A stretch of DNA of 64,000 nucleotides from an uncultured Myxococcales bacterium. Lineage in GTDB: Bacteria > Myxococcota_A > UBA9042. The stretch covers positions 11,871-75,870 of the forward strand of contig CAISBR010000131.1 in the NCBI GenBank assembly GCA_903883645.1, read 5' to 3'. Within the stretch, counting starts at the first letter, position 1, and each line of letters begins with the position of its first letter. Below the pieces are notes generated by a model. It was not told the DNA's origin. It did no database searches and worked only from the letters and a program-made list of their open reading frames with translations. This document shows positions 1 through 64,000 of this stretch, piece by piece. The position numbers and the translations under genes are program-made.

Positions 1-352
1 GATTGCGCACTATGCCTATCGCAAGGCCTTTGAGGCGCTCGACGGCGCCCAGCGACCGGCCGAGGCCAGCCAACACGATTGCGACGCGGAACAGCTTGAA
101 GCGCAAATGGAAGACCCGGTCGATGTGGTGGCGCGCTGCCGGGCACATCTGCGCAAGACGGCGCTGCGCGGCCTTGACGACGAACAGGCCGCTCAGCTGG
201 GCCACTACGTCGACGCGCGGGTTGCCGGGCTGGCATTGGGCAAGAAGGCCAAGGAGTTGCGCAAGGTGGCGCTGACCGAGCAGTGGCTGTCGCTGCACCT
301 CGGGCTACAGTGGCCGAGTCTTGACGGCTGGTTTGCCGCGGACGGCGCCTAG
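1..352 (+). CDS. 3' fragment of an upstream gene (frame 2 is open from the window edge to TAG at 350-352); hypothetical protein
   Basis: Frame 2 has no stop from position 2 to 352; the listed ORFs 3..275 and 107..352 belong to this one partial gene. No recognisable motif. Confidence 0.35.
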   Translation, partial: IAHYAYRKAFEALDGAQRPAEASQHDCDAEQLEAQMEDPVDVVARCRAHLRKTALRGLDDEQAAQLGHYVDARVAGLALGKKAKELRKVALTEQWLSLHLGLQWPSLDGWFAADGA

Positions 353-366
353 ACCGTGTAGGTCTG

Positions 367-2067
367 CTAGTTGTTTGACGAAAGTGCGCGCCAGCGCTTG
401 GCGCGGTTGCTCCACAGGTACAGCAGGCCGTCGCGGCCGAGGCCGAGCAAGTCGTCGCCCATCAGCCAGATGCCCATCAAGTCGCCGTCGCGGTCGATAT
501 AGCTCGCGACATTACCCGAGTATACGCGGCCTTCGGTGTCGAGGCCGTACCAGGTGGCACCGAATGCCTGTACTTGATGCACGCCCGTGGCGATCGCCTC
601 GCCGCCGTTGTCCCACTGACCGCTGCGCCAGCGAAACAGGGTTCCGCCTTCGTGATCAAGGACATACAATACGCCTCGGCTGGCCGTAAGCGACCCGCGT
701 ATCGGGCGCGAGCTGAGCACCACTCGCTTGTCGCCGCGCACCATCGACACCATACCGGCCTTGTCGAGCACAAACACCGCGCCGTCGCTGGCTTCGAGGT
801 CGCGCGCCGGGCCCAGGCGGGTGCCCTGCCACTTGCCGGTGTCGCGCTCGTACGTCATGACGTTGCCTTCGCTGTCGGTGGCGTAGATCTGGCCGGTGGC
901 GTCATCGATGTCCATCGCCACGGCCTTGCCTACATCAAAGTACTTGATACTGCTACGAATCCATAGGTGGCCACTCTGCGACACGGCCAGCAGCGGAAAG
1001 CTCTGCTCGATGTATTTGACCGCCTTGGGCCGCTCGATGTCGGGCAGGGATGCCAAGGCGCCTTCGAGACTGTCGTTGAGCCAAGCGACCTCGCCAACGC
1101 CGCTGAGCAGGGTGCGCCCACCGTAGGTAAATGCCGAGAATAACGCGCAAACAACCTTTTTCGACTCGCCACCAGGGAAGCGCTTTTCCACGTCGGCAAA
1201 GACGCGCTTGACGATGACTGTCATGGCCGCGCTGTCGGGACTGCCTTTGCTATCCAAGCGTTCGGGCCCACTAGCCAGCGCATGCCCCAGGTCACCCTTT
1301 TGCTCGACAAACGCGCGCACTACATTGGCCGGCCGAGCAAAACCTAGCGATTGCGCATTCTTGCGTATCCACGTGTTGATGCCGACCAGCTTGCCGTCCA
1401 TGTCGAGCAGCGGCCCGCCCGAATTGCCTGGATTGATAGCTGTTTCGGTCTGCAGCGCGTTCTTGCGGATCGCCGAGATCGACCCCGACGTCAGCGTCCA
1501 CGCCAACCCCTGCGGATTGCCGATCGCCACGACATCTTGGCCGACGCGCACTACGTCCGAATCACCCCAATTTACAGTGGGATAGCCCCCTTTGCGTTCG
1601 GGTAGCTGCAGCAGCGCCAAGTCGTTTTCGGCGTCGACGCGCAGCACCCGCGGCGTCAGCGCTTTGGCCTTGTGGGCGCGGACATAGCTCGCCAAATCCT
1701 CTTCAACAACGCGCTCTTTGGGGTCATACAAGAACACGGCGAACGTTTCGGCCTGCGCCGCATCGGCCACCACATGGTGGTTGGTAATGAGCAGACCCTT
1801 GCTGTCGACCACTACGCCCGCGCCGATCTCCGCGCCGTGGCGGGTCATGAGCACGATAAGCGCCGTCGCCGGGCTACATTTGTCGAAGACGTCGGCCTTG
1901 CTGAGTGCCAGGGCAGGGGGCACCGGGGCGATCGCGGCCTGCGCGGCTACGGCTAGCGCGAGCGCACTCAGCCAGCCGAGAGTCTTGTTTGCCATCCGAT
2001 TTCGAAATGGAATCATACGACTATCCTCGAGATTGAGCCGCCTGACTTCGACCGCGTGCGCCCGCAC
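367..2067 (-). CDS. Secreted trypsin-like serine protease (HtrA/S1C-type catalytic domain) with a C-terminal beta-propeller-like repeat domain
   Basis: N-terminal signal-like segment (ANKTLGWLSALALAVAAQAAIA). Catalytic triad context TNHHVV ... DLALLQL ... GNSGGPLLDMDGKLVGINTW, typical of the chymotrypsin fold. C-terminal ~250 aa has repeated G-x-hydrophobic-Y/W...D..G blades. Start probably internal (MIPFRNRM). Confidence 0.7.
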   Translation of the reverse strand: MRAHAVEVRRLNLEDSRMIPFRNRMANKTLGWLSALALAVAAQAAIAPVPPALALSKADVFDKCSPATALIVLMTRHGAEIGAGVVVDSKGLLITNHHVVADAAQAETFAVFLYDPKERVVEEDLASYVRAHKAKALTPRVLRVDAENDLALLQLPERKGGYPTVNWGDSDVVRVGQDVVAIGNPQGLAWTLTSGSISAIRKNALQTETAINPGNSGGPLLDMDGKLVGINTWIRKNAQSLGFARPANVVRAFVEQKGDLGHALASGPERLDSKGSPDSAAMTVIVKRVFADVEKRFPGGESKKVVCALFSAFTYGGRTLLSGVGEVAWLNDSLEGALASLPDIERPKAVKYIEQSFPLLAVSQSGHLWIRSSIKYFDVGKAVAMDIDDATGQIYATDSEGNVMTYERDTGKWQGTRLGPARDLEASDGAVFVLDKAGMVSMVRGDKRVVLSSRPIRGSLTASRGVLYVLDHEGGTLFRWRSGQWDNGGEAIATGVHQVQAFGATWYGLDTEGRVYSGNVASYIDRDGDLMGIWLMGDDLLGLGRDGLLYLWSNRAKRWRALSSNN

Positions 2068-2214
2068 TTACCTGCGCCGAGGCGGCCAGACCACCCTGAC
2101 GGTAGGAGGATGGCGTCGCGCCGTCAACGCAGGACCGCCGCACTGCCGTGCCATCACCTGCGTGACCGCACTTTCGCGCCGCTCTCAGATACAATCGCGT
2201 GACGAAACCCCCGC

Positions 2215-3489
2215 GTGCGGCTATCCTTGCCGCCTCGGCCACAGAGGCCCTCGCCGGTAGGCATGAAGACCATCGCTCTTGTTGCTCCGTTTTTTCAAGA
2301 CAATACCCTTCGTTATGTCCGCGCCCTGGCCGATGTGGGCAAGTGCCAGGCCCTGCTGATTAGCCAAGACCCGCGCGAGCGTTTGCCGGCCGACCTGCAA
2401 GACAAAATCGCGGGTCACTACCGCGTGGGCAACTGCATGAACGGCGATGACCTGGCGCGGGCCTGCCGGGCTTTTCGTAAGCATTTCGGCGAGCTCGATG
2501 GTCTGTATGGCGTGCTCGAGCAGCTGCAAGAGCCCATGGCGCAGGCGCGCGAGCTGGCGGATGTGCCGGGGATGGGCTCGCTCATCGCCAAGAATTTCCG
2601 TGACAAAGCGCAGATGAAGGATGTGCTGCGCGCGGCCGGCGTGCCGGTGGCCCGGCATATGTTGGTCGAGCGTGACTTGGATGCGCTTGACTTTGTTGAG
2701 AAAGTTGGTCTGCCGATCATCTTGAAGCCCGTCGCGGGTCTGGGTAGCCGCGGTACCTACCGCATCCAGACCATCGAGGACCTGCATCAGGCACTCAAGA
2801 CGCTGCGGCCCTCGATCGACGCGCCGCTGCAGGCCGAAGAGTTCGTGGTAGGTCGCGAAAATACCTGCGAAACCGTGACGATCGCCGGCAAGCATGTGTG
2901 GTCGAGTGGCACGTGGTACATGAACCGGCCGCTCGAGGTGCTCGAAAACCCGTGGATGCAGTACTGTGTGATCCTGCCGCGGGAGGATAATCTTCCTGAA
3001 TTCAAGAAGTTCTTGCCCGATAACCACGCTGCGCTGACGGCCTTGGGGATGCAAACTGGGCTGTCGCACATGGAGTGGTTTCTGCGCGCCGACGGTACGC
3101 ACGTGGTCAGCGAAGTGGGGGCGCGGCCGCCCGGCGTGCAGATCATGCCGATGAACGGCATTGCTTACGAAGTCGATATGTTGGCGCTGTGGACCAAGCT
3201 GATGGTGCACGAAGAGTGGCCCAAGAAGCTGACGCGCAAGTGGGCGGTCGGCGCAGCGTTTTTTAGGGGACAGGGGCGCGGGCGCAAGGTGGCGCATGTG
3301 GCCGGCCTCGACCAGGCGATGATCACCGCCGTGCCGTACCTCGTCGATGCGAACTGGCCCACGGTCGGCAAGGCGCGCGCCGATGGCTACGAGGGCGAGG
3401 GCTGGGTCATCGTGAAGGCCAATGACACTGCGACCGTGAAAGACGTGTTGCGTCAACTCGTTACCTTGGTGCAGATACGCTACGCCTAG
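2215..3489 (+). CDS. ATP-grasp family carboxylate-amine/thiol ligase
   Basis: ATP-grasp signatures (LPIILKPVAGLGSRGTYRIQT; EEFVVGRENTCETV; HMEWFLRADGTHVVSEVGARPPG). Likely start MKTIALVAPFF at 2263. Confidence 0.7.
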   Translation: MRLSLPPRPQRPSPVGMKTIALVAPFFQDNTLRYVRALADVGKCQALLISQDPRERLPADLQDKIAGHYRVGNCMNGDDLARACRAFRKHFGELDGLYGVLEQLQEPMAQARELADVPGMGSLIAKNFRDKAQMKDVLRAAGVPVARHMLVERDLDALDFVEKVGLPIILKPVAGLGSRGTYRIQTIEDLHQALKTLRPSIDAPLQAEEFVVGRENTCETVTIAGKHVWSSGTWYMNRPLEVLENPWMQYCVILPREDNLPEFKKFLPDNHAALTALGMQTGLSHMEWFLRADGTHVVSEVGARPPGVQIMPMNGIAYEVDMLALWTKLMVHEEWPKKLTRKWAVGAAFFRGQGRGRKVAHVAGLDQAMITAVPYLVDANWPTVGKARADGYEGEGWVIVKANDTATVKDVLRQLVTLVQIRYA

Positions 3490-3550
3490 GCGCAGAGCTA
3501 CCACACGCCAATCCAACAAGCCAATCCAACAAGCATTACAAGAGGTTCAC

Positions 3551-4405
3551 ATGCGGCCAGCTCTGGTCATCTTGGACTTTGACGGCACCTTTACCGACAG
3601 CGAGGCGGAAGGCGCACCGTTTGCCACAGCATTTCCGTATGTTCTGGCGTGGCACCAGCAGGCGCCCGACGAGTTTATCCGCGCGTGGTCGCCGTCGGTG
3701 GTCGCGGTGCGGCATAACTCGCCAGAAGAAGGCTGGTTTACCAATGGGGTCTACTCAGCGCCGGCGGACGCGGACCCCTACATTCGCTGTTCAGCAGCTG
3801 GGTTGCGCATGCTGCGGCAGTTCGGCATGGGGGGCGACGACGAGCAGCGTGGCGCCTTGCTGGCGGCGACGTATGCCGAGGCCTATGCCTGCTCGGCGAC
3901 TAGCTTTCGGCCGCACGCGACGGAGGCGCTCGATCGCATTGTCGACAGTGGCGCCCGCGTGGTGGTCGTGACCAACAGCGAGCCGACGCATGTCGCCAAG
4001 AAAATCGACCACTTGGGGCTGCAAGACCGCGCGGCGGTCACGGTGGTGGGCAACGCCATGAAATTCTGGGTCGATGCCAAGGGTTGCGACGACCCGGCGT
4101 TTGCCGCCCTGCCGACCGAGCAACGCTGGCCTGGCCTGCAGCGGTCGGTTTTGCTCAAGCGAAGCAAGTACTTCAACATCCTGGCCCAGCTGTGGCGCGA
4201 GACGGGCTGCGGTCCGGCCGAGACGCTGGTGTGTGGCGACATCTACGAGCTGGACTTGGCGCTGCCAGCGGCGCTGGGTGCGCGGGTGGCGCTGATGAAG
4301 CGAGCCAATACGTATGGTTACGAGAGGGCTGCGGTCGCCGCGTTGGGATTGCGCGGGCGGTTCATCTACGACCTGCGCGAAGTGGCCGACTGGGTGACAA
4401 CGTAG
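3551..4405 (+). CDS. HAD-superfamily hydrolase/phosphatase
   Basis: Motif I ILDFDGTFTD (DxDGT), motif II VVVVTNS, motif IV VCGDIYELD. RBS aagagg precedes the ATG. Confidence 0.75.
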   Translation: MRPALVILDFDGTFTDSEAEGAPFATAFPYVLAWHQQAPDEFIRAWSPSVVAVRHNSPEEGWFTNGVYSAPADADPYIRCSAAGLRMLRQFGMGGDDEQRGALLAATYAEAYACSATSFRPHATEALDRIVDSGARVVVVTNSEPTHVAKKIDHLGLQDRAAVTVVGNAMKFWVDAKGCDDPAFAALPTEQRWPGLQRSVLLKRSKYFNILAQLWRETGCGPAETLVCGDIYELDLALPAALGARVALMKRANTYGYERAAVAALGLRGRFIYDLREVADWVTT

Positions 4406-4574
4406 GGGGCGAGTGGCGGGCACTGCTACCTAGCATCCGCGAAGTCCGCGCTAGAGCCCAAAAAACACTACGCCCGGAGTCCAGCGGACTCCGGGCGAGC
4501 GGGGAGGCGGCGGGGTGCGAGGCGGCGCGGCAGGCTAGGTACCAGGTACCCGACGGCCAGCCGCCGCGCACGCG

Positions 4575-4880
4575 CTACTTACCGCCGAGGTCCTTGAACT
4601 TCTTCAGACCATCGGGCGTCAGGTCGAACTTCGGCGCCATGTTGGCGTGGCAGGCCTTGCACGCCAGGGCTGGGTCCTTGGCCTTGGCCTCGCTGACCCA
4701 CGCCTTCCAAGCCTTCTTGGCCTCTTCCTGGCCGCCCTTCTTGCAGGCCTCTTCTGTCATCTTGGTCTCGAACTTGGTGCGGTTGCACGGAGCCGGAGCC
4801 GCCGGAGCATCGGCCATGGCCATGCCCGCGCCAAGAACAACCAGACCGAGCGCCAGGATCATCGAAAACTTCTTCATCAC
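4575..4880 (-). CDS. Small secreted monoheme c-type cytochrome
   Basis: Signal peptide MMKKFSMILALGLVVLGAGMAMA, single CxxCH (ACKACH), strong RBS GGAGGAGG. Same strand and immediately downstream of the sigma-54 regulator. Confidence 0.6.
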   Translation of the reverse strand: MMKKFSMILALGLVVLGAGMAMADAPAAPAPCNRTKFETKMTEEACKKGGQEEAKKAWKAWVSEAKAKDPALACKACHANMAPKFDLTPDGLKKFKDLGGK

Positions 4881-5067
4881 TTCCTCCTCCAGTCAACGGG
4901 CCGACCACCTGGCCGCCCCGCTGTCTGGCTTTGTATGCGAGCAGGCGCGTTTCTGTAGGTGCGCTCTTCTCGCCGAGCTGCCGCAGTTGCCCGCGGTGCT
5001 TCGTTTGCTTGCCCAGGTGCGGAATTTTCCACAGCGACTGGGCCAAATTCCACAGTTTCCGCCGCAC

Positions 5068-6471
5068 CTAACCGGCTTTGGCGGGCGCTGGTCCATCGGC
5101 GTCGGGCGCAAGACCCAGGGCCGCCAGCTTCTCGTACAAGGTGCTGCGATGCAGGCCCGCCAGCTCGGCGGCGCGTTGCACGCTGTGACCCGACCGCACC
5201 AAAAGCCGAGTAAAATAATCTACTTCGAATGCGCGGCGCGCGTCCTTGAAGTGGTCGATGTCGGCTGCGTGCGAGCTACTGGTTTGACCCTCGCGGGGCG
5301 CCACTAGCTCCGTTGGCAGACAATCAACCGTAATTTCAGAACCATCACAGATGAGCGCCGCCCGCTCGAGCACATGCTCTAGTTCCCGAACGTTTCCGGG
5401 CCACGGATATTCAATCATCGCGCGCAACACGGCCGGCACCACGGTGTGTTGGGGCCGGTGGTCGCGTGCCGCAATCTTCTGCAAGAAGTGGTCCACTAGG
5501 CGGCCGATGTCCTCGGCGCGCTTGCGCAGGGGCGGCAGCTCGATACGCACGGTATTGATACGATAATACAGGTCTTGGCGAAACTGACCGCGCTCGGCCA
5601 GCTGCTCGATGGCCCGGTTTGAGGCGCACAGCATCCGCACGTTGGTGTGCTCGAGCCGCCTGCTACCAACTCGATAATACTCGCCATTTTGCAGAACGCG
5701 CAGGAGCTTGGGCTGCAGCGCCAGGCTCATGTCGCCAATCTCGTCGAGGAAAAGGGTGCCGCCATCGGCCTCGGCAAAAAAGCCTTCGCGCGACTGATTG
5801 GCGCCCGAAAACGCGCCCTTTTCGTGGCCAAATAGCTCACTTTCAAGCAGGTGTTCGGGGATCGCGCTGCAGTTCAGCGACACGAACGGCCCCTTGTTGC
5901 GCAGGCTCAACTTGTGGATATGCTGGGCAAACACGTCTTTTCCGGTGCCGCTTTCACCCAGGATCAGCACGGGCAGGTCCGAGGGCGCCGCCCGCGCGGC
6001 TAGCTGCAAGGCCGCCTGCATCGTTGGGGCACTTCCAATAATTCCATGACTTTCAGTTTGGCGCGAGACCACGGAGCGCAGTCGGGTGTTTTCGCGCACC
6101 AACTGCCGGTGGGTGATCGCGCGCTCGACCACAATCTCGAGCTCGCTCGGATCAAAGGGCTTGCGCAAGTAGTCGAACGCGCCGCGCTTCATCGCCTCGA
6201 CAGCGGTCTCGACCGTGCCAAACGCGGTGATCACGACTACCGGCAGATCGGGATCGAGCTTGTGGAAGCGCTCTAAGCCCTGCAGCCCGTCGATTCCGGG
6301 CATGCGCAGGTCGGTCACCGCGACGTCCGCACCATCGGTCTGAAGAAATTCCTCGGCTTCGGCCACACCCGTGGCCGTGGCCAGCCGATAGCGCCGCGCA
6401 TCCATACTGCGGGTGAACAGCTCGCGCGCGGCGGGCTGATCGTCGATGAACAGGACGGTCGGTCGATTCAC
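5068..6471 (-). CDS. Sigma-54-dependent response regulator (NtrC family: receiver + AAA+ sigma-54 activator + HTH)
   Basis: Receiver (LFIDDQ...DLRMPGIDG), Walker A GESGTGKD, GAFSGA/ESELFGHEKGAFSGA sigma-54 interaction motif, C-terminal HTH. Overlaps the kinase gene by 4 bp. Confidence 0.9.
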   Translation of the reverse strand: MNRPTVLFIDDQPAARELFTRSMDARRYRLATATGVAEAEEFLQTDGADVAVTDLRMPGIDGLQGLERFHKLDPDLPVVVITAFGTVETAVEAMKRGAFDYLRKPFDPSELEIVVERAITHRQLVRENTRLRSVVSRQTESHGIIGSAPTMQAALQLAARAAPSDLPVLILGESGTGKDVFAQHIHKLSLRNKGPFVSLNCSAIPEHLLESELFGHEKGAFSGANQSREGFFAEADGGTLFLDEIGDMSLALQPKLLRVLQNGEYYRVGSRRLEHTNVRMLCASNRAIEQLAERGQFRQDLYYRINTVRIELPPLRKRAEDIGRLVDHFLQKIAARDHRPQHTVVPAVLRAMIEYPWPGNVRELEHVLERAALICDGSEITVDCLPTELVAPREGQTSSSHAADIDHFKDARRAFEVDYFTRLLVRSGHSVQRAAELAGLHRSTLYEKLAALGLAPDADGPAPAKAG

Positions 6472-8450
6472 GGCGCCTCCTGTTTCGGCCCGTCGAGCGG
6501 CAGGTCGATGGTAAAGGTGGTGCCCACGCCGAGCTGCGACTCAACACTCAGCTGTCCGCCATGTAAAGCAATGATTTGATGGGCAATTGATAGGCCAAGG
6601 CCCGTACCTTTGCCTTCCTTTGTCGAAAAGAACGGGTCGAAGATGCGGTCGAGATTCTCGCGCGGAATGCCGCAGCCGTTGTCGGCGATGACGACGCGGG
6701 CGCGCTGGTTGGCGTCGCGATGGGCGCTGACCCGCAGTGTCGGGTGGGGCACGCCGTCGAGCGCGTCGAGAGCATTGAGCAGTAAATTGACCAGAACCTG
6801 CACCAACTGCCGGCCATCACAGCGAATCGCGCCCAGATCGGCCTGGATATTCTCGTCGAGCTGCACTGTAGACGACCGCAGCCGATATCCACACATGCCC
6901 AGCGCCTCTTGCAGTAGGTCCGCCAGCGATTCGTCGCCAAAGCGGTTGTGCCCCGGCCGTGCAAACTGCAAGAAACGGTCCAAGATCTGAACACCTCGCT
7001 GATTTTCGCTGCGAATGGCGGCAATGTCGGGCGTGCGGTCGTCGTCGGCGGGCGTGGCGCGGGCCAGCAGCCCGGCAAAGCCTTGGATCGCGTGCATCAC
7101 GTTGCCGAGCTCGTGGGCCAGGCCCGCCGCAATCGTTCCGAGCGAAACCAAGCGGTCGTGGCGGCGCAAACGCTCTTCCAGCATGCGGTCGGCCGTCACA
7201 TCCGTCACGATGAGCACCGCGCCCAATGAACGGTTGCCCTGGCCGAGCAGCGGGTAGGCGTGGATGGCGAGCTGCCGCTGGGTAGGGCCACTGGCCTGTT
7301 CGCCGTCGCCGGTCGATGGATCATACATCCTTGAAATTTCGAACTTTCTCCCCTTGCGTGTATGGATTACCTCTTCGACCGTACGCCACAGCGGCTCGCC
7401 CTCGGGCACGATCTGTGCCAAGTGCATGCCGGGCTCGGGCTTCGACAGCCCCGCTAGCTGGCGACTCGCAGACTGGTTGACCTGTACGACCTCGCCGGCC
7501 AAATCACATGTTAACACGCCCTCTTCCATCGCACGGAACACCGACTCAAGGTAACGCGCCGTCTCGCGCAGCTCGGCCGTCACATCGTCGACGCGCTGGC
7601 GCAGGCGCGCACTCTGCAGCTGCAGCTTGTCGAGCAGGTCGGCGTTTGCCGCGCGCTGTTCTTTCAAAGCATCGACCAACTGCCCAAATCGATACTGCAA
7701 TTGACCGATCTCGTCGCGTGAAGTGGGGGCGATGGCGACTTGATCGAATTTGCCCTCGGCCACGGCTTCGGCCGCCTTGCCCAACTGTGCCAAAGGATTG
7801 GTAATTCTTCGCACATATACCGAGGCCAGGGCCGAGCCCACTAGCATCCACAGCAGCGCCATCGCCAGGGCAACTGCAGTTAAATGAAAGCTTTTTTCGG
7901 CCAGCACCGTCGAGCGAAAAACCAGGTTGATGTTGCCTACGATCTCGCTACCGCGCGCAATCGGCGCCCCAACCTCGTACATCGCATCGTCGCCGACCAG
8001 CGCCGCCAGACCTGGACTGCGCCGTGGTGTCCGAAATGCACCAAATGGCTGCGTTATTTGCGGTTCACGCCCCGGGCGCTTGCGCGACGCCAGCACCTTG
8101 CCGGCGCGGTCGCTCACCACTACCTCGACCACATCGACGGTCTTGTCGAGCCGGTCAAAGAGCAGACCAAAGGCCCTTTCGGTCGGATTCTCGAGCAGCG
8201 CCACCGCACTCGTGGCCACGCTCTGGGCAACGATGGTGCCGTCGCTCAGCACATGCTGGTCCATATCCGTGATTTCGCTCGATAACCACACCAAGGTCTG
8301 GCCGAGCAGCACCAGGCAAATCACGCCCGACATCAGCACGACCAGCTTGGTGCCGAGACTTATCGGTGCGCCACGGAGCCACGCCATCGCTGTTAACCAC
8401 GGCCGCAGACTCAGCTTCATGACTGGCCTCGCATGGGCAAGCTGTGGCAT
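6468..8450 (-). CDS. Transmembrane sensor histidine kinase (TM, HAMP, PAS, HisKA, HATPase_c)
   Basis: H-box [15 protein letters not shown]; N/G boxes [22 protein letters not shown]...GTGLGLSIA. Alternative start ATG at 8420 forms an ATGA overlap with the stop of the upstream cytochrome gene. Confidence 0.85.
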
Positions 8451-9439
8451 TTTTCGCAGGGCAAGGTATTCATGCCCGCGGGGGCGGTGCGCGGTCTGCG
8501 TCGTTCAGGGCGACCGCCCTCGGCGCTGCTGGGCGAGACATCGGGCGGCAAGCGGATGCCGGGTGGCAAGGTCTTGAAATCGCTGTTGTCGTGGCACTCG
8601 CGGCAGGCGCTTAAGCTCACGCGCCACAGGTGTGGTTTGTGGCAGTCGCCGCAGTTGCTGTGGTCGGCGATGTCGTGGATGGCCGACGGCAGCTTGCGCT
8701 TGTGGCAGCTGGTGCAGGCGACGATGCGGTCTTGGCCCTTGCCGTGTGGGCGGTGGCAGGTGCCGCAGCCCAGGTTAGCCATGTGGTGATCCTTAGAGTA
8801 ATCGGGCACATAAATGCCCCTCGCGCTGTGGCAATCGATGCACTGCGCCTGCGACGGCAACAGATCATCGCGCTTGGTACGAAAATCGTGGCACGCGTTG
8901 CAGTGCAGCTTCGACATGCCGGCGATGCGCACCTGCTCTTCGTGGCACTTGCCGCACGCATCGAGCGGGTCTACGTTCTTGTGCATCGACGCGCCGTGGC
9001 ACGAGTCGCAGCGCACATTGGGCTGGCGCAGGTGCAGGGCATGGCCGGCCGACACGTGGATCGGCGCATGGCCCGGCATCGGCTTGCCATGGCACGCGGT
9101 GCACGCACTCATCGGCACTTTGGGCGAATGTACGGCGGCCACAGAGCCCGGCTTGGTCGGATCGCGGCCACTCGCATAGGCCCTCAGCATCTCGGCGGCC
9201 TGTTCCAAGGTCTGGTGGTGGCAGTCTTGGCAGGCCACATCGTGGTGCGCGCTTTTTTGCCAAAGCTGGTACTGCTCTTGCGGCTCGTGGCAGTTGGCGC
9301 AAAATTGCGAGTCGTGTTCAACACTATGCACCACCTGCCGCCAGCTTGCGTAGGCAGCCACCACGAACACGATCCCGGCCGCTAGCCACCACCGCATACG
9401 CGGCGACAGTGCGGGTTGGCTTGGCTCCTCTCTGTCCAT
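8417..9439 (-). CDS. Membrane-anchored dodecaheme c-type cytochrome
   Basis: N-terminal TM helix (WWLAAGIVFVVAAYASW) and 12 CxxCH motifs in ~300 aa (CANCH, CQDCH, CTACH, CDSCH, CGKCH, CNACH, CIDCH, CGTCH, CTSCH, CGDCH, CRECH, CEKCH). The heme density resembles c7-type polymer cytochromes. Confidence 0.85.
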   Translation of the reverse strand: MDREEPSQPALSPRMRWWLAAGIVFVVAAYASWRQVVHSVEHDSQFCANCHEPQEQYQLWQKSAHHDVACQDCHHQTLEQAAEMLRAYASGRDPTKPGSVAAVHSPKVPMSACTACHGKPMPGHAPIHVSAGHALHLRQPNVRCDSCHGASMHKNVDPLDACGKCHEEQVRIAGMSKLHCNACHDFRTKRDDLLPSQAQCIDCHSARGIYVPDYSKDHHMANLGCGTCHRPHGKGQDRIVACTSCHKRKLPSAIHDIADHSNCGDCHKPHLWRVSLSACRECHDNSDFKTLPPGIRLPPDVSPSSAEGGRPERRRPRTAPAGMNTLPCEKCHSLPMRGQS

Positions 9440-9520
9440 GCCGTCCCCCGTCTCCTCGGTCCGCTGCGCTCATCGGCACAACCGGGCCGCAAGCACTAGG
9501 TCTCTAACCCGCCTCAGCAC

Positions 9521-10105
9521 CTAATGGCAACCTCCGCAGGTCTGTGTGCGGATCGTGACCTGAAAGTGCCCTTCAAAGGCGTGGCAGCTGTGGCAGTGTC
9601 CCACACCCTGCTCGTCGTGATCAAAGTGCGAGAACGTACCCGTAGGCAACTCAACTTTGGCTGGCTTCTCCGCTGCGTCGTCGTCGTCGCCCGTCGCCGT
9701 TGTCGCCGCAGGGGCCCCCGCTCCCGTCCCGCCGTCGTCCGCTGCTGTGGGTGAGGCTTCCCCAGCGGTGGCGGCAGGATTGGGAGCGGCAGGCTCCGCG
9801 GGACCGCCGGCATCACTGTCGACGGTCGCAGCTTCCGCAGGCGTTGCCGCCGCAGGTGGTTCGGCAGGAGGTGGGCCGAACGGGGTCCCCTTGCGGAAAG
9901 CTTCGAAATTGTGGCACCCAAAGCATGGTAACTTAGCAATTTTAGCAGCTCTACGGGCCTTTTCGGCCTCAGCAGCCTTGGCTGGGTCCTCGGCGGCGGC
10001 TGCGACATGGCTGGGGTCTTGCGCGGCGGCGCGTTGCCCTCCCACGACCCATGCGACCGCCGCTAGCATGGCCACCATGGCGCCTACTGCAGCGATGCGC
10101 TTCAT
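9521..10105 (-). CDS. Secreted triheme c-type cytochrome with a Pro/Ala-rich linker
   Basis: Re-called start: ATG at 10105 (GGGAGG RBS; ATGA overlap with the stop of the upstream gene). Signal peptide MKRIAAVGAMVAMLAAVAWV. CFGCH, CHSCH, CGGCH. The long N-terminal extension in the ORF track (9521..10708) lies in the same frame as the upstream gene's C-terminus and is rejected. Confidence 0.65.
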   Translation of the reverse strand: MKRIAAVGAMVAMLAAVAWVVGGQRAAAQDPSHVAAAAEDPAKAAEAEKARRAAKIAKLPCFGCHNFEAFRKGTPFGPPPAEPPAAATPAEAATVDSDAGGPAEPAAPNPAATAGEASPTAADDGGTGAGAPAATTATGDDDDAAEKPAKVELPTGTFSHFDHDEQGVGHCHSCHAFEGHFQVTIRTQTCGGCH

Positions 10106-11841
10106 TTTTCGCCTCCCTCTGGCGCAGTCGGCTTGGCCGCACTTGGCTCGGGCGCGGCCGCTTGCTCCGCAATGGGGGGCTGCGGGGCCTCGTCGGCCTT
10201 TTGCGCCTCTTTGACCCACTTGTCGTGCTCGTCTGCGTGCTCTTCGGCATAGTCGTGCAGGCTCATGCGCCCCGTCAAGAACACCCACGACATCGGGAAG
10301 ATAGATGGCCTCAGGTGCACGTTGTAGAAGTGCCAGACAAAGATCGCCAGGGCGGCCAGCAGGGCCTCGTCGGTATGGGCAAACCAGGCGATCTCGTAGA
10401 CCCAGGTGGGTGCGTACTTCATGATCGTGCTGGGGAACCAGCGTACCGCGCCCGACCCGACCATGATGACGCAGCCCCAGAACACTGCCCAGTAGTCGAA
10501 CTTCTCGAAGTAGGTGTAGCGACCATAGCGCGGACGCTCTTTGGCAAAGCCCAAGAACCAGGCGAGGTTTTGCGCCAAGTGCATCACATCGCGCGGCGCG
10601 GGCAACATGGTCGGCTGCAGCTTCTTTTGCAGCAACTTCTGCACCAGGTACGTCACGTGCAGCAGGGCCGCCACGATAAGACCGATCGCCGCGGCGCGGT
10701 GCAGCCAACCCAGCTGCTGCAAGCCACCGAACAGCGCGACCAAGCTATGCGAAGCGCCGATACCTCGCGTACTTAGCGGCCAACCCGTCAGCACCAGCGT
10801 CGAGAACGACAGCGCCATCAGGCCGTGGGCCGCGCGCTGCTGGCCGTCAAAGCGCAGCACCGTGCCGTCTTTGCCCACCCGTCCGCCACTGGCTTTGTGC
10901 AGCTTGTCGGTGTCAACCTTGTTGTTTTGGTGGGGCTTGCCCTCGGTAGCCTCGCGGCGCGCGCGGCGGATGACGTTGACCAGATCGAGCAGCACGTGCA
11001 GCGACAGGCCTAGGATCGTCAAGAAGGTGAGCCAGCCAAAGAAGCGGATGGTCCAGAACGACACCGGGCGATCCTCGGCGGTAATACCCTTGTGCCCGGC
11101 CAGTTTTTGGAAGTCTTTATCGGCACCTTGGTGGCACTTGGCGCACGGACCGGCGGCGCGGGCCTCGGTCTCGGTCACACTCTGCGGCGGATGCACCGGG
11201 TGGCAGTCGGCGCAACCGGGCGCATCGGGCGAGCCCAAGCTCAGCTTGGTAAAGTGCATCGTGTGCTCATACCCCTCGACCACATCGGCGCGCTGCTTAA
11301 CCGGCGCCATCTTCTTTTCGTCGCCATGGCACTTGATGCAGTGCTCGTTCATGTGCTTGCGCCAATCGTTCTTGGGCACATCGGCGCGCTTTTGGATGGT
11401 GTGGGGGTCGCCGTGGCAGTCGATGCAGTAGGGCAGGCCCGCCTTTAGACCGTCTTTCTGCTTGCCGTGCGGCATGGCGCCGGGCACTGCGCTCGGGCTG
11501 TCGTGGCAGTCGGTACACGCTGCCAGCGGCTCGGGGTGCTTGATGCCGCGCTTCTTAAGTGCATCGGCCGTCTCGCTTTTTACTTCTTCGACCGGCTCGT
11601 GCGGGTTGAACTGATAGCCCGTGTGACAGTCATTGCAGGCCTGCTCGCCGTGCGCCGAGGCCTTGTGGATCTTGGCCGAAAACTGCTCTTCTTGATGGCA
11701 GTTGCGGCACCACTTGGGGTCGTTGGCATCGGCCGGAGCCGCCAGAGCGGCCGCGGCAGTGCCGGTCACAAAGAGCAAGTTGGTCAGCGCCAGCCAGGCA
11801 GTGAGGCGAAGGGGCGGCAGACAGGCCAAGAAACGATGCAT
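10102..11841 (-). CDS. Fusion of a periplasmic heptaheme cytochrome c with an integral-membrane diheme cytochrome b (HydC/FdnI fold); CbcL-like quinol:cytochrome oxidoreductase
   Basis: Signal peptide, then 7 CxxCH (CRNCH, CNDCH, CTDCH, CIDCH, CIKCH, CADCH, CAKCH), then four or more TM helices carrying conserved His (HGLMAL, LHRAAAIG, LHVTYL, WFAHTDE, VWHFYNVHL) as in formate dehydrogenase gamma / hydrogenase b-type subunits. Confidence 0.75.
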   Translation of the reverse strand: MHRFLACLPPLRLTAWLALTNLLFVTGTAAAALAAPADANDPKWCRNCHQEEQFSAKIHKASAHGEQACNDCHTGYQFNPHEPVEEVKSETADALKKRGIKHPEPLAACTDCHDSPSAVPGAMPHGKQKDGLKAGLPYCIDCHGDPHTIQKRADVPKNDWRKHMNEHCIKCHGDEKKMAPVKQRADVVEGYEHTMHFTKLSLGSPDAPGCADCHPVHPPQSVTETEARAAGPCAKCHQGADKDFQKLAGHKGITAEDRPVSFWTIRFFGWLTFLTILGLSLHVLLDLVNVIRRARREATEGKPHQNNKVDTDKLHKASGGRVGKDGTVLRFDGQQRAAHGLMALSFSTLVLTGWPLSTRGIGASHSLVALFGGLQQLGWLHRAAAIGLIVAALLHVTYLVQKLLQKKLQPTMLPAPRDVMHLAQNLAWFLGFAKERPRYGRYTYFEKFDYWAVFWGCVIMVGSGAVRWFPSTIMKYAPTWVYEIAWFAHTDEALLAALAIFVWHFYNVHLRPSIFPMSWVFLTGRMSLHDYAEEHADEHDKWVKEAQKADEAPQPPIAEQAAAPEPSAAKPTAPEGGEK

Positions 11842-11900
11842 AGGGTCCTCCGAAGCGGTTGCGTCACTCTAACCAGGGCAGCCCAACCGCATTGACCCTT

Positions 11901-11917
11901 CGCACGATGCGTGCCAA
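11901..11917 (-). promoter_or_regulatory. Candidate sigma-54 (-24/-12) promoter for the cytochrome operon
   Basis: Minus strand reads TTGGCACGCATCGTGCG: TGGCAC-N5-GTGC versus the consensus TGGCAC-N5-TTGCA, with GG/GC spacing preserved. About 60 nt upstream of the ATG at 11841 and adjacent to the NtrC-type regulator. Confidence 0.45.
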
Positions 11918-11996
11918 GTTTTTTCGTCACTTGATCTGCGTCAAGTGTTAATAGTATCGCAATGTTGTGCGATGCAGGCTCGCGAGCCCAGGCCGA

Positions 11997-12135
11997 TGTC
12001 GGGTTTGCCGGACGGCTGTCGGCATGTCCCGACAAGTCCGCTGTCGGGTTTTCCAGACAAGCATACATGCGTACTATCGATGAGATATGTGGCATGTCTG
12101 GATTTCCAGACACCCTTTGTCGGGTTTTTTGGACA
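11997..12135. promoter_or_regulatory. Array of five TGTC-N10-GACA palindromes (putative enhancer/UAS sites)
   Basis: Copies at 11997-12013 (degenerate), 12017-12034, 12042-12059, 12095-12112 (perfect TGTCTGGA-tt-TCCAGACA) and 12118-12135; consensus TGTCGGGTTTTCCAGACA. They lie 80-230 bp upstream of the candidate sigma-54 promoter, in the divergent intergenic region. Confidence 0.5.
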
Positions 12136-12289
12136 AAAGCTGCCGAGAGCGCCGACACCGGCCTCGCTAGCGGTCTGGCACCGCGCCACCCGTCACAGCA
12201 ATGTCTGAAAATCCGACACGCCTTTCGGCCTTGCGCCGCTCGCCAACACGGCTCACCATCGCTGCGACACCCACTCGCCGGGCGTAGCG

Positions 12290-14590
12290 TTGCGCGCCCA
12301 TCCGGAGGTTCCGATGCCCGTGCTTGCCCATTTGGTTCAGCGGCGATGGCGCGCGCTGCCTGCGATTGCAGGCCTGCTTTTGCTGGCGACGCCCAGTTGC
12401 CGCCTCTTTGATCCACCGGCAATTGCGCAAAAAGCTATGGCCGACATGCCGATTAAGAAGGTGGTCCTGTACCAAAACGGCGTGGGCTACTTTGAGCGGC
12501 GCGGCAAGACGAATCTCGAAAGTGTGGAGCTGCGGGTGCGGCCCGACCAGGTCAACGATGTGCTGAAGTCGTTGGCTGTGCTGGACTTAGCGGGTGGTGC
12601 GGCCTCGTCGATCTCGCTGCCGGCTGAAAAGTCTGCCGACCGGCAAGAGGCCGAGATTCCGGCACAAGTCCGCAATGCTACGGGGCTTGTGGGCATGCTT
12701 GGGGTGCTGCGCGGCGCCGATGTGACGGTCGAGACCAACTCGGATAGCTGGACCGGCCGGGTGGTGGGCGTCGAAAATCCGCCGCAGGGCAAAGACGACA
12801 AGCCGCGGCCGGCGACGGTGACGCTGCTGGTGGGCGACGATCGCCTGGTGCCCGTGCACATCGACGCGATCAAGAGGGTGACGATCGGTGATCGGGCGCT
12901 GTCGGTGGGGCTAAAGCAGAGCCTGGATGTGAGCAAGCGCGAGGGCGCGTGGAAGCCGGTGTCGCTCGAGGTGCGGCTCGCGGGCGACAAGACGCACGAC
13001 TTGCTGATCAGCTACATCCACGAAGTGCCGGTGTGGCGGCCGGCCTATCGCGCGTGGGTCGAGACCGGAAAGGGTCTGCAATTGCAGGGTTGGGCGGTGG
13101 TCGACAACACCTCGGGCGAGGACTGGAACAAGGTCAATCTGAGCTTGGTGGTCGGCGCGCCGCTGTCGTTTCGCTACGATCTGCATACGGCGCACCATGT
13201 TACGCGGCCCGACCTGTCGGTGCGGTTGCCGCAAGAGGCCGCAGCGCCGCCGTCGCCCGACTCGGGCTTTGATGCTGCGCCCGCCGAAGTGCCTGCTGCC
13301 GAAGCGGCTGCCATGCCGCCCCCCGCGCCATCGGCGGCGCCTGCGGGCAATGCCATGGCCGACGAGTCGATGGAGGATGCCAAGAAGGCATCGTCTTCTT
13401 TTGGATTTGCTGGGGCAGGCCCCGGTGGTGGAGGCATGGGCGGTGGCATGGGTGGTGGCCGGTTTGCCAAAGAGCTGCCGCCGTCGAAGGTCGCGCGGCG
13501 CGCAATGCCGGCCGAGAAGTCGAAAGAGCAAGCGGACGACGCCGAGACCGAGCGGCAGCAGCGCGATGCGGCGATCAAGAACGTGCAAGCCCTTGTAACA
13601 GGTAAGGAAGTGGGCGCCTTGTATGCCTACGAGGCCACCTATCCGGTGACCGTGCCAGACCGGTCGTCGGCGCTGATCAATATCCTAAATCGCCACTTAG
13701 AGGGTCGCGATGTGTATCTTTTCCGCGAGCCGCAGAGCGGGCAGGCGCCGTATCGGGCGGTCATGCTGCGCAACGAAAGCACGGGGCCAGGTGCGGGGGC
13801 GCTCGAAGGTGGGCCGATAACACTCTATATCGACGGCACTTTTGCGGGCGAAGGCTTTGTTGGACGCATTGCGAAGGGCGAGGTGGCCTTTGTGCCGTAC
13901 GCCCGCGAGTCGGGCAGCACCGTGAGCCAGTCGAGTGACGACAAGACGGACGAGCTGCGGCTGGTTACGGTGGTCGATGGGCGCATCCGCATCGAGGGCA
14001 AGCAGCTGCATATCCGCACATTTACTGTTGAATCGAATACGGGCAAGCCCGCGCTGGCTTACGTTAAGACTAGCGCGACGGCGGGGATGACGCTGCGGGA
14101 CCCGCCGAAAGACTTCATCAAGGCTGGCAGCGACTGGTATGTGCCGGTGCTGATGCCCGCGAAGGGCAAAGGCGAGACCAAGCTTGTAGAAGAATCGCCG
14201 GTTTCATACGAAGAACTAGATGTAACAGATCGCGCTGCGGATGCGATGGCCTTGTATCTAAAGGGTGCCAAGGTTCAAGACGCGGTGAAAGGGCCAATTG
14301 AGCAGTTGTTGATGATTCGGGCGCAAATTGGCGATATTCAACGGGATACCAAGGGTCTCGACAGTCAACGCAGCGTGCTCGACGATGAGCAGCGGCGCAT
14401 TCAGGGCAACCTCGACGCGCTGCCGGCGGGTGCGGTGGCGGCGGACCTGCGGCGGCAGCTGCTGGGCCAGCTCGAGTCCGCATCGAAGAAGGCGGGCGAA
14501 GTGGCGAAAAAGCTGGTCGAAAACGAGGTCAAGATCGCCGCGTTGCGCGAGAAGATGGTGGTGCTGCTGCGGTCAATTGCACTCAAGTAG
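12290..14590 (+). CDS. Large secreted/membrane-associated protein; possible DUF4139/DUF4140-type protein common in myxobacteria
   Basis: Signal-like N-terminus, KVVLYQNGVGYFERRG segment, long Ala/Pro/Gly-rich low-complexity linker, C-terminal coiled coil. Domain naming is from memory only. Confidence 0.5.
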   Translation: MRAHPEVPMPVLAHLVQRRWRALPAIAGLLLLATPSCRLFDPPAIAQKAMADMPIKKVVLYQNGVGYFERRGKTNLESVELRVRPDQVNDVLKSLAVLDLAGGAASSISLPAEKSADRQEAEIPAQVRNATGLVGMLGVLRGADVTVETNSDSWTGRVVGVENPPQGKDDKPRPATVTLLVGDDRLVPVHIDAIKRVTIGDRALSVGLKQSLDVSKREGAWKPVSLEVRLAGDKTHDLLISYIHEVPVWRPAYRAWVETGKGLQLQGWAVVDNTSGEDWNKVNLSLVVGAPLSFRYDLHTAHHVTRPDLSVRLPQEAAAPPSPDSGFDAAPAEVPAAEAAAMPPPAPSAAPAGNAMADESMEDAKKASSSFGFAGAGPGGGGMGGGMGGGRFAKELPPSKVARRAMPAEKSKEQADDAETERQQRDAAIKNVQALVTGKEVGALYAYEATYPVTVPDRSSALINILNRHLEGRDVYLFREPQSGQAPYRAVMLRNESTGPGAGALEGGPITLYIDGTFAGEGFVGRIAKGEVAFVPYARESGSTVSQSSDDKTDELRLVTVVDGRIRIEGKQLHIRTFTVESNTGKPALAYVKTSATAGMTLRDPPKDFIKAGSDWYVPVLMPAKGKGETKLVEESPVSYEELDVTDRAADAMALYLKGAKVQDAVKGPIEQLLMIRAQIGDIQRDTKGLDSQRSVLDDEQRRIQGNLDALPAGAVAADLRRQLLGQLESASKKAGEVAKKLVENEVKIAALREKMVVLLRSIALK

Positions 14591-14726
14591 CTGCCGCAGC
14601 ACGGGATGTTGGGTGTCGTGTGTACGCTGCGGCGGAGTGTGCTAGGATCCCGAGCCGGTCGCCGACTCGGCTGGTCCGTCGCGCCAAAGCCGAATCGCCA
14701 AGCCTTCTTTGCCCTTGGAGCCCTGA

Positions 14727-15977
14727 ATGCAACTGCGCAATCAAGACATTATCTACGACTGGAACGAGGTCAAGCGCACTACGCCGCCTATCGCCCAGGG
14801 CTTTCAGTTGGTCGACGAGACCCTGCGCGACGGGATTCAGTCGCCATCGATCACCAATCCGCACATTGAGCATAAGCTAGCAATTCTGCACAGTATGGAG
14901 CGTCTCGGTATCGATGTGGCCGATGTGGGGCTGCCCGGTGCCGGCGCGCAAGCTGTGGCCGATGTTACGCGCCTTGTCGAAGAAATTCGCGACCAACACC
15001 TGAATATCAAGCCTAATTGTGCGGCACGGACCCACTCGGCCGATATCCAGAGCATCATCGATATCTCGCAGCACACGGGCGTCGAGATCGAGGTCTGCGC
15101 GTTTCTGGGAAGCTCGCCAGTGCGGCAACTAGTCGAAAACTGGGACATTCCGCACATGACCAAGCTGGTGGTGGCGTCGGCGGATCAGGCGGTCAAGGCT
15201 GGGCTGCCGTTTTCGTTTGTGACGGAAGACACCATTCGCTCGCACCCCGAGACGCTGCGCGCGCTATTCAAGGCGGCCATCGACCACGGCGCCACCCGGC
15301 TGATCTTGTGCGACACGGTTGGCCATGCAACTCCAGATGGACTTTGGAATTTGCTCGAATTTACCCGCAGCGTGATCGCCGAGACCGGGGTCAAAGTGGC
15401 GCTCGACTGGCATGGCCACAACGACCGTGCGCTGGCGGTGCCGCTGTGCTTGTCGGCGCTCGAATTCGGCATCGACCGCGTGCACGGCACCTGCTTGGGC
15501 GTGGGCGAGCGCGTCGGCAACGCGTCGATGGACCAGATTCTGTTGAATTTGCGTCTACTTGGTGTGTGGAAGCAGCCGCTGCACGAGCTGCGCCACTACG
15601 TCGACTTGGTGTCGAAGCACTATAGCGTGCCGGTGCCGTACAACTACCCGGCCTTTGGTGTCGATGCGTTTCGCACGGCGACCGGAGTGCACGCGGCGGC
15701 GATCGCCAAGGCGCTCAAAGCCGGGCGGCGCGACCTGGCGGATGCGGTCTACAGCTCGGTGCCCGCGCACGAAGTGGGTTGCAAGCAGCGGATCGATATC
15801 GGATTTTATAGCGGCAAGGCGAATGTAGAGGTCTGGCTCATCGAGCACGAACTCGACGCTACCGAAGAGCGGGTGCACGCGGTGCTGCAGCGCGCCAAAC
15901 AGGGTGATGCGACGCTGACCGATGTCGAAATCTACGAATGCCTGGCCCATCTCGATGGCCGGAGCGGCGCGGTCTAG
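14727..15977 (+). CDS. 2-isopropylmalate synthase / homocitrate synthase family (DRE-TIM metallolyase)
   Basis: ETLRDGIQS, HGHNDRALA, GVGERVGNA motifs of the HMGL-like LeuA/NifV/CimA family. Confidence 0.8.
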   Translation: MQLRNQDIIYDWNEVKRTTPPIAQGFQLVDETLRDGIQSPSITNPHIEHKLAILHSMERLGIDVADVGLPGAGAQAVADVTRLVEEIRDQHLNIKPNCAARTHSADIQSIIDISQHTGVEIEVCAFLGSSPVRQLVENWDIPHMTKLVVASADQAVKAGLPFSFVTEDTIRSHPETLRALFKAAIDHGATRLILCDTVGHATPDGLWNLLEFTRSVIAETGVKVALDWHGHNDRALAVPLCLSALEFGIDRVHGTCLGVGERVGNASMDQILLNLRLLGVWKQPLHELRHYVDLVSKHYSVPVPYNYPAFGVDAFRTATGVHAAAIAKALKAGRRDLADAVYSSVPAHEVGCKQRIDIGFYSGKANVEVWLIEHELDATEERVHAVLQRAKQGDATLTDVEIYECLAHLDGRSGAV

Positions 15978-17533
15978 CCATGCCGCAACCGGGGCCAACC
16001 GCGCCTACTAGCGCGAACTTACCGATTCTTGTCGCGGGTTTAGGGCATGTGGGCGTGGCCGTCGTGCACCGCCTGCACGCGCTTGGTCTGCCGGTGCGGG
16101 CGCTCATGACGCCGGCCGAAGTGGCGCGCCACGGCGTCGAGCTGCACAACCTGGGCGTCGAGGTGATGGCGGCGTCGGCGATGCTCGACAACGACCTGAC
16201 TCGCCTAGACTTTGCCGCGACGTGTGCGGTGGTCTTGGCGGCCGACAACGACTCGGGCAACGTGGATGCGTGTCTGCTGATTCGGCGGCAGTCGCCCGAT
16301 GTGCCTGTGTTGGTGCGGGTTTCGGATCCCACGCTCGTTCGCTTCTTGCGCATGTCCGTGCCGCATGTCGAACCCTACTCAATGGGATCGGTCATTGCAC
16401 CGGTGGCCGCCGACATGGCGCTGCAGCTGCTCACCCAGCCGCGCACGCCGTCGCGGGTGCTGCGTCCGCAGCCGGCGTGGCTCAAAGCGCGGGCTTGGCT
16501 GTGGGGCGTAGTCATCGCCGCCGGCGCCGGCAACGTGGCTGCTGCAATCGCAATTGCTAACTTTCAGGCGGCCCAGGGCAGCCACACGCGGGGGGTGCTC
16601 GGTCCGGTGGGCGTGCTGGCCTCGCTGCTGACTGGCCTGCATGTGGGCGGGCTCGACAACGTGTTGCGCTCGTCGCAGGCCGCGGGGCTGGCGCTGACGG
16701 TGGCGCTGCTCGACCGCGTCGCACTGGTGGCGGCGGCGGCGTTGCTGGTCGATTGGCTGGTGCCGCTGCGACTGGGGACGTCGGCGCCTGCAACTCCAGT
16801 AAGCTTGCGTAATCATGTGGTTATTCTTGGCGCGGGCAGCATTGGCTCGCGGGTGGCCGAGCTGCTACACCAACGGAATCTGCGGGTGGTGGTGATCGAG
16901 CGCGACGCACACCACAAGAATGTGCAGCGGTTGCGCTCGCTTGGCATGGCGGTGGTGGTGGGCGATGCCACCGTCGACGAGACGCTCGACCTGGCGGCGG
17001 CCTGGTCGGCAGGGGCGGTGCTGGCGCTGACGAATAGCGACGCGGTGAACCTCCATGTGGGCCTGCTGATGAGCGATCATAAAATCGGCGTGCCCACCGT
17101 GGTGCGGCTGCTGTCGCCCGAACTGAACGACCACGCCACAAAGGCTTCTGAGATTACACCGCTTTCTCCTGTTGCTGAAACGGCAAGCTACCTCTGTCGG
17201 GCCGTAGAGCGACTGCGCAGCGACCGCGCCAAGCCGCGCGAGCCGGTGGCGGCGGCGACGGCAGGCGAAGTGCTCAATCGACCGACAGGGCGCTATGCCG
17301 GCGTCGAATTTGACGGACGTATCACCGACTTGCACTTGCGCAGCGCCCGCACACCGTCGAGTCCGCGTGTGCCGAGTGGTGCAGCGAGTGCCGCCCCAAC
17401 CGACCGGCCCGTCGAATCGCAGCGGCGAGCCCCGTCGAATCAGCGGCCTGCCGTCGATGTCTCTGCAGCGGTGGCTGCAGCCAAGACGCCCGCAACTCCG
17501 CCCGATGGCGAGGGAACGCCCCCCGATGCCTAG
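15938..17533 (+). CDS. Membrane protein with two TrkA-N (RCK, NAD-binding) domains; K+ transport/channel regulator-like
   Basis: Two Rossmann GxGxxG segments (ILVAGLGHVGVAVVHRL; VVILGAGSIGSRVAELL) flanking a hydrophobic core. True start probably MPQPGPT near 15980. Confidence 0.55.
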   Translation: MPGPSRWPERRGLAMPQPGPTAPTSANLPILVAGLGHVGVAVVHRLHALGLPVRALMTPAEVARHGVELHNLGVEVMAASAMLDNDLTRLDFAATCAVVLAADNDSGNVDACLLIRRQSPDVPVLVRVSDPTLVRFLRMSVPHVEPYSMGSVIAPVAADMALQLLTQPRTPSRVLRPQPAWLKARAWLWGVVIAAGAGNVAAAIAIANFQAAQGSHTRGVLGPVGVLASLLTGLHVGGLDNVLRSSQAAGLALTVALLDRVALVAAAALLVDWLVPLRLGTSAPATPVSLRNHVVILGAGSIGSRVAELLHQRNLRVVVIERDAHHKNVQRLRSLGMAVVVGDATVDETLDLAAAWSAGAVLALTNSDAVNLHVGLLMSDHKIGVPTVVRLLSPELNDHATKASEITPLSPVAETASYLCRAVERLRSDRAKPREPVAAATAGEVLNRPTGRYAGVEFDGRITDLHLRSARTPSSPRVPSGAASAAPTDRPVESQRRAPSNQRPAVDVSAAVAAAKTPATPPDGEGTPPDA

Positions 17534-18356
17534 CTGGCGCCTGTGGCCTTTGGTGCTCGCGCTGGCGATGCCGGTCGTGGCGCACGCGGCCGAGCCGGCG
17601 GTGCTGCCGCCCGAGGTTACGGCCACGCAGCTGCCGACCGACGCGGAGCTCGACGGTGCGTGGGCGCGGGTGCAACTGCGGGCGAATCCCGGTCCTTTCC
17701 AATACTTGGCCTACGAGCTGACCAGTCGCGGCCCGGCCGGCGTGGTCTCGCACGTGCGCGGCTTTATGGGGCGCAGTGACGTAGTGACGCGCACCGAGCT
17801 GCTGACCAAGACGGACTTGCGGCGTATTATGGGCTACTTGCGTGATCTAGGGGCGCTCAAGCTGCCGGCCGTGCTGCCTGCGCCGTTGCAGCCGCGCAAG
17901 CCCAAGCCCAGTGCCATCGGCGTGCTCGATACTGCCAGCGAGGCCACGCACGGTCCCGACCACTCGCCGGTGCCGGTGGTCGAGCTGTCGTTTCGCTTGG
18001 GCGATCACGAGTGCACGGTGCTGGTGACCGACCCCGATAGCCAAGCAGACCGCCGCTATGCGCGGTTTATCGAGCTACTTCGCCATGTTGCGTTGCATGT
18101 GGCAGGCCCCATCGCCTACGAGGCGCCGAGCGGCAGCGCCGGGCAGGCCGGCTACCTGTTCATCGATAGTGCGCCAAGCGCCGAGGTCAGCGTCGACGGC
18201 GTGCCGTTGGGCGAGACGACCCCGGTCTTTGCCCACGCCGTGGCGCCTGGCAATCATACGATTATGCTTGAGAATAAGCGCCTTGAGCTGCGCCGCGAGG
18301 TCAAGGTCAAGGTGCAAGCAGGGCTGACGACGGCCGTGGAGCTTGAGCTGCCGTGA
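17526..18356 (+). CDS. Secreted PEGA-domain protein
   Basis: Re-called start ATG 17526 (MPSWRLWPLVLALAMPVVAHA signal peptide), overlapping the previous stop. C-terminal PEGA-like domain (GYLFIDSAPSAEVSVDGVPLGETTPVFAHAVAPGNHTIMLEN). The longer ORF in the track (17295) is rejected. Confidence 0.55.
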   Translation: MPSWRLWPLVLALAMPVVAHAAEPAVLPPEVTATQLPTDAELDGAWARVQLRANPGPFQYLAYELTSRGPAGVVSHVRGFMGRSDVVTRTELLTKTDLRRIMGYLRDLGALKLPAVLPAPLQPRKPKPSAIGVLDTASEATHGPDHSPVPVVELSFRLGDHECTVLVTDPDSQADRRYARFIELLRHVALHVAGPIAYEAPSGSAGQAGYLFIDSAPSAEVSVDGVPLGETTPVFAHAVAPGNHTIMLENKRLELRREVKVKVQAGLTTAVELELP

Positions 18357-19303
18357 GTGATGCCGTCTTTGAGCCTGACGAGGCGGCCGAGGTGCCAGCC
18401 CAGCCGAGTCTTGCGGAACAGACAGCGCACGCCCTGATGCGGCTGCGGCGCGCGATCGATGCCACGCCCGATGCGGCCCTGCGGCTGCGGCGGGTGGCCC
18501 AGCAGGTGCGCGAGACGGAGCCGGCGGTGCTGGCGGCGCTGCTTACGGAGGCCGCCCAGGGGTCGATTACGCGCGGTTGGCGCAGCGTGTATCTAGCTCT
18601 GGCGCAATGGGTTTTGCACTCTCGTCCGCGGCCCAAATTCCCCGTTGGCCACTGGCCACTGCCCGACGACGAGCTGGCTCCGCAGGGGGTGCACTTGGCG
18701 CTGGCTGTGGCCGCGTGTGGGCCGCAGAACAATGCCTTTGCTCTCATCGTGTTGCGCGATGCGTTTGCCCGCACCGGGCCGAGCGACGGCGTGCTGCTGA
18801 ACCTGCACCCCTCGGTCGAAAAGTGGCCTCTGGGCGTGCGGCGCGAGCGTGCCCGGGGGATCGATAAGAATATCGTACAGTTACTTCTGCTCGATACCAC
18901 GCCGGCGGTGGTGCAGATCCTGGCTGAGAATCCGCGGGTGCTCGAGACGCACGCGGTACAGATCGCCAGCTTGCGCAGTCAGCATCCGTGGTCGCTGCAG
19001 AGCCTGCTGATGGTGCCGCGCTGGATGGGCAACGAGCGGGTGGTCGAGGCGGTGCTGCGCAATCCGTCGGCACCGGCGTGGCTGGTGCTGCTGCTGGCCC
19101 CGTTGGTGGCGCGCCGTGTGCAGATGGCGGTGGTGCACCTGCCGTGGTTGGCGCAGCCGGTCGCGCAAGAGCTGGCCAGGTGGCACGGTGTGACGCTGGC
19201 GCCGACGAATCTTGGCGAAGAGCCCCCTACGGGGGTCTTTCTTGTGAGCGACGACGGCGATCTTGTGCCGTATGCCGATGACTATGGCGACGGCGAAACC
19301 TAG
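18353..19303 (+). CDS. Hypothetical protein
   Basis: GTG start overlapping the previous TGA; 316 aa, no recognisable motif. Confidence 0.45.
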   Translation: MSDAVFEPDEAAEVPAQPSLAEQTAHALMRLRRAIDATPDAALRLRRVAQQVRETEPAVLAALLTEAAQGSITRGWRSVYLALAQWVLHSRPRPKFPVGHWPLPDDELAPQGVHLALAVAACGPQNNAFALIVLRDAFARTGPSDGVLLNLHPSVEKWPLGVRRERARGIDKNIVQLLLLDTTPAVVQILAENPRVLETHAVQIASLRSQHPWSLQSLLMVPRWMGNERVVEAVLRNPSAPAWLVLLLAPLVARRVQMAVVHLPWLAQPVAQELARWHGVTLAPTNLGEEPPTGVFLVSDDGDLVPYADDYGDGET

Positions 19304-19321
19304 ACGAGCGAGGTAGTATTC

Positions 19322-19762
19322 TTGCAGTTCAAGCATTTGCCCTTCGATCAGCTGAGTCTAAGCGACTTGTATCAGCTGCTGTGGCTGCGCGACGAAGTGT
19401 TCGTTGTTGGCCAAAAGATCACCGCCGAGCCCGAGGTCGATGGCCTAGATCCACAGGCGATTCATGTGCTTGGCCGGCATGAGCCCGCTGGGCGCGTGTT
19501 GGTTACAGCGCGGCTTTTCGTCAGCGACGACAAGGTCAAGGTGGGGCGCGTGGCCGTACATCCCGACCTGCAGCGGCAGGGTCTGGGTACGCAGCTGATG
19601 CACTATGTGCACGAGATTATGCAAGATCGTCGCGGCGAGATGAGCGCCCAGGCCCACTTGCAGCCCTGGTACGGCTCGCTGGGCTGGCAGGCCGATGGGC
19701 CCGTGTACCTAGAGGCCGAGCTGCCGCATGTGCACATGCTGCGACCTGCTAAGACTAGATAA
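19322..19762 (+). CDS. elaA: GNAT acetyltransferase, ElaA family
   Basis: LYQLLWLRDEVFVVGQ ... VGRVAVHPDLQRQGLG, the ElaA-type signature. Confidence 0.75.
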   Translation: MQFKHLPFDQLSLSDLYQLLWLRDEVFVVGQKITAEPEVDGLDPQAIHVLGRHEPAGRVLVTARLFVSDDKVKVGRVAVHPDLQRQGLGTQLMHYVHEIMQDRRGEMSAQAHLQPWYGSLGWQADGPVYLEAELPHVHMLRPAKTR

Positions 19763-19894
19763 GGCCCTGTTCTGAAACAAGTTGGACAGTTCCTTGTGGC
19801 TAGGTGGGTCGCAAGCTCGCGTCGATACAGCCGACTCGCCGCACTGCCGTCGGAGCACCCGCTTGAGCTTTGTAAGGACAGATCCTAACTTCGC

Positions 19895-22369
19895 TTATTT
19901 GCTAGGCTTAGTCGCTGCCGGCGCCGGCGGTACCAGCACACTCAAGCGCAGCGCACCGGTCTCGGGGTCGTAGCCGTATTGTTCCACCAGCTGGGCCGCC
20001 ACTTTCTTGCGGTCACCCTCGCTCAATGCGGCGCGGCTCAGCCAGGCCAACGCCAGCCAATGGCCCTTTTCGTCAGCAGTTTTGCTCGCTTCAGCCTTGG
20101 CGACAAAACGTGTCGCGTGGTGGCTCAAGGCCTCGAGCACCGGCTGCAAAGCCGGCTCGACCAACCGTCGCGCCAAACCTGCCGTCACACTCGCGTCGTC
20201 GGGCAGGGCCGCAGCGTGCTGGGCTTCGAGCACTTGGCCTTTGATCATCACGGTATCACTGGTGAAATCCTCGCTCACCTCGTCGAGCCCGCGATTCGTC
20301 TCGGCGCGCGGCGCGGCACCCTTGACCGCCCCTTCGACCAGCGCCAACTTGAGCTGCGCCGCCACCTTCAGCCGATGCAGCGTCACCGCGTAGCTGTACG
20401 GTAGATTGACCGGCTGCGGCATCTTGCGCGAGGTCTTTTCGGCCACATCGCGGGCGCCATCAAAGCGCTTTTGTGCAGCATCTTCGGTCTCTTGTGCCAC
20501 ACGCAGCCTGGGGGCGAGCGTCGCCAGCTTCGCGCTTTCTTCGGCAATGCGCCGGTCGTAGTACTCGACGTTGGCCTTCCACCGCAGCTGCGCCTTGGTC
20601 TGGGGGCAATCGAGCTTGCCGTCAGGGCAGGGCGACGGGGTCTTGGCGTAGGTGACCCGGTCCTCTTCGACCATCTTCTTCTTGACGTCGGCCAACTGCC
20701 CCTGCAGCTGAAACAGCTTACTTTCAGCCATGTTGGCGGCATCGCGCAGCGGGCGCGCATCGTCGGTAGCGGCGTTGAGCTTGGCCAGCTCGGCACTCAT
20801 TTTCGACTGAGCCAGCCCCCATTCGGGGTTGTCGACCAGCTCGGTATGATCCAGGAATTCTTTGGTGCGCTGCTGCTGGCTCTGACTGCGCTCGATGATC
20901 AGCTTGGGCCACGCCACTTGCAGCACGCCGTCTGTCTGCTTGCCCTTGGCCGTAGTTACCGTTTCGCCGGCTGGCCCGAGCGTGCCAATTTGCCGCACCA
21001 CCGCAGCGGCGGTCGCCTGCACGACCTGTTCGGGCACACCGGCGTGCAAGGCCCCTGCCACCGGCTTGTCGAGCGGGGCGACGCGGGTGGTCAAGTGGTA
21101 ATGGGCCGATTCCGTAAGGATGGCGGTCAGTTTGGCCTGCGCCGCATCCCGCTTGGCCTCGCTGCCCAGCACCGCCGCTGTCAACTGGCCGTACCACCAC
21201 ACCGAGCCAGCGTAACCCTTGCCTTTGGCCGCCGCAGCTTTCTTGCCAAGCGCTGCAAGTACGGGTTTCTGCACGGCGCTGGCCGTCGCTTCAAGGCCCT
21301 TTTGCAGGTCGGCGTCGGCACCGGCAATGTGCCGTGCTTCTGCGACCTTTTGCGCCGCCTCTTGCCAGCGCCCCGCGCCCAAATCGCCAACGGCGGCAGC
21401 AACTTGGCTGTCGATGACCGCCCGCGCGGCTTTGCGCCGCATCGCCAGCAATTCCTCGTCACCTGGGTGCGCAAGTAGGGCTGCATCGGCCCGCTGCAGC
21501 GCTGCGCCATGGTCGCCGGCGCCGAGCAGCGCTTTTACCGCCGCCCGATCGGCCGCTAAGGCCCCGTTCTTCTGTTGCTCTTGCCGCGCCAGCGCCACAT
21601 CGGGGTGGTCCGCCTTCCAATGTTCAGCTTCGGCCAAGCGGGCTTGCGCGGCCTCGGCATTGCCGGCCTGCCACTCCGCTCGCGCTTCGGCACTTTTCCA
21701 CGCCGCAATCAGCGGTGCCGCTCGATCGCGCAGTTCGGCCGCTGCCGGGTAATCCTTCTGCCAACCTAGCAAAAATTCAACACTATCTAAGAGCTGTGCG
21801 TACAGCGCGGCGTCTTTGGCAGCATACGACTTGCCATCCAGACGCATCAGCAGGCCGCGCACTTGACCCTGCAACATCGCGCAACGACCCCGCAATTCTG
21901 CCACGCGCCCCCGCGTCGCCATCAGACGCGTATCAATGGCATCGTAGCTCGACGCGAGGACCAGCTCGGCCTCGGCCGCCGCCAAGTCGTGGGCATTGAC
22001 ATAGCGGTTGGCCGCATCGACATGGGCTAATTCAGCTGTATTCTTGGCAGCTTGGAGCTGCTCTTGCCAAGTGGCGGCCTCGGGGCTACCCGGATGCTCC
22101 GCCAGTTGCCTGCGCAAGTGCACCACCTTAGCGTCGACGTCGTCGGGCAGGGGTGCCACTACGTCACTCGCTACTGTAGCCGGACCCGCACAGCCCATCG
22201 CCAGAAGGACCGTCGCCAGAAGGACCGTCGCCAGACCCGTTGCCGCAGCCGTCCGCTTCCAAGCTGTTGCGCCGTTTTGAAGATGTTTCTGCCAGATCAT
22301 GCAAACCTCTCCTTTAGTGTAGCGGAATACTGCGCGCCGGTGCACCGCCCTGTTCGCAAATGTTGGCAA
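19895..22369 (-). CDS. Large Ala-rich coiled-coil lipoprotein; hypothetical
   Basis: Lipobox LLAMGC after an internal Met (MIWQKHL, alternative start 22300), long heptad/coiled-coil Ala/Glu/Gln-rich body. Confidence 0.55.
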   Translation of the reverse strand: MPTFANRAVHRRAVFRYTKGEVCMIWQKHLQNGATAWKRTAAATGLATVLLATVLLAMGCAGPATVASDVVAPLPDDVDAKVVHLRRQLAEHPGSPEAATWQEQLQAAKNTAELAHVDAANRYVNAHDLAAAEAELVLASSYDAIDTRLMATRGRVAELRGRCAMLQGQVRGLLMRLDGKSYAAKDAALYAQLLDSVEFLLGWQKDYPAAAELRDRAAPLIAAWKSAEARAEWQAGNAEAAQARLAEAEHWKADHPDVALARQEQQKNGALAADRAAVKALLGAGDHGAALQRADAALLAHPGDEELLAMRRKAARAVIDSQVAAAVGDLGAGRWQEAAQKVAEARHIAGADADLQKGLEATASAVQKPVLAALGKKAAAAKGKGYAGSVWWYGQLTAAVLGSEAKRDAAQAKLTAILTESAHYHLTTRVAPLDKPVAGALHAGVPEQVVQATAAAVVRQIGTLGPAGETVTTAKGKQTDGVLQVAWPKLIIERSQSQQQRTKEFLDHTELVDNPEWGLAQSKMSAELAKLNAATDDARPLRDAANMAESKLFQLQGQLADVKKKMVEEDRVTYAKTPSPCPDGKLDCPQTKAQLRWKANVEYYDRRIAEESAKLATLAPRLRVAQETEDAAQKRFDGARDVAEKTSRKMPQPVNLPYSYAVTLHRLKVAAQLKLALVEGAVKGAAPRAETNRGLDEVSEDFTSDTVMIKGQVLEAQHAAALPDDASVTAGLARRLVEPALQPVLEALSHHATRFVAKAEASKTADEKGHWLALAWLSRAALSEGDRKKVAAQLVEQYGYDPETGALRLSVLVPPAPAATKPSK

Positions 22370-22459
22370 TCGTTGATCTGAGCGCCACCGCCGCGTTCGT
22401 CCGCGCCCCGGTTCACAAGTTCGTCAGGGCGCGCTACGCTGCCGCGCCATAAGGTCCCG

Positions 22460-23329
22460 GTGGGCCTCCGCAAAGCCATGCTCAAAGTTGCCCTTCCCAA
22501 AGGCCGAATCGCCGACAAAGTCCTGCTGCTGATGGCCGATGCTGGCTTGCCGGTGCAGATCCCCGAGCGCGGCTATCGGCCCGACTGCGCCGACGGTCGG
22601 CTGCGGATGAAGATCTTGAAAGCGCAGAATATTCCGGCACTTGTGTCCCTTACCTCGCACGACATCGGCTTTACCGGTCGCGACTGGGTGGCCGAGAATG
22701 GCTCGGATGTGGTCGAACTGCTTGACCTTGGCTTCGACCCTGTGCGCATCGTGGCGGCGGCCCCGGCGGATTGCGACGAGGCCGAGCTGCTGGCCCGCCC
22801 GCGGCTCGTAGTGGTGAGCGAGTACGAGTCGCTGACGCGGCGGTGGCTCGATGCCCGTGGCGCGCGCTACCACTTTATGCGGTCGTACGGCGCGACGGAG
22901 GTTTTCCCCCCTGAAGACGCCGACTTGATTGTCGACAATACGGCTTCAGGGCGGACGCTAGTCGAGAACAACCTGAAGATTCTCGACACTCTGCTGCGCT
23001 CGACCACCTGCCTGGTCGCCAACAAGCAGGCGCTGGATAATCCAGAGAAGCTGCGTATAATTGAAGAGTTGCTGCTGCTATTTCGCGCAGTGCTGGATGG
23101 CCGGCAGCGGGTGCTGCTCGAGATGAACATCGACGAGGCGCGCTTGGGTTTGCTGGTGCAAGCGCTGCCATGTATGAAAAGCCCTACAATTTCAAAGTTG
23201 TATGGCGACGGCGGCTTTGCGGTCAAGGTGGCGGTGCCCAAGCAAGATGTGGCCAAGCTTTTGCCCGAGCTCAAGCGCCTGGGTGCCACCGACATCCTCG
23301 AGACGGGGATTCGCAAGGTGGTGGCGTAA
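22460..23329 (+). CDS. hisG: ATP phosphoribosyltransferase, long form
   Basis: MLKVALPKGRIAD ... C-terminal regulatory domain VKVAVPKQDVAKLLPELKRLGATDILE. Alternative start at 22478. Confidence 0.85.
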   Translation: MGLRKAMLKVALPKGRIADKVLLLMADAGLPVQIPERGYRPDCADGRLRMKILKAQNIPALVSLTSHDIGFTGRDWVAENGSDVVELLDLGFDPVRIVAAAPADCDEAELLARPRLVVVSEYESLTRRWLDARGARYHFMRSYGATEVFPPEDADLIVDNTASGRTLVENNLKILDTLLRSTTCLVANKQALDNPEKLRIIEELLLLFRAVLDGRQRVLLEMNIDEARLGLLVQALPCMKSPTISKLYGDGGFAVKVAVPKQDVAKLLPELKRLGATDILETGIRKVVA

Positions 23330-25114
23330 GTGGTGGCCGGTAAGCTCGCGACTCGCTTTGATCTTTCGGCGGTGCAGGCCTACCGCATCCCCGATCGCGA
23401 GCGGGCCGGGCTGCTGCGGCTCGACGTCAATGAACACGCCGAAGGGGCGGCTGCGGCGATCGTGCAGGCGGTGCGCGACGAACTGACCGGCGAGCGGCTG
23501 GCCACCTACCCCACCTATGGCCGCTGGCACACGGTTGCGGCGCACTACTTTGGCGTGCAGCCCGAGCAAGTGACCTGCACGGCGGGCGGCGACGAGGCGA
23601 TTAAGGCGATTTTTGAAGCCTTTTTGCTGCCTGGGCGCGCTGTGGTGATGCCCGAACCTGGCTTCGACATGTTTGCGCTGTGGGCCCGCGTGTACGGTTC
23701 GCCGCTGCGGGGCGTGGCGCTCAATGCCGATTTTACCTTTAATTCAGACGCTTGGTTTGCTGCGCTCGGCGACGACGTGGGCATGGCCATCTTGACCACG
23801 CCGAACAATCCCACGGGTACGCTGGTGCCGCCCACGGTGATTGAGGCGACGCTGCAGCGCCTGAGCTGCCCCGTGCTGGTCGACGAAACCTACATTGAAT
23901 TCGTAGGTTCGAGTGCTGCGGCCTGGATCGATCGCTTTCCGAACCTGCTGGTGGTGCGGTCGTTTTCCAAGGTATATGGCCTGGCCGGTCTGCGGGCCGG
24001 GGCGGTGCTGTCTCAAGCTGAGAATATCGAAGAACTGCGCAAGCTTCTGCCCCCATTCAATGTCGCGCGCCCGGCGATCGCGGCGTCGCTGGCGGCCATG
24101 CAGAACCCCGCCATTTTGGCCGACCATGTGGCCGCGATTGGCCAAGTGCGCCAAGAATTTGCTGACCAATTGGCCGTGTTGGGGATCCAGACGGGGCCGC
24201 TGTACGCCAACTTTGTGCTGGCGCGGCTGGGTGAGCGGGCTAGCGCGCTGGTCACGGCGCTGGCGGCCGAGGGCATCTTGCTGCGCGATCGCAGTCAAAC
24301 GCACGAAAGTATGCGCGGTTGCGTGCGAATCGGCCTTGGCTCGCGGCTGCAGATGGCCCGGGTGATCGCCGCGCTGCGCAAGCACGTTGTGCCGCCGCCG
24401 ACACTGCAAGCGCTGATTTTTGATATGGATGGCCCGCTGGTCGACACCGCGCGCTCGTACCGCGTGGCGATTGTGCAGACCGCCCAGACCTTGCTGGCTC
24501 GCTATGGGGCGCCCGACGCGGTGGTGGCCCAGGCCAACTTGGATGCGGTCGAAAAGCTGAAGCGACGCGGCGGCTTGAACAACGATTGGGATTGTTGCCA
24601 CGCCCTGATCGTGCAGCTTGGTGGGGCGGTGGGGTACGAGCAGGTGGTCGCGACCTTCCAAGAGCTGTACTGGGGCGAAGACGGCGATGGACTGATTTTG
24701 CAAGAAGAATTCTGTGTGCCAACAGAGTTGCGCGGGCAGATTCGCGCGACCTATGCCACCGCCATTGTGACGGGCAGGCCGCGCATCGAGGCGTTGCGAG
24801 CGCTACAAATTGCAGGTGCAACGGATACTTGGACCCCCGAGCGTGTGTTTGCGCATGAAGATGGACCCGCCAAGCCCGCGCCAGGCGGGATCTTGCAGAT
24901 GCTGCAGCTTGTGGGGGTGGCCGCCGGGCAGGCCGCGTATCTAGGTGATTCTGTAGATGATATGCGCGCCGCGCGTGCGGCCGGTGTGCGGGCTATCGGT
25001 GTGCTGCCGCCGCAGGCGAACTGGCACGATGGGCTGTGCGAGCGCCTAGTCGAGGCGGGCGCCGAGTGGGTTTTTGCCAATGTTGCCGAGGTGATGCGAT
25101 GGTTGCAGGCGTAA
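23330..25114 (+). CDS. hisC: Histidinol-phosphate aminotransferase fused to a C-terminal HAD phosphatase domain (putative histidinol-phosphatase)
   Basis: Aminotransferase class I/II body (TTPNNPTG, PLP-Lys context RSFSKVYGLAGLRAG). At ~aa 375 a HAD domain follows, with motif I IFDMDGPLVDT and motif IV YLGDSVDDMRAARAAG. Single uninterrupted ORF. Confidence 0.8.
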   Translation: MVAGKLATRFDLSAVQAYRIPDRERAGLLRLDVNEHAEGAAAAIVQAVRDELTGERLATYPTYGRWHTVAAHYFGVQPEQVTCTAGGDEAIKAIFEAFLLPGRAVVMPEPGFDMFALWARVYGSPLRGVALNADFTFNSDAWFAALGDDVGMAILTTPNNPTGTLVPPTVIEATLQRLSCPVLVDETYIEFVGSSAAAWIDRFPNLLVVRSFSKVYGLAGLRAGAVLSQAENIEELRKLLPPFNVARPAIAASLAAMQNPAILADHVAAIGQVRQEFADQLAVLGIQTGPLYANFVLARLGERASALVTALAAEGILLRDRSQTHESMRGCVRIGLGSRLQMARVIAALRKHVVPPPTLQALIFDMDGPLVDTARSYRVAIVQTAQTLLARYGAPDAVVAQANLDAVEKLKRRGGLNNDWDCCHALIVQLGGAVGYEQVVATFQELYWGEDGDGLILQEEFCVPTELRGQIRATYATAIVTGRPRIEALRALQIAGATDTWTPERVFAHEDGPAKPAPGGILQMLQLVGVAAGQAAYLGDSVDDMRAARAAGVRAIGVLPPQANWHDGLCERLVEAGAEWVFANVAEVMRWLQA

Positions 25115-25707
25115 CGCGACGCGGTGTGGTCGAGCGCACGACCCAAGAGACTCAAATTCGCTGCGAAGTCGACCTGGATGGGGTCGGCAAGTCGGAGATC
25201 GCGTGTCCGATCGGCTTTCTTGGCCACATGCTCGAGGCGCTCGCCCGCCACGCGCACCTGGACCTTGTGCTGACGATTGCCGGTGATCTGCATGTGGATC
25301 AGCACCATACGGTCGAAGACACCGGGCTAGTGCTGGGGCAAGCGCTGCGGCAGGCCTTGGGCGACCGGCGCGGCATTTGGCGTTGCGGCGACGCGCGCTT
25401 TCCGATGGACGAAGCGCTGGCCGAGTGCGCCATCGACATCGCGGGCAGGCCGTATCTTAGCTTCGACGTTACGTTTTCGCGGCCGTTCTTGGGTGAGCTG
25501 CAGAGTGACCTAGTGCACGAGTTCTTTGCGGCGGTGGCGATGGGCTTGGGCGCCAATGTGCATCTGCGGCTGTTGTCGGGCGACAACGACCACCACAAAT
25601 GCGAAGCCGTTTTCAAGGCCTTTGCCCGTTCGCTCGAGCTGGCGGTGGCGCGCCATCCGCGGGCGGTCAGCGAGGTGCCAAGCACGAAGGGTGCGCTGGA
25701 TTCGTGA
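25099..25707 (+). CDS. hisB: Imidazoleglycerol-phosphate dehydratase (monofunctional)
   Basis: Re-called start ATG 25099 (MVAGVTRRG), 16-nt overlap with hisC. IGPD motifs DLHVDQHHTVEDTG, HEFFAAVA, ANVHLR. Confidence 0.85.
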   Translation: MVAGVTRRGVVERTTQETQIRCEVDLDGVGKSEIACPIGFLGHMLEALARHAHLDLVLTIAGDLHVDQHHTVEDTGLVLGQALRQALGDRRGIWRCGDARFPMDEALAECAIDIAGRPYLSFDVTFSRPFLGELQSDLVHEFFAAVAMGLGANVHLRLLSGDNDHHKCEAVFKAFARSLELAVARHPRAVSEVPSTKGALDS

Positions 25708-25743
25708 GGAAATACTTGAGGGTCGGCGCTCTGTTGCACCCAA

Positions 25744-27624
25744 TTGCCGCACCTCGCACATTCGCCGCACTTGCCGTATCCTTGGCCTGCGCTGCCTCCA
25801 ATTGCAGCCCGTGATCGCATGTCGAGCGCTGAGTCCATTTTGTCGCCAACCGTGCCACCGCCGCCCGAGCTGCGGCCAGCCGATGTGCGGCTTGCGGCGG
25901 TTTCTGAGGTGGCGCGCGCACTTTCGGCGCCGTGGACGGTTGACGAGCTGCTCGATCTGGTGATGGACCGGCTCACCTGGGCGCTCGACGCGGACCGCTC
26001 GACGCTGTTCTTGGTCGACGGCGACGCCCTGTGGTCCAAGATTACCCGTGGCGGCGATGCCGCGCAGTTTCGCGTGCCGATCGGCGTGGGCGTCGTAGGT
26101 TGGGTGGCGCAGCGGCGCCGCGGCGTAAACGTGAAAAATGCCTACGATGATCCCCGGTTTGATCCCAGCTGGGACCAGGTGACTGGCTACACGACCCGCT
26201 CGCTGCTGTGCCAGCCCGTGCTCGACCGCGAAGAGAACCTGGTGGGCGTGGTGCAGGTGCTGAACAAGCGCGGCGGCTACTTCCATGTCGACGACGAGCG
26301 CCTGCTGTCGACGATCCTGTCGATGACCGCGATCTCGATTGTGAACGCGCAGTTGGCGAATCAATTGGCGGTGAAGAACGACGAGCTGCTGAAGACTCAG
26401 GGGGATCTTGCCGACCGCGTGCGCGAAATCGACATGCTGTACGACCTAGAACGCGAGGTGGCGCGGGCGCCGACCTTTGACGATGCGGTGCGGGCGGTGG
26501 TCGAGCGCGTGAGCTACACCCTGCACGCCGACTTGCTGCAGGTGGCGGTGCGCACCGAGGGCGGCGGTCTGGTCCTGTATCGCGCGCTAGGGCCTGACTT
26601 TTTTGAGGTGCTGCCCCTGCCGGAGGCCCGTGGGCTGGTGGCGCGGGTCTTCGCCGAGCCCAAGCGTTACAACCCCTGCGACATGCCGCGCGACGAGCTG
26701 AAACGTGCGGCGGCAGAAGAACAATTGCCCTGGGTGCCGGCGGCGGGGCTGTGCGTGCCCCTTGAGCGCGACGACGGCTTGGTGGGGGCGCTGGCGGTCT
26801 ACTGGAAGCCCGGTCGCCACACTTGCATGACCGAAGATCAGGTGCGGGTTGTCGAATTGACCGCCGACCAGATTGGCCACGCTTTGGCGCAGCGCCAGGC
26901 CCGCCAGCAGCAAGAGCGCGAAGAACGGCTGTCGGCGATCGGTCGGGCCCTGGCCAGCATTGTCCACGACCTAAAGACGCCGATGACCGTGGCGAGCGGC
27001 TATGTGCAACTGCTTAAAATCGAAGATGATGAGGGCGAGCGGGTCAGCTTGGCCGACGGTGTGCTCGAGCAGCTGCGGCGGATGAACGAGATGACCCGCG
27101 AGGTGCTGGGCTTTGCCCGTGGCGACAGCGAGCTGCTGCTGGTAAAGGTGGTGATGCCCGATTTCGCCAAGGACCTGCAACGTCTGTTCGAGTCGGTGTT
27201 CGCAGATTCGCAGACCCACTTTACGATTGAATGCTTGGACCGCGGTTTTGCCCGTATCGATGCCGGGCGGGTCATGCGCGCCGTGCAGAACATTGCCCGC
27301 AACGCGCGCGAGGCCTTGGGCAGCGTGCACCCGCATCGCTTCGACGTTAAAATCCTGAGCGAGAGCAGCGACTTGCTGATTCTGTGCAGCGACGACGGTC
27401 CGGGCGTGCCGCGGGAATTTCAGCACCGCCTGTTCGAAGCCTTCGCTACGCACGGCAAGGCGGAAGGTACCGGCCTAGGGCTGGCGATGGTCAAGCAAAC
27501 CGCAGACTTGCATGGCGGTACCGTGGTCTATCGCGAGACGCCGGGCGGCGGCGCGACCTTTGAGCTGCGTTTGCCGCGCGATTCGCGACTGGGCCGCACT
27601 ACGGCGCCGGCGCCCCAGGCCTAG
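25744..27624 (+). CDS. Cytoplasmic tandem-GAF sensor histidine kinase
   Basis: Two GAF-like domains, H-box LASIVHDLKTPM, HATPase DDGPGVPREFQHRLFEAF...GTGLGLAMV. Confidence 0.8.
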   Translation: MPHLAHSPHLPYPWPALPPIAARDRMSSAESILSPTVPPPPELRPADVRLAAVSEVARALSAPWTVDELLDLVMDRLTWALDADRSTLFLVDGDALWSKITRGGDAAQFRVPIGVGVVGWVAQRRRGVNVKNAYDDPRFDPSWDQVTGYTTRSLLCQPVLDREENLVGVVQVLNKRGGYFHVDDERLLSTILSMTAISIVNAQLANQLAVKNDELLKTQGDLADRVREIDMLYDLEREVARAPTFDDAVRAVVERVSYTLHADLLQVAVRTEGGGLVLYRALGPDFFEVLPLPEARGLVARVFAEPKRYNPCDMPRDELKRAAAEEQLPWVPAAGLCVPLERDDGLVGALAVYWKPGRHTCMTEDQVRVVELTADQIGHALAQRQARQQQEREERLSAIGRALASIVHDLKTPMTVASGYVQLLKIEDDEGERVSLADGVLEQLRRMNEMTREVLGFARGDSELLLVKVVMPDFAKDLQRLFESVFADSQTHFTIECLDRGFARIDAGRVMRAVQNIARNAREALGSVHPHRFDVKILSESSDLLILCSDDGPGVPREFQHRLFEAFATHGKAEGTGLGLAMVKQTADLHGGTVVYRETPGGGATFELRLPRDSRLGRTTAPAPQA

Positions 27625-27750
27625 CGGCGGCGCGATCGCCAATTTGATCGTTGTGTAGGCGCGATCGTGGCTTACACGCGCAACCTGCAAAAAACTAGAC
27701 AGGATCTGCCGCAGCGCTAGCCTCCGAACCGGTTCGGGCCGGAGGATGCG

Positions 27751-28071
27751 ATGCAGCAGTGGTCGTGGTGGAAAGCGGTGCGTAAGGCCGGGCAGCTGCT
27801 GGGCTCTTTTGTCAAGCTGGTGCTGTACGTGGTATTCGCCGCGGTGGCCGTGGCCGGCCTGGGGCACGCCTTTACCCAGCGCGGTTATGCCGAGGATCGC
27901 GGCATGGAGCTGCGGCAAGTGCGCGAACAGCTTGTGCAAGCCCGCATGCGCGGTCAGGAATTGGGTGCTCGCGTCGACGCCTTTGCCAGCCGTCGCGATG
28001 TGCGGATTCAGACCATTCGCAGCGAGCTAGGGCTGGTGCGTCCGGGCGAAAAAGTCTACGTTCTCAAGTAG
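27751..28071 (+). CDS. ftsB: Septum formation initiator family protein (FtsB/DivIC-like)
   Basis: Single N-terminal TM, coiled coil, C-terminal IRSELGLVRPGEKVY motif. Confidence 0.55.
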   Translation: MQQWSWWKAVRKAGQLLGSFVKLVLYVVFAAVAVAGLGHAFTQRGYAEDRGMELRQVREQLVQARMRGQELGARVDAFASRRDVRIQTIRSELGLVRPGEKVYVLK

Positions 28072-28074
28072 TTC

Positions 28075-28518
28075 TTAGCCAATCGTTAGGCTTCGCGTCA
28101 TGAGCACCGCGTCCATGTCGTCGTGGTAGTACTTCTTGCGCAGACCTGCCTGGCCAAAGCCGTGGCGCAGGTACAGTGCGAGCGCTTGGGCATTGTCGGC
28201 GCGCACTTCGAGATAGGCTCGATCGGCACCCTCGGCCTGGGCCCGCTCCAGCGCAGCCGCGACCAGTAGCCCCCCTAACCCCTGATTTTGCATGGCAGGA
28301 TCGACAGCAACGCGGTTGATCTGCAACTCGCCGCCCAACAGCCACGCCAGCAAGGAGCCCAGCACGACCCCATCGCGCTCGACGACGAGCGGCCGGCAGT
28401 GCAGCTGCTCAAGCTCGGCGCGCACCCCGTCAGATGTCCAAGGATCCTGAAAACACAGCGCTTCAAGGCACAGCAAGGCTTCTAGGTCGCGCTCGCGCGC
28501 CGGGCGTACCTGCATCAT
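28075..28518 (-). CDS. rimI: Ribosomal-protein-alanine N-acetyltransferase (GNAT)
   Basis: LEALCFQDPW ... INRVAVDPAMQNQGLG ... GF motifs. Confidence 0.75.
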   Translation of the reverse strand: MMQVRPARERDLEALLCLEALCFQDPWTSDGVRAELEQLHCRPLVVERDGVVLGSLLAWLLGGELQINRVAVDPAMQNQGLGGLLVAAALERAQAEGADRAYLEVRADNAQALALYLRHGFGQAGLRKKYYHDDMDAVLMTRSLTIG

Positions 28519-28527
28519 AGTCAGCGG

Positions 28528-29337
28528 CTACTTGGCCTTGACAGCCTTAGGTGGCCGTGGATACGCGGTGTTGCGCAGCTTGTTCAGCAATTCCACGATG
28601 TGGGAGCCGTCGCGGGCCGACACGGCTAGCGGCAGTTCTTCGAGCTGAAATTCAGCCTTTAGTCGGGCACATACGGTACCAATCTTCGTCTTCGAGATCT
28701 CGTCTGCCTTGGTCGCCACCACATCGAAGGGCACGCGGTTCTCGTTCAGCCAGCGCGCAAAGCCGATAGCGTCTTCGTCGCGGTCGCGGCGGGCGTCTTG
28801 CAGAATCAGCACCTTGCGCATGGTCTCGCTGCCGACCAGATAATACTGAATCATTTCAGAAAATTGCGCCATCATCGCCTTGCTGACCTCGGCGTGGCCA
28901 AAGCCGGGTAGGTCCACTAGGCGCAAGACTTTGCCGTCGGACAGGGTCGCGTCGAACAGATTGATGCGCTGCGTGCGCCCCGGCGTCTTCGAGGTGCGAG
29001 CCAAGGCCTCGCGGCCGCAAAGTGCGTTAATAAGCGAAGACTTGCCCACATTGCTGCGACCTACAAAGGCGATCTCGGGCGCTCCACTCGGAAACTCGCC
29101 GGCCTTGCGCACCGACGCCACGAAATCGGCAGAAATGATGCGCAATACCCGCGGCGCTCGCTTTTTGGGCGCGGGCTCGCCTTTTGCCGCGGCCGCATTG
29201 GGCTGAATCGGCTTGGCGTGCGACTTGGTCACGATTTTGGCCGACGGCTTGGGCTGGGGCTTGGGCTGAGGCTTGGACTGAGTGGTCGCAAGCGCCTTAT
29301 TCGTGCGTAACTTCGGCTTGTTGCTTGGCGTTGCCAT
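28528..29337 (-). CDS. engB: Ribosome-biogenesis GTPase EngB/YsxC with a Lys/Pro-rich N-terminal extension
   Basis: G1 GRSNVGKSS, G3 DLPGFG, G4 ATKAD; N-terminal KPQPKPQPKP repeats. Confidence 0.85.
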   Translation of the reverse strand: MATPSNKPKLRTNKALATTQSKPQPKPQPKPSAKIVTKSHAKPIQPNAAAAKGEPAPKKRAPRVLRIISADFVASVRKAGEFPSGAPEIAFVGRSNVGKSSLINALCGREALARTSKTPGRTQRINLFDATLSDGKVLRLVDLPGFGHAEVSKAMMAQFSEMIQYYLVGSETMRKVLILQDARRDRDEDAIGFARWLNENRVPFDVVATKADEISKTKIGTVCARLKAEFQLEELPLAVSARDGSHIVELLNKLRNTAYPRPPKAVKAK

Positions 29338-29346
29338 GGTTTGTGC

Positions 29347-31035
29347 CTATTGGACGGAGTCGTCGTCGCGCCAGCGCGCGAACGCCAGCACCACCGGTTT
29401 ACGCGGCGTAAAGCGCTTGGCCACGCGCCGCACTTGGGCCTGGACCATCCCTTCGATGCCATCGAGCGGGGTGCGCGCGTCGAGCCCGCCCAGCCAGCGT
29501 GTCAGGATCTGTTCCGTTTCTTTGGCCAATTCGCCCTGGGCCGCGTAGACGCCGTGGTGCTTGACCCGCGCCTGGCCGCTGACGACGCCATGCGAGCGAC
29601 GCAGGTCGAGCTCTACGGCAATCACGCCGTGCCACGCCAGCTGCTGCCGGGCCGACAGTTCGACCATATGGGCATCGCCAAAGGTCAGGCCATCGCCGTA
29701 CCAGGGCTCAACATCGCGAACACCAAGGCTTTCGATGCCGGTCGGCGTAATGGCGCAGTGGTGGCCATTTTCGATGAGCGACACATTGGGCACGCCCAGC
29801 GCCCGCGCCATGTCGGCATGTCGCTGCAAGAACGTGTACTCGCCGTGCACTGGGATGAAGCAACGCGGCCGCACCAGCTGCAGAACATGTTGCAATTCAT
29901 CGGCGTACGCGTGGCCCGAGGCATGGATGGCCCGGTCGGTGCGGGTATAGACCACATGCGCGCCGCGGCGGGCAAAATCGTTGAGCATCGCGTGGATACG
30001 CCGCTCATTGCCCGGAATATTGCGCGCCGACAGCACCACCGTATCGGTCGGACGCACATGCACATCGGGATGGGTGCCGTTGGCCACGCGCGCCAGCGCC
30101 GCACGCGGTTCCGCTTGCGATCCGGTGCACAGCAGCACCAGCTCGTCGTCGTCGTAGCGGCTGAGCTCGCTAACTTGGATAAAGTCTTCGGGGTCGAACG
30201 GCATGTTGGTAAAGCCGTTGGCGCACTCGACAAAGCGCTCGAGCGACTTGCCCAAAAGTGCGCAATAGCGACCATTCTTGCGCGCCGCATCCACAATCGA
30301 ATGCACGCGATACAAGTTGCTGGCAAACAAGCCGACGATGATGCGGCCGCGGCATTCCGAAAAAACGTCGCCTAGGTGCTCGCTTACGTCGTGTTCATTG
30401 CCCGACCAGCCCGGCACTTCGGCGTTGGTCGAGTCGCTCATCAAGAGGTCGACGCCGCGGTCACCGGCTGCCTTGAAACCGGCTTCGTCGAATACGGCGC
30501 CGTCGCGCAAGCCCTTTTCGATTTTGAAGTCGCCGGTAAAGAGCAGGGTGCCGCCGTCCGACTTGACCACAAGCGATACACAATCGGGGATGGAGTGGGT
30601 AACCCGCAGAAAATCGAGGACAAAGCCGCCGATCTTGACCGTTTGCCCCGGCGCGATAGCGTGCAGCACAGCCTTGTCGGTCAAGCCGTGCTCGCGCAGC
30701 TTGTGGGCCAGCAGCCCCATCGTGAAGCGCGTAGCATATACGGGGCAATCCAAGACCTTAAGGGCATACGGCACCGCGCCGATGTGATCCTCGTGGCCGT
30801 GGGTGAGCACGATCGCCTTGATTTTCTTCTTGAACGCGCCCAGCACCGCCAGCGAGGGCAGCACCAGCTCGACGCCGGTCTGATCGGGCTCGGGGAAGGC
30901 GACGCCGCAGTCGAGCAGCAACCACTCGTCGCCACAGCCGACCAGCATGGCGTTCATGCCGATACGGGCCACGCCGCCAAGCGGCAGCACCTGCAGCGAA
31001 GGAAGGGTAGGCAGGGTAGATAAATCGGTCGTCAA
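29347..31035 (-). CDS. rnj: Ribonuclease J (metallo-beta-lactamase / beta-CASP)
   Basis: HGHEDHIG motif, beta-CASP and C-terminal domain; 562 aa. Confidence 0.85.
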   Translation of the reverse strand: MTTDLSTLPTLPSLQVLPLGGVARIGMNAMLVGCGDEWLLLDCGVAFPEPDQTGVELVLPSLAVLGAFKKKIKAIVLTHGHEDHIGAVPYALKVLDCPVYATRFTMGLLAHKLREHGLTDKAVLHAIAPGQTVKIGGFVLDFLRVTHSIPDCVSLVVKSDGGTLLFTGDFKIEKGLRDGAVFDEAGFKAAGDRGVDLLMSDSTNAEVPGWSGNEHDVSEHLGDVFSECRGRIIVGLFASNLYRVHSIVDAARKNGRYCALLGKSLERFVECANGFTNMPFDPEDFIQVSELSRYDDDELVLLCTGSQAEPRAALARVANGTHPDVHVRPTDTVVLSARNIPGNERRIHAMLNDFARRGAHVVYTRTDRAIHASGHAYADELQHVLQLVRPRCFIPVHGEYTFLQRHADMARALGVPNVSLIENGHHCAITPTGIESLGVRDVEPWYGDGLTFGDAHMVELSARQQLAWHGVIAVELDLRRSHGVVSGQARVKHHGVYAAQGELAKETEQILTRWLGGLDARTPLDGIEGMVQAQVRRVAKRFTPRKPVVLAFARWRDDDSVQ

Positions 31036-31071
31036 AAGCAGGGGCCTTTGGCGAAAGTGCAGCGCGGGCGG

Positions 31072-32262
31072 CTAGTTCTTGGCCAGCACGATGGCGGTAC
31101 CCTGACCGCCGCCGATACAAGCCGAGCCCACGGCGTACTGTTCGCCGGTACGCTGCAGGTGCAGCGCCAGATGCAAGGTAATCCGCGCGCCCGAGGCGGC
31201 CAGCGGGTGACCCAGGGCGATCGCGCCGCCGTGGATATTGGTCTTTTCGCGCGGCAGGCCCAGGTCTTTTTCGACCGCCAGGTACTGTGCGCCAAACGCT
31301 TCGTTCACCTCGAAGAAGCTGATATCGCCGATGCCCAGGCCGGCCTTGGCCAGCGCGGCCTTGATAGCCGGTACCGGGCCAATGCCCATCACGGTCGGGT
31401 CGCAACCCACGCTCGCCGAAGCGACAAAGCGCGCCAGCACCGGCCAGCCCTCGGCCTTGGCCCGCTCGGCAGTGGTGACCAGAACAGCCGCGGCACCGTC
31501 TACGATACCTGAGGCATTGCCAGCTGTTACCACACCATCTTTCTCGAACGCGGCCTTGAGCTTGGCCAGCCCTTCGATCGTGGTATCGGGCTTGGGGTGC
31601 TCGTCTTTGCTGACCATAATCGGACCCTTGCGGGTCTGCACTTCGTAGGGCGCAATCTCGTCGGTGAAGATGCCGGCGGCGAGCGCAGCTTGGTAGCGCT
31701 GCTGGCCTTGCAGAGCAAACGCATCGACGTCCTCGCGCTTGATCTCGTGCGTGCGCGCCAACTTCTCGGCCGTATTCGCCATCATCAGGCCGGTCATCGA
31801 GTCCGTCAGGCACGACCACAGCGTGTCTTCGAGCAGCGGACCCTTGCCAAACGGCACGCCGTTGCGAGCGCCGCGAACCACGTGGGGCGCCTGCGACATC
31901 GACTCGGTGCCGCCGGCCAAAATCACTTCGCCTTCGCCCAGTTCGATGAGCTGCGCCGCTTGGATGATCGCCTCGAAACCGGAGCCGCAGAGGCGCTGCA
32001 CGGTCAAGGCGGGGACTTCGACGCGGCAACCGGCGCGCAAGCCGATGTGGCGAGCCAAGTAGATGGCGTCGGCCGCAGTCTGGCACACGTTGCCGAACAC
32101 GACCGCGTCGACCTTTGCGGGGTCACAGCCGATCGCCGCCAGGGCAGCCTTGGTAGCGCCCACAGCGAGATCGGTCGCGGTCTGGTCCTTGAGCGAGCCG
32201 CAAAAGGCGGCGAAAGGAGTACGTTTGCCGGCGACGAGCACAATATTCTTCTGCGGTTTCAT
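31072..32262 (-). CDS. Acetyl-CoA C-acetyltransferase (thiolase II)
   Basis: Re-called start ATG 32262 (MKPQKNIV; AGGAGG RBS 8 nt upstream). Active-site Cys context QRLCGSGFEAI, C-terminal GGAIALGHPLAASGARI, CIGGGQG. Confidence 0.9.
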   Translation of the reverse strand: MKPQKNIVLVAGKRTPFAAFCGSLKDQTATDLAVGATKAALAAIGCDPAKVDAVVFGNVCQTAADAIYLARHIGLRAGCRVEVPALTVQRLCGSGFEAIIQAAQLIELGEGEVILAGGTESMSQAPHVVRGARNGVPFGKGPLLEDTLWSCLTDSMTGLMMANTAEKLARTHEIKREDVDAFALQGQQRYQAALAAGIFTDEIAPYEVQTRKGPIMVSKDEHPKPDTTIEGLAKLKAAFEKDGVVTAGNASGIVDGAAAVLVTTAERAKAEGWPVLARFVASASVGCDPTVMGIGPVPAIKAALAKAGLGIGDISFFEVNEAFGAQYLAVEKDLGLPREKTNIHGGAIALGHPLAASGARITLHLALHLQRTGEQYAVGSACIGGGQGTAIVLAKN

Positions 32263-32439
32263 AGCTGGGCCTCCTGCATAGGTTGGCGCGACGAGCGGTC
32301 GCACGGGCGCAGGAGTGTAGCCGCGGGCGGCGCATAAGTCGATCGGTCGTCGCGGAGAGCGCGTCACGAAAGGGCCATAGCGCCCACCCCGAGCAACCAG
32401 AAGTAGGCACCCATTTTCTACTGCTTGAAATTAAAAGGA

Positions 32440-33957
32440 TTAGCTGGCGGTGGCGTGCGCTGCCACCAGCTGCTCGACCAGCGCCCTGACATGGGGCCGC
32501 CGCGCTGGCTGGACGAACTCAAAATTAACTTGCCGATCTGTAATTTCGTAGAACGACCGCTCGGTGTTTTCGAGCAACGTCGCCGCCACTTCGCGCAGCA
32601 CATTGGGTGGCACGTTGGCCAAATTGTCGCGCACACGCTGGGCTTCGGCATCGCGGCCCGTCTCGGCCAGCCCCGCGCCCAAGATCACCTTGGCCTCGAC
32701 CAGCATGGGCTGGGCCTTGCCTCCGGCCATGTGGTCGAAACGCAGCAATTCAGTGAGTAATTCGGGGGCGGCCGCGCAGTTGTTGTCGTACGAGCGCCGC
32801 ACCAGCCAGCCCAGGTCGAAGGCGCCCATATGCGCGGCAAAAGTGAGGCCCGCGTTGCCGGCTTGCACGCTATAAATCCTTAAGAATCCGCCAATTTTGC
32901 GGACCAAGTCGGCGTCGCTGGCGGTGTCGCGCCCAAGGCAGCGGTACTGGTAATACAGGTCGTACAGCGCGTGCATGTCTTTGCGCTTGATGGCTTCGCG
33001 CAGGTAGTTATTGAAGAATTTAACGACCAATTCGGCCGCCCGCTTGTCGCCGCGCTGGTGCGCCAGGGTGCCGATGACCCGCGTCGCGTCGCTGATCCAC
33101 GACACGGCGTCGGTCGACTTGCTCAGCGCTTGACCGTAGGCGAGGTACATCTGCGCCATCACCTTCATCTCGAACCAAGTGCCTTCTTCGTTTAGCAATT
33201 CGAGCGCTTCAGCCGACATCCCCACGAAGTCTTGGCGATCGACATGGAACCAAGCTTCGGGCATCTTCGACTTGTGTTCCCCATATAAATCCATGATTTG
33301 CTTGAGAGTCCACACGCCCTCGGTCACGACGCTGCGGTCGGCGCGGTCGATGCTTTTCAACACGATCGTGCCAATCTGGTTCAACCGCTCGTGCACAATG
33401 TTCTGCCCGGCGTTGGCCGCGATCTTGCCCGCCTGAACGTCGCGGATGGCGCTGCAGGTCTGATCCTTTAGGCGCGACAGGATGTTCGAGGGGTCAAGGA
33501 AGCGGACCACGTAAAAGAAATACGGCACCAGGGCGATCCAGCCGAGGATGGCGCCGATGACCGAGATGCGAAACGTCCACATCGTCGCGAACTTAGGACC
33601 TACCATCCAGTCGGCGAAGAGCACGTTGGCGGCGCCAAAAGCGCAGGCGAACAGCATGAAGCGATTGGTGCGATCGCGCAGGAACATGTCGATCAGCTTG
33701 GGCGTATGCATGTTCGCCGTCAGCGGAATGGCGAGGCCGATGGTGGCGATCAGCATGGCCAAGATGTTGTTGTAGGCGCGCGCCATGGGCGACAAAATGT
33801 CGACGATCTTGGCGTTGTTGGCGTCGGCCCACGACATGTCGGCTAGGCTGGGCTGGCCTAGACGTATGTACTCCATGGCGAATTCGGCGACGAAGATGGC
33901 GCAGAACACGCCGGCGGCGATGAACATGCTGCGCAAAAAGGTGCTCCGGGAGTCCAT
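32440..33957 (-). CDS. Integral membrane protein, DUF2254-like
   Basis: Four or more N-terminal TM helices followed by a large soluble domain. Family assignment is from memory. Confidence 0.5.
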   Translation of the reverse strand: MDSRSTFLRSMFIAAGVFCAIFVAEFAMEYIRLGQPSLADMSWADANNAKIVDILSPMARAYNNILAMLIATIGLAIPLTANMHTPKLIDMFLRDRTNRFMLFACAFGAANVLFADWMVGPKFATMWTFRISVIGAILGWIALVPYFFYVVRFLDPSNILSRLKDQTCSAIRDVQAGKIAANAGQNIVHERLNQIGTIVLKSIDRADRSVVTEGVWTLKQIMDLYGEHKSKMPEAWFHVDRQDFVGMSAEALELLNEEGTWFEMKVMAQMYLAYGQALSKSTDAVSWISDATRVIGTLAHQRGDKRAAELVVKFFNNYLREAIKRKDMHALYDLYYQYRCLGRDTASDADLVRKIGGFLRIYSVQAGNAGLTFAAHMGAFDLGWLVRRSYDNNCAAAPELLTELLRFDHMAGGKAQPMLVEAKVILGAGLAETGRDAEAQRVRDNLANVPPNVLREVAATLLENTERSFYEITDRQVNFEFVQPARRPHVRALVEQLVAAHATAS

Positions 33958-34066
33958 TGGGCATCACCTGTTGGCGCGAATAGCCGCGCGCGAGCTGCGG
34001 GGGCGAAAGGGCACGCTGGGTACCAACGGAGCGTAGTCGCAAAAGCTGCGCGGGGATACGGTCGGC

Positions 34067-35740
34067 GTGACACTCTTGAGACAGAAACGCGCAGTTGCAG
34101 CGCGGGTGATTGGGCCGACCTGGCAGCCGTGCTATCGTCGTGCTGCCCGCCGTAGCGGGTCGATGGCGCCCATGGCCCGCCGCGGCATTAAACCCCCTGA
34201 AAAGAAAACGAGTCGCCCGGCCGCAACGCTGGGGTCGCCGCTGCTGACGGGCGAAGTGGGCACCCTGTGGCGGCGCGCGCCGACGGAAGTGGTGCTGTGC
34301 TACGCCAACAGCTACCGCGTGGCTGCGTCGAGCCTGGGCTTTCAGCTCATTTACCGCGAGCTGAACCGTCGCGACGATATGGCCTGCCACCGCGCCGTGT
34401 TCGAGCCTCTCGCGGTGCGCGGGCCGTTGCCGCCGATTCGCTCGCTCGAGTACGGCAAGCGCCTCGACGACTACGATGCGATCTTGCTGTCGCTGGCCTA
34501 CGAGCTTGATCTGGCGAATCTTGCTTTGATGCTAGAGGCTTGTGGCCTGTCGCCCCTGGCGAGTGAGCGGCCGGAGTCGGCGCCGCCGCTGATTGTGGGT
34601 GGGCCGGTCACGACCTCGAATGTGCTGCCGCTGGCCGTGTTTGCCGATGTGGTGGTCATGGGCGAGGCCGACGAGCTGATTGTGCAACTGACCGATGTGC
34701 TGGCGCAGCGACCGTCGCGGGCTGAGTTGCGGCGCTGGGCGCTGACGGTGCCGGGCCTTTGGGTGCCGGCAGAGCAGGGCGATGCGGTGCCGGCGCTGCT
34801 GCCGGTGGGCGCGCATTGTCTGCCAGCTTTGGGGCAATTTCGCAGTCCGAATGCTGAGTTTAGCGACATGATGCTGCTCGAGGCGAGCCGTGGCTGTCCG
34901 CGCTATTGCAGCTTTTGCGTGGTCCGCGCCCCCTTGGCGCCGATGCGCGAGCCCGAGCTTGATCGCGTGGTGGCAGCGCTCGATCGCCCTGAATTTGCTT
35001 CGAGTCCGCGGGTTGGCCTTGTGGGCGCGGCCGTGAGCGACTGGGGGCCGATCAAGGGCGCGATGCGCGCCATCATCGAACGTGGCAAAACCTTTGGAAT
35101 TTCGAGCTTGCGGGCCGATCGCTTGGACGAAGACGACGAGTTTGTCGACTTGTTGTACCAGGGCGGTTACCGAACCATGACAGTCGCGTCGGATGCCCCC
35201 AGCCAGCGCATGCGCAACAAGCTGAAAAAAGGTATTCGCGAAAGGCACTTATGGGGCTCGGCCCTGCAGGCGCGGCGCGTGGGCATGAACGGCTTCAAGA
35301 TGTATCTGATCATCGGTTTGCCGGGCGAAGAGGCCGAAGATATCGACGAACTCATCGCGTTTTGCCAGCGCTTGTCGACGCAGGTGCGCACCGCGATTAC
35401 ACTATCGCCCTTTGTGCCCAAGCTGCATACCCCGCTGGCGGCGGCGGAATTTGCCGATCCCGACGCGACCCAGGCGACGTTGCGGCGCATTCAGGCGGCC
35501 CTGGCCGAGCGGGTGGATGTGCGCTTCGACGCGCCGAAGTGGGCCTGGGTCGAGTATCGGCTGAGCCAAGGTGGCATGGCGACAGGGCTTGCCGCGATCG
35601 AGGCTGCGCGCAATGGCGGTGGATCAACGGCGTGGCGGCGGGCGTTGGCGGCCCTGGATGCTCGCGATGCTACAGAAGAACGAGCGGCACTGGCGGCGGC
35701 GGAGCGGCACAAACTGTGGCCGGCGACCGGCGAACGCTGA
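34067..35740 (+). CDS. B12-binding-domain radical SAM protein
   Basis: N-terminal cobalamin-binding-like Rossmann segment, radical SAM cluster motif SRGCPRYCSFC (Cx3Cx2C). Alternative start 34163. Confidence 0.7.
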   Translation: MTLLRQKRAVAARVIGPTWQPCYRRAARRSGSMAPMARRGIKPPEKKTSRPAATLGSPLLTGEVGTLWRRAPTEVVLCYANSYRVAASSLGFQLIYRELNRRDDMACHRAVFEPLAVRGPLPPIRSLEYGKRLDDYDAILLSLAYELDLANLALMLEACGLSPLASERPESAPPLIVGGPVTTSNVLPLAVFADVVVMGEADELIVQLTDVLAQRPSRAELRRWALTVPGLWVPAEQGDAVPALLPVGAHCLPALGQFRSPNAEFSDMMLLEASRGCPRYCSFCVVRAPLAPMREPELDRVVAALDRPEFASSPRVGLVGAAVSDWGPIKGAMRAIIERGKTFGISSLRADRLDEDDEFVDLLYQGGYRTMTVASDAPSQRMRNKLKKGIRERHLWGSALQARRVGMNGFKMYLIIGLPGEEAEDIDELIAFCQRLSTQVRTAITLSPFVPKLHTPLAAAEFADPDATQATLRRIQAALAERVDVRFDAPKWAWVEYRLSQGGMATGLAAIEAARNGGGSTAWRRALAALDARDATEERAALAAAERHKLWPATGER

Positions 35741-35838
35741 AACCCGCACCCCGAGCACGCCTTGCCAGTTGTCGAACGGCGGCAGTAACTGCATCCTATG
35801 GTGAGTCGGGCCGGCCAGCCCGCAGCCGAGGCTACGCC

Positions 35839-38800
35839 GTGCTCCCAACCCATCGCAGAATTCTTTCACTGTGGTTTCAAGTGCTTCTTAGCCTTGTGGC
35901 CGTATTTGCGACCGCCAGCTGCGGCGACGGTGCCTCGAGCCACCCCTGGGCCATCACCGGCGTACCGTGCCCAACCAGCAAAAGCCGCTGCGCCGAGCTG
36001 TGCGTCGACCTGAAGGCGGACCCCATCAACTGCGGCGAATGCGGCCACGGCTGCGGCCTGGGCGAGGTCTGCTCGCTGGGCAAGTGCGCGCTGTTCTGCG
36101 CCGACCCCTTGGTCGACTGCGGTGGCCTGTGCGCCGACCTTCGCACCGATGTGGCCCACTGCGGCACCTGCTCGACCGGTTGCCCCAAGGGCAGCGTGTG
36201 CCAAAACAGCAAGTGCGAGCTCAGCTGTATCGACGGCGATGTACCGTGCGGCGGCGCCTGTGCCAACTTGCAGGCGGACCCCAAGCACTGCGGCAAGTGC
36301 GAAAAATCGTGTGTCGGCGAAGAGTTCTGCAGCTCGGGCGAATGCAAACTGCCGTGCACCGGCGGCCAGCTGCAGTGCGGCGACAAGTGTGTCGATCTAG
36401 CGAGTGACGTAAGCAACTGTGCCGGCTGCGGCCAGACCTGCCCCGCGGGCAACTGGTGCGTCAATGCCAAGTGCGTGCCCACGTGCCAAGTTGGCATGGC
36501 GGAGTGCGGTGCGGCGTGTGTCGACCTAGATAACGACTTGAATCACTGTGGCAATTGCGACAAGGTCTGCGCGGCTGGCCAAGTGTGCAGCAAGGGGCAA
36601 TGCACCGCCGCTTGTGCCACGGGCCAGATCGAGTGCGGCGGCAAGTGCAGCGACCCCAAAGAGGATTCAACCCATTGTGGCGACTGCGAAACAGCGTGCA
36701 AGGCCGGCCAGTTGTGCTCGGGCGGCAAGTGCACACTGTCGTGCCAAGAAGGCCTGATTGATTGCGAGGGCGTGTGCGCCAACCCCAAGACCGACATTAC
36801 CCATTGCGGCGGCTGCTACCAACCGTGCGCCACCGGCAGCGTCTGTGTCGACGGCGCGTGCAGCTTGGCCTGCCCCGGCACCATGACCGGCTGCGAAGAC
36901 GGCCTGTGCGCCGACTTGACCACCGACCCCTTGCACTGCGGCAGCTGCAGCACCGTCTGCGCACCCGGCGAGAAGTGCACCGGCGGCAAATGCCTGCTGT
37001 CGTGCCAGAGCGGTTTTGAAGTGTGCGCGGGCACTTGCGTAGACTACGCCAGCAACAACCAGCACTGCGGCGACTGCGAAACCAGCTGCGCCACCGGCCA
37101 GCAGTGCAAGAATGGCAAGTGCGTCCTCGACTGCCAGCCGGGCCTGAGCGCGTGCGGCGGCACCTGTGTCGACGTCTCGACCAACAACGCGAACTGCGGC
37201 GATTGCGACCAGCCATGTCCGCTCGGCCACGTCTGCCAAGCCGGCAACTGCAAGCTTAGCTGCCAGCAAGGCATGGATGAGTGCAGCGGCACGTGCAGCA
37301 ATCTGAAAACCGACGAATTGCACTGCGGATCCTGCGACAAGCAATGCGCGTCGGGCATGATCTGCGTCAACGGCAAGTGCACGCCCGACTGCCCGGTCAG
37401 CCAGGTCAATTGTGGTGGCAACTGTTCGGATTTGCAGGTAGACCACCAGCACTGCGGCGACTGCGACACGGCGTGCTCGTCGGGCGAAATCTGCTTTAGC
37501 GGCAAGTGCGTGTCGAGCTGCAAGTCGCCCCTGCTCGGCTGCGGCAACGTGTGCATCGACCCCAATTTTGACCCCAACAACTGCGGCGATTGCGGCCAAG
37601 TCTGCCAACTGCCCAACGCGGTAGCGCCGGCGTGCATGGGCGGGGCTTGCCAAGTCACTACGTGCCAAGACGGCTACGCCAACTGCGACAACCAGTCGGC
37701 GAATGGCTGTGAAATCGAGCTAAAATCAAGTGGTTTGCACTGCGGCGCCTGCAATAAGGTGTGCACGTTGTTCAAGGCCATCCCCTCGTGCCAAGACGGC
37801 AAGTGCGTCGTCACCGCGTGCGAAGAGGGCTGGGGCGACTGCAACGGCAACGCTGACGACGGCTGCGAGCAAGACCTGGGCACCTCGGCGGCCAACTGTG
37901 GCGGTTGCGGCATCAAGGTCGCGGCCGGCGAAGTTTGCTGCGGCGCCAAGCCCGTCGTGGGCAGCAGCTATGCCACCGACTCGAACAACTGTGGCGCGTG
38001 CGGCAACGTCTGTGGCAGCGGCCAGGTGTGCTGCGGCGGCTTCTGCTACACGGTCGACGGAAGCAAAATCTGCCCCGATTGCGGCAAGTTGTGCAACGTA
38101 GCCGAAGTCAGTGGCAACAAGTTCATCACCACCGGTGCGGTCAGCAAGCTAGAAGCGTCGGGTTCGGGCATTAGCACCGTATCGAACGAGGGCGGCAAGA
38201 ATCAGGTCGCCACGCCCCGGGTGTGGATCGCCGCCCACGACTCGAACTTGGTGAACCGCCTCGACACCGGGTCCGGCAAATTGATGAGCGTGTTCCCATC
38301 GTTCGGCAGCAATCCGTCGCGCGGCGCGGTGGCACTCGACGACACGTTCTGGATTGGCAACCGCTGCCCGAGCGACGCCAACAACCCCAAGTGCAGCAAC
38401 GTCGCGCAGTTGAACAGCGACGGCACGCTGGGCTGCTTGGTGGGCAACGCCGCTGACGGCGCGCCGCTGCCGCTGGTTCGGGCGATCGCGGTCGATGACC
38501 AGGGCTTTATCTGGCTCGGCACCTGGAACGACGCGCGTATCCACAAGATCGACCCGTTAGCCTGCAAAACGATTGCCGATTACACCGTTCCCGTCGGTGC
38601 TAGCCCTTATGGCTTCGCGATCGACAGCACTGGCTTGCTCTGGATCAGCAGCCCCAACGGCCCGACCGAGCCGCTCCGCTCGTTCGACACCAAGACCGGC
38701 AAGTTGGTCGACAGCGTAGCGCGCAACTCGAACACCTATGGCGTGGTGGTCGACGGCGATAGCAACGTGTGGTTCGCGTCGTGGTGCACGCCCAACGTGC

Positions 38801-39522
38801 TCGAAATCGACAAAAAGACCAAGGCGTTGACCACCCGCAGCATCGATGGCTTGCCCAGCCCGAGCCAATGGTGTGCGCGCGGCATGGCGGTCGATGTCGA
38901 CGGCAACGTATGGGCAGCCGTGGGCCGCTACAACAGCGATGCGTGTGCTGCCGGCGAGAGCTATGTAGCTAAGTACCAGAAAACTACTGGTAAATTCCTG
39001 GGTTTGTACAAGATCGGCGCTCCGTTCGGCGGTGGCGCGCTCGGCATCTCGATGGACGCCAACGGCCGCTTGTGGGTCACCAGCACCTGCACGAACAAGG
39101 CCGCGCGCATCAACAAAGACACGGGCGCTACCGAGCTCGTCGCCGATTTGTACGGCACCAACCCGTACACCTATTCGGATTGGACCGGCGCGATGCTGAA
39201 GAATGTGACGACGCACAACGGTCAAATGGGGCTGTGGACGGCGAATTTTGATGGAAATGCCGCGACGGCCCAGTGGCAGCAGGCCACCTACACCAGCGAC
39301 ATCCCGGCTGGCACGCGCATCCGCTTGCGCTTCCGGGCTTCGTCGGCCATCGAAGCGATCGAAGGTGCGACCTGGTGCGTGCCCGCCGAGACGTCGCCCG
39401 TAGACCTAAAGTCCTGCAATTTCGGGCAGAAGCGTTACCTGCAGGCCCAGGTGTACCTGATTACCAACGATGTGGATGTGCGGCCCACACTCGACAACTT
39501 CAAAGTCTACTGGCAGAACTAG
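35839..39522 (+). CDS. Giant lipoprotein: about twelve tandem 43-aa 8-Cys repeats plus irregular Cys-rich modules, with a C-terminal beta-propeller (Vgb/SMP-30-like blades)
   Basis: Re-called start GTG 35839, giving MLPTHRRILSLWFQVLLSLVAVFATASC (lipobox). Repeat C-x3-C-x6-C-x3-C-x(9-10)-HCG-x-C-x3-C-x5-C (for example CELSCIDGDVPCGGACANLQADPKHCGKCEKSCVGEEFCSSGE). C-terminal blades VDDQGFIWLGTW, STGLLWISS, DSNVWFASW, DGNVWAAVG, NGRLWVTST. The in-frame upstream 196 codons in the track overlap the previous gene and are rejected. Confidence 0.8.
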   Translation: MLPTHRRILSLWFQVLLSLVAVFATASCGDGASSHPWAITGVPCPTSKSRCAELCVDLKADPINCGECGHGCGLGEVCSLGKCALFCADPLVDCGGLCADLRTDVAHCGTCSTGCPKGSVCQNSKCELSCIDGDVPCGGACANLQADPKHCGKCEKSCVGEEFCSSGECKLPCTGGQLQCGDKCVDLASDVSNCAGCGQTCPAGNWCVNAKCVPTCQVGMAECGAACVDLDNDLNHCGNCDKVCAAGQVCSKGQCTAACATGQIECGGKCSDPKEDSTHCGDCETACKAGQLCSGGKCTLSCQEGLIDCEGVCANPKTDITHCGGCYQPCATGSVCVDGACSLACPGTMTGCEDGLCADLTTDPLHCGSCSTVCAPGEKCTGGKCLLSCQSGFEVCAGTCVDYASNNQHCGDCETSCATGQQCKNGKCVLDCQPGLSACGGTCVDVSTNNANCGDCDQPCPLGHVCQAGNCKLSCQQGMDECSGTCSNLKTDELHCGSCDKQCASGMICVNGKCTPDCPVSQVNCGGNCSDLQVDHQHCGDCDTACSSGEICFSGKCVSSCKSPLLGCGNVCIDPNFDPNNCGDCGQVCQLPNAVAPACMGGACQVTTCQDGYANCDNQSANGCEIELKSSGLHCGACNKVCTLFKAIPSCQDGKCVVTACEEGWGDCNGNADDGCEQDLGTSAANCGGCGIKVAAGEVCCGAKPVVGSSYATDSNNCGACGNVCGSGQVCCGGFCYTVDGSKICPDCGKLCNVAEVSGNKFITTGAVSKLEASGSGISTVSNEGGKNQVATPRVWIAAHDSNLVNRLDTGSGKLMSVFPSFGSNPSRGAVALDDTFWIGNRCPSDANNPKCSNVAQLNSDGTLGCLVGNAADGAPLPLVRAIAVDDQGFIWLGTWNDARIHKIDPLACKTIADYTVPVGASPYGFAIDSTGLLWISSPNGPTEPLRSFDTKTGKLVDSVARNSNTYGVVVDGDSNVWFASWCTPNVLEIDKKTKALTTRSIDGLPSPSQWCARGMAVDVDGNVWAAVGRYNSDACAAGESYVAKYQKTTGKFLGLYKIGAPFGGGALGISMDANGRLWVTSTCTNKAARINKDTGATELVADLYGTNPYTYSDWTGAMLKNVTTHNGQMGLWTANFDGNAATAQWQQATYTSDIPAGTRIRLRFRASSAIEAIEGATWCVPAETSPVDLKSCNFGQKRYLQAQVYLITNDVDVRPTLDNFKVYWQN

Positions 39523-39539
39523 GTCAAAAGCGGGGCTCT

Positions 39540-40088
39540 GTGAAGAACATTCTTGTGCTGCTAGCCGCCGTCGCGCTGACCGTGCTGGCGTGCCGGCCCG
39601 CCCAGACTGCCGCCCATCCGCCGCATTATGCTGTGCAATATCCAAATGGTCCGCCAACTGGCATGGCGATTTGCGAAGTTGAACTGGCGGGGCGAGTTAG
39701 CGAGACGGTGACCGGCAATCGCGCGATTATCACCTATGTCAGCGAAGGCGATTGTCTGGCGCCCGAGGCGCGCATCTTGGCCCGCTCGCCGGCCCTGGGT
39801 GACGGTGAGTTTTTTGCTGAAGTTTTCGTGCCTTGTGGCACCAAGCTGGGGATATGCGCCAGCGTAGAGCCGCGCGTGAACCCGGACCAAGTGCCGCTGG
39901 CGAGCCGCCACTATGCCGCGCTGAATCGGCTGCTGACAGCGCAAGGATCTGGCGAGATTGAGTTTTTTGGGCTTGCTTGGGCGATGCGCGATGCGGACGA
40001 GAAGACCTTTGCCGCGCCGCGCCCCTATTTTGAGCGGCCCGGGGATCAGCCGCAGCGGGCGGACCCGCGACCGCTGCCTGCGCATTAA
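39540..40088 (+). CDS. Small lipoprotein, hypothetical (co-directional with, and 18 nt after, the giant lipoprotein)
   Basis: GTG 39540, giving MKNILVLLAAVALTVLAC (lipobox), 182 aa. Confidence 0.5.
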   Translation: MKNILVLLAAVALTVLACRPAQTAAHPPHYAVQYPNGPPTGMAICEVELAGRVSETVTGNRAIITYVSEGDCLAPEARILARSPALGDGEFFAEVFVPCGTKLGICASVEPRVNPDQVPLASRHYAALNRLLTAQGSGEIEFFGLAWAMRDADEKTFAAPRPYFERPGDQPQRADPRPLPAH

Positions 40089-40105
40089 CTGCATCTAATG
40101 GTTGC

Positions 40106-40525
40106 CTATTTGCAGGTCTTGTTGACGCAGGCCAGGCCGGCCGGGCACTCGCAGTCGACCTGGCAGGCGGTGGTGGGCGCGAGCGAGACGGAGCAGTAGC
40201 CGCTGATGCAGCTCTCGCCCGTGTGGCATTCGCAGCTCGCCTTGCAGCGCAGCAAGCAGAAGCTGCCGACGCAGTCCTCGGCCGCGGCGCAATCCTGATT
40301 CTTGCTGCAGGTATACGTGGTGCTGGTGACGACCGTGTCGGTGGCGCTGCTGGCGTCGGCGCTGCTGCCTTTGGCGCTGCTGCCTGTGGCGTCGGCTGCC
40401 TTGTCTTTGTCGCAGCCTAGATTCATACCTTCGCCGGTGTAAGTCTCGATATTGCAACCGCCAAGGCCCGCCAGACCAGCGATCGTGACCGCGCCAACTA
40501 CCCAACTCGAAATCGCCAAACGCAT
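40106..40525 (-). CDS. Small Cys-rich lipoprotein (about 13 Cys in the C-terminal 70 aa)
   Basis: ATG 40525 with AGGAGG RBS; MRLAISSWVVGAVTIAGLAGLGGC lipobox; Ser/Ala/Thr-rich linker; CSKNQDC...CVGSFC...CKASCEC...CISGYC...CQVDCEC...CVNKTC. Confidence 0.55.
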   Translation of the reverse strand: MRLAISSWVVGAVTIAGLAGLGGCNIETYTGEGMNLGCDKDKAADATGSSAKGSSADASSATDTVVTSTTYTCSKNQDCAAAEDCVGSFCLLRCKASCECHTGESCISGYCSVSLAPTTACQVDCECPAGLACVNKTCK

Positions 40526-40765
40526 CCTATTTGCCTCCTGCGCCACCGGAATCTGTGTGCGCCTTGTGGTTCGCGCCAGCGCCATGCTGTGCACTTCGCC
40601 AGTGGGTGCCCGCCCGGTATCGGTTCGTTCAAGCGCGCGTGCAGTAAAGTGTAATAAGGCATTCTTCAAGCTATTTTGCTTAGTCGTGTGCGGTGCGCTA
40701 CCGTGCAGACGCGGCCGCAGCACCCGCGCAGCGATTTCTTGGGGCGGTGTTGAACGGTCGCGCCG

Positions 40766-41419
40766 GTGGCGGGCACTCAGGGGCAGATGGCAACGGTGCC
40801 GTCGCGTTGTGGTGTGCGCATGATCCTGCCTGTGCTCGCAGTCGAGGCCCAAATGTGGTGGCGGCGTAGCCCCGGCCCGGTGCTGGATGAGCTGAGTCAA
40901 CGGCTGCAATCCGGCGATTCTGTTGCGCTTGGACAGGCTTACGACCTGCATCACGCCGCAGTACGGGCCTTTGCCCGGCGGCTGCTCGGCGATGCGGATG
41001 CGGCCGAAGACCTGGTGCAAGATGTGTTTGTCACGCTTCCCAAGGCGATACGGCGCTTTGACGGGCGATCGGCGCTGCGCACTTTTGTGCTGGGGATTGC
41101 AGTGCGGCACGCCCAACATCACCAGCGGGCCCTGGCGCGGCGGCAGCGGGCGTGGCGGCGCAGTGGCGACGTTGAGAGGACGCACTCCGCGAACCCAGAA
41201 GCGCAATGTGGCGAAAATGAACTTGCGGCGGCCTTGGCGCGGGCCCTAGAGCAACTGCCGATCGACCAGCGTGCGGCGTTTGTCTTGTGCGAGATCGAAG
41301 AGCGCACGGCGGGCGAAGTGGCGACCATTGTCGATGCCCCCGAGGCGACGGTGCGGACACGCTTATTCCACGCTCGCAAGAAACTGCGCGAGGCATTGGA
41401 GCGGGAGGGACTGCGATGA
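40766..41419 (+). CDS. ECF-family RNA polymerase sigma factor
   Basis: Region 2 (LVQDVFVTLPKAIRRFDGRSALRTFV) and region 4 (LEQLPIDQRAAFVLCEIEERTAGEVATIVDAPEATVRTRLFHARKKLRE). Start may be 40850. Confidence 0.8.
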   Translation: MAGTQGQMATVPSRCGVRMILPVLAVEAQMWWRRSPGPVLDELSQRLQSGDSVALGQAYDLHHAAVRAFARRLLGDADAAEDLVQDVFVTLPKAIRRFDGRSALRTFVLGIAVRHAQHHQRALARRQRAWRRSGDVERTHSANPEAQCGENELAAALARALEQLPIDQRAAFVLCEIEERTAGEVATIVDAPEATVRTRLFHARKKLREALEREGLR

Positions 41420-42201
41420 CTGACGACGAACTGCTGCAGCGCGCGATAAAAGCATTGCGCGATGAAGAGTTGGGCGATGCTCCGGCGGGGGCTCGGCATC
41501 GTATGCTGCAGGCCGCTGGGCGGGCGCGCAAGCTCGAGACGCGGCAGACTGTGGTCACCTTGGCCCTTGGTTTGGCACTTGTGGCCTCGACGGCGGCGGC
41601 GACGGGGCAGCTACAGCGGGCGGTTGCGGCGCTTAAAGCGGTGGTGGCGCCGGTGGTACCCGCGCCGCAGGTGGTCGTGCCGCAGAAGTCTAACGCTCGA
41701 GCGGGTCATTACGCCGCGAATTTGATGCGGATTACGCCCAGCATGCCCGCTTGTGCGACGCCGACGGCCACTGTTGCGCAAGTGCCTGTAGACGAAGCTG
41801 CAGCGGTGTCGCCGCGCGAGCGTGAGTCGGCTCCACATACGACAAGTGATCGCCATGTAGGAAGAATGCGCGTTGCGCCTGTCGCACTAGAGGCCCTGCC
41901 TGAACTCGCTTCGACCGACGAGGCGCTGCAGCAGTTCCGCGTTGCCCAACGGCTGCACGCCCAGCACCAGTGGCAGGCGGCCTTGGCGGCGTGGGGCAAG
42001 TATTTACAACTAGTTCCGAGCGGCGAGCTCGCCCCCGAGGCGCGTTGGAGTCGTGCGCAGTGCCTGGTTCGCCTGGGGCGGGGTGCCGCGGCGCAGGCCG
42101 CGCTGCAGCCATTTGCGAGCGGTGCCGAAGGCGGTTACCACCAGGCCGATGCCGCAGAGCTGCTGCAGGCGCTGGCCAACCCGTCTGAGCCCACCCAGTA
42201 G
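41416..42201 (+). CDS. Putative anti-sigma factor (single TM, periplasmic C-terminal domain)
   Basis: ATGA overlap with the sigma-factor stop; N-terminal cytoplasmic helix, TM segment VVTLALGLALVASTAAATG, TPR-like C-terminus. Confidence 0.5.
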   Translation: MTDDELLQRAIKALRDEELGDAPAGARHRMLQAAGRARKLETRQTVVTLALGLALVASTAAATGQLQRAVAALKAVVAPVVPAPQVVVPQKSNARAGHYAANLMRITPSMPACATPTATVAQVPVDEAAAVSPRERESAPHTTSDRHVGRMRVAPVALEALPELASTDEALQQFRVAQRLHAQHQWQAALAAWGKYLQLVPSGELAPEARWSRAQCLVRLGRGAAAQAALQPFASGAEGGYHQADAAELLQALANPSEPTQ

Positions 42202-42213
42202 CCGGGAGACCCC

Positions 42214-43764
42214 ATGAAACTGCAGATGTCGACAGGACTTGTTTGGCTGCTCGTGCTGCTTGCGGCGGCGCTGCCGGCGTGGGCGCAGGGCCAGGTGGCG
42301 CCGAACACGGCTCTGGTGCTCGACGTCGCGCGTGCCCCGCAGCTGCCGACCGCGCAAGTGTTGGCCGCAGCTTTGGAAGCGGAGCTTGCTATTCACGTCA
42401 GCCTGTTTCAGGTGGTGGGCCAGCAGACGGCGCGGCTGAGCGTGGCTGCCGCCGGGCCGAATCGGGCTAGGGTGGCCTTTTTGTTGCCTGGACGGCCACT
42501 TGTGGGGCGCGAGGTGCAGCTGCCGCGCGACCCCATGCGCGCCGTGGATACGCTGACTTTACTGCTGGCCAACATGGTTCACTCTGAAGCGGGCGAGCTG
42601 CTGGCGAGCTTGCGTGCGGTCAAGAGGTCTGAACTGGCTGCGCCGCCAGTAGTTTTGGAGCCGCCCCCTGCTGTGCCGGCGCCAGCGCCGCCGACCCCTG
42701 TGGCGCTGCTGCCGCCGCCTGCCGACCCTACGCCCATCGCGCAGCCTTCTGCGGCTACGCCCGTCGATTTTGCGGCCGATGGGCTGCGCACCGTGTTGCT
42801 TGGTGTTGACCTAGTGCCCGGAATTACCTTTCCGCCGGCGCCCTTTGAAGGCACTGTGCGTCGCTTTTCGTTTGGCGGCATTACCTATTCAAGCGGGCTC
42901 GATGGCATGGAAGCCGCAGCCATTGGCACTCTGCATAGCGGCGATGTAAAGGGCGGACAGTTTTCGTCTGTTTTTAACGCGGTGCGTGGCGATGTGCGCG
43001 GTTTTCAGGGCGCCTCGTCGCTCAATGTGGTGGGGGGCAAGCTCCATGGCGCGCAGCTGTCGAGTGGCGCGAATCTGGCCGGCGAGGTCGACGGTGGCTT
43101 ACAGATGGCGGTGTTTAATGGAGTCCTTCGGTCCATGCGCGGCGCGCAACTCGGCGTAGCCAATGCGGTAGCTGGGCCGGTCGCGGGTCTACAACTCGGC
43201 CTTGTCAACCTAGCGGGCGAGCATGTGCACGGCGCTCAGATTGGCCTTGTCAACCTGGGCAAGTCGGCTGACGCGGGAATCGGCCTACTTTCGCTGTATT
43301 CAGATGGTCGCAGCCATGTGCAGGCTTGGACCGACGGGGCACTTGGGGCGACAGTTGGCGTAGAGCACGGCAGCAAGCGGATGCATAATCTGTTCGCAGT
43401 GGGGGCGCAACCGGTCAGTAATGCTGGGCATTGGCAACCGCACGCCGGTCTGGGCCTGGGCATCCACCTGCAACCCAAAGATTGGCTGACTGTAGATTTT
43501 GATGCGCTTGAAATGGTGCGCTACGACCGTGATCGCAGCGACTGGTTCGCCGAGACGCAGCTGCGCGTGGTGGGTGGCGTGCGTCTGTTCAGTAGCGTGC
43601 GGCTGATCGGCGGCCCGACTTGGGCGGTGCGCGTGGCGGGCGTCGGTGCGCATCTGACTACGGTGGTTGATGGGCGCAACGCCATGGTACGGTTCAACAT
43701 TTCGGACCGGGGTGCGCGGGTGGCGATGGACCTGGGCTGGTTTGTCGGCTTGTCGGTGTTTTAG
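42214..43764 (+). CDS. Secreted repeat protein with Gly/Gln-rich G-x-Q-x-G-x-x-N repeats; hypothetical
   Basis: Signal peptide MKLQMSTGLVWLLVLLAAALPAWA; Pro-rich linker; C-terminal repeats GAQLGVANAVAGPVAGLQLGLVNLAGEHVHGAQIGLVNLG; 12 nt after the anti-sigma gene. Confidence 0.55.
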   Translation: MKLQMSTGLVWLLVLLAAALPAWAQGQVAPNTALVLDVARAPQLPTAQVLAAALEAELAIHVSLFQVVGQQTARLSVAAAGPNRARVAFLLPGRPLVGREVQLPRDPMRAVDTLTLLLANMVHSEAGELLASLRAVKRSELAAPPVVLEPPPAVPAPAPPTPVALLPPPADPTPIAQPSAATPVDFAADGLRTVLLGVDLVPGITFPPAPFEGTVRRFSFGGITYSSGLDGMEAAAIGTLHSGDVKGGQFSSVFNAVRGDVRGFQGASSLNVVGGKLHGAQLSSGANLAGEVDGGLQMAVFNGVLRSMRGAQLGVANAVAGPVAGLQLGLVNLAGEHVHGAQIGLVNLGKSADAGIGLLSLYSDGRSHVQAWTDGALGATVGVEHGSKRMHNLFAVGAQPVSNAGHWQPHAGLGLGIHLQPKDWLTVDFDALEMVRYDRDRSDWFAETQLRVVGGVRLFSSVRLIGGPTWAVRVAGVGAHLTTVVDGRNAMVRFNISDRGARVAMDLGWFVGLSVF

Positions 43765-43970
43765 CGGCTGGGGATGGGGTGGCCACGACCGCGACGGATT
43801 CTGCGCGGCGGCGGAGGCTGCAATGGCAAGGTCGGGCAAGAACGCGACGACATTGCGGTCACGCTGGGTGTGCCGCCTGCGGCGGCTGGGCTGCGACTTC
43901 GGGCGAGCACAGGTTTCGCGAGCCAGCGAGAGGGCTTGCGCCCGAAGCGGCGACGCGCGGGCCCTCTCAT

Positions 43971-44059
43971 TTTCTAAGCTGCCTACGCGGCAGTGAACGA
44001 GATGGCCCAGCAGGATGCGCTCACGGACCTTCTTCTAAGCTGCCTACGCGGCAGTGAAC
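43971..44059 (-). CRISPR. Orphan CRISPR mini-array: two repeats matching the type I-F consensus (28 bp) flanking one ~33-bp spacer; no cas genes in the window
   Basis: Plus-strand repeats tttctaagctgcctacgcggcagtgaac (43971-43998) and cttctaagctgcctacgcggcagtgaac (44032-44059). The reverse complement, GTTCACTGCCGCGTAGGCAGCTTAGAAA, matches the I-F consensus including the CUGCC-N5-GGCAG hairpin. Spacer 43999-44031. Confidence 0.55.
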
Positions 44060-44125
44060 ACCTGCAGGCCTTGCGCATCACAGCGTCAAGAAGGCACTCG
44101 GTCGATAGCGGATCGCTGTAGCCCA

Positions 44126-44222
44126 TCGAGTGCTCAACGCCTTACGGCAGCACGGCGACAAGAAGCTTGGCGCCTACACCAGATGGTGTAGATTGTGTCG
44201 TGCTCAACGTCTTACGGCCAGT
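44126..44222. repeat. Pair of degenerate ~24-bp direct repeats (tcgagtgctcaacgccttacggcag / tcgtgctcaacgtcttacggccag), possibly decayed CRISPR repeats
   Basis: 44126-44150 and 44198-44222; the core gcct-tacgg-cag resembles gcctacgcggcag of the neighbouring I-F repeat. Confidence 0.3.
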
Positions 44223-44322
44223 ACAGCCCCAGGCCAATCGGCAACTTGGCCCGCTGGCGCCTTGCACAGCGAAATCGACAGCCTTGGCAGCGGCTGCGGT
44301 GCCATGTCAAGAATCTCTGGCG

Positions 44323-44796
44323 TTAAGGCAACGAGCGCACTTGGCGCCTGCCCGACCCTTCAGTAGGGCATCGGCCAAATCCGGCCCATGGACCATCATC
44401 GGTTTCCCCTTGTGAATACAATGCAATGGCCTGCCATCCAAAGGATACCAGCCGCTCCACCAAGCCCAGCAGCGACCCCAACGCGCCCCTCCACGCCGCG
44501 TAGCCCATAGGGTCCACAATCAGCAAGGGCCCGTTCGCCCAGCACGGCGTCTGCATCCCCGGCTGGCCACCGGCAAGCGCCAAACGAGCGAACGTTTGCA
44601 GCCGCGGCACGGCATCCGCGCGGGCTAAGTGCAGCTGTAGATGCCACCCGCCGCCGTCGCGGGCAGGCTGTTCACGCACCCGACTCCACGGCGAATTCTG
44701 CAAAATCGCTACCAAAAGGTCGGCACGCGCTCGGCCCTCGATGGGCTGCGGCTCGCCATAATGCCGATACACCGTGTCGATTTGCTCGCCGGTCAT
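44323..44796 (-). CDS. Hypothetical protein
   Basis: ORF only; no motif recognised. Confidence 0.3.
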   Translation of the reverse strand: MTGEQIDTVYRHYGEPQPIEGRARADLLVAILQNSPWSRVREQPARDGGGWHLQLHLARADAVPRLQTFARLALAGGQPGMQTPCWANGPLLIVDPMGYAAWRGALGSLLGLVERLVSFGWQAIALYSQGETDDGPWAGFGRCPTEGSGRRQVRSLP

Positions 44797-44993
44797 GCCA
44801 GACGGCTCAACAGCTTGAACTGGCTAGTACCGCTTGGCGGCAGTGGCTTGGCCCGGCGTGCGAGCGCTTGCAAGCCGGTGAGCCAGGCGCCGCAACCGAG
44901 CTAGCCGATGTGCGGTTTTCGTGCGATGCCGCGGTTGGAGTAGGTGTTTCCTTTGGTTCTAAAGAGTTGTAATGCCTATGGCGCAATGGCGAT

Positions 44994-45056
44994 TTCTGCT
45001 GGCCCTGTGGCTGCTTCTGCTGGCCCTGTGGCTGCCTCTGCTGGCCCTGCGGCTGC
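44994..45056. repeat. Three copies of a 21-bp tandem repeat (ctgctggccctgtggctgcyt)
   Basis: Direct reading; encodes LLALWLL (+ strand) or PQGQQ(K/R)Q (- strand) heptads. Coding status uncertain. Confidence 0.6.
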
Positions 45057-45273
45057 GGTGGCAGCACCGCGTACCCGACCTAGTTGGCGTGTTCGCACGG
45101 GTCAAGCGCAAGCAGCGCACGCAGTTTTGTCGGGAACATCACGGGTTACAACCCGTCGCTGGGCCCCTAGCGCCGCTTGAGTTCGCGCTGCCTGTCATTG
45201 CTGCGGTGCGCCGGGGCTTAATTTGATGCGGAGGCCGATCTGTGACCGTTCGCCCGGAGTTGCGCCTTGTTCG

Positions 45274-45684
45274 CTACATCAACAGCAGGAACACGGCGCC
45301 AGCCGCGGCCGCCATGCGCCCACCGCCCTCGATAATTGCGATGACCTTGCCATATTTCGAGTCGCCCCGAATGACTTTATCTCCATCAAGAATTGCGATG
45401 ACTTTGCCGTATTTCGAGTCCCCAGCGATCAACTTTTCGCCATCGACGAGCGCAATCACTTTGCCATACTTCGAATCGCCGCCAATGACCTTTTCTCCGT
45501 CGACGAGGGCAATCACTTTGCCGTACCTGGAGTCTCCGGCTATCAGCTTGCCGTCCTCAAAGACCGCAATTACTTTGCCATACTTCGAGTCTCCGGCGAT
45601 CACCTTACCAAGCGCCCAAGCAGGCGAGGCCGCGCACACGCCGATTGCCATTGCCAGCCAGAAGTGCAGTAGTTTTTGATACAT
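45274..45684 (-). CDS. Small secreted protein composed of six tandem 19-aa repeats (GDSKYGKVIALVDGEKLIA)
   Basis: ATG 45684 with GAGGGG RBS; signal peptide MYQKLLHFWLAMAIGVCAASPAWA; 57-bp DNA periodicity; lower local GC. Confidence 0.6.
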   Translation of the reverse strand: MYQKLLHFWLAMAIGVCAASPAWALGKVIAGDSKYGKVIAVFEDGKLIAGDSRYGKVIALVDGEKVIGGDSKYGKVIALVDGEKLIAGDSKYGKVIAILDGDKVIRGDSKYGKVIAIIEGGGRMAAAAGAVFLLLM

Positions 45685-45890
45685 CGAGTGTCACCCCTCT
45701 GCCTTGACCATGGTTGCTGGCCTCTTTGGCTGGGCTCCGCCGTGCATCCGCCCGCGTGGGGCGTAGTGTCGCGACAACCTCAGCCTGTATCTGCTCTTGG
45801 CGCCTATCAGCGGCGTCCCTATATCCTTGTTGTAACTGTGGTCTTGCCGTCGTTCAGCGGCCAAGTACCGCCGTCGTGCCGGGCACCACC

Positions 45891-46349
45891 CTAAACCCCA
45901 GCCGGATACCCAACAACCCCAACCTCAATCCCCGCCCGCGACAGCCGCCCCGGCTCAATCGCATTCGTTCCAACAGGATCGGTCTCGGTCCACGCGTGCC
46001 CTTGGCCATAGCCGCTCTCGACACAAAACGCGTGCCGCCACGCCGCCACCAGTCGACGACCAATGTAAAGTCGCGAAATCACCCAGCCTTCCGTCAGCAC
46101 GTCGCACTGCTGGTCCACATGGTAGCGCTGCCGCACCTTGACCGGCCGCTTGCGCTCGGCCAGCTTGCCCACCAGCCACCGCGCCGTAGCGACCGAATTG
46201 TCGCCGTATTCATCCAATTCGTCCGCCAGCAGCAACTCCAGCAGCTGCCGCGCCTGCTTATCGCGAATCGGCTTGTCGGGCACATCGGGAATCAGCGGCG
46301 CATTCTTGTCTGCATAAGCGTAAGGATAATCAGTTGGTTGACTCGACAC
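45891..46349 (-). CDS. Hypothetical protein (cargo of the accessory region)
   Basis: Start re-called to GTG 46349 (GGAGGTG RBS); no motif recognised. Confidence 0.4.
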   Translation of the reverse strand: MSSQPTDYPYAYADKNAPLIPDVPDKPIRDKQARQLLELLLADELDEYGDNSVATARWLVGKLAERKRPVKVRQRYHVDQQCDVLTEGWVISRLYIGRRLVAAWRHAFCVESGYGQGHAWTETDPVGTNAIEPGRLSRAGIEVGVVGYPAGV

Positions 46350-46422
46350 GGGGCACCTCCAAGAAGTTTGAACTGCAGGTACCCTGGCACTTTTCGCCAC
46401 CGAGTGCCAGGGCATTTTTCGC

Positions 46423-46803
46423 CTACCTCTGCTGCGCCAGCCACGCGTCGAACTCCGCCCGCCGCCCCTTCACAGCAAGCTCGTTGACTGCCCCGCACCG
46501 ACATAGCACCACGTAACCCACTGGCTGGCTTGCAATAAATGCATTCGGCTGCGTCAACACCACCGGCACCAGCTTCCCACAGGTCATGCACGGCGCGACA
46601 AGGGTCACATCCGCCACCGCCGCCAACACCGCGTCCCGCCTATGTTTTGCCCCAACTGTGTTATCCGTCCGCGCCACCTCAGCCAGGCGCTTAGCAATCG
46701 TGTTGCGATGCACGCCAGTGCGCTCGGCAACCTCAGCAATCGAGTACCCAGCTTTGTGGTCCTTCAGCAGCATATCCACAACTTCCTTCTTGAGTTTCGC
46801 CAC
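46423..46803 (-). CDS. Small HTH DNA-binding protein with a C-terminal Cys4 cluster (MGE regulator / excisionase-like?)
   Basis: GTG 46803 with GAGAGGTG RBS; HTH GYSIAEVAERTGVHRNTIAKRL; CMTCG...CRCG. Confidence 0.5.
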   Translation of the reverse strand: MAKLKKEVVDMLLKDHKAGYSIAEVAERTGVHRNTIAKRLAEVARTDNTVGAKHRRDAVLAAVADVTLVAPCMTCGKLVPVVLTQPNAFIASQPVGYVVLCRCGAVNELAVKGRRAEFDAWLAQQR

Positions 46804-46850
46804 TTTACACACCTCTCGTTTGCCGCTCGCTTCAGCATTAAGAGTCCATT

Positions 46851-46990
46851 CGCTGGCCGTCGGTAGCCTGTCTGTCTGCGAGTTCGAGAAACGCCTGCCG
46901 CGACGAGTGGCACGCGCTCGGCCGGCCGGCGGATCTGGCCGCGATGGAGTTGATCGAGGCGCGGTTGTGGGTGCGGCGCCGGCTGGGTAG
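46851..46990. repeat. ~140-bp block duplicated at 50582-50716 (about 88% identity; this copy has a 1-nt indel)
   Basis: Both copies were aligned by eye: ctggccgtcggtagcctgtc(t/c)gtctg...gagtggcacgcgctcggccggccggcgga...atggag...gatcga...tag. Confidence 0.6.
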
Positions 46991-47179
46991 GGCAGAGGAA
47001 GGGTGGGTTGCGCTGGATTGCAGTGTCGTGGCCGCCCGGTTCGGGCCCACGGACCTACACCAGCGGCACGAAAGCCCGCGGTGGCACCTGCACATTCTGC
47101 CCGTCGGGATAATTGCGCCGGCGCATATGCCATCACTACAACTGGCGGTCACTGAGGCCATGCCGGCGCGCCGCGGCCG

Positions 47180-47556
47180 CTAGTTGTCGCGTTGCCATTC
47201 GCACTTGCCGGAAAATGGTCTAAAGGCAGGAGTAATCGCCTTTATAATTAGCTGGTTTGCCCTTTGGTTGTTGCCAACCATTCCCGACTCGACCGTCGCT
47301 ACTCGCTGACCTCGTTTGAGCTTGCCACACGCGACGCCATCGGTGCTATCGAGCGTCAGCGCATACCCCTTGCCTGCCAGGGTCAGGCGGCCCGTCACGC
47401 AGCACGCGTTGCCGGCGCAAAGCTCAATCGCCGTGGATCGGGTGTCGAACTTGGCCGTAAGCTGGTTGCCGGCGCAGTCGTAGACACCATCGACGGCGCC
47501 CGCAGCGGGCTGGCTTGTTGCGGCAATGGCCAACACTATAAGATGAAACAGGTAGG
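47180..47556 (-). CDS. Small secreted protein, hypothetical
   Basis: GTG start with AGGTGAA RBS, signal peptide MPYLFHLIVLAIAATSQPAAGA, six Cys; low-GC context. Confidence 0.4.
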
Positions 47557-47668
47557 GCACGGTATTCACCTGAACCAGCACCGAGCTGGCGAAACAGAAT
47601 TGCCCCGAGCGTAGCCAGACTTGGCCGCCACGTCGAGAGGGTGGGCCCGGCTCCATTGGCGTCAGCGC

Positions 47669-48577
47669 CTACCCGGCCACCCGCCCGCCGCGCTCCATCG
47701 GCAGCACCTCCGCCCCACCACCAGGCCCAAGCCCATCAAACCGCCCAAGATCCCCCATGAACGCCGCCGGGCTCAAATGCGCATACCGCAGCGTCAGCTC
47801 GGTCGACTTGTGCCCCAGAATCTTCTGCAGCTTGAACAGATCGCCGCCCGCCATCATCCAGTGGCTAGCGAACGTATGTCGCAGATCATGAAAGCGAATG
47901 TAGTGCGACTGCCGCCCCTGCTCCGGCCGCTTGAACCCCGCCGCGTCGAGCACCTTGTGAAAGCGCTCGCAAAAGATGCGGTCCTTCGACCGGTGCATCA
48001 GCCCCTTGGTGTTCGGAAACAGCAGCCCGCCCGGGCAGCGCAGCCGCCATGCCCGCAAAATCGGCAGCAGCACGTCCAGAATCGGCACATAGCGCACGTC
48101 GCCGGCATTGGTCGGCCCGTCAAAGCTGCGGTCCACGGTGATGATGCGCCGGTCCAGGTCCACGCACTGCCAGCTGAGCGCCGCCAGCTCGCCCTGGCGC
48201 AGCCCGGTGTAGACCGCAGTAGCAAATCGGGTGTAGGCGTCGACGCTATCGTCGTGCGCGGCCCGCAGGAACCGTTGCACCTCCTCGCTGGACCGCAGGT
48301 AGCTGAAGTCCTGGCCGTTGACCCGCACGCTGGGCTTGTCGATGGGCGGCACCGCCAGCAACCAGCCCAGCCGGTGCGCCTGTTTCAGCATCGACCCCAG
48401 CAGAATCAGCAGGTGCCTTAGCATCTGCTTGGACAGGCCGGCGCGCTCGGGCTTGAATACCGCGTTGCGGGCAAGGGCAACGTCTTGCAAGGCCTGCCCA
48501 AGAAGGCCCGGCGCCAACGGCCTGCTTGGCGCCTGCACAGGTGTATCCGCCGGGTACGTCTGCAGATTGGCGCCCAC
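47669..48577 (-). pseudogene. 5'-truncated copy of the tyrosine recombinase (integrase) found at 52375-53508
   Basis: About 90% identical to the full integrase from FKPERAGLS onward (catalytic R...HxxR...Y region intact), but the N-terminal ~125 aa are replaced by unrelated sequence. Confidence 0.7.
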
Positions 48578-48586
48578 CGCCCGCTA

Positions 48587-48605
48587 CCAGGATTCGCACA
48601 GGGCC
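48587..48605. repeat. Degenerate att-like copy of the tRNA-Arg 3' end (ccaggattcgcacagggcc versus cctggattcgaaccagggacc)
   Basis: It sits just 5' of the truncated integrase, mirroring the tRNA/integrase arrangement at 53.5-53.8 kb. Confidence 0.35.
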
Positions 48606-48708
48606 GATGCGCGCGCAGCACTCTGCGGGTGATGGGCCACCGGGACCATGTATGACCGTTGCTGCCACGAGACCGATCGATCATGCCTAAAGTCGCCTAC
48701 AATAACAT

Positions 48709-50076
48709 GTGCTTGTGTGGCATCTTGGCGCTCGTGCCCTGCCAGACTGGCGCAAACACGACCTACTGGTTGACGCCAGCCGCCGCGGCGTCAAGATCGC
48801 CGCTGTCCGCATCGGGCGCGAGGTCACCATGTTCAGGCTTCTGACGGGCATTGGCTGGTTCGTGATGCTACCGATCTTCCTGGTATCGCACGTTTTTCAG
48901 TCGCTATTCGGCAATCGCAGACTTGGATCGACGGCGTGGGATGCCGGCACTGTGCTGCAAGCGTGCATCGCTTTCCACAAGCCGCAAGCGGGCGATCGTC
49001 CTGAAGTCAAAGTTCGGCTGACCGGTGATAGCGACTACGCGCCCGAGTTGCTGCTCTGGCTCGCCGTTCGCGTCATCCAGGACGCAAATGCGCTACGGTC
49101 AAGGTCGCTTACCCCACTTGGCATGGGGGCGCCGGAATACATCGATCTGCTGGACGCGCGCGCGACAAAGCGCCCATCGCAATGGAGTGCCTCCTGGGCC
49201 CCGTACCTTCGTATGATGCGAGCGACCCACGCGCCGTCGGGTCCGATGGCCTACCAGATCGTTGTGAACCTTGTGGCGGGGCAGCGGCGCAACGCCAGGT
49301 GGCTGTGTATGGTACACCTCGAAGGACCGGTGCCTGATGTTGCGCTTGTCGTCGCGCCCTGGATTCTCTGGGACCATCTATCTGCGGTGCTTGAAGCCGA
49401 CCTCTTGGACGAGATCGACTTGTACGTGCACTCCCTTGAAAATAAGTCCAATTTCCCAGTTGGCCACGTAATGGCGGCGCTCTGGGTAAACCGTGTGTTT
49501 GACGCCTATCTCGCATCGTCGGAGGCGAGAGCCGGAGCCAGCCGTCAAAGCGATTCGCCCGCCCCGTATCCCGAAGGCCACAGGGCCCCATCCCACGGCG
49601 CCGCTGTCGCCGCCACGGAACTCGCGGAAGCCATGAGGATCGACGATGTGCTCAGTATGGCCGCTGCCTACCGCGCTGACCAACTTGCAGTCTCATACCT
49701 TGTTCCAGGCGAGCGCGACCCTGCAAGGCGCTGGGTGACGTACCCTGAGTGCAAATTCTGCAAGGAACCGACCAGCAAGACCGGCAACATTGCGAACATG
49801 TTGTTGTCTGGGATCGGCGACCCAGGCGCCTTCCATGACAGGTTCGGCATGGCGTGCTCGCCCCACGCACAAAGGATGACGGCAGAGCTTGCGCCAGATT
49901 TAGGCAATAGTATTCAAGGTCTGCGACAGACTATTGAGAGGGCCCATGTAGAAATGAGGAAACATGCCGAAATTTATGACGTTGACCACCAGTTCGAAAC
50001 AGACGCAACTACGTTGCTCGACCAGCAGCGGCGCGAGAGGGCCGAAGTACTGGGGAGATACGGATTGGCAAATTAG
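48709..50076 (+). CDS. Hypothetical membrane-anchored cargo protein (455 aa)
   Basis: N-terminal TM (FRLLTGIGWFVMLPIFLVSH; probable start MFRLL at 48829); no recognisable motif; lower GC than its surroundings. Confidence 0.45.
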   Translation: MLVWHLGARALPDWRKHDLLVDASRRGVKIAAVRIGREVTMFRLLTGIGWFVMLPIFLVSHVFQSLFGNRRLGSTAWDAGTVLQACIAFHKPQAGDRPEVKVRLTGDSDYAPELLLWLAVRVIQDANALRSRSLTPLGMGAPEYIDLLDARATKRPSQWSASWAPYLRMMRATHAPSGPMAYQIVVNLVAGQRRNARWLCMVHLEGPVPDVALVVAPWILWDHLSAVLEADLLDEIDLYVHSLENKSNFPVGHVMAALWVNRVFDAYLASSEARAGASRQSDSPAPYPEGHRAPSHGAAVAATELAEAMRIDDVLSMAAAYRADQLAVSYLVPGERDPARRWVTYPECKFCKEPTSKTGNIANMLLSGIGDPGAFHDRFGMACSPHAQRMTAELAPDLGNSIQGLRQTIERAHVEMRKHAEIYDVDHQFETDATTLLDQQRRERAEVLGRYGLAN

Positions 50077-50581
50077 GTGACTGCGCAATCGCGTTCGCCG
50101 GCCGCCTTAATTATCCGTGGCGACCACGTCGGAGCGAAGCTTGAATCCGCCCAAATGGTACCGACTTAATGGTGCGGCGCGCGATTTTGGGCCAAGGTTC
50201 GCAACAGCCGCATACTCCCGCAGCGGCACCCCGTGTCATGGGCTTCGTCGCCAAGAGCGCGTAGTGATTCTGAGTTGGCGGCGAATTCCAACCGAAGTTT
50301 GTAGCTGCCGGGCCTCGGCAACTGCCCCGGTCGATTGCTATCCAGCTTGAGCAGAGCTGCTTTGCAACGCGCCTTCACCTGCCAATGTGCGGACCGCCGT
50401 CGCCCACGGCCCGCCGAGGCGGGAACACGGGCCGGCTACCACGAGCGCGAGCCGGTCCGCGCATCGCGCCGCCCGTCGCCCCCGGGACCCTGATCCGCTA
50501 CGAAACCGGTGCCTGCGCCCTGAACACTGGCGTGACCTCCGGCGAGGCCCGCGCATTGGGCTGCAGGCTCGACGCGCTGGC

Positions 50582-50716
50582 CGTCGGTAGCCTGTCCGTC
50601 TGGGAGTTCGAGAACGCCTGCCGTGACGAGTGGCACGCGCTCGGCCGGCCGGCGGACCTGGCGGCCATGGAGCTGATCGAATCGCGGATGTGGGAGCGGC
50701 GGCGGGCGGGGTAGAG
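50582..50716. repeat. Second copy of the ~140-bp duplicated block (see 46851-46990)
   Basis: Direct alignment with the first copy. Confidence 0.6.
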
Positions 50717-50823
50717 CGACACAATCGAGAAGCCCAGTGGGTTACAGTGCTGCGATCTGGGCGGTTTGGTTATCAAGTGGGCAGCAAGTTGCAGCACCCT
50801 GCCCGGAATGCGCCACAACCCAA

Positions 50824-51222
50824 TTACGACACGCGAACCATCCGCGGGGCGATCCAAAGCGCCAGTGCTGCCAACGAGCAACGCTTTGCCGCCACATCTT
50901 GGATTTTTTGGGCAAGCATCGTAGGGCGCACGGAATCGGCAAGTACGAGTCCGTTCGCACCCAAGAACACAATCATTGCTACCGCTGCCAGGCGCTTGTT
51001 GCCGTCTTCAAAGCAGTGCTTCATCGCTGCGAACCACGCGTAAGCTGCTGCTTTTTCGGCGAGTGTCGGATAGTGGTCTTGCCCCGCAAAGCCGGCAGCC
51101 GGCTGTGCAGCGGTACCGTCTGCACAGCCTTGGTGCAGTTCCGGTGGAACCGGGCGACTCTCCATTGCGAAGAGTTGCCGGTGGAGACTGCGGAGCTCAT
51201 CACCGGTTAGGTAGCGAACCAC
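50824..51222 (-). CDS. doc: Doc (death-on-curing) / Fic-family toxin
   Basis: Fic/Doc active-site motif HCFEDGNKR within ...AAYAWFAAMKHCFEDGNKRLAAVAMIVFL; 132 aa. Confidence 0.8.
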   Translation of the reverse strand: MVRYLTGDELRSLHRQLFAMESRPVPPELHQGCADGTAAQPAAGFAGQDHYPTLAEKAAAYAWFAAMKHCFEDGNKRLAAVAMIVFLGANGLVLADSVRPTMLAQKIQDVAAKRCSLAALALWIAPRMVRVS

Positions 51223-51620
51223 TAGGAATTCCCGAGAATTTCAAGGTCCTCTGCGAAGCGGTTCGCTGTATACCGAAACCATTTCGACAACTCGGCGTCT
51301 AGGCCTTCAAGAGGTGGCGAGGCCAAATCTGCTTGGTGAGCGAAAGGCGGCGGGCCGCCGTGCAGATCGACGAGCCCAGTGACGGCTACGCCCACAGCTC
51401 GGCGAACATTGGGAATTTCAACCTCGCACGGGCATGGAGCCACCAAGCCGGCCGTTACTGCGAATGCAAGAACCGTTGTCGTAACTTTTTCCTGCAAATT
51501 TCCACGGCTCCGCTCCCTGTGCGGCCGGGCAATTCGCTTGATTGGCTTCGCCACAGGTGCCGGCCTAAGGTACCCGTCCGCAGTCCAATCACGAATCATG
51601 TAGTCGTTGAAATCACTCAT
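51222..51620 (-). CDS. Hypothetical protein immediately upstream of, and overlapping, doc; candidate non-canonical antitoxin
   Basis: ORF terminates with a 1-nt overlap at the doc start; no similarity to Phd/YefM recognised. Confidence 0.3.
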   Translation of the reverse strand: MSDFNDYMIRDWTADGYLRPAPVAKPIKRIARPHRERSRGNLQEKVTTTVLAFAVTAGLVAPCPCEVEIPNVRRAVGVAVTGLVDLHGGPPPFAHQADLASPPLEGLDAELSKWFRYTANRFAEDLEILGNS

Positions 51621-52234
51621 TTTGTGTCCATGCTTGCGGCAGATGCAGGTGCAACGACCGCCAACTGGTCTAGGAGCGTGCCCAGGGCTGCCGTCGAGAG
51701 CTGAATTCTGACCACCGGCTCTACTGTTGCTTCTCTTGCGGTAGCTCCAGCTCGGCCCAAATCATGACGAGCCCAGGCCGTCAAGTCGTACAAGTCGATG
51801 GAGGCCTGATACCCCGCGTGAACCATCGCGGCAATCGAAAAGTCTACTTTCACTGTGGGATCTGGATCCGCAGTAAACGCCAGCGGGGGAGCACTATTCA
51901 GACCAGACGAAGTCAAAAACTCGCGGACACGCGGTCCGAATTCCCTGCAACTATTCACCACATCCAGCACACGGTCGGCGCTCGTGCGGGCCACGAGCAA
52001 CTGTGTCAGGCCATCGCCCCGGCACTTTGTTTGGCCGAAAAGCACAAGAATGTCTGCTCCGTCGGTCTCGACTGCAACCCGATCCGCAAGGAATCGGCGG
52101 CTTGGTATGGGGAGGTCGGCTAGCGCAAACGAGACTGTTCCGGTGCCAGGCGGCCCAGGAACAATCGGCAATGCAACACCCGTCGCGCGAGTCAGCGAGG
52201 AAGTGTGCGCCAAACCGGCGCCTTTCTTGACCAT
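51617..52234 (-). CDS. Hypothetical protein, first gene of the three-gene doc operon
   Basis: 4-nt overlap with the next ORF; no motif recognised. Confidence 0.35.
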   Translation of the reverse strand: MVKKGAGLAHTSSLTRATGVALPIVPGPPGTGTVSFALADLPIPSRRFLADRVAVETDGADILVLFGQTKCRGDGLTQLLVARTSADRVLDVVNSCREFGPRVREFLTSSGLNSAPPLAFTADPDPTVKVDFSIAAMVHAGYQASIDLYDLTAWARHDLGRAGATAREATVEPVVRIQLSTAALGTLLDQLAVVAPASAASMDTK

Positions 52235-52374
52235 ACTGCCCTAACCTTGCGGGCCAACGCCGAAGCGAACTTAGGCCCTCCTCATCGTAGTAGGCACGCC
52301 GGCGATCGTCAACAGCCAAGTTGCCCGTCTATGTCGAAAATAATGAGCTTTTGCCGATAATTGAGGGGCTTATG

Positions 52375-53508
52375 CTACCCCACCCGCCGCACCCGCCCGC
52401 CGCGCTCCATCGGCAAAACCTCCGCCCCGCCACCCAGCCCAAGCCCATCAAACCGCCCAAGATCCCCCATGAACGCTGCCGGGCTCAAATGCGCATACCG
52501 CAGCGTCAGCTCGGTCGACTTGTGCCCCAGAATCTTCTGCAGTTTGAACAGATCGCCGCCCGCCATCATCCAATGGCTAGCGAACGTATGTCGCAGATCA
52601 TGAAAGCGAATGTAGTGCGACTGCCGCCCCTGCTCCGGCCGCTTGAACCCCGCTGCGTCGAGCACTTTGTGGAACCGCTCGCAGAAAATCCGGTCCTTCG
52701 ACTGGTGCATGACGCCCTTGGTGTTCGGAAACAGCAGCCCGCCCGGGCACCGCAGCCGCCACGCCCGCAGGATCGGCAGCAGCACGTCAAGGATCGGCAC
52801 ATAGCGCACATCGCCGGCCTTGGTCGGCCCGTCAAAGCTCCGGTCCACGGTGATGATGCGCCGGTCAAGGTCCACGCATTGCCACGTCAGCGCGGCCAGC
52901 TCGCCTTGGCGCAGCCCGGTGTAAACCGCAGTCGCAAACAGGGTATAGACGTCGACGTCATCGTCGTGGGCCGCGCGCAAGAACCGTTGGACCTCCTCGC
53001 TCGACCGCAGGTACGAAAAATCTTTGCCGTTGAGGCGCACGCTCGGCTTGTCGATGGGTGGCACCGCCAGCAACCAGCCCAGCCGGTGCGCCAGCTTCAG
53101 CATCGACCCCAGCAGAATCAGCAGATGCCGCAGGGTCTGCTTAGACAGGCCGGCGCGCTCGGCCTTGAACGCCTCGATGCGAGCAAAGGTAATGTCCTGC
53201 AGCTGCAGCTTGCCAAAGGCCGGAGTCAGGTGGGCCCGCAGCCGGGACGCATCGTCGTTGCCGCTGCGCTTGTGGATCGCCCGCGTGGTCATCCACTGGT
53301 GCGATAGGTCGGCAAAGGTCTTCTTGGGCGGCGGGGCGGGCACTAGGCCCTGCTTGGCCGCATTGACGTTGGCGAGGAGCTGGTGGGTCGCCTGCTGGGC
53401 CTCGTTGTAGCTGTCGAAGGTCTTGGACTGCCGTTGGCCGGCGACGTCGTACCAGCGGACCTGCCACTTGCCGCTCGGCATTCGCTTAGGGTGAACTGAC
53501 CGGGCCAT
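52375..53508 (-). CDS. int: Tyrosine-type site-specific recombinase (phage/ICE integrase)
   Basis: ATG 53508 with GGGAGG RBS (MARSVHPKRMPSGKWQVRWYD); catalytic C-terminus ...HDLRHTFAS...LGHKSTELTLRYAH; adjacent to a tRNA. Confidence 0.85.
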   Translation of the reverse strand: MARSVHPKRMPSGKWQVRWYDVAGQRQSKTFDSYNEAQQATHQLLANVNAAKQGLVPAPPPKKTFADLSHQWMTTRAIHKRSGNDDASRLRAHLTPAFGKLQLQDITFARIEAFKAERAGLSKQTLRHLLILLGSMLKLAHRLGWLLAVPPIDKPSVRLNGKDFSYLRSSEEVQRFLRAAHDDDVDVYTLFATAVYTGLRQGELAALTWQCVDLDRRIITVDRSFDGPTKAGDVRYVPILDVLLPILRAWRLRCPGGLLFPNTKGVMHQSKDRIFCERFHKVLDAAGFKRPEQGRQSHYIRFHDLRHTFASHWMMAGGDLFKLQKILGHKSTELTLRYAHLSPAAFMGDLGRFDGLGLGGGAEVLPMERGGRVRRVG

Positions 53509-53737
53509 CCTTGCCTCCCGAAGGGGCAAGCTATCCATTCGTCTCAACTTCTTCTGCTGACAGTTTTGCCGACTTGTCTGTCAGCAAAACGGCCGGGCAG
53601 GGCGCCTTGGGGGCAGCCGCGCCGCGCCGAATCCCCGGTGTCCGAGCTACCCGCGAGCACCTCGAAAAACAGGGGGGGTACGAGCCTCTCGGGCAATTTT
53701 CGGGCAACGACAGGGGGTCAAAATCGAAATTCCCTAG

Positions 53738-53811
<74 letters not shown>

Positions 53812-53915
53812 CCGCCGCGCAGTTTCCTTGCTGCCCGCCCCACAGTCAACGGGCTTGCCCGCTTTGCGTCATCTTGTTACGGTGGAGCGGTGGCCCGCAG
53901 CCACGGCGAACTCCA

Positions 53916-55847
53916 GTGGCCAACCCAGCAGAATCACCAAAGCTTGCCCCCGCGGCCCCTGTCCTTGGCGACGGCGAACTCCCCTTTCGCGTCACCGATG
54001 CCTGCTTGGCGCATTGTGTATTCTGTGCCGAGCATGTTCCGCGCCGCACGCCCGACCTGGCTACCGACGCCGTGCTGGTCCGCCTGCGCGACCTGCTGCA
54101 CCAGCGCATCCCGCGTCGGCTGCTTTTGACAGGTGGTGAGCCGGCTTTGCACCCCCGCCTGCCCGAGCTCATTGCGCTGGCCCGCGCGGCCGGTGTCGCC
54201 GAAGTTGTGCTTGCCACCCACGGCGCGCCGCTGGCCGACGTGGTCAAGCTCGCGACTTGGCGCCAAGCCGGGCTGACGGGCGCGCGGGTGCTGCTTGTCG
54301 CCGCAAATCAAGAAGACGCCTCTGATCTCACACGTCTAGCCGATAGCTGGCGTTGGCAGCGCATGGGCCTATTGGCGGCGCTGCACCACGGTCTGCGCTG
54401 CGAGGTCGAGACGCCCGTACTCACCCTAACTGCGCCGAACTTGCCCGAAATTGCCGCGTGGCTGGCTGCCCTGCATCAGGCCGAGCGCGGTGCCAAGCGG
54501 CCGGGCCTGGCGGGTTGGCGCCTGCTGCCCTACATCAGCCATCCGCCCGGTGCGCCAGCGAATTTGCACGCGCTGCCCAGGACCATCGAGCCCCTGCTGT
54601 TGCAAGCCCTTACCGCCGCGAGCAGTGCCGATCTGCCCCTGGCGCTGCCGCCGAACCAAGGTTGGCACGCCTGTGCTTTCGACGATGTGCACAAGCTCCG
54701 CGGCCTTCTCGCTCGCACATCTGGCGGACTTTCAAGGGTTTACCTGCCCCAGTGCCACGATTGCGCTGTGCGGCAGCAGTGTCCGGGTGTCGAGGCGACG
54801 TTAGCCGGGCAGGGCGGTCCGGACCTGGTGCGGCCGTTTCGCGACGCGCAGAAGGCGGCCTGGCTTCCGCTGCACCGTGGCGGTACCACGCGCACTGCCG
54901 ATGGCCGGGAGCGCAACGTGCAGGTGCCCGTATCCAAAGACGAAGGCCAGGGTCGCGAGGTTCACGAGCTGGTCGTGCGGATTGTGCACCAGTGCAACCA
55001 GCGCTGCGCCTTTTGCTGGGTCGACTTCGAGGCGCCGCGCATGGAGCTCGCCGAAGTAAAAGACCGCGTGGATCAAGGCTTTACGGGCGGTCAGACGCCC
55101 ACGGTGGCCTTCACGGGCGGCGAACCGCTGCTTCATCCGCAAGTGCTCGAGATGATTGCCTATGCTCACGCTTCGGGTGCGCCCACGGTGTCGCTGCAGA
55201 CCAATGCCAGCCGCGTCCGCAGTCTTGAGCACGCTAGGCAGCTCGCCCAGGCTGGCTTGGGGCACGCGCTTGTGTCGCTGCACGCCGCCGATGCCGCCGC
55301 GTCGGACCACCTGACCGCAGCGCCCGGCACGTTTGAGCGGACCGTTCAGGGGATAAGATGGCTTTGTGAAGCAGGTATTTCCGTCACCATCAATCATGTG
55401 CTTACGCGCGATCTGGCACCCAAGTTTGCAGAGTTTGTGCGTTTTGTCGCAAACGAGCTCGCGCACCCCAAGCTTGGCCTGACTCTCGCCGTCGCCGGCC
55501 ACATCGACGCCGGTCCCATCGATCAGGGCGTGCTGCCCACCCACCGCGAACTTGGGCCGTGGGTCGCGCAAGGTGTTCTGCTCGCTAAGGAATTGGGCGT
55601 GCAGGTGGTGGGGCTGCTGCACCCGTGCGGTCTAGTGCCGTGCGCGCTGCCCGACCCGTGGCCCGTGCTCGATGCCGCCACCCTGCGGCCACCCGCTCTC
55701 GACGATTCGGCGGTGCTGCGCGACGGCGGTGTCAAGTCGGCCGAATGTGAGCGATGTGCTCTGAATCGCATGTGTTTTGGTCTGCGGCGCGAATATGTTC
55801 AGGTGCACGGTCTGGCCGAGCTGCACGCGATCGCTCCGCGGAGCTAG
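53916..55847 (+). CDS. Tandem (di-domain) radical SAM protein with C-terminal Cys-rich (SPASM/twitch-like) region
   Basis: Two Cx3Cx2C motifs (CLAHCVFC at ~aa 30; CNQRCAFC at ~aa 350), each followed by a GGEPxLHP segment (LLLTGGEPALHP / VAFTGGEPLLHP). C-terminal CGLVPC...CERCALNRMC. Start uncertain: the track's start (53511) runs through the tRNA, and GTG 53916 is the first plausible in-frame start. Confidence 0.65.
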   Translation: MANPAESPKLAPAAPVLGDGELPFRVTDACLAHCVFCAEHVPRRTPDLATDAVLVRLRDLLHQRIPRRLLLTGGEPALHPRLPELIALARAAGVAEVVLATHGAPLADVVKLATWRQAGLTGARVLLVAANQEDASDLTRLADSWRWQRMGLLAALHHGLRCEVETPVLTLTAPNLPEIAAWLAALHQAERGAKRPGLAGWRLLPYISHPPGAPANLHALPRTIEPLLLQALTAASSADLPLALPPNQGWHACAFDDVHKLRGLLARTSGGLSRVYLPQCHDCAVRQQCPGVEATLAGQGGPDLVRPFRDAQKAAWLPLHRGGTTRTADGRERNVQVPVSKDEGQGREVHELVVRIVHQCNQRCAFCWVDFEAPRMELAEVKDRVDQGFTGGQTPTVAFTGGEPLLHPQVLEMIAYAHASGAPTVSLQTNASRVRSLEHARQLAQAGLGHALVSLHAADAAASDHLTAAPGTFERTVQGIRWLCEAGISVTINHVLTRDLAPKFAEFVRFVANELAHPKLGLTLAVAGHIDAGPIDQGVLPTHRELGPWVAQGVLLAKELGVQVVGLLHPCGLVPCALPDPWPVLDAATLRPPALDDSAVLRDGGVKSAECERCALNRMCFGLRREYVQVHGLAELHAIAPRS

Positions 55848-56275
55848 CCGCCGTCCGCGCGCACGCCGCACCACTCGCCACCGTCTTCTTCCGAGCTCTC
55901 GTAGCCATAAATGCCAGAGAATTTGCTGCTTTCGCCGTCGAGCACAAACCTTCCGCGGCCCTTGTTGCTGCCGCCTTGCTCCACCCAAGTAAAGGTGAGT
56001 ACGTTGCCCAGCGGCTTGCCTACCAGCAGGCCGACACGCTCCGTACCTTCGCTAACATAGCGAAAGGCGCCACGAATCTGCCCATCCGCTGCGAATAGCT
56101 CCAGCTGCCCCCAGTTGGTCTGCCAGCGCCCGCTCCAGTGCAAACCATGAGCATTGTCATTGGGTTCAATGCTATCAACATGCAACGCGTTGACTTGCAC
56201 GGCCTTGGGCCCCGAGCACGCGGCCAGCACTAGCAGCGAAATTGCGGCAATGGTCTGCAAATTCAGCATGTTCAT
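55844..56275 (-). CDS. Lipoprotein, hypothetical
   Basis: MNMLNLQTIAAISLLVLAACSG lipobox; 143 aa. Confidence 0.5.
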   Translation of the reverse strand: MNMLNLQTIAAISLLVLAACSGPKAVQVNALHVDSIEPNDNAHGLHWSGRWQTNWGQLELFAADGQIRGAFRYVSEGTERVGLLVGKPLGNVLTFTWVEQGGSNKGRGRFVLDGESSKFSGIYGYESSEEDGGEWCGVRADGG

Positions 56276-56281
56276 AGCCTC

Positions 56282-57757
56282 TTATAGGTCGATGCGCAGG
56301 TTCATGCCACCGCGAAACAGCGGCGCGTGCAGCTGCTCGGCAAAACTGGCAAACACGGGTGTCAGCTGCGTCATCGCATCCTTTAGCCGCGGAATATACC
56401 CACGAAATTCGCCTGTTCCCCACGATATCGCCCCGTAAACTTCAACGGTTAGGTCCGTTAGGAAGCGATTCGACAGGCTAAGTTGCGCTGTGCCGCTTTT
56501 ATCGGTCAGGTTGGTCAGCCCCATCGCCGTGATAGCGGCGTCGCTAAAGCTACCTGGCGAGGTCACTGCGGCAAGCAAACCCATGTAATCCTTGCCAGTG
56601 TACAGGGGCGTCATGGCCGGGGCTGTCTTGCCTTGCAGCGCCGCATCCACCTGCGCCTTCACCACCGCATCAGCCGTTTGCCCTTGCGGATTATGGAAGT
56701 ACTCAGCGCCAAGTGTCAGCGAGTCGTCTTCGCGATACGCCCACGACCACGATGCGCCAGCGCTCGCGTACCACTGTGGGTCGCCGTAGCCGCTTGACGC
56801 GACCCCCTGCTGGGTTCCCAGATTTGTGGATCCCTTGTTCGGCAGCCACGCGGACACTTCGCCCGTCAGGTCAAAATCGCCCACACCCGCCGACACATCG
56901 AAGCCGGCCTTTGGGTCAAAACCCTTGCGCGCCAGCCCGGTTAGTCCCATTTCAACCGGACCAAACACGAACTCGCCGCGGACCGCCAGGCCCAACTGCT
57001 CGGCTTTCGCGGCATTCTCTGTCAGCGCCAGCGCATAAAAGTTCCAACCGAGCGACTCAATCGGGATGTGGAACTTGATCATGGTCGGGCCCACGCGATC
57101 ATCAAAGAAAAGCAGGGGGTTATACTTTGCCGAGTTCAGCACATCCACCGGATTCCAAAACCGCGTCGCGCCCCAGCGCACAAATTGCCGGCCCGCCGTC
57201 ACAAAGACCCGCTGATTCAGGTCGAACTTCACCCACATTTGCGTAAGCACGGCGCGCACTTCGTCGGTATTCGCCGCGGTGGTGCTGTAGCCCGGAATGC
57301 TCGCCATGCTGCTCGGCACGTCGGCCAGCGGGTTGTAAATCAGCCGCCCGCGCGTATAGACCCGCAGCCGATCGTTGATGCGCGAGTCAAAATAACTCTC
57401 AAAAAGCGTGGTGTTGCCCAAGCCCGCGTCCGAGATTTTCTGCCCCTCGCCCAAGCTGCCCGTGGTGCGCGTGTAGAAGAATCCGCCGATTTGCGTGCGG
57501 TCGCGGGTGAGCAACTCGGTATTTTCTTTGGCCGGCCCGGTGATACGCGCGTCGCCCAAGTCGCTGGGGTCGGCCGCAGCTTCCGCCTTGCTCGCAGCAG
57601 GTTGCGCCGCTGCTGTTGTCGAAGTAGCTGCAGCCGCAGGAGTTTCTTCGCCAAAGATCGCGTCGTCGCGGTCCTCGGCCTGGGCCGTCCACGACCACAG
57701 CGACCCCGCCACTACTAGCGCCAGCCCAAGCCGGCGAACGATTTCCTGTGTACCCAT
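56282..57757 (-). CDS. Secreted protein, probable outer-membrane beta-barrel
   Basis: Signal peptide (LGLALVVAGSLWSWTAQA), alternating amphipathic strands rich in Tyr/Gly, C-terminal ...GGMNLRIDL. Confidence 0.5.
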   Translation of the reverse strand: MGTQEIVRRLGLALVVAGSLWSWTAQAEDRDDAIFGEETPAAAATSTTAAAQPAASKAEAAADPSDLGDARITGPAKENTELLTRDRTQIGGFFYTRTTGSLGEGQKISDAGLGNTTLFESYFDSRINDRLRVYTRGRLIYNPLADVPSSMASIPGYSTTAANTDEVRAVLTQMWVKFDLNQRVFVTAGRQFVRWGATRFWNPVDVLNSAKYNPLLFFDDRVGPTMIKFHIPIESLGWNFYALALTENAAKAEQLGLAVRGEFVFGPVEMGLTGLARKGFDPKAGFDVSAGVGDFDLTGEVSAWLPNKGSTNLGTQQGVASSGYGDPQWYASAGASWSWAYREDDSLTLGAEYFHNPQGQTADAVVKAQVDAALQGKTAPAMTPLYTGKDYMGLLAAVTSPGSFSDAAITAMGLTNLTDKSGTAQLSLSNRFLTDLTVEVYGAISWGTGEFRGYIPRLKDAMTQLTPVFASFAEQLHAPLFRGGMNLRIDL

Positions 57758-57805
57758 CCGTCGCCTACCTTGCGTTCAGCCCGGACCAAAACTAGCAGGA
57801 ATTGG

Positions 57806-59761
57806 CTACTGCGACGACTTGGCCGCGGCAAATCGCTGGCGCAGCACCGCAAACGTCACACTCAGCGCCAGCCACGTGACCAGCAGAATCACCAACAGGC
57901 GAATCTGGAAGTGTTCTAGGTGGCTATTGCCCTCATCGGCGCCCACAAAGTACCCGGTCGTCTTGCCGTCGCGCAGCACTGGCGCATAGCCAGAAAGCGA
58001 CAAACCCCAAGAATCACGGGTAAAATCGGTGTCAGCCATCGGAATCGCCGCCTTCGACCCCTCGACAATCTGCCCCGACGCCTCGCCCGCGTAGTCGTCG
58101 CCAGGAAGCGAGCCCTTTTCCTCGTCTTCGATCACGCCGTTACCATCCCGATCGACATCCTTTGGATACAGATCGACAACGAACGTGAAGTGCCCCGCCG
58201 CCGTCGCCGGCTTCATCACATAAAGCGACTTGATCTCGGGATCGCGCTGGTGATAGCGCTCGAGCAGCCGGTGTACCCTCAGGAATTCGGGCGAGGTAAT
58301 GCTTTTGCTCGCACCGATGCGGTCCAGATCGTCCGCCGCGATCTGGTTGGCAATCGCCTCTGCCAGACGCGCTTGCGCCGGCCGCATCTCGCGAATCACG
58401 GCGCTGTGCGCAATGGTCCACAGGCCTACACCCACCAGACTGAGCAAAATCGCTAAAATTGTAGTCGCGCCAGCAACTTGCGCGATCGCCTGCTTGCGCC
58501 GCTGGCCGCGGTCCAGGCGCTCGAGCACATCGCCAACGGACTGCGGGCGCTGCTCGGGCCGCTTGGCCAGGCACGCCGCCACCAGCTTCGCCAAGTCGCG
58601 ATCGACCCCTGGCACCAGCGTCTCTAGGTTGGGCGCCGGCGACGAACGATGTAAATCAGCAAGTTCTTGATTGGTTGCAGCCTTAAACGGCACTTTCTTC
58701 GTTAAGCTTACATAGAGAATTACGCCCAGTGCATACAGATCTGTGCGAGCATCGCCGCGCTGACCGTCCCACTGCTCGGGGGCCATATAGGTGGGCGTAC
58801 CGCGCCCGGCCGAGGTCACTTCCCACGGCGCATTGGCACTAACTTCGACCAATTCTTCAGGATTTGGTTCATCGTCATCGACGGCGGCGGCGATGCCAAA
58901 GTCCATGATGACCGCCACTCGCGCATCGGGCACCAGCATGATATTCGCCGGCTTCAGGTCGCGGTGCACCACGCCCGCCTTGTGCGCCGCCCGCAGCCCT
59001 TGGCAAATATTCACTGCAATTGCACGCACTTCAGTAGACGACAGCGGATCGCTGCGCTTGATGCGCGCCACCAGCGTCTCGCCCTCTAGGTGCTCCATCG
59101 TCAGGTAGTGTACGCCGGCCGCCTCGCCCAGGTCGTAAGTACGCGCCACATTAGGGTGATTGATGGCGTGGGCGATCGCCACCTCGCGGCGAAACCGCTC
59201 AAGGTCCTCTTCGGCCAGCTCGGCGCGGTCGGCGAACAGCGTCTTGAGCGCAACCTTGCGCCGCAGCAGCAGATCCTCGCACAGCCACACCGCACCCATG
59301 CCGCCTTCGCCCAGTTTGCTAATCAGCTTATAGCGACCATTGAGCGGCCGCCCCGACGACCAATCGATCGCGCGCACCAGCGGCCGGCGCGGCATCGGAC
59401 GCGGGCGCGGCGGCATTGGCGTGGCCTGGCGCAGACTTCCCGGCCCTGTGACCGGCTTGGGCGGCGGTGGGGGCGGCGGCGTCGGCACGCTCGGCACGGG
59501 GCCACTTGGCGCAGCGGCGGCACCACCGCGCAGGGGCTCGGGTGCGGTCCCCGGTCGCGGCACCACCAGCGGCGGCTGAGTCTGGGCGCGCACTGGCGCC
59601 GGACTCGGCACGGTAGGCGACCAAACACTAGGCTTTTCGTGCAGATTAGCACTAGCAACGGGCGCGCTCGCCGGCAGCTCGGGCCGCTTGGGCATGGGCC
59701 GGGCCGGCAATCGCTGGGGCGGCGGCGCCTTGGGCTGGGGATCGTTCGGCGGCTCGGCCAC
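57806..59761 (-). CDS. Transmembrane Ser/Thr protein kinase with a periplasmic Cache-like sensor domain between two TM helices
   Basis: Pro-rich N-terminus; kinase motifs GEGGMGAVW, VALK, HRDLKPANIML, DFGIA, GTPTYMAPE; TM, ~230-aa extracytoplasmic domain, second TM. GTG start abuts the paralogue's stop. Confidence 0.85.
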   Translation of the reverse strand: MAEPPNDPQPKAPPPQRLPARPMPKRPELPASAPVASANLHEKPSVWSPTVPSPAPVRAQTQPPLVVPRPGTAPEPLRGGAAAAPSGPVPSVPTPPPPPPPKPVTGPGSLRQATPMPPRPRPMPRRPLVRAIDWSSGRPLNGRYKLISKLGEGGMGAVWLCEDLLLRRKVALKTLFADRAELAEEDLERFRREVAIAHAINHPNVARTYDLGEAAGVHYLTMEHLEGETLVARIKRSDPLSSTEVRAIAVNICQGLRAAHKAGVVHRDLKPANIMLVPDARVAVIMDFGIAAAVDDDEPNPEELVEVSANAPWEVTSAGRGTPTYMAPEQWDGQRGDARTDLYALGVILYVSLTKKVPFKAATNQELADLHRSSPAPNLETLVPGVDRDLAKLVAACLAKRPEQRPQSVGDVLERLDRGQRRKQAIAQVAGATTILAILLSLVGVGLWTIAHSAVIREMRPAQARLAEAIANQIAADDLDRIGASKSITSPEFLRVHRLLERYHQRDPEIKSLYVMKPATAAGHFTFVVDLYPKDVDRDGNGVIEDEEKGSLPGDDYAGEASGQIVEGSKAAIPMADTDFTRDSWGLSLSGYAPVLRDGKTTGYFVGADEGNSHLEHFQIRLLVILLVTWLALSVTFAVLRQRFAAAKSSQ

Positions 59762-61651
59762 TCAGTCCTCTCGTTTCCGCGCCGTCTCGTCGGCCAGGCG
59801 CAGCGCGCGCGCGAACTGCCGGCTCGGCGACAACAGCAGCGTAAGCGTCACCATCACGGCCAGTTGCGCCAGGCCCAGCAGCACCGCCAGCCGCGTACGC
59901 AGCGACCCCAGCGTCTCACTCGTCACGTCACAACCCACTAGGTAGGGTGCTTTGGCTTGGCCCACCGGCAGCGGCGAGTAGCCCGAGATCGACACCCGCC
60001 AGCTATCTGCCGAAAAATCCTCGTCTGCCGTCGCTTTGCCCGTGGCCAGCGCTTCGTTCATCGCCGGGTACGGCCCGCTGTCAAACGCCTTGCCGGGCGG
60101 GTCACCCTCTTCGTCGGTATCGGGGTCAATGCGGCCATTGTGGTTCAAATCCTGGCTTTCGTGGTAGGTATCATATACATACGACCACCTCGATGCCGTT
60201 GCCCCAGCGCGGAACACATACAGGTAGTGCACATCGAGATTCTCGGCCTCAATGCGCCGCATCACCGCCTTCAGCTTGGCAAACGCCGGCGTCTTGATGT
60301 CGGCCTCGCTGCGGATCTGGTCGAGCACCGCCGGGTCGAGCTGCCGCGCCGTCAACTCACCTAATCGCCGCAGCGACGGGCGCAATTCGTCGATCACGAT
60401 GTGCGCCGCCAGCGAATAGAGCGCCAGCCCCAGCAGCCCCAGCACTAGCGCCGTCGCCAGCGTACCCAGTACCAGCTGCGCGGCATACGTCTTGCGTCGC
60501 GCCGGCCGCTGCAACCGCTCGATCACCATGTCGATCGTCTGCGGGCGCTTGTTCGGATCCTTTGCCAGGCAATCCGTAACAAGTTCAGCTAGATCCTTGT
60601 CGATCCCCACCGCGAGCTTGGCTACATTCGGCACTGGCGCACTTTTGTGCAGCTCGGCGATCGCCTCATTGCTGTCGGCGACATACGGCGCATCGCCCGT
60701 CAGGCACACAAACAGAATCACGCCCAGCGAGTACACATCGGTGCGCGCGTCGCCGGTCTGCGAATTCCACTGTTCGGGCGCCATGTATACGGGCGTGCCC
60801 AGCCCCGCCGACGTCACTTCCCACGTGCTCGGCGCTTTGCCCTCGGGCCGGCGCGTCATCGACGGCGACTCGATCATCTCCGACACCGCCGCGGCGATGC
60901 CAAAATCCATGATCGCCACTTTGCGCTCGCCGCTCACCAGCATCACGTTCGCCGGCTTCAGATCGCGGTGCACCACCCCCACGCGATGGGCCGCACGCAG
61001 GCCCAGGCACAGCGGAATCGCCATATCGCGCACTTCGGCGCTCGTCAGATTGGGCCCGCGGCGAATGCGGTCCATCAGCGTCTCGCCGCGCAGGGCTTCC
61101 ATGGTGATGTAGTGCACGCCGCCCGCCTCGCCCAGGTCGTACGTACGCGCCACGTTGGGGTGGCTAACACTGTGCGCCATCGCCACTTCTTTGCGCAGGC
61201 GCTCGATATCGGCACTTTCGAACAGGTCCTCGTCCCACAGCGTCTTTACGGCCACTTTGCGCCGCAGCAGCAGGTCTTCGGCCAAATACACCGTGCCCAT
61301 GCCGCCTTCGCCCAGCTTGTCGACCATCACATAGCGGCCCGACAGGGGTTTGCCCGAGGTCCACTCAATGCGCGTCACCTTATGTGTCAGCGGCTTGCGC
61401 GGCGGCGGCCGACCTCCCGGCACCAGCCCAGCGGGCGGCGGCGTCAGCAGCGGAATATTCGACTGCGGTTGCGGCGCGGCGGGCACCACATCCATCGGCA
61501 TCGTCGGCAAGAAGTCGTTTTCGGGCGGCGGCGGCGGCGGCGGTGGCGGTGGCGGCTCGGTGGGGCGTCGCCCAGGGCCCGCGCGCGTAGCACTGAGCGG
61601 CGGTCTCGCCGGACCGGTACCTGCATCGCGGTTGTTGGGATCGTTCGCCAT
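59762..61651 (-). CDS. Paralogous transmembrane Ser/Thr protein kinase with a periplasmic Cache-like domain
   Basis: Start re-called to ATG 61651 (MANDPNN; GAGG RBS) by paralogy with the downstream kinase. GEGGMGTVY, VAVK, HRDLKPANVML, DFGIA, GTPVYMAPE; Cache-like YLYVF...NHNGRIDPD...SWRVSISGYSPL. Confidence 0.85.
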   Translation of the reverse strand: MANDPNNRDAGTGPARPPLSATRAGPGRRPTEPPPPPPPPPPPENDFLPTMPMDVVPAAPQPQSNIPLLTPPPAGLVPGGRPPPRKPLTHKVTRIEWTSGKPLSGRYVMVDKLGEGGMGTVYLAEDLLLRRKVAVKTLWDEDLFESADIERLRKEVAMAHSVSHPNVARTYDLGEAGGVHYITMEALRGETLMDRIRRGPNLTSAEVRDMAIPLCLGLRAAHRVGVVHRDLKPANVMLVSGERKVAIMDFGIAAAVSEMIESPSMTRRPEGKAPSTWEVTSAGLGTPVYMAPEQWNSQTGDARTDVYSLGVILFVCLTGDAPYVADSNEAIAELHKSAPVPNVAKLAVGIDKDLAELVTDCLAKDPNKRPQTIDMVIERLQRPARRKTYAAQLVLGTLATALVLGLLGLALYSLAAHIVIDELRPSLRRLGELTARQLDPAVLDQIRSEADIKTPAFAKLKAVMRRIEAENLDVHYLYVFRAGATASRWSYVYDTYHESQDLNHNGRIDPDTDEEGDPPGKAFDSGPYPAMNEALATGKATADEDFSADSWRVSISGYSPLPVGQAKAPYLVGCDVTSETLGSLRTRLAVLLGLAQLAVMVTLTLLLSPSRQFARALRLADETARKRED

Positions 61652-61852
61652 ACCTCGCCCTCGGAGTCTAGCGTGCGACGCAGCGAGCCGGGCGTCAAGC
61701 CGGCGCGGTTGGCTCCGTGGCGCCAGGTCGTGCAACCCCGCATCGCAACAGTGGACTGCATGCGCCAGTGGCAATGGCTTCTGGATTGTCGTAGCCTGCA
61801 AAATGGCTGCAAGCGCGTTCCGCTTGCCCCGACACTACTAGGAGGACCGCCG

Positions 61853-64000
61853 ATGCCGGTCGCCAATTGTCAGAATAATCATGGAATTCTAGGCGCTTTG
61901 CTGTGCTTGGCTCTCAGCCTCGCCGCGTGCAACGGTTCCGACATCAACCTTGGAGCGACTGGTGCCCCGGGCAAGCCGATCGCGACAGGCAGCGACGTCA
62001 GTGGCACGCAACCTAGCGAGTCAGTTTGCTTAGCCGATGCCGATTGTGCCGCCTTGGCCAAGACCGCCTGTTCTGTGGCTTTTTGTGAACCTGCGTCAAA
62101 GCGTTGTGTCGTAGCGGCCCGACCCGATGGTGCGGCGTGCGACGACGGCGACCCGTGCAGCGGCGAGTCGCTCTGCGCGAGTGGCGCTTGCCGCGCGAGC
62201 CATGCGGTCGACTGTGACGATAAAAATCCTTGTACTACAGATACTTGTGCGGTCGATCTGGGCTGCAGCCACACCGCGGTCGATGCCCCCTGCAGCGACG
62301 GCAACGCTTGCACGACCGGCGACCATTGCGCCGCCGGGGTCTGCGAGTCGCTGTCCAACGTGTGCAGCTGCGGCAACGATGCCGACTGCGCCGCCTTTTC
62401 GCCCGACAAGTGCTCAGGTTCACTGCAATGTTCCGCTGGTGTGTGCGTCGCCAACCCCGCCAGCAAGATCGACTGCAGCGACAGCAACCCGTGCACCGTA
62501 GACGCGTGTATCCCCGCCACTGGCTTGTGCCAGCACGACTTAGCGGCCACGGGCCAACCCTGCGACGACGGCGACGTGTGCACCTTTGGCGAGACCTGCC
62601 AAGGCGCGACGTGCAAGCCCACCTCTACTCTAAATTGCCAAGGCGGGGCAGGGCAGTGCACCCTCGCTTGCGACAAGAAGCTGGGCTGCTCGGCCCCAGC
62701 CGGCGGCGCGCTACCCTGCGACGACGGCAACACCTGCACCAAAGACGACACCTGCCATAGCGGCGTGTGCGTGGGCGCGCCCAGCTGCGGCTGCCAGGTC
62801 GACAGCGACTGCAGCAGCGCCAATGTGCCCGCTTGCCAAGGGATTGCGGTTTGCAAGGCCGGTCAGTGCATGGTCGACGTAGGCTTGGCTGTGCCGTGCA
62901 CCCAAGACACCGCGAGTTGCATTCAGGCGGCGTGCGGTAGCAAAGGTTGCGAAAAGCTTAGCACTCCCGATGGTGGAACCTGCAGCGACGGCAACCCGTG
63001 CAGCTTGGGCGACCACTGCCAGAGCGGCAGTTGCCAAAGCGCGGGCCAAGACGGCTGCGACGACAGCAACCCCTGCACCAGCGACGGCTGTGTGCCCAGC
63101 AAGGGCTGCGTCCACGTGGCCGCCAGCGACAACCAGCCGTGCGACGACGGCGATGTCTGCAGCCAGGGCGATGCCTGCCAAGCCGGCAAATGCCAAGGCA
63201 AAACGGGTCAGTGCGACGACAAGGACCCTTGCACCATCGACGTGTGTGCACCGCTGACCAAGGCCACGTGCCTCCACGACCAGCGGCCCGAGGGCGCGGC
63301 CTGCGACGACGGCAACCCCTGCACCGTGGGCGGCGCCTGCACCAGCGGCACGTGCGTGCCCACGCAAATCCTCGACTGCGATGACCAAAGCCCTTGCACC
63401 GTCGACGTTTGCTTGCCCGAGGGCTGCACCCACACCGCGCTCGCCACCGACGTGAGCGTGGCGTGCGACGACGGCGACAGCTGCACCACCAGCGACCTGT
63501 GCAACGGCGGCGCGTGCCAAGGCCAGCCCGGCGCGTGCCAGTGCCAAAACGACAGCGATTGCGCAACCTTTGAAGATGGCAACCTGTGCAACGGCACCTT
63601 GCGCTGTATCGAGCACGCCTGCGCCGTCGACCCGGCCACCATGGTCGGCTGCCCCGTCTCGCAAAACCCGTGCACGGTGGTGCAGTGCCAGCCGGCGATC
63701 GGTATTTGCCAAGAATTGCCTGTACCTGTAGATGTTACGGCCACCACCTGCGACGACGGCAATGCCTGCACCGTGGGCGACGCGTGCGGCATCGGCGGCG
63801 TGTGCCTGGGTGGTAACCCGTTGAATTGCGACGATAGTAATGTCTGCACCCAAGACAGCTGCGACCCCGCCGGCGGCTGCGCCTACCTACCCTGGGACGT
63901 GAGCGCCCTAGTGCCCTGCGACGACGGAAACCCCTGTACATTCAGCGATGTATGTGGTGTTGGCGCCTGCCAGCCCGGCACACAGGCCTGCGAGTGCACC
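61853..64000 (+). CDS. Cys-rich repeat lipoprotein (CDDGNxCTxGDxCxxGxC / DCDDxNPCTxDxC repeats), 5' portion; continues past the window end
   Basis: ATG 61853 with AGGAGG RBS 7 nt upstream; lipobox LCLALSLAAC; 716 or more codons open to the window edge; 20 or more repeats resembling the Myxococcus cysteine-rich repeat. The opposite-strand ORFs 61879..62856 and 62711..63853 are rejected. Confidence 0.75.
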   Translation, partial: MPVANCQNNHGILGALLCLALSLAACNGSDINLGATGAPGKPIATGSDVSGTQPSESVCLADADCAALAKTACSVAFCEPASKRCVVAARPDGAACDDGDPCSGESLCASGACRASHAVDCDDKNPCTTDTCAVDLGCSHTAVDAPCSDGNACTTGDHCAAGVCESLSNVCSCGNDADCAAFSPDKCSGSLQCSAGVCVANPASKIDCSDSNPCTVDACIPATGLCQHDLAATGQPCDDGDVCTFGETCQGATCKPTSTLNCQGGAGQCTLACDKKLGCSAPAGGALPCDDGNTCTKDDTCHSGVCVGAPSCGCQVDSDCSSANVPACQGIAVCKAGQCMVDVGLAVPCTQDTASCIQAACGSKGCEKLSTPDGGTCSDGNPCSLGDHCQSGSCQSAGQDGCDDSNPCTSDGCVPSKGCVHVAASDNQPCDDGDVCSQGDACQAGKCQGKTGQCDDKDPCTIDVCAPLTKATCLHDQRPEGAACDDGNPCTVGGACTSGTCVPTQILDCDDQSPCTVDVCLPEGCTHTALATDVSVACDDGDSCTTSDLCNGGACQGQPGACQCQNDSDCATFEDGNLCNGTLRCIEHACAVDPATMVGCPVSQNPCTVVQCQPAIGICQELPVPVDVTATTCDDGNACTVGDACGIGGVCLGGNPLNCDDSNVCTQDSCDPAGGCAYLPWDVSALVPCDDGNPCTFSDVCGVGACQPGTQACECT

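Follow-up and report, generated by a model that had tools for sequence, protein, structure and literature searches.

A radical SAM gene beside a stalk-and-propeller lipoprotein cassette in an uncultured myxobacterium: enzyme and substrate, or rearranged neighbours?

Does a radical SAM (rSAM) gene that lies directly upstream of the gene for a giant cysteine-rich lipoprotein encode an enzyme that modifies this protein, or are the two genes merely neighbours? The question is raised by a 64,000-nucleotide stretch of DNA from an uncultured Myxococcales bacterium (contig CAISBR010000131.1), called the window here, in which an earlier sequence-only reading had recognised the two genes and a small lipoprotein gene trailing them. 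The anatomy of all three open reading frames proved to be as that reading described it, but the enzyme-substrate relationship it proposed was unsupported for these gene families, and its other suggestion, that the rSAM is an unrelated neighbour, gained the better, if not conclusive, support from synteny.

The rSAM gene occupies a maximal open reading frame at 34067..35740 with a likely ATG start at 34172, and the resulting protein of 522 aa (34172..35740, forward strand) is also that given by the public gene call at the identical locus. Only two domains were matched in Pfam, Radical_SAM_N2 (PF19864, 90 bits, 1e-25) and Radical_SAM (PF04055), corresponding to an N-terminal Rossmann-like domain of the B12-binding type followed by the rSAM TIM-barrel core; PF02310 (B12-binding) is recorded in some of the orthologues only. 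The single CxxxCxxC motif expected of a radical SAM core reads RGCPRYCSFC, and its residues C246, C250 and C253 are the only cysteines invariant across 16 rSAM orthologues, none of the cysteines outside the motif being conserved among them. No Pfam match to SPASM or to PqqD/RRE was found in the protein at E<=0.01. The best NCBIfam match was TIGR03960 ('B12-binding radical SAM'), with 158.7 bits against a cut-off of 462.3, and a member of the sister clade scored 181.6 bits against the same model; indeed, scores for the rSAM fell far under the cut-off of every curated family. A B12-domain-type rSAM gene is present as had been claimed, but 'cobalamin-dependent' overstates the evidence; judged by its sequence, the radical SAM enzyme has one cluster, an N-terminal domain of the B12-binding type and a putative use of cobalamin. 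Its nearest solved relative and best PDB sequence match was MgmA (9ccb; E 9e-13 in a profile search), with the match running from the N-terminal part of the rSAM into the core. Literature searches on PF19864, TIGR03960 or DUF2344 turned up nothing relevant.

The giant lipoprotein (35839..39522, forward strand) comprises 1227 aa, of which 139 are cysteines. Its GTG start, with GAGG 8 nt upstream, is conserved in two related loci (L001 and L002), and a signal peptide with a lipobox (..VFATAS-C28; 35839..35922, forward strand) could be read from the sequence, the lipobox cysteine being kept in the orthologues P0148-P0150, P0201 and P0219. Both the giant and the 182-aa protein carry the lipobox of an SPII substrate, and lipidation itself is predicted. 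Cysteine positions and HMMs defined twelve in-register units of the Stig1/MXAN_6577 type at 35989..37539 (forward strand; aa 51-567); eleven are 43 aa long, one is 44 aa, and each has 8 Cys. We predict that they form a disulfide-stapled stalk. The sequence-only reading had counted more than 100 cysteines in about twelve 8-Cys repeats, and this was borne out: the unit HMM detected the twelve stalk domains at 51-58 bits, and the 8-Cys periodicity cannot be chance. Degenerate or variant Cys-rich modules follow (37540..38094, forward strand; aa 568-752), detected as weak unit-HMM domains 13-16 and including C..GY.NCD...GCE and CPL1-like motifs, with the CPL1-like match being sub-threshold. The stalk scored 222.7 bits in 15 stretches against Stig1 (PF04885; cut-off 24.1) and 479.4 bits against NF041328 'MXAN_6577-like' (cut-off 100), and the giant lipoprotein therefore belongs to the NF041328/Stig1 family by sequence. 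No tandem repeat could be found at the DNA level in the stalk region, indicating that the stalk units are old. Structure prediction of the repeat, which the sequence-only reading had suggested as a check, was performed with AF2 on two units, and the stalk units were aligned as six non-overlapping two-unit segments; the model (pLDDT 87) showed a beta-hairpin ladder that had no significant fold match in the PDB (best E 0.74). Stig1 stalks are fused to many different heads (fibrinogen-like, RCC1, LamG, SBBP, kinase and others) in at least 1461 proteins, which fits a generic presentation stalk. Literature searches for papers about MXAN_6577 and bacterial Stig1 proteins came back empty.

What the stalk carries is a seven-bladed beta-propeller (38218..39147, forward strand), identified by AF2, Foldseek and Pfam, and a C-terminal beta-sandwich of ~100 aa (39214..39519, forward strand), seen in the AF2 secondary structure and preceded by an invariant PYTYSD motif. 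The AF2 model of this head (pLDDT 90.7, pTM 0.89) contained 28 strands, accounting for the seven blades and the beta-sandwich. The protein had been said to end in an SMP-30/Vgb-lyase-like seven-bladed propeller; the seven blades are there, but the beta-sandwich comes after them and the Vgb_lyase and SGL matches were sub-threshold. The head has just 26 detectable relatives, and residues Y356-D360 of the PYTYSD motif were invariant in the head alignment (A3), while conserved blade residues could be seen in homologues of ~25% identity. The best Foldseek match was the YVTN propeller and PKD structure 1l0q (6e-20), followed by BtuG1 and BtuG2 (about 1e-12, TM 0.71); Vgb lyase (2.5e-12, TM 0.74), YncE and NHL domains were also among the matches. 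The fold of the head is confidently modelled and, in the model, resembles the propellers of surface-layer proteins and surface lipoproteins.

Could the head be a catalytic domain on a stalk, either a Vgb-type lyase or an SMP-30/gluconolactonase-type hydrolase, and not a binding module? The structural likeness to Vgb lyase, the invariant PYTYSD motif and the retention of blade residues at such low identity point in this direction, as do the Pfam matches to Vgb_lyase (PF24684, 43 bits) and SGL (27.5 bits). However, the Vgb_lyase match falls under its gathering cut-off of 50 and covers profile positions 226-282 only, the score against NF000022 Vgb(A) is 17 bits where 600 are required, and non-enzymatic folds (the S-layer YVTN propeller, BtuG, YncE and NHL) match as well or better, and we regard a catalytic head as unlikely. 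A further idea would link the head to the enzyme through a common cofactor need, with a cobalamin-capturing, BtuG-like propeller encoded beside a B12-type rSAM. BtuG1 and BtuG2 are cobalamin-binding surface lipoproteins and take second and third place among the PDB fold matches, but they share just 15% identity with the head, and the similarity is common to every seven-bladed propeller listed. Moreover, Dicty_CTDC lipoproteins that neighbour the rSAM elsewhere (L011, L014) match Cys-repeat families only in Pfam and no propeller family, and the rSAM is no more than a putative user of cobalamin, making a shared B12 economy highly improbable.

Immediately downstream of the giant lipoprotein lies the gene for a 182-aa lipoprotein with four conserved cysteines (39540..40088, forward strand) and a lipobox, LTVLA-C, that is conserved in orthologues. 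This gene directly follows every close orthologue of the giant lipoprotein, at 48-57% identity; the intervening gap is 17 nt in the window, and the two genes overlap in orthologues. The order of the genes and the 98-nt gap between rSAM and lipoprotein had thus been read correctly by the sequence-only reading, while its second gap, given as 18 nt, is 17 nt. The 182-aa family comprises 94 representative clusters among 1.84 billion proteins, and searches of profile and structure databases detected no Pfam or PDB relative. Homology to an FGE-like partner found in another locus (L145) was considered and rejected on comparison. At the loci of P0148, P0149 and P0150 (heads 74-77% identical) the 182-aa lipoprotein is downstream and there is no rSAM; P0219 (head 41%) likewise has no rSAM at its locus. 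Because orthologues keep the 182-aa partner without the rSAM, the conserved unit is the lipoprotein pair, a movable two-gene cassette. Cys-rich surface genes are abundant and clustered in these genomes, three being present in about 40 genes of the window and others in L069 and L147; an apparently 'Cys-rich' frame at 8417..9439 turned out to encode a multihaem cytochrome and not a repeat lipoprotein.

The 98-nt spacer that separates the stop of the rSAM from the start of the lipoprotein (35741..35838, forward strand) was examined in a three-way alignment with L001 and L002. Two islands, GCAGTTGT and GCATCCTATGG, are conserved in addition to the GAGG ribosome-binding site, and no convincing match to a sigma-70, sigma-54 or ECF promoter was seen in them. 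A consensus scan of the spacer revealed neither a terminator-like nor a sigma-70-like site. With no terminator detected in the gap, co-transcription of the rSAM and the lipoprotein is possible.

The question of enzyme and substrate was examined through synteny. Among 68 genome loci, a Stig1-type repeat occurred within +-10 kb of the rSAM in L001 and L002 only, and in 0 of 53 further metagenome loci, about 115 rSAM-orthologue loci being covered overall. In L001 and L002 the rSAM is 87-89% identical, the whole region is collinear and the Stig1 lipoprotein adjoins the rSAM. In L138, the nearest outgroup (rSAM 72%), the RNase J-thiolase-DUF2254-rSAM backbone is kept, in collinearity with 24.5-35.7 kb of the window, and HlyIII follows the rSAM after a gap of 1 nt. 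Next comes the orthologue of a convergent gene at 40106..40525 (reverse strand), which bounds the variable slot on its distal side and encodes a small Cys-rich lipoprotein of 139 aa according to its translation and the public gene call; its 3' end is 82% identical in nucleotides to L138:12238-12382, directly after HlyIII. A 366-aa minus-strand frame in the window had been compared with a 373-aa TSP_3 gene found 3' of orthologues, and was rejected (E 1.3) in favour of this 139-aa gene. In other lineages the slot contains an HDAC-like gene, a permease, glycogen phosphorylase, a 1231-aa secreted protein, or a PpiC lipoprotein with pheS, often 0-4 nt from the rSAM. The sister clade has the rSAM co-directional, and often overlapping, with genes for a GT2 glycosyltransferase, a NodB-type deacetylase and a MobA-like protein, with hemW convergent. 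The pair is therefore kept at 87-89% rSAM identity and lost at 72%. The sole exception was L145 (rSAM 41-48%), where a lipoprotein of the same family (head 38%) lies one gene away from a family-member rSAM, in convergent orientation. Conservation of the rSAM elsewhere with no Cys-rich neighbour was the finding that the sequence-only reading itself had named as counting against it, and for this gene pair it is what we observed. Taken with the lipoprotein orthologues that have no rSAM and the lack of a SPASM or RRE match in Pfam, this argues that the rSAM next to the cassette is probably not the modifying enzyme of the lipoprotein.

A broader link deserves consideration, since a composition scan found other Cys-rich frames beside many rSAM orthologues and a claim of no synteny at all had to be dropped. 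Neighbours were re-analysed by clade, gene family and orientation, with genes in this high-GC DNA called by a crude GC3-based caller. In the closest rSAM clade, a giant Cys-rich lipoprotein was immediately adjacent in 16 of 37 loci, as against 6 of 250 non-adjacent genes, and the adjacent lipoproteins fell into at least five non-homologous repeat families. When each neighbour family was counted once, the excess persisted (8/103 vs 8/368, OR 3.8, p 0.011). Dicty_CTDC genes lay 3' of the rSAM in the same orientation in 8 loci and 5' and overlapping in 3, a CGNGKCE-type lipoprotein was convergent to it in 4, and TSP_3 and others also occurred beside it; one rSAM and Dicty_CTDC pair was kept co-directionally through a deep clade while its flanks changed. 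The rSAM family might thus act on giant Cys-rich lipoproteins generally, for example by C-methylating or otherwise modifying the precursor while it is still unfolded in the cytoplasm and awaiting export by Sec, or their biogenesis might need the rSAM; selection would then repeatedly keep or bring one such gene beside it, and in the window the client of the rSAM would be the Stig1-propeller lipoprotein. The recurrence of unrelated families, the family-level excess, the persistence of the orthologous CTDC pair and the pairing in L145 at such low rSAM identity are consistent with this, and a precedent for rSAM enzymes modifying proteins that are exported afterwards is provided by anSME and QhpD. 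MgmA, the closest relative of solved structure, is a protein-methylating B12-rSAM (PMC11796369). Against it, most rSAM loci, including essentially the whole sister clade (46-52%, with glycan-type genes and hemW instead), have no Cys-rich neighbour, L138 lacks the lipoprotein, and lipoprotein orthologues exist with no adjacent rSAM. In about half of the cases the adjacent genes converge, so these are not operons; unrelated slot genes are just as tightly spaced, and the rSAM has no Pfam match to SPASM/twitch or PqqD/RRE. Reading the termini of the putative clients showed no shared leader-like motif, and a slot filled from an abundant accessory pool of Cys-rich genes could give the same pattern. 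We therefore consider a class-level link doubtful, if less so than a catalytic head.

We lean, by a modest degree, towards the interval being two independent units, a core rSAM gene and a lipoprotein cassette, brought together by genome rearrangement and not as an enzyme-substrate pair, because related genomes carry unrelated genes in the slot 3' of the rSAM. If so, the rSAM would be a vertically inherited core gene, probably single-copy, of an uncultured freshwater Myxococcota lineage, and the cassette (35839..40088), probably one transcript given the 17-nt gap and the overlap in orthologues, would have settled in that variable slot. Its large product would be exported by Sec and lipidated at Cys28, and its roughly 17 Cys-rich modules would oxidise in the envelope to a rigid, disulfide-stapled rod that holds the propeller and beta-sandwich off the membrane, where the head may serve in ligand binding or adhesion. 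The 182-aa lipoprotein may be a dedicated partner, whether as anchor, chaperone or co-receptor. The analysis shows the architecture and the fold, the conserved pairing of lipoprotein and partner, the replacement of genes in the slot and the lack of conserved synteny between rSAM and lipoprotein; surface exposure, disulfide formation, the binding function and the role of the partner are what we infer. The locus thereby offers a clean, well-modelled example of how a surface protein may be built in uncultured freshwater Myxococcota: a propeller is displayed on a generic Stig1-type stalk that occurs with many interchangeable heads, a dedicated small lipoprotein accompanies it, and the unit moves between slots; both the stalk fold and the partner family are so far uncharacterised. 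Were the class-level link true, it would reveal a new kind of rSAM tailoring, whose target is a structural protein of the cell surface (>1000 aa) and not a RiPP, and the function of the PF19864/TIGR03960-like rSAM group would become approachable for the first time.

Among known systems, the anSME/AtsB, QhpD and SCIFF/ranthipeptide maturases come closest to the gene arrangement, in that an rSAM gene adjoins one encoding a Cys-rich protein for export, and this was the analogy drawn by the sequence-only reading. In those systems the enzyme bears SPASM/twitch auxiliary clusters and is strictly co-conserved with its substrate, whereas only one cluster motif is present in the enzyme of the window and no conserved synteny links it to the lipoprotein. 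In architecture the rSAM shares the N-terminal Rossmann-like domain and rSAM TIM barrel with TIGR03960-type or class-B enzymes such as MgmA (PDB 9CCB; PMC11796369), but lies below the curated cut-offs, and its cobalamin binding is only putative. The giant lipoprotein is, by sequence, a member of the named but uncharacterised NF041328/PF04885 family, in which it is distinguished by twelve very regular units paired with a specific propeller/beta-sandwich head. The surface-layer fragment 1L0Q, a cell-surface protein, has the same arrangement of a propeller and an Ig-like domain; at 15% identity, for 1L0Q as for BtuG, the likeness is at the level of fold and function is not transferable. The closest functional parallel may be TraA/TraB of Myxococcus xanthus, a receptor for kin recognition in outer-membrane exchange (PMC3325183). 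TraA has an N-terminal PA14 head, TIGR04201 repeats, a C-terminal MYXO-CTERM anchor and an OmpA-domain partner, TraB, while the window protein has an N-terminal lipobox, repeats of the Stig1/NF041328 type, a C-terminal propeller and beta-sandwich, and the 182-aa lipoprotein as partner. PA14, TIGR04201, MYXO-CTERM and TraB (OmpA) families were absent from the Pfam and NCBIfam matches of the window proteins; the two lack sequence homology and can therefore be functional analogues only. Both families are myxobacterial, and in both a lipid-anchored surface protein, with a Cys-rich tandem-repeat 'rigid stalk' and a variable head, has a translationally coupled partner gene, so that by analogy the giant lipoprotein resembles TraA as an anchor-stalk-head protein of the cell surface.

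Three co-directional genes, borne out by the ORF listing and by translation, encode a radical SAM protein (34172..35740, plus strand), a large lipoprotein (35839..39522) and a small lipoprotein (39540..40088). The maximal ORF of the radical SAM gene is 34067..35740; its likely start is the ATG at 34172, which gives 522 aa and agrees with the public gene call on the identical contig. The translated protein contains the motif RGCPRYCSFC and matched Radical_SAM_N2 (PF19864, 90 bits) and Radical_SAM in Pfam, with no match to SPASM or to a PqqD/RRE-type domain. The sequence-only reading had called the enzyme cobalamin-dependent. Because the nearest NCBIfam model, TIGR03960 'B12-binding radical SAM', scored 158.7 bits against a cut-off of 462.3, and the remaining class-B radical SAM models all scored below 45 bits, we classify the protein by sequence only as a B12-domain type, with putative use of cobalamin. 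In a profile of 16 orthologues, the three cluster cysteines were the only invariant ones. The best solved relative, MgmA (9CCB), which is the B12-radical SAM glutamine C-methyltransferase of methyl-coenzyme M reductase, was remote (E 1e-4 with the single sequence, 9e-13 with the profile). Literature searches returned nothing on PF19864 or TIGR03960, and the family to which the protein belongs is unstudied.

The large lipoprotein comprises 1227 aa, one fewer than first read, and its 139 Cys are in keeping with the more than 100 proposed. Its stalk contains twelve units (aa 51-567) of eight Cys each in fixed register; the number of units stood, and the period of 43 residues, described as strict, is broken by one unit of 44. 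A unit HMM detected four or five degenerate modules after these. Since Tandem Repeats Finder detected no repeat in the DNA of this gene, the stalk repeats are old and diverged. Two modelled units (pLDDT 87) formed a ladder of short beta-hairpins with no significant PDB match (best E 0.74), and weak likeness to TNFR and furin-like Cys-rich domains. An AlphaFold2 model of the head (aa 755-1227; alignment of 29 homologues; mean pLDDT 90.7, pTM 0.89) arranged 28 strands into the predicted seven-bladed propeller, followed by a short helix and a beta-sandwich of ~100 residues. Foldseek matched the head in the PDB to an archaeal S-layer YVTN propeller and PKD fragment (top match, E 6e-20), the cobalamin-binding surface lipoproteins BtuG1 and BtuG2 (E about 1e-12), virginiamycin B lyase (E 2.5e-12, TM 0.74) and, also among the best, YncE; at 12-19% identity, these matches reflect generic likeness among seven-bladed propellers. 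The Pfam match to Vgb_lyase was sub-threshold. The large lipoprotein scored far above the thresholds for Stig1 in Pfam and for NF041328 in NCBIfam ('MXAN_6577-like cysteine-rich protein'); it is a new addition to a family that is named yet unstudied, and its architecture is well supported.

The small lipoprotein (182 aa, lipobox LTVLA-C) is present as first described, 17 rather than 18 nt downstream. Its family, which is small and uncharacterised, consists of lipoproteins of ~180 aa that each contain a Pro/Ala-rich linker and four conserved Cys; it comprises 94 representative clusters among 1.84 billion proteins and has no relative that we could find in Pfam or the PDB. Three orthologues of the large lipoprotein (P0148, P0149 and P0150; stalk about 48%, head 74-77% identical) all have a homologue of the small one directly downstream (48-57% identity; the spacing runs from overlap to a gap of about 240 nt). 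No radical SAM gene was found in their flanks, where ~70 nt (L073), ~600 nt (L074), 4.8 kb (L069) and 8 kb (L072) of upstream DNA were available, nor at the locus of P0219, whose head is 41% identical. The conserved unit is thus the pair of lipoproteins. In L069:18-4628 and L072:3118-7638, the pair adjoins a divergently oriented gene for a Cys-rich protein (about 1500 aa) that matches RCC1/WD40 and Dicty_CTDC/Somatomedin_B.

With the radical SAM profile we obtained 68 loci in species-representative genomes and 63 in metagenomes, of which 10 were duplicates. Searches of these loci with lipoprotein halves (tblastn) and the HMM of the 43-aa unit found a Stig1 lipoprotein beside the radical SAM gene only in L001 and L002, where the enzyme is 87-89% identical and the whole region is collinear (RNase J, thiolase, DUF2254, radical SAM, both lipoproteins, and so on). 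The locus of the nearest outgroup (P0002, 72% identical; L138/L139) shares the upstream backbone and is collinear by blastn with 24.5-35.7 kb of the window. There, a 230-aa HlyIII gene starts 1 nt after the radical SAM stop, and after it comes an orthologue of the convergent lipoprotein of 139 aa in the window (82% nucleotide identity to 40136-40280). One slot is thus filled either by the 4.25-kb lipoprotein cassette (35839..40088) or by HlyIII. More basal members of the window's clade have the order TPR protein, M20 peptidase, radical SAM, variable slot, PpiC lipoprotein and pheS, and the pattern is that of a vertically inherited core gene beside a rearrangement-prone slot. In a sister clade (46-52% identical), the gene runs in the same direction as those for a GT2 glycosyltransferase, a NodB-type polysaccharide deacetylase and, in many cases, a MobA-like nucleotidyltransferase, and stop and start codons usually overlap. 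Downstream are hemW and a gene for a PKD-domain lipoprotein. This cluster, seen in L034-L062 and L096-L116 (e.g. L041:7748-11560), recalls the logic of polyprenyl-phosphate aminosugar pathways (ArnC/ArnD, HpnI/HpnK/HpnJ), and by analogy may hint at the real substrate class of the enzyme.

A composition scan showed that many radical SAM orthologues are flanked by other giant Cys-rich lipoproteins that lack a Stig1-unit match. Dicty_CTDC-type proteins of 1150-1480 aa lie downstream on the same strand in L008, L010, L011, L014, L015, L023, L053 and L077, are mutually orthologous (41-80% identity over the full length) and are separated from the radical SAM gene by 21-200 nt; paralogues in L025-L027 lie upstream and overlap its start. 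A CGNGKCE/somatomedin-like type is convergent in L003-L005, with L140 grouped by homology; L054 has a TSP_3 type, and L017 and L035 have others. Within the clade of at least 55% identity, 16 of 37 loci had such a giant Cys-rich neighbour; among the 250 genes of 200 aa or more that were not adjacent at the same loci, only 6 were Cys-rich (Fisher p 6e-8, uncorrected for phylogeny). A neighbour-joining tree attributed most of this adjacency to descent within a few groups. With each neighbour family counted once, the proportions were 8/103 and 8/368 (OR 3.8, p 0.011), the former falling to about 6/101 because two of the eight were truncated copies of families already counted. The large-lipoprotein family itself adjoins the radical SAM gene in two of five independent contexts. 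In the second (L145:6001-11243), P0201, a distant homologue, has a Stig1 stalk and a head with 38% identity over 480 aa; downstream of it come a 266-aa FGE-sulfatase-like (formylglycine-generating-enzyme-like) lipoprotein in place of the 182-aa partner and, 4 nt on, a convergent gene of the window's radical SAM family (41-48% identity to its other members). The arrangement is that of the window with the cassette inverted.

Giant Cys-rich surface genes cluster in these genomes. Of about 40 genes in the window, three are Cys-rich surface genes, and in L069, L072 and L147 several such genes adjoin one another. A second giant Cys-rich lipoprotein of the window (61817-64000, plus strand, running past the window end; lipobox LSLAA-C, more than 100 Cys) has Dicty_CTDC repeats of the CDDGNPCT type (82.8 bits) and shares about 34% identity with the CTDC lipoproteins adjoining radical SAM orthologues elsewhere. 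Its gene lies 26 kb from the radical SAM gene, just downstream of a pair of Ser/Thr kinase genes on the minus strand (57806-61735). Genes just past the cassette (40853-43764, plus strand) encode an ECF sigma factor of 188 aa, a possible anti-sigma factor of 261 aa that belongs to no family, and a protein of 516 aa in which LA_2272 surface repeats were recognised; these genes could regulate envelope genes. The region ~44100-53811 is likely an integrated mobile element, with lower GC (0.615-0.624), several ORFs lacking a Pfam match, and two tyrosine integrase genes (47669-48577 and 52375-53481, both minus) adjoining tRNA-Arg(TCT) at 53737-53811. At its edge, two identical CRISPR-DR4-type repeats of 27-28 nt (43972-44059, minus; Rfam 45.9 and 42.5 bits) with one spacer of ~33 nt may be a degenerate or orphan mini-array; no cas genes were seen nearby. 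A second, unrelated radical SAM gene (54006-55847, plus; 613 aa, two Radical_SAM stretches) directly adjoins the tRNA-Arg/integrase junction. At 8417-11841 (minus), a 340-aa multihaem cytochrome c with c3/c7/NapC-type motifs precedes a same-strand 579-aa fusion of a multihaem cytochrome and cytochrome b561, and the two genes point to an extracytoplasmic electron-transfer module.

The proposal that this radical SAM enzyme modifies this lipoprotein fared poorly, as the nearest outgroup lacks the pair and lipoprotein orthologues occur without the enzyme; the hypothesis of post-translational modification is not supported for this gene pair. We lean towards the radical SAM gene and the cassette being independent. 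A functional link at the level of the enzyme family and Cys-rich lipoproteins as a class would explain why several non-homologous Cys-rich families occupy the same flank, why one radical SAM-CTDC pair is deeply conserved, and the recurrence in L145, which is hard to put down to chance. We nevertheless consider such a link unlikely: most radical SAM loci have no Cys-rich neighbour, the pair is lost in the nearest outgroup, half of the juxtapositions are convergent, and unrelated occupants of the slot (HlyIII, an HDAC-like protein, a permease) are equally tightly spaced. The enzyme also lacks Pfam matches of the SPASM or RRE type, and one ancestral neighbour kept in 2 of many lineages fits neutral decay. 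Cys-rich surface genes are, moreover, abundant and clustered in these genomes, so a variable slot that draws on the pool of accessory genes would often contain one.

In the mechanism that we propose for the cassette, the large lipoprotein would be exported through the Sec pathway and, after cleavage by signal peptidase II, would carry its lipid at Cys28, in a lipobox that is conserved in all orthologues. Roughly 136 extracytoplasmic Cys would then oxidise to form a rigid rod of about 17 modules, keeping the propeller and beta-sandwich off the membrane. At least 1461 proteins combine the same stalk with a wide range of other heads (fibrinogen-like, RCC1, LamG, SBBP, MopE and even kinase), which argues that it is a generic presentation device. 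The stalk is similar to the Cys-rich 'rigid stalk' that has been proposed for TraA, a protein that likewise has a translationally coupled partner (PMC3325183).

Follow-up and report, generated by a model that had tools for sequence, protein, structure and literature searches.

Cas-less arrays of type I-F are present in many E. coli strains, in which canonical repeats persist without the cognate cas genes. These orphan arrays are vertically inherited chromosomal remnants that stand at the former cas locus. Mini-arrays, with one or two spacers, are also carried by mobile elements; they share the repeats of the host and draw on its Cas proteins (PMC11656645). The mini-arrays known from viruses and from plasmids (Faure et al. 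2019; Saccharolobus SPV1/SPV2) borrow the host Cas proteins for use against related elements (PMC11656645). An RNA anti-CRISPR (Racr), on the other side, is defined as a lone repeat, with neither a full nor a partial further copy within 100 bp, and hence without a 5' handle (PMC10651486). Within myxobacteria, two type I-F loci were listed among 731 surveyed genomes, of which 39 were complete and 692 were drafts (PMC11237760, Data Set S2), and one of the two belongs to Sorangiineae bacterium NIC37A_2, of which the repeat is identical at 26 of 28 positions to that of the mini-array described here (PMC11237760).

The DNA under study is a stretch of 64 kb, hereafter referred to as the window, from a contig of an uncultured bacterium. 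Its minus strand carries two copies of a type I-F repeat around one spacer, in the following arrangement:

44032 to 44059, minus strand: repeat 1 (R1), GTTCACTGCCGCGTAGGCAGCTTAGAAG, the upstream copy in the sense orientation of the repeat; CRISPR-DR4 score 42.5 bits
43999 to 44031, minus strand: spacer, AAGGTCCGTGAGCGCATCCTGCTGGGCCATCTC, 33 nt with 64% GC, the sole spacer of the array
43971 to 43998, minus strand: repeat 2 (R2), GTTCACTGCCGCGTAGGCAGCTTAGAAA, a canonical type I-F repeat; CRISPR-DR4 score 45.9 bits

Both repeats are 28 nt in length, were aligned from end to end with the Rfam family CRISPR-DR4 (RF01317), and scored above its gathering score of 35 bits. This classification agrees with the sequence-only reading, in which two 28-bp I-F repeats around a 33-bp spacer had been described, and the sequence itself was found as given there. 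The Cas6f hairpin, with a 5-bp stem (CUGCC/GGCAG) and a 5-nt loop, is intact in R1 and R2. The two copies differ only in the last base, A in R2 being replaced by G in R1, and 55 of the 56 repeat positions of the mini-array are still canonical. As a result of this change, the 8-nt handle is CUUAGAAG in R1 and the canonical CUUAGAAA in R2; the base change had not been recorded in the earlier reading. Shuffled versions of the window gave no match to the repeat at three or fewer mismatches, and no further copy was detected in the 64 kb, the next-best site having nine mismatches, indicating that the array is neither a chance match nor a REP-like element. The dispersed REP-like element, which had been named as the finding that would overturn the array, is thus ruled out within the window. 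The unit of two repeats and one spacer is a genuine type I-F CRISPR mini-array. Array and spacer were identical in six other independent metagenome assemblies (seven including the window), and the array is accordingly not an artefact of assembly. The gene for the 516-aa protein next to the array is present on many contigs of independent metagenome assemblies, and the six loci that could be read all carry the same array. Over 12-21 kb, strains with the array share 99.8-99.9% identity with the window; since they differ by only 0.1-0.2%, the invariance of the 89-bp array is uninformative on purifying selection.

For evaluation of the G at the end of R1, the handle was compared with 3,407 repeats of genuine I-F arrays. 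The last base was A in 99.7% of these repeats. It was G in four of the 3,407, and all four were terminal repeats, of which the handle goes unused. In the mini-array, in contrast, the G-ending R1 is the donor of the 5' handle CUUAGAAG for the sole crRNA that the array could yield. The change is weak evidence of decay, since a single random mutation strikes a needed position about 86% of the time. As a separate observation, the antisense of the anticodon loop of the nearby tRNA-Arg gene (53774-53782) reads CTTAGAAG, equal to the R1 handle, which we judged to be chance.

The 33-nt spacer lies within the length range of type I-F, for which about 32 nt is expected: in genuine I-F arrays, 93% of spacers are 32 nt and 5.7% are 33 nt in length. 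The array can also be parsed with a spacer of 32 nt, if R1 holds an insertion of one nucleotide. The spacer search proposed earlier, against phage and plasmid databases and for self-targeting, returned no protospacer, neither by blastn in the INPHARED phages and PLSDB plasmids nor, for self-targeting, in the 64-kb window. Searches of IMG/VR with the exact spacer, with a degenerate pattern carrying N at every sixth base, and with two 22-mer sub-window patterns gave nothing or matches at chance level, and a degenerate 29-mer yielded no protospacer in the JGI metagenomes. Matches of the spacer to EF-Tu and DUF977 genes had E values of 1 or more and were set aside as chance. A donor array was also looked for: the spacer resembled none of the 2,673 unique spacers from about 140 I-F loci, none of those spacers targeted the window beyond chance, and no protospacer was found among the flanks of other I-F loci. 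Partial matches in the window that combine the seed with a CC PAM were not above chance.

The surroundings of the array include three further features:

43928 to 43968, no strand assigned: GC-rich hairpin GAGAGGGC...GCCCTCTC, identified by sequence and fold, ending 2 nt from R2
44060 to 44322, minus strand: upstream region of 263 bp, unlike genuine I-F leaders and without a sigma-70-like promoter
44323 to 44796, minus strand: 157-aa ORFan gene, directly upstream of the array and pointing in the same direction; the last gene of island B (see below)

The 263 bp between the 157-aa ORFan gene and the array showed no similarity to genuine I-F leaders, and the flanks of the array showed no homology to the flanks of genuine I-F arrays. 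No sigma-70-like promoter was detected upstream of the array, in a type of search that myxobacterial promoters may escape. The simplest source of an array transcript is probably read-through from the 157-aa ORFan and the other island-B genes. On the other side of the array, the hairpin is followed on the plus strand by TTTTC, which is partly repeat sequence, and because of this T-rich stretch the hairpin is likely to be the terminator of the convergent 516-aa chromosomal gene; transcripts of the array may stop there as well. No homologue of the 157-aa ORFan was found outside the host species, so that no family of array-bearing islets could be built, and its AF2 model (pLDDT 39) was unusable. 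At a distance of 70-160 bp upstream of the array are two 19-nt direct repeats, GTGCTCAACGYCTTACGGC, at 44130-44148 and 44200-44218, which are 70 bp apart and unique in the window. They bracket a palindrome with perfect 8-bp arms, CTACACCA GA TGGTGTAG, at 44174-44191. Together the 19-nt repeats and the palindrome could be an operator, an iteron or a recombinase site.

The position of the array was examined by comparison with the sister species L036 (GCA_037441385.1), which shares 66-80% nucleotide identity with the window and keeps the gene order on both sides. The conserved genes on one side encode a DUF2254 protein, a radical SAM protein, a cysteine-rich protein, an ECF sigma factor, an anti-sigma factor and a 518-aa protein; on the other side are tRNA-Arg(TCT), a radical SAM gene and a kinase gene. 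Radical-SAM genes thus flank the region, at 34067-35740 upstream of the cysteine-rich protein and at about 54300-55847 beyond the tRNA, both being kept in the sister species. The distance from the 518-aa gene to the 3' end of the tRNA is 178 bp in L036, and the corresponding distance in the window is 9,972 bp. The DNA in between is organized as follows:

44323 to 48577, minus strand: island B, the distal islet, with nearly all genes on the minus strand and pointing towards the array
48709 to 53547, no strand assigned: island A, the tRNA-proximal islet, with a full-length tyrosine integrase (52375-53508/53547) adjoining the tRNA
53737 to 53811, minus strand: tRNA-Arg(TCT), the integration site; homology to the empty site of the sister species resumes at 53735, the 3' end of the tRNA

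This comparison shows that the approximately 10 kb from the array to 53736 is an insertion at the 3' end of tRNA-Arg, and that the array lies within the inserted DNA, since the empty site of L036 measures 178 bp and similarity to L036 is regained precisely where the tRNA ends on its 3' side. No repeat-like sequence was found at the corresponding site in the sister species L036 and L037. In L037, CCACTGCCGCCTAG at 5876-5890, right after the stop codon of the orthologous gene, resembles half a repeat and was judged to be chance. The accessory region with an integrase, at the edge of which the array had been placed in the sequence-only reading, is thereby given a definite form: the empty site in the sister species proves an insertion at tRNA-Arg, with the array at its outer edge. 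It stands at the tRNA-distal left edge, co-directional with the island-B genes and 70-170 bp from the end motifs specific to island B. Copies of this motif were found at 44166-44179 and 44230-44269, and again at the start of the island-B integrase (48503-48540); these are the only three occurrences in the window, against 0.15 expected, and the 40-nt similarity between the 44166-44269 region and 48503-48540 exceeded all of 300 shuffles. The two sites (44166-44269 and 48503-48540) mark the ends of island B.

Island B encodes ORFans, a Bflower_3 protein (45274-45684), an HTH protein (46423-46803), a 158-aa ORFan and a short integrase (47669-48538/48577). The Bflower_3 ORF contains a tandem repeat with a period of 57 bp (45324-45608), and an 84-aa ORF (44972-45226) of the same islet contains a repeat with a period of 21 bp (44979-45056). 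Besides its integrase, island A encodes a 455-aa ORFan, a 109-aa ORF, a Fic/Doc protein (50824-51222), a 132-aa partner and a 205-aa ORF. The Fic/Doc protein (132 aa, minus strand) overlaps the upstream 132-aa ORFan (51222-51620, minus strand) by one base, and the two are a toxin-antitoxin-like pair. The integrases of the two islets share C-terminal parts that are 90% identical over 823 bp (47668-48489 versus 52379-53201), and a segment of 144 bp is 89% identical between the islets (46851-46993 versus 50575-50717). The distal, island-B integrase is about 90 aa shorter at the N-terminus. No phage structural, replication or conjugation genes were detected in the insertion, and the small island proteins gave no match to defence, phage or anti-CRISPR families or to solved structures. 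Ungapped and gapped searches for a tRNA-derived att direct repeat gave nothing above background; a tRNA-like stretch at 48577-48603 was considered as att, and with p of about 0.14 it was not used. With its shortened integrase and no detectable att repeat, island B looks degraded.

Gene content identifies the host as an uncultured member of Myxococcota of Polyangia type, in agreement with the myxobacterial host assumed in the sequence-only reading. Among the products of the window are a 1423-aa MXAN_6577-like cysteine-rich protein (NF041328, 476 bits), sigma-54 activators and several Ser/Thr kinases, and for the 516-aa LA_2272-repeat protein, named relatives were found in Sorangium, Sandaracinaceae and Myxococcales. 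The absence of cas genes from the 64 kb, claimed before, was borne out. Profile scans of the neighbouring ORFs with Pfam, NCBIfam, PADLOC and PHROGs gave only chance-level matches to cas genes, and so did tblastn of the whole window with two complete sets of I-F Cas proteins. The array has no adjacent cas1, cas2-3 or csy1-4 and no cas-proximal leader of the kind that belongs to a type I-F CRISPR-Cas locus. A scan of a genome collection with the repeat yielded 28 loci, all of them proteobacterial except for one in a Deferribacterales MAG; the host was not among them. The exact 28-mer was found in many arrays of beta- and gammaproteobacteria, among them Burkholderiales, Pseudomonadales, Vibrio and Halomonadaceae, and on many unassigned metagenome contigs, and was absent from IMG/VR.

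Three observations were made on other I-F loci. Curvibacter lanceolatus ATCC 14669 (L014, NZ_KB906280.1) has one perfect copy of the repeat, on the minus strand at position 3460 of an 8-kb locus, and no second copy within these 8 kb at up to seven mismatches, which makes it a candidate for a Racr-type solitary repeat unit. Contig L113 (SDBS01015242.1), of 62% GC, carries a two-repeat I-F mini-array on the minus strand at 6465-6552, with a copy of a promoter-like sequence, about 35 nt in length (GGCTCTAGG...GTGCTACGAT), on either side. In a 66% GC I-F operon (L158-L162), cas2-3 and csy1 are separated by an inserted HepT/MNT toxin-antitoxin pair (in L158 at 5461-6134), and this arrangement recurs in several metagenomes and in GCA_031415135.1.

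Complete type I-F systems were found in relatives of the host. The NIC37A_2 locus was recovered from metagenomes as a contig with cas1, cas2-3, csy1-4 and 56 repeats (L039) and as the csy-proximal end of the locus with 55 repeats (L093); the Cas6f of this locus is annotated as that of NIC37A_2. The Polyangiaceae MAG GCA_033763455.1 (L164) contains a full I-F1 operon with 44 repeats of GTTCACTGCCGCACAGGCAGCTTAGAAA, and its Cas6f is 63% identical to that of NIC37A_2. Between this repeat and that of the mini-array, stem and handle are identical, and two loop bases differ. IS66-family genes (TnpB_IS66 and a DDE transposase) at 13630-15535 lie within the array span of L164, which suggests insertion of an IS into that array. 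The candidate Cas6f clusters were all from other samples, none of the five sharing the sample accessions of the host. Cas6f/Csy machinery predicted to be compatible with the mini-array thus exists in the wider lineage of the host, though it is rare. Type I-F had been regarded in the sequence-only reading as out of keeping with a myxobacterial host. Its rarity, with two loci in 731 myxobacterial genomes, agrees with that view; the presence of full I-F operons in related Polyangia does not, and a type I-F array in this host becomes less surprising in the light of Sorangiineae and Polyangiaceae MAGs with full operons and repeats that differ at 2 of 28 positions.

The Polyangia I-F loci (NIC37A_2 and GCA_033763455.1) resemble the mini-array in repeats that are 26/28 identical, in an identical Cas6f stem, in the identical handle of L164, and in a taxonomic neighbourhood that matches that of the host. 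They are, however, full loci with cas1, cas2-3, csy1-4, 40-55 spacers and a cas-adjacent leader, all of which the window lacks, and no spacer is common to both. From the orphan I-F arrays of E. coli the mini-array differs in that it came within an insertion at a tRNA gene. It also resembles the mini-arrays of viruses and plasmids, with which it shares one spacer between two full repeats, the lack of cas genes, a mobile carrier and a presumed dependence on host Cas proteins. In agreement with this class, we found a single spacer without cas genes, on an insertion of about 10 kb with two integrases that is absent from the sister species. The carrier differs in being a small, non-viral and non-conjugative islet integrated at a tRNA gene in a myxobacterium, and the base at position -1 of the handle is atypical. 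Viral mini-arrays are convincing through the match of their repeats to the host and through a target in a related element, whereas the likeness found in the present case is one of structure. Two other kinds of guide were considered and rejected. A crRNA-like regulatory RNA (CreA/crlRNA), which has degenerate repeats in or next to a cas locus and a spacer with partial complementarity to the promoter of a toxin or cas gene, does not fit a locus with no cas genes, canonical repeats and no seed-plus-PAM match above chance in 64 kb. A guide of a type I-F3 CAST, for which such genes accompany a short or atypical array, does not fit a window without Tn7-like tnsABC, tniQ or csy genes and an element of which the integrases are all of the tyrosine type.

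We tentatively favour the interpretation that the mini-array is cargo of a mobile element, placed at the outer edge of an islet and needing I-F Cas proteins in trans. Having neither cas genes nor an adaptation leader, the array could work only in trans. Its anatomy, its type I-F identity, its position in the insertion and the occurrence of compatible I-F systems in related Polyangia are established here, and we infer the following course. The array would be transcribed from the minus strand, probably by read-through from the string of island genes. The Cas6f hairpin of R1 would serve for 5' processing and leave the 8-nt 5' handle, and that of R2 would form the 3' hairpin; cutting at both hairpins by Cas6f would release a single 61-nt RNA consisting of the CUUAGAAG handle, the 33-nt spacer and the 3' hairpin. 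This crRNA would be loaded into the type I-F Csy (Cascade) complex of the host or of a former host, and the loaded complex would be directed to DNA that matches the spacer, most plausibly that of a competing mobile element. Two complete repeats provide a 5' handle, and hence a complete crRNA is predicted rather than a decoy. Also in favour of this reading are the full-length repeats with intact hairpins, a spacer length in the I-F range, the place of the array in the inserted DNA and in line with the island-B genes, and compatible Cas6f/Csy machinery in the lineage. A role as a guide in trans is opposed by the absence of cas genes from the 64 kb, by the lack of a protospacer in the collections searched, by the failure to detect a promoter or leader, by the G at the end of the handle-donating repeat, by the rarity of type I-F in myxobacteria, and by the degraded look of island B.

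The same observations make it nearly as likely that the mini-array is an inactive relic or passenger, once functional in an earlier I-F host or left over from a longer array, and now, in a host that would lack the cognate Cas proteins, neutral DNA still to decay. Besides the lack of cas genes in 64 kb and the two I-F loci in 731 myxobacterial genomes, this explanation is consistent with the finding of the exact repeat only in proteobacteria and on unassigned metagenome contigs, never in a myxobacterial locus; with the failure to detect target, promoter and leader; with the location of the sole mutation in the handle required by the only crRNA; and with an island B that has a shortened integrase and no att repeats. 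The handle change carries little weight, however, given the frequency with which a random mutation would strike a needed position. A relic is also opposed by the 55 canonical positions among 56, which imply either recent arrival or selection, by the presence of compatible I-F systems in Polyangia, and by published surveys in which most repeat units of mobile elements match a host system, as do 83% of solitary units (PMC10651486).

It is unlikely that the array acts as an RNA decoy or regulator, which through the G(-1) handle or through partial complementarity to promoters would sequester Cas6f/Cas7f or repress host genes. Like Racrs and viral crRNA-like RNAs, the array is on a mobile element far from cas genes; its handle is atypical at a base conserved at 99.7%; and no fully matching target was found in any of the collections searched. 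As with RacrIF1, the repeat is of type I-F, is carried by a mobile element that has integrated, and would be bound and cut by Cas6f. RacrIF1 is solitary, however, as Racrs are in general, and inhibits by the missing 5' handle (PMC10651486), whereas the mini-array consists of two complete repeats and a spacer, with the 5' handle present. With two full repeats 33 nt apart, it was rejected as a member of the Racr class; the SRUFinder pipeline, too, treats a pair of full repeats less than 100 bp apart as an array and removes it (PMC10651486). Neither hallmark of Racrs, an own upstream promoter and an adjacent acr gene, was detected: no sigma-70-like site was found directly upstream, and there was no acr-like neighbour, the neighbouring proteins being unlike solved anti-CRISPRs in sequence. 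Seed-plus-PAM partial matches in the window stayed at chance level, and a change of one base may leave binding by Cas5f/Cas8f intact. Both roles offered in the sequence-only reading, hijack of a host Cas complex and RNA decoy, thus found no evidence, there being no protospacer for the former and a two-repeat unit outside the Racr definition for the latter.

A native chromosomal orphan array, with the repeats beside the 516-aa gene before the islets came and unrelated to the mobile element, is very unlikely. In its favour, the left border of the insertion could be placed only approximately, since no att repeat was detected and the stretch of 206 bp from the 516-aa gene to the array has no alignable counterpart in the sister species; the array also lies outside the outermost island-B-specific motif and abuts the probable terminator of a chromosomal gene. 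Against it, L036 and L037 have no repeat-like sequence at the site, and the array is co-directional with the island genes with nothing else between.

Returning to cargo that depends on I-F Cas proteins in trans, a stronger form of this interpretation is that the islet, in a freshwater member of Polyangia, actively exploits the rare type I-F systems of myxobacteria, either with a one-guide weapon aimed at rival elements or with a G(-1) 'poisoned crRNA' that lacks a productive Cas5f/Cas8f head. We consider it quite unlikely. If the poisoned-crRNA version were true, the islet would make a Racr-like inhibitor from a complete mini-array, on which Cas6f/Cas7f is assembled, instead of from a solitary repeat. 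To our knowledge, a minimal tRNA islet is an unusual carrier of a mini-array, and Myxococcota is an unusual phylum for one. Active or not, the locus adds one data point and no new principle. If inactive, it would be a footprint of horizontal traffic between I-F-bearing bacteria and a myxobacterium. If active, it would carry mini-array hijack beyond viruses and plasmids, into minimal integrative islets and into Myxococcota, and would mark this uncultured lineage as a host of type I-F in a phylum where type I-F is barely documented.

What the first reader, a model, noticed from the sequence alone, without database searches (positions are those of the whole stretch)
45274..45684. Small secreted protein made almost entirely of six 19-residue tandem repeats (GDSKYGKVIALVDGEKLIA)
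After a clear signal peptide, the 112-aa mature protein is six near-identical 19-aa units (57-bp DNA period), each with two K(V/L)IA half-sites, as in a short beta-solenoid or beta-hairpin stack. The gene has a good RBS and lies in a lower-GC stretch of the accessory region next to MGE genes. I cannot place the repeat in a known family (it is MORN-like in rhythm but not in sequence). Candidate roles are a phage/ICE-encoded surface-exclusion, receptor-masking or ice-binding-like protein.
Basis: seen in the sequence. Interest (0 to 1): 0.5.

Follow-up and report, generated by a model that had tools for sequence, protein, structure and literature searches.

The report
Secreted five-petal beta-flower protein
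This is a real gene for a small exported protein of the recently described "beta-flower" fold, a flat barrel of five near-identical hairpins plugged by its own C-terminal helix. It adds a member to a known but functionally uncharacterised family and is not a new kind of protein.

Summary
The ORF at 45274-45684 (minus strand, 136 aa) is real and coding.

This is the beta-flower fold defined computationally by Durairaj et al. 2023. AlphaFold2 with a 27-sequence alignment (pLDDT 87.9) gives ten strands and a C-terminal helix, so it is a closed barrel and not a solenoid.

Differences between the units fall mostly at third codon positions (pS 0.75 against pN 0.14), which rules out satellite DNA. 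Relatives are rare (138 clusters among 1.84 billion) and none has a solved structure.

The gene lies in an ORFan-rich stretch with two integrase paralogues, a tRNA-Arg and an orphan two-repeat CRISPR mini-array. Contexts of relatives are mixed: mobile elements, bamA-skp, LPS glycosyltransferases. Function is untested. My best guess is an envelope-binding periplasmic disc. An anti-phage role is possible, because the four-fold beta-flower protein Cernunnos is an anti-phage system, but it is unproven here. Verdict: new member of a known kind, modest interest.

The parts
45274..45684 (-). Complete CDS, 136 aa plus stop: exported beta-flower protein
   Evidence: ORF list. Pfam PF21786 at 62.2 bits against a cut-off of 34. 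Homologues keep the frame and architecture.
45694..45699 (-). Shine-Dalgarno GAGGGG, 9 nt before the ATG
   Evidence: Read directly from the sequence.
45613..45684 (-). Signal peptide, aa 1-24 (MYQK / LLHFWLAMAIGVCAAS / PAWA, predicted cleavage before LGK)
   Evidence: Composition analysis. Relatives also start with hydrophobic leaders ending in A-x-A, or with lipoprotein signals. No SignalP-type predictor was available.
45325..45609 (-). Five 57-bp / 19-aa hairpin units (aa 26-120): strand, GDS(K/R)YGK loop, strand, short acidic turn
   Evidence: TRF, the repeat finder, unit extraction, unit-HMM count. The AF2 model has 10 strands at aa 26-30, 38-43, 46-49, 57-62, 65-68, 76-81, 84-87, 95-100, 103-106 and 114-119 (construct numbering +20).
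45277..45321 (-). C-terminal hydrophobic helix, aa 122-136 (GRMAAAAGAVFLLLM), inferred to plug the barrel
   Evidence: AF2 helix at aa 122-135. The motif GG-x-M-[SA]-[GA]-A-A-A-A-x-[FY]-L-L-L is conserved across the family and recurs after each domain in tandem-domain relatives such as P0024. Enclosure in the barrel is inferred from the family description in PMC10584680, not measured here.
47669..48577 (-). Context: tyrosine recombinase (302-aa ORF), shorter paralogue of the one at 52375-53547
   Evidence: Pfam Phage_integrase, E = 7.5e-26. 90% nt identity over 823 nt to 52379-53201.
52375..53547 (-). Context: tyrosine recombinase (390 aa) next to tRNA-Arg
   Evidence: Pfam Phage_integrase, E = 1.4e-27.
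53737..53811 (-). Context: tRNA-Arg(TCT), likely integration target of the island
   Evidence: ARAGORN. No att direct repeat could be found, so the island borders are not defined.
43971..44059 (-). Context: orphan CRISPR mini-array, two 28-nt repeats and one 33-nt spacer, 1.2 kb downstream on the same strand
   Evidence: Rfam RF01317 CRISPR-DR4 at 45.9 and 42.5 bits against a gathering score of 35. Exact 27-nt repeat found twice.

Best explanation
The gene encodes a small protein that is exported by the Sec pathway to the periplasm, where the signal peptide is removed.

The 11.5-kDa mature protein folds as a beta-flower. This is a flat, closed, ten-stranded antiparallel barrel made of five near-identical hairpin units, with its narrow hydrophobic channel filled by the protein's own Ala/Gly-rich C-terminal helix.

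One face carries five long loops, each GDS(K/R)YGK. Together they form a ring of five Tyr and ten Lys/Arg, with a net charge of +1 per loop. The other face carries five short acidic turns (EDG, DGE, DGD, EGGG).

The most likely mode of action is multivalent binding, through the basic and aromatic petal face, of a repetitive or planar anionic envelope component such as phospholipid or LPS head groups or a cell-wall glycan. The protein would act as an autonomous single-gene module. Here it appears to have been acquired as cargo of an integrase-bearing island.

Shown here: gene reality, family membership, five-unit architecture (from sequence and the unit HMM), selection on the repeats. Inferred or predicted: the fold itself (an AlphaFold2 model), periplasmic location, helix-in-barrel packing, and everything about ligand and physiological role.

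My probabilities: family and fold about 0.9; extracytoplasmic about 0.8; envelope or membrane binding about 0.4.
For: Family:
- PF21786 at 62.2 bits against a cut-off of 34.
- All close homologues carry the same Pfam hit.

Fold:
- AF2 with a 27-sequence alignment gives pLDDT 87.9 and pTM 0.75, with 10 strands and a C-terminal helix.

Coding and selection:
- Differences between units by codon position are 28/20/113.
- Mean pS is 0.75 against pN 0.14.

Export:
- Signal-peptide features are present.
- Relatives carry signal peptides or lipoprotein signals. In about 300-aa fusions the order is FHA (cytoplasmic), one TM segment, then the flower. This places the flower outside the cytoplasm.

Helix as part of the domain:
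- It is conserved family-wide.
- It is repeated after each flower in tandem-domain proteins.

Envelope theme in the contexts of the closest relatives (55-68% identity):
- bamA-skp-flower in three Verrucomicrobiota-like loci.
- An LPS heptosyltransferase, a sulfotransferase and an APS kinase, and a GT61 glycosyltransferase.
- A pseudopilin.

Loop chemistry is given. The proposal of membrane association for beta-flowers comes from PMC10584680.
Against: - No experiment exists for any PF21786 member, and no solved structure exists by sequence or fold search.
- Gene neighbourhoods are not conserved across the family, so guilt by association is weak in any direction.
- The conserved G-D-S-x-Y-G loop could be purely structural (a tight turn) and not a binding site.
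- The window gene itself sits among ORFans with no recognisable envelope genes.
Confidence: 0.55

Rival explanations
1. Anti-phage or superinfection-exclusion factor. As cargo of an integrative element, the exported flower coats or alters an envelope component, or triggers an envelope-level response. This blocks phage adsorption, DNA entry or replication and so protects the host of the element.
For: - Cernunnos, a single-gene cassette of the Vibrio cholerae superintegron with a four-fold beta-flower domain (PF21784), gave phage resistance when expressed. Its homologues were found preferentially in Escherichia prophages (bioRxiv 10.1101/2024.07.02.601686).
- The window gene lies between two integrase paralogues and an orphan CRISPR mini-array, near a tRNA-Arg.
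- More distant relatives (30-45% identity) sit in element-like contexts: next to an Xre repressor and an integrase (L013); WYL, Xre and small ORFs (L014-16); at the edge of an insertion beside metF-ahcY-metK (L010, L017); beside a methylase and small-ORF arrays (L012); beside VapE (L002).
Against: - Cernunnos belongs to a different Pfam family, and the window protein does not match PF21784 even at E <= 10.
- PADLOC had no hit for the protein, its neighbours, or most neighbours of its homologues. That database (2023) predates Cernunnos.
- No relative was found in 50,697 phage records, 72,556 plasmids, or IMG/VR with three pattern sets.
- The closest relatives sit in ordinary chromosomal contexts.
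Confidence: 0.18
2. Periplasmic sensor or adaptor module. The flower is a ligand-sensing or docking domain that normally reports to a cytoplasmic signalling partner. The stand-alone secreted form would act as a soluble co-receptor or decoy for such a system.
For: - A whole subfamily is FHA, TM, flower (Pfam FHA at 22-29 bits against a cut-off of 20.7).
- One such fusion lies beside a Ser/Thr kinase, a phosphatase, a TPR protein and a VWA protein.
- Other relatives have multi-TM N-termini (P0029).
- The window carries several Ser/Thr kinases.
Against: - The window protein has no TM segment or signalling domain.
- No FHA gene was recognised among the ORFs examined at 39.5-53.5 kb, and the kinases lie more than 12 kb away.
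- The contexts of stand-alone forms do not share a signalling partner.
Confidence: 0.12
3. The hydrophobic C-terminus is not a barrel plug. It would instead be a membrane anchor or a C-terminal sorting signal (GlyGly-CTERM/rhombosortase or PEP-CTERM type) that tethers the hairpin repeats to a membrane or the cell surface.
For: The tail begins with GGG, is uniformly hydrophobic (mean Kyte-Doolittle 1.73) and sits at the extreme C-terminus.
Against: - At about 14 hydrophobic residues it is too short to span a bilayer, and it lacks a basic cluster after it.
- No GlyGly-CTERM or PEP-CTERM model appeared among the NCBIfam matches listed at E <= 10.
- The same motif occurs internally after each flower domain in tandem-domain proteins (P0024 and P0030).
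- AF2 models it as a helix at pLDDT about 80-85 within the domain.
- The published family description has the helix enclosed by the barrel (PMC10584680).
Confidence: 0.08
4. Non-coding 57-bp satellite, or a spurious ORF, with the real gene (if any) on the opposite strand.
For: Two long ORFs (149 and 145 aa) overlap on the plus strand. No promoter or terminator consensus was found nearby.
Against: - 113 of the 161 differences between units fall at third positions of the minus-strand frame.
- pN/pS is about 0.19.
- The Pfam match is significant.
- Homologues with the same frame, unit number and C-terminal helix occur on contigs of 30-66% GC.
- A good RBS is present.
Confidence: 0.01

Closest known systems
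Pfam PF21786 Bflower_3, 'six-fold beta flower protein' (clan CL0395; Durairaj et al., Nature 2023, PMC10584680)
   Same: It matches the HMM above the gathering score (62.2 against 34). It is built of short beta-hairpin repeats with long loops on one face and short turns on the other. It has a C-terminal hydrophobic helix, is bacterial, and has an N-terminal export signal.
   Different: - It has five units and ten strands, not six and twelve.
- Five-unit proteins align to only about 100 of the 125 profile positions, at offsets 1-100 or 18-115.
- In this protein the units are unusually alike: 73% mean identity within the protein, against 57% to the same positions in the nearest other aligned protein.
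Pfam PF21785 Bflower_2, 'five-fold beta-flower protein' (I assume this family includes the ten-stranded type example A0A494VZL1)
   Same: Five petals and ten strands. It is a shallow barrel with basic and aromatic residues on the long loops.
   Different: - The window protein has no match at E <= 10.
- Its closest relative, L021, reaches only 20.9 bits against a cut-off of 38.
- By sequence the protein belongs with the six-fold family.
Cernunnos anti-phage cassette of the Vibrio cholerae superintegron (four-fold beta flower, PF21784; Darracq et al., bioRxiv 10.1101/2024.07.02.601686)
   Same: A small single-gene beta-flower protein carried on mobile or accessory DNA.
   Different: It has four-fold symmetry and belongs to a different Pfam family with no detectable sequence match. 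Its localisation and mechanism are unknown. Anti-phage activity was not tested for the window protein.
Tubby C-terminal domain and LURP1/scramblase-like proteins (PDB 1I7E; At5g01750, 1ZXU/2Q4M)
   Different: These have twelve long strands, are eukaryotic and cytoplasmic, and differ in strand order by a circular permutation according to PMC10584680. No sequence similarity was found. The phosphoinositide-binding site could not be assessed.
MORN repeats and choline-binding (cell-wall-binding) hairpin repeats
   Same: A rhythm of about 20 residues with G-x-G-containing hairpins. Durairaj et al. note that some beta-flowers had been annotated this way.
   Different: No MORN or choline-binding family appeared among the Pfam matches listed at E <= 10. 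Foldseek hits to CbpJ and CbpF are non-significant (E about 1.5, TM 0.14-0.16). The model is a closed barrel, not an open superhelix.

Membership tests
Beta-flower, Pfam PF21786 (Bflower_3) | Match to the family HMM above the curated gathering score | tested here: met
   62.2 bits against a cut-off of 34, E = 5.9e-17, aa 29-121.
Beta-flower, Pfam PF21786 (Bflower_3) | Shallow closed antiparallel barrel built of repeated short hairpins, with long loops on one face and short turns on the other | tested here: met
Beta-flower, Pfam PF21786 (Bflower_3) | Six-fold symmetry (twelve strands) | tested here: not met
   There are five units and ten strands. In 31 domains, including this one, five is the maximum number of contiguous units before the helix. 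The protein is a five-petal form recognised by the six-fold profile.
Beta-flower, Pfam PF21786 (Bflower_3) | C-terminal hydrophobic helix enclosed by the barrel (stated for 'many' members in PMC10584680) | tested here: inconclusive
   The helix is predicted (aa 122-135), is conserved and is domain-internal in tandem proteins. Burial could not be measured without coordinates.
Beta-flower, Pfam PF21785 (five-fold) | Match to the family HMM | tested here: not met
   It was not listed at E <= 10.
Cernunnos-type anti-phage beta-flower (PF21784) | Match to PF21784 (four-fold flower) | tested here: not met
   It was not listed at E <= 10.
Cernunnos-type anti-phage beta-flower (PF21784) | Confers phage resistance when expressed | not testable with these tools
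   This needs plaque assays.
Tubby C-terminal / LURP1-like (clan CL0395) | Twelve-stranded barrel around a central helix, with sequence or profile similarity | tested here: not met
MORN repeat | Match to MORN HMMs | tested here: not met
   No MORN family appeared among the Pfam matches listed at E <= 10.
GlyGly-CTERM / PEP-CTERM sorting signals | Match to the NCBIfam sorting-signal models; a TM-length helix followed by basic residues | tested here: not met
   No such model appeared among the NCBIfam matches listed at E <= 10. The hydrophobic stretch is 14 residues with no basic tail.
Phage- or plasmid-borne gene | Relatives present in phage, plasmid or viral-contig collections | tested here: not met
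   tblastn found no match in phages or plasmids. Three IMG/VR scans found no true relative; the only two hits are a metallophosphoesterase.

The most novel reading that the evidence does not exclude
The secreted five-petal beta-flower is an autonomous, envelope-level anti-phage or superinfection-exclusion factor. It would be carried as cargo at the distal end of a tRNA-Arg integrative island, next to an orphan CRISPR mini-array whose repeat I recall as type I-F-like. Its five near-identical Tyr/Lys loops, kept alike by strong purifying selection, would bind a symmetric or repetitive envelope target that phages need. This would extend the single experimental beta-flower phenotype (Cernunnos, four-fold) to a second beta-flower family and give that family a mechanism.
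Probability: 0.15. Interest if true: 0.6.

Novelty: new member of a known kind. Interest (0 to 1): 0.33.

Why it matters
Beta-flowers were found in 2023 purely from AlphaFold models. No member of this family has a solved structure or a tested function.

This member is a clean, minimal example: signal peptide, five almost identical petals, and a helix plug. It is encoded in an accessory island, so it would be a convenient construct for a first structure and for lipid, LPS or glycan binding assays and phage-challenge tests.

It also shows that the Pfam "six-fold" family contains a coherent five-petal subgroup. Beyond that it does not change any current view.

Tried and rejected
- A single-sequence AF2 model was uninformative (pLDDT 51.6). 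It was replaced by the alignment-based model.
- The afdb50 fold library was unavailable.
- Foldseek against the PDB and BFVD gave nothing significant. Sequence and profile searches of the PDB gave nothing.
- NCBIfam, PHROGs and PADLOC had no family for the protein.
- tblastn against phages and plasmids gave no match.
- Of three IMG/VR scans, two found nothing and one gave only a false positive, a metallophosphoesterase sharing HEGYGTY.
- The first genome-contig scan with the single protein found no relative. The alignment A2 was too divergent for pattern design.
- The search for att direct repeats of the tRNA-Arg 3' end failed, so the island borders remain undefined.
- No neighbour of the window gene is homologous to any neighbour of the homologues then in hand (loci L001-L017). 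The later metagenome loci (L020-L035) were clustered only among themselves and with L001, L005 and L006. That gave only lineage-restricted conserved neighbours, plus one small ORF shared by four loci that may be an ORF-calling artefact.
- My first repeat-identity calculation was out of register and gave wrong values. It was redone with HMM-anchored units.
- The source organism could not be named. The exact protein is absent from the 5.8-billion-protein collection (best hit 60% identity) and from the GTDB representative genomes.
- I could not map the '[DNEQ]xxG' motif mentioned in PMC10584680 onto this sequence with confidence.

Full report
**Observation.** The coordinates 45274..45684 delimit an ATG-started ORF of 136 aa on the minus strand. 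A GAGGGG Shine-Dalgarno lies 9 nt upstream, at 45694-45699. Residues 1-24 have the layout of a Sec signal peptide: MYQK, a 16-residue hydrophobic core, then P-A-W-A. The mature protein is 112 aa, 11.5 kDa, pI 9.1. No signal-peptide predictor was available, so cleavage is inferred. Tandem Repeats Finder and the repeat finder both report a 57-bp period over about 45325-45609. Local GC is 0.565-0.573 against 0.60-0.69 on either side. The observation therefore holds, with two corrections:
- There are five complete units GDS(K/R)YGKVIA-xx-(D/E)G-x (aa 26-120). The first begins with the strand GKVIA. There are not six.
- The last 15 residues, GRMAAAAGAVFLLLM, are not a repeat.

**It is coding, not a satellite.** The five units are 60-77% identical in DNA and 63-79% in protein. 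Of the 161 nucleotide differences among them, 113 fall on third codon positions of the minus-strand frame, against 28 and 20 on the first and second. A Nei-Gojobori count gives a mean pS of 0.75, which is saturated, against a mean pN of 0.14. The units are therefore old and held nearly identical by purifying selection on the protein. Homologues with the same frame, the same five units and the same tail occur on contigs of 30-66% GC.

**Family.** Pfam places the protein in PF21786, Bflower_3 "6-fold beta flower protein", at 62.2 bits against a cut-off of 34 (E = 5.9e-17). Durairaj et al. (Nature 2023, PMC10584680) described the beta-flower fold from AlphaFold models. It is a shallow symmetric barrel of short hairpins ("petals") in four-, five- or six-fold arrangements. 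Many members enclose a C-terminal hydrophobic helix, and some have lipoprotein signals. [quoted passage not shown] No function was assigned.

**Rarity.** The family is rare:
- An exhaustive phmmer search of 1.84 billion cluster representatives found 138 proteins at E <= 1e-3 and 43 at E <= 1e-10.
- The word-indexed search of 5.8 billion proteins found nothing closer than 60% identity.
- The closest relatives overall are 66-68% identical and come from JGI metagenome contigs.
- Two named MAGs carry 60%-identical copies. One is labelled Pedosphaera sp. and the other Akkermansia muciniphila.

Foldseek against the PDB and against viral models found nothing significant. Sequence and profile searches of PDB sequences also found nothing. 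No relative has an experimental structure.

**Five petals in a "six-fold" family.** A 19-residue unit HMM finds five contiguous units before the helix in 31 domains, including this one, and never six. Five-unit proteins align to only about 100 of the 125 profile positions of PF21786, at either offset (1-100 or 18-115). This is what a six-unit profile would give. The five-fold family PF21785 is not matched by the window protein at E <= 10. Its closest relative matches it only below threshold, at 20.9 bits against 38. So this is a coherent five-petal subgroup that belongs by sequence with the six-fold family. That is a minor refinement, not a new fold.

**Homogenised repeats.** In most relatives, a unit resembles the unit at the same position in other proteins more than it resembles its neighbours. 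One example shows 0.79 same-position identity against 0.48 within the protein. The five-unit layout is therefore ancestral. In the window protein the opposite holds. Identity is 0.73 within the protein, 0.57 to the same positions in the nearest other aligned protein, and 0.54 off-position. Three other relatives show the same pattern (P0038, P0026, P0011). The units were homogenised in this lineage. Because synonymous sites are saturated, this happened long ago and the units have been kept alike since. That fits a requirement for five equivalent surfaces.

**The C-terminal tail.** The motif GG-x-M-[SA]-[GA]-A-A-A-A-x-[FY]-L-L-L is among the best conserved parts of the family. In tandem-domain relatives it follows every flower domain. 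P0024 is a 628-aa protein with an N-terminal Cys-containing, lipoprotein-like signal and several flower domains, and P0030 is another. The tail is therefore part of the domain and not a terminal sorting signal. It is 14 hydrophobic residues long, has no basic tail, and no GlyGly-CTERM or PEP-CTERM model appeared among the NCBIfam matches listed at E <= 10. Its richness in Ala and Gly suits packing inside a narrow ten-stranded barrel. That last point is my inference.

**Topology.** Stand-alone relatives begin with signal peptides. A subfamily of about 300 aa has an N-terminal FHA domain (Pfam FHA at 22-29 bits against a cut-off of 20.7), then a linker, one TM segment and the flower. FHA domains act in the cytoplasm, so the flower is placed outside it. 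This agrees with the signal peptide seen here.

**Context in the window.** The region 39.5-52.3 kb is almost entirely ORFans by Pfam, PHROGs and PADLOC. The recognisable features are:
- A weak HTH protein at 46423-47136.
- Two tyrosine recombinases, at 47669-48577 and 52375-53547, which are 90% identical over 823 nt. The second abuts tRNA-Arg(TCT) at 53737-53811.
- All genes from the integrases down to the flower gene are on the minus strand.
- On the same strand, 1.2 kb downstream of the flower gene, two 28-nt repeats separated by a 33-nt spacer (43971-44059). They match Rfam CRISPR-DR4 above its gathering score (45.9 and 42.5 bits against 35). No cas gene was recognised among the ORFs examined at 39.5-53.5 kb.

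This looks like one or two tandem integrative elements at tRNA-Arg with the flower gene as cargo. I could not find att repeats, so the borders are undefined.

**Context elsewhere is mixed.**
- Closest relatives (55-68% identity):
  - bamA-skp-flower opposite a giant PQQ-propeller/CBM9/malectin protein in three GC-rich loci, one of them the MAG labelled Akkermansia. The Pedosphaera MAG has a pseudopilin upstream instead.
  - An LPS heptosyltransferase, a sulfotransferase and an APS kinase, and a GT61 glycosyltransferase.
  - VWA-PKD plus a Tubulin_2 protein.
  - Ordinary metabolic genes.
- More distant stand-alone relatives (30-45% identity):
  - An overlapping Xre HTH gene plus an integrase (L013).
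  - WYL, Xre and small ORFs (L014-16).
  - The edge of an insertion beside metF-ahcY-metK (L010, L017).
  - A DNA methylase, a bPH domain protein and small-ORF arrays (L012).
  - bPH and VapE (L002).
  - Downstream of, and overlapping the last gene of, a cluster with ATPgrasp_Ter, PRTase_2/TRSP, StiP/PELOTA_1, C-C_Bond_Lyase and HAD domains, which I recall as tellurium-resistance (Ter)-associated (L003).
  - Beside a caspase-like protein (L008).
- No neighbour family is shared across lineages, and none is shared with the window. The protein therefore most likely works on its own.
- No relative was found in phage, plasmid or IMG/VR collections.

**Mechanism.**
- Shown: a real gene, membership of the family, five units, and strong selection on the repeats.
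- Predicted: the closed-barrel fold with a C-terminal helix.
- Inferred with good support: export to the periplasm.
- Inferred with moderate support: the helix plugs the barrel.
- Hypothesis: the petal face carries five GDS(K/R)YGK loops, that is five Tyr and ten Lys/Arg at +1 per loop. It lies opposite a face of acidic turns. The petal face would bind an anionic, repetitive or planar envelope component multivalently. Candidates are phospholipid or LPS head groups or a glycan.

This follows the membrane-association suggestion of Durairaj et al. and the envelope theme in the contexts of the closest relatives. I give it about 0.4.

**Main rival.** The main rival is an anti-phage or exclusion role. 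Its support is that Cernunnos, a four-fold beta-flower protein (PF21784) from the V. cholerae superintegron, protects against phages. Its homologues were found preferentially in Escherichia prophages (bioRxiv 10.1101/2024.07.02.601686). The island setting here and the element-like contexts of distant relatives add to that. Against it:
- Cernunnos is in a different Pfam family, and the window protein does not match that family.
- PADLOC is silent.
- The closest relatives are chromosomal.

I give it 0.15-0.2. A sensor or adaptor role (from the FHA fusions) and a membrane-anchor reading of the tail are less likely. The satellite reading is refuted.

**Verdict.** It is a new member, in a five-petal subgroup, of the beta-flower family. 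The fold is known and the function is unknown. Interest is modest. It would rise if the anti-phage reading or a defined envelope ligand were demonstrated.

Noticed in passing
window 43971-44059 (minus strand): Orphan CRISPR mini-array. Two 28-nt repeats (GTTCACTGCCGCGTAGGCAGCTTAGAA[A/G]) match Rfam RF01317 CRISPR-DR4 at 45.9 and 42.5 bits (gathering 35), separated by one 33-nt spacer. From memory this is the type I-F repeat consensus. No cas gene was recognised among the ORFs examined at 39.5-53.5 kb. There is no self-target in the window and no convincing protospacer in the phage or plasmid collections. It lies in the same integrase-bearing region as the flower gene, so it could be an element-borne mini-array or solitary-repeat decoy.
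   Followed up: partly
window 44130-44148 and 44200-44218: A 19-nt direct repeat, GTGCTCAACG(C/T)CTTACGGC, spaced 70 nt, just upstream of the mini-array in minus-strand terms. The first copy overlaps a sub-threshold CRISPR-DR23 hit (31.3 bits against 45). Meaning unknown.
   Followed up: no
window 47668-48489 vs 52379-53201; also 46851-46993 vs 50575-50717: Two tyrosine-recombinase genes are 90% identical over 823 nt, and a second 144-nt segment is 89% identical. Together they suggest two related integrative elements in tandem next to tRNA-Arg(TCT) at 53737-53811. The distal integrase ORF is shorter (302 against 390 aa). No att repeats were found.
   Followed up: partly
window 44994-45056: A 21-bp tandem repeat x3 (TTCTGCTGGCCCTGTGGCTGC, 95% matches) in the 477-bp gap downstream of the flower gene. 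It would encode QPQGQQ(R/K) repeats in a minus-strand 86-aa ORF, or LLALWL repeats in a plus-strand ORF. Whether it is coding is unknown.
   Followed up: no
window 35251-39522 (+): A 1423-aa ORF with eleven Stig1-like Cys-rich repeat stretches (Pfam PF04885, E = 6e-66) and a 129-bp DNA periodicity, plus weak beta-propeller signals. It is probably a large secreted or surface protein.
   Followed up: no
window 53511-55847 (+): This 778-aa ORF with a radical-SAM domain at aa 476-642 overlaps the tRNA-Arg gene on the other strand, so its true start is probably well downstream of 53811.
   Followed up: no
window 57806-59761 and 59762-61801 (minus strand): Two adjacent PknB-like Ser/Thr kinase genes (NCBIfam NF033483, E about 1e-75 each). 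Together with several histidine kinases elsewhere in the window, they point to a large-genome, GC-rich diderm host whose identity I could not establish.
   Followed up: no
relatives P0011, P0028, P0033-P0035, P0037, P0039 and others (about 300 aa); P0024, P0025, P0030: Beta-flower domains occur fused as FHA, TM, flower. P0011 lies beside a Ser/Thr kinase, a phosphatase, a TPR protein and a VWA protein. They also occur as tandem arrays in proteins with N-terminal Cys-containing, lipoprotein-like signals, and in giant proteins with up to 16 matched stretches. I did not find these architectures mentioned in the passages of the 2023 description that I read.
   Followed up: partly
L003 6001-6504 (relative P0004): A flower gene overlaps the 3' end of a cluster carrying ATPgrasp_Ter, PRTase_2/TRSP, StiP/PELOTA_1, C-C_Bond_Lyase and HAD domains. 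I recall this as the tellurium-resistance-associated nucleoside-like metabolite cluster. It is one lineage only (two contigs).
   Followed up: no
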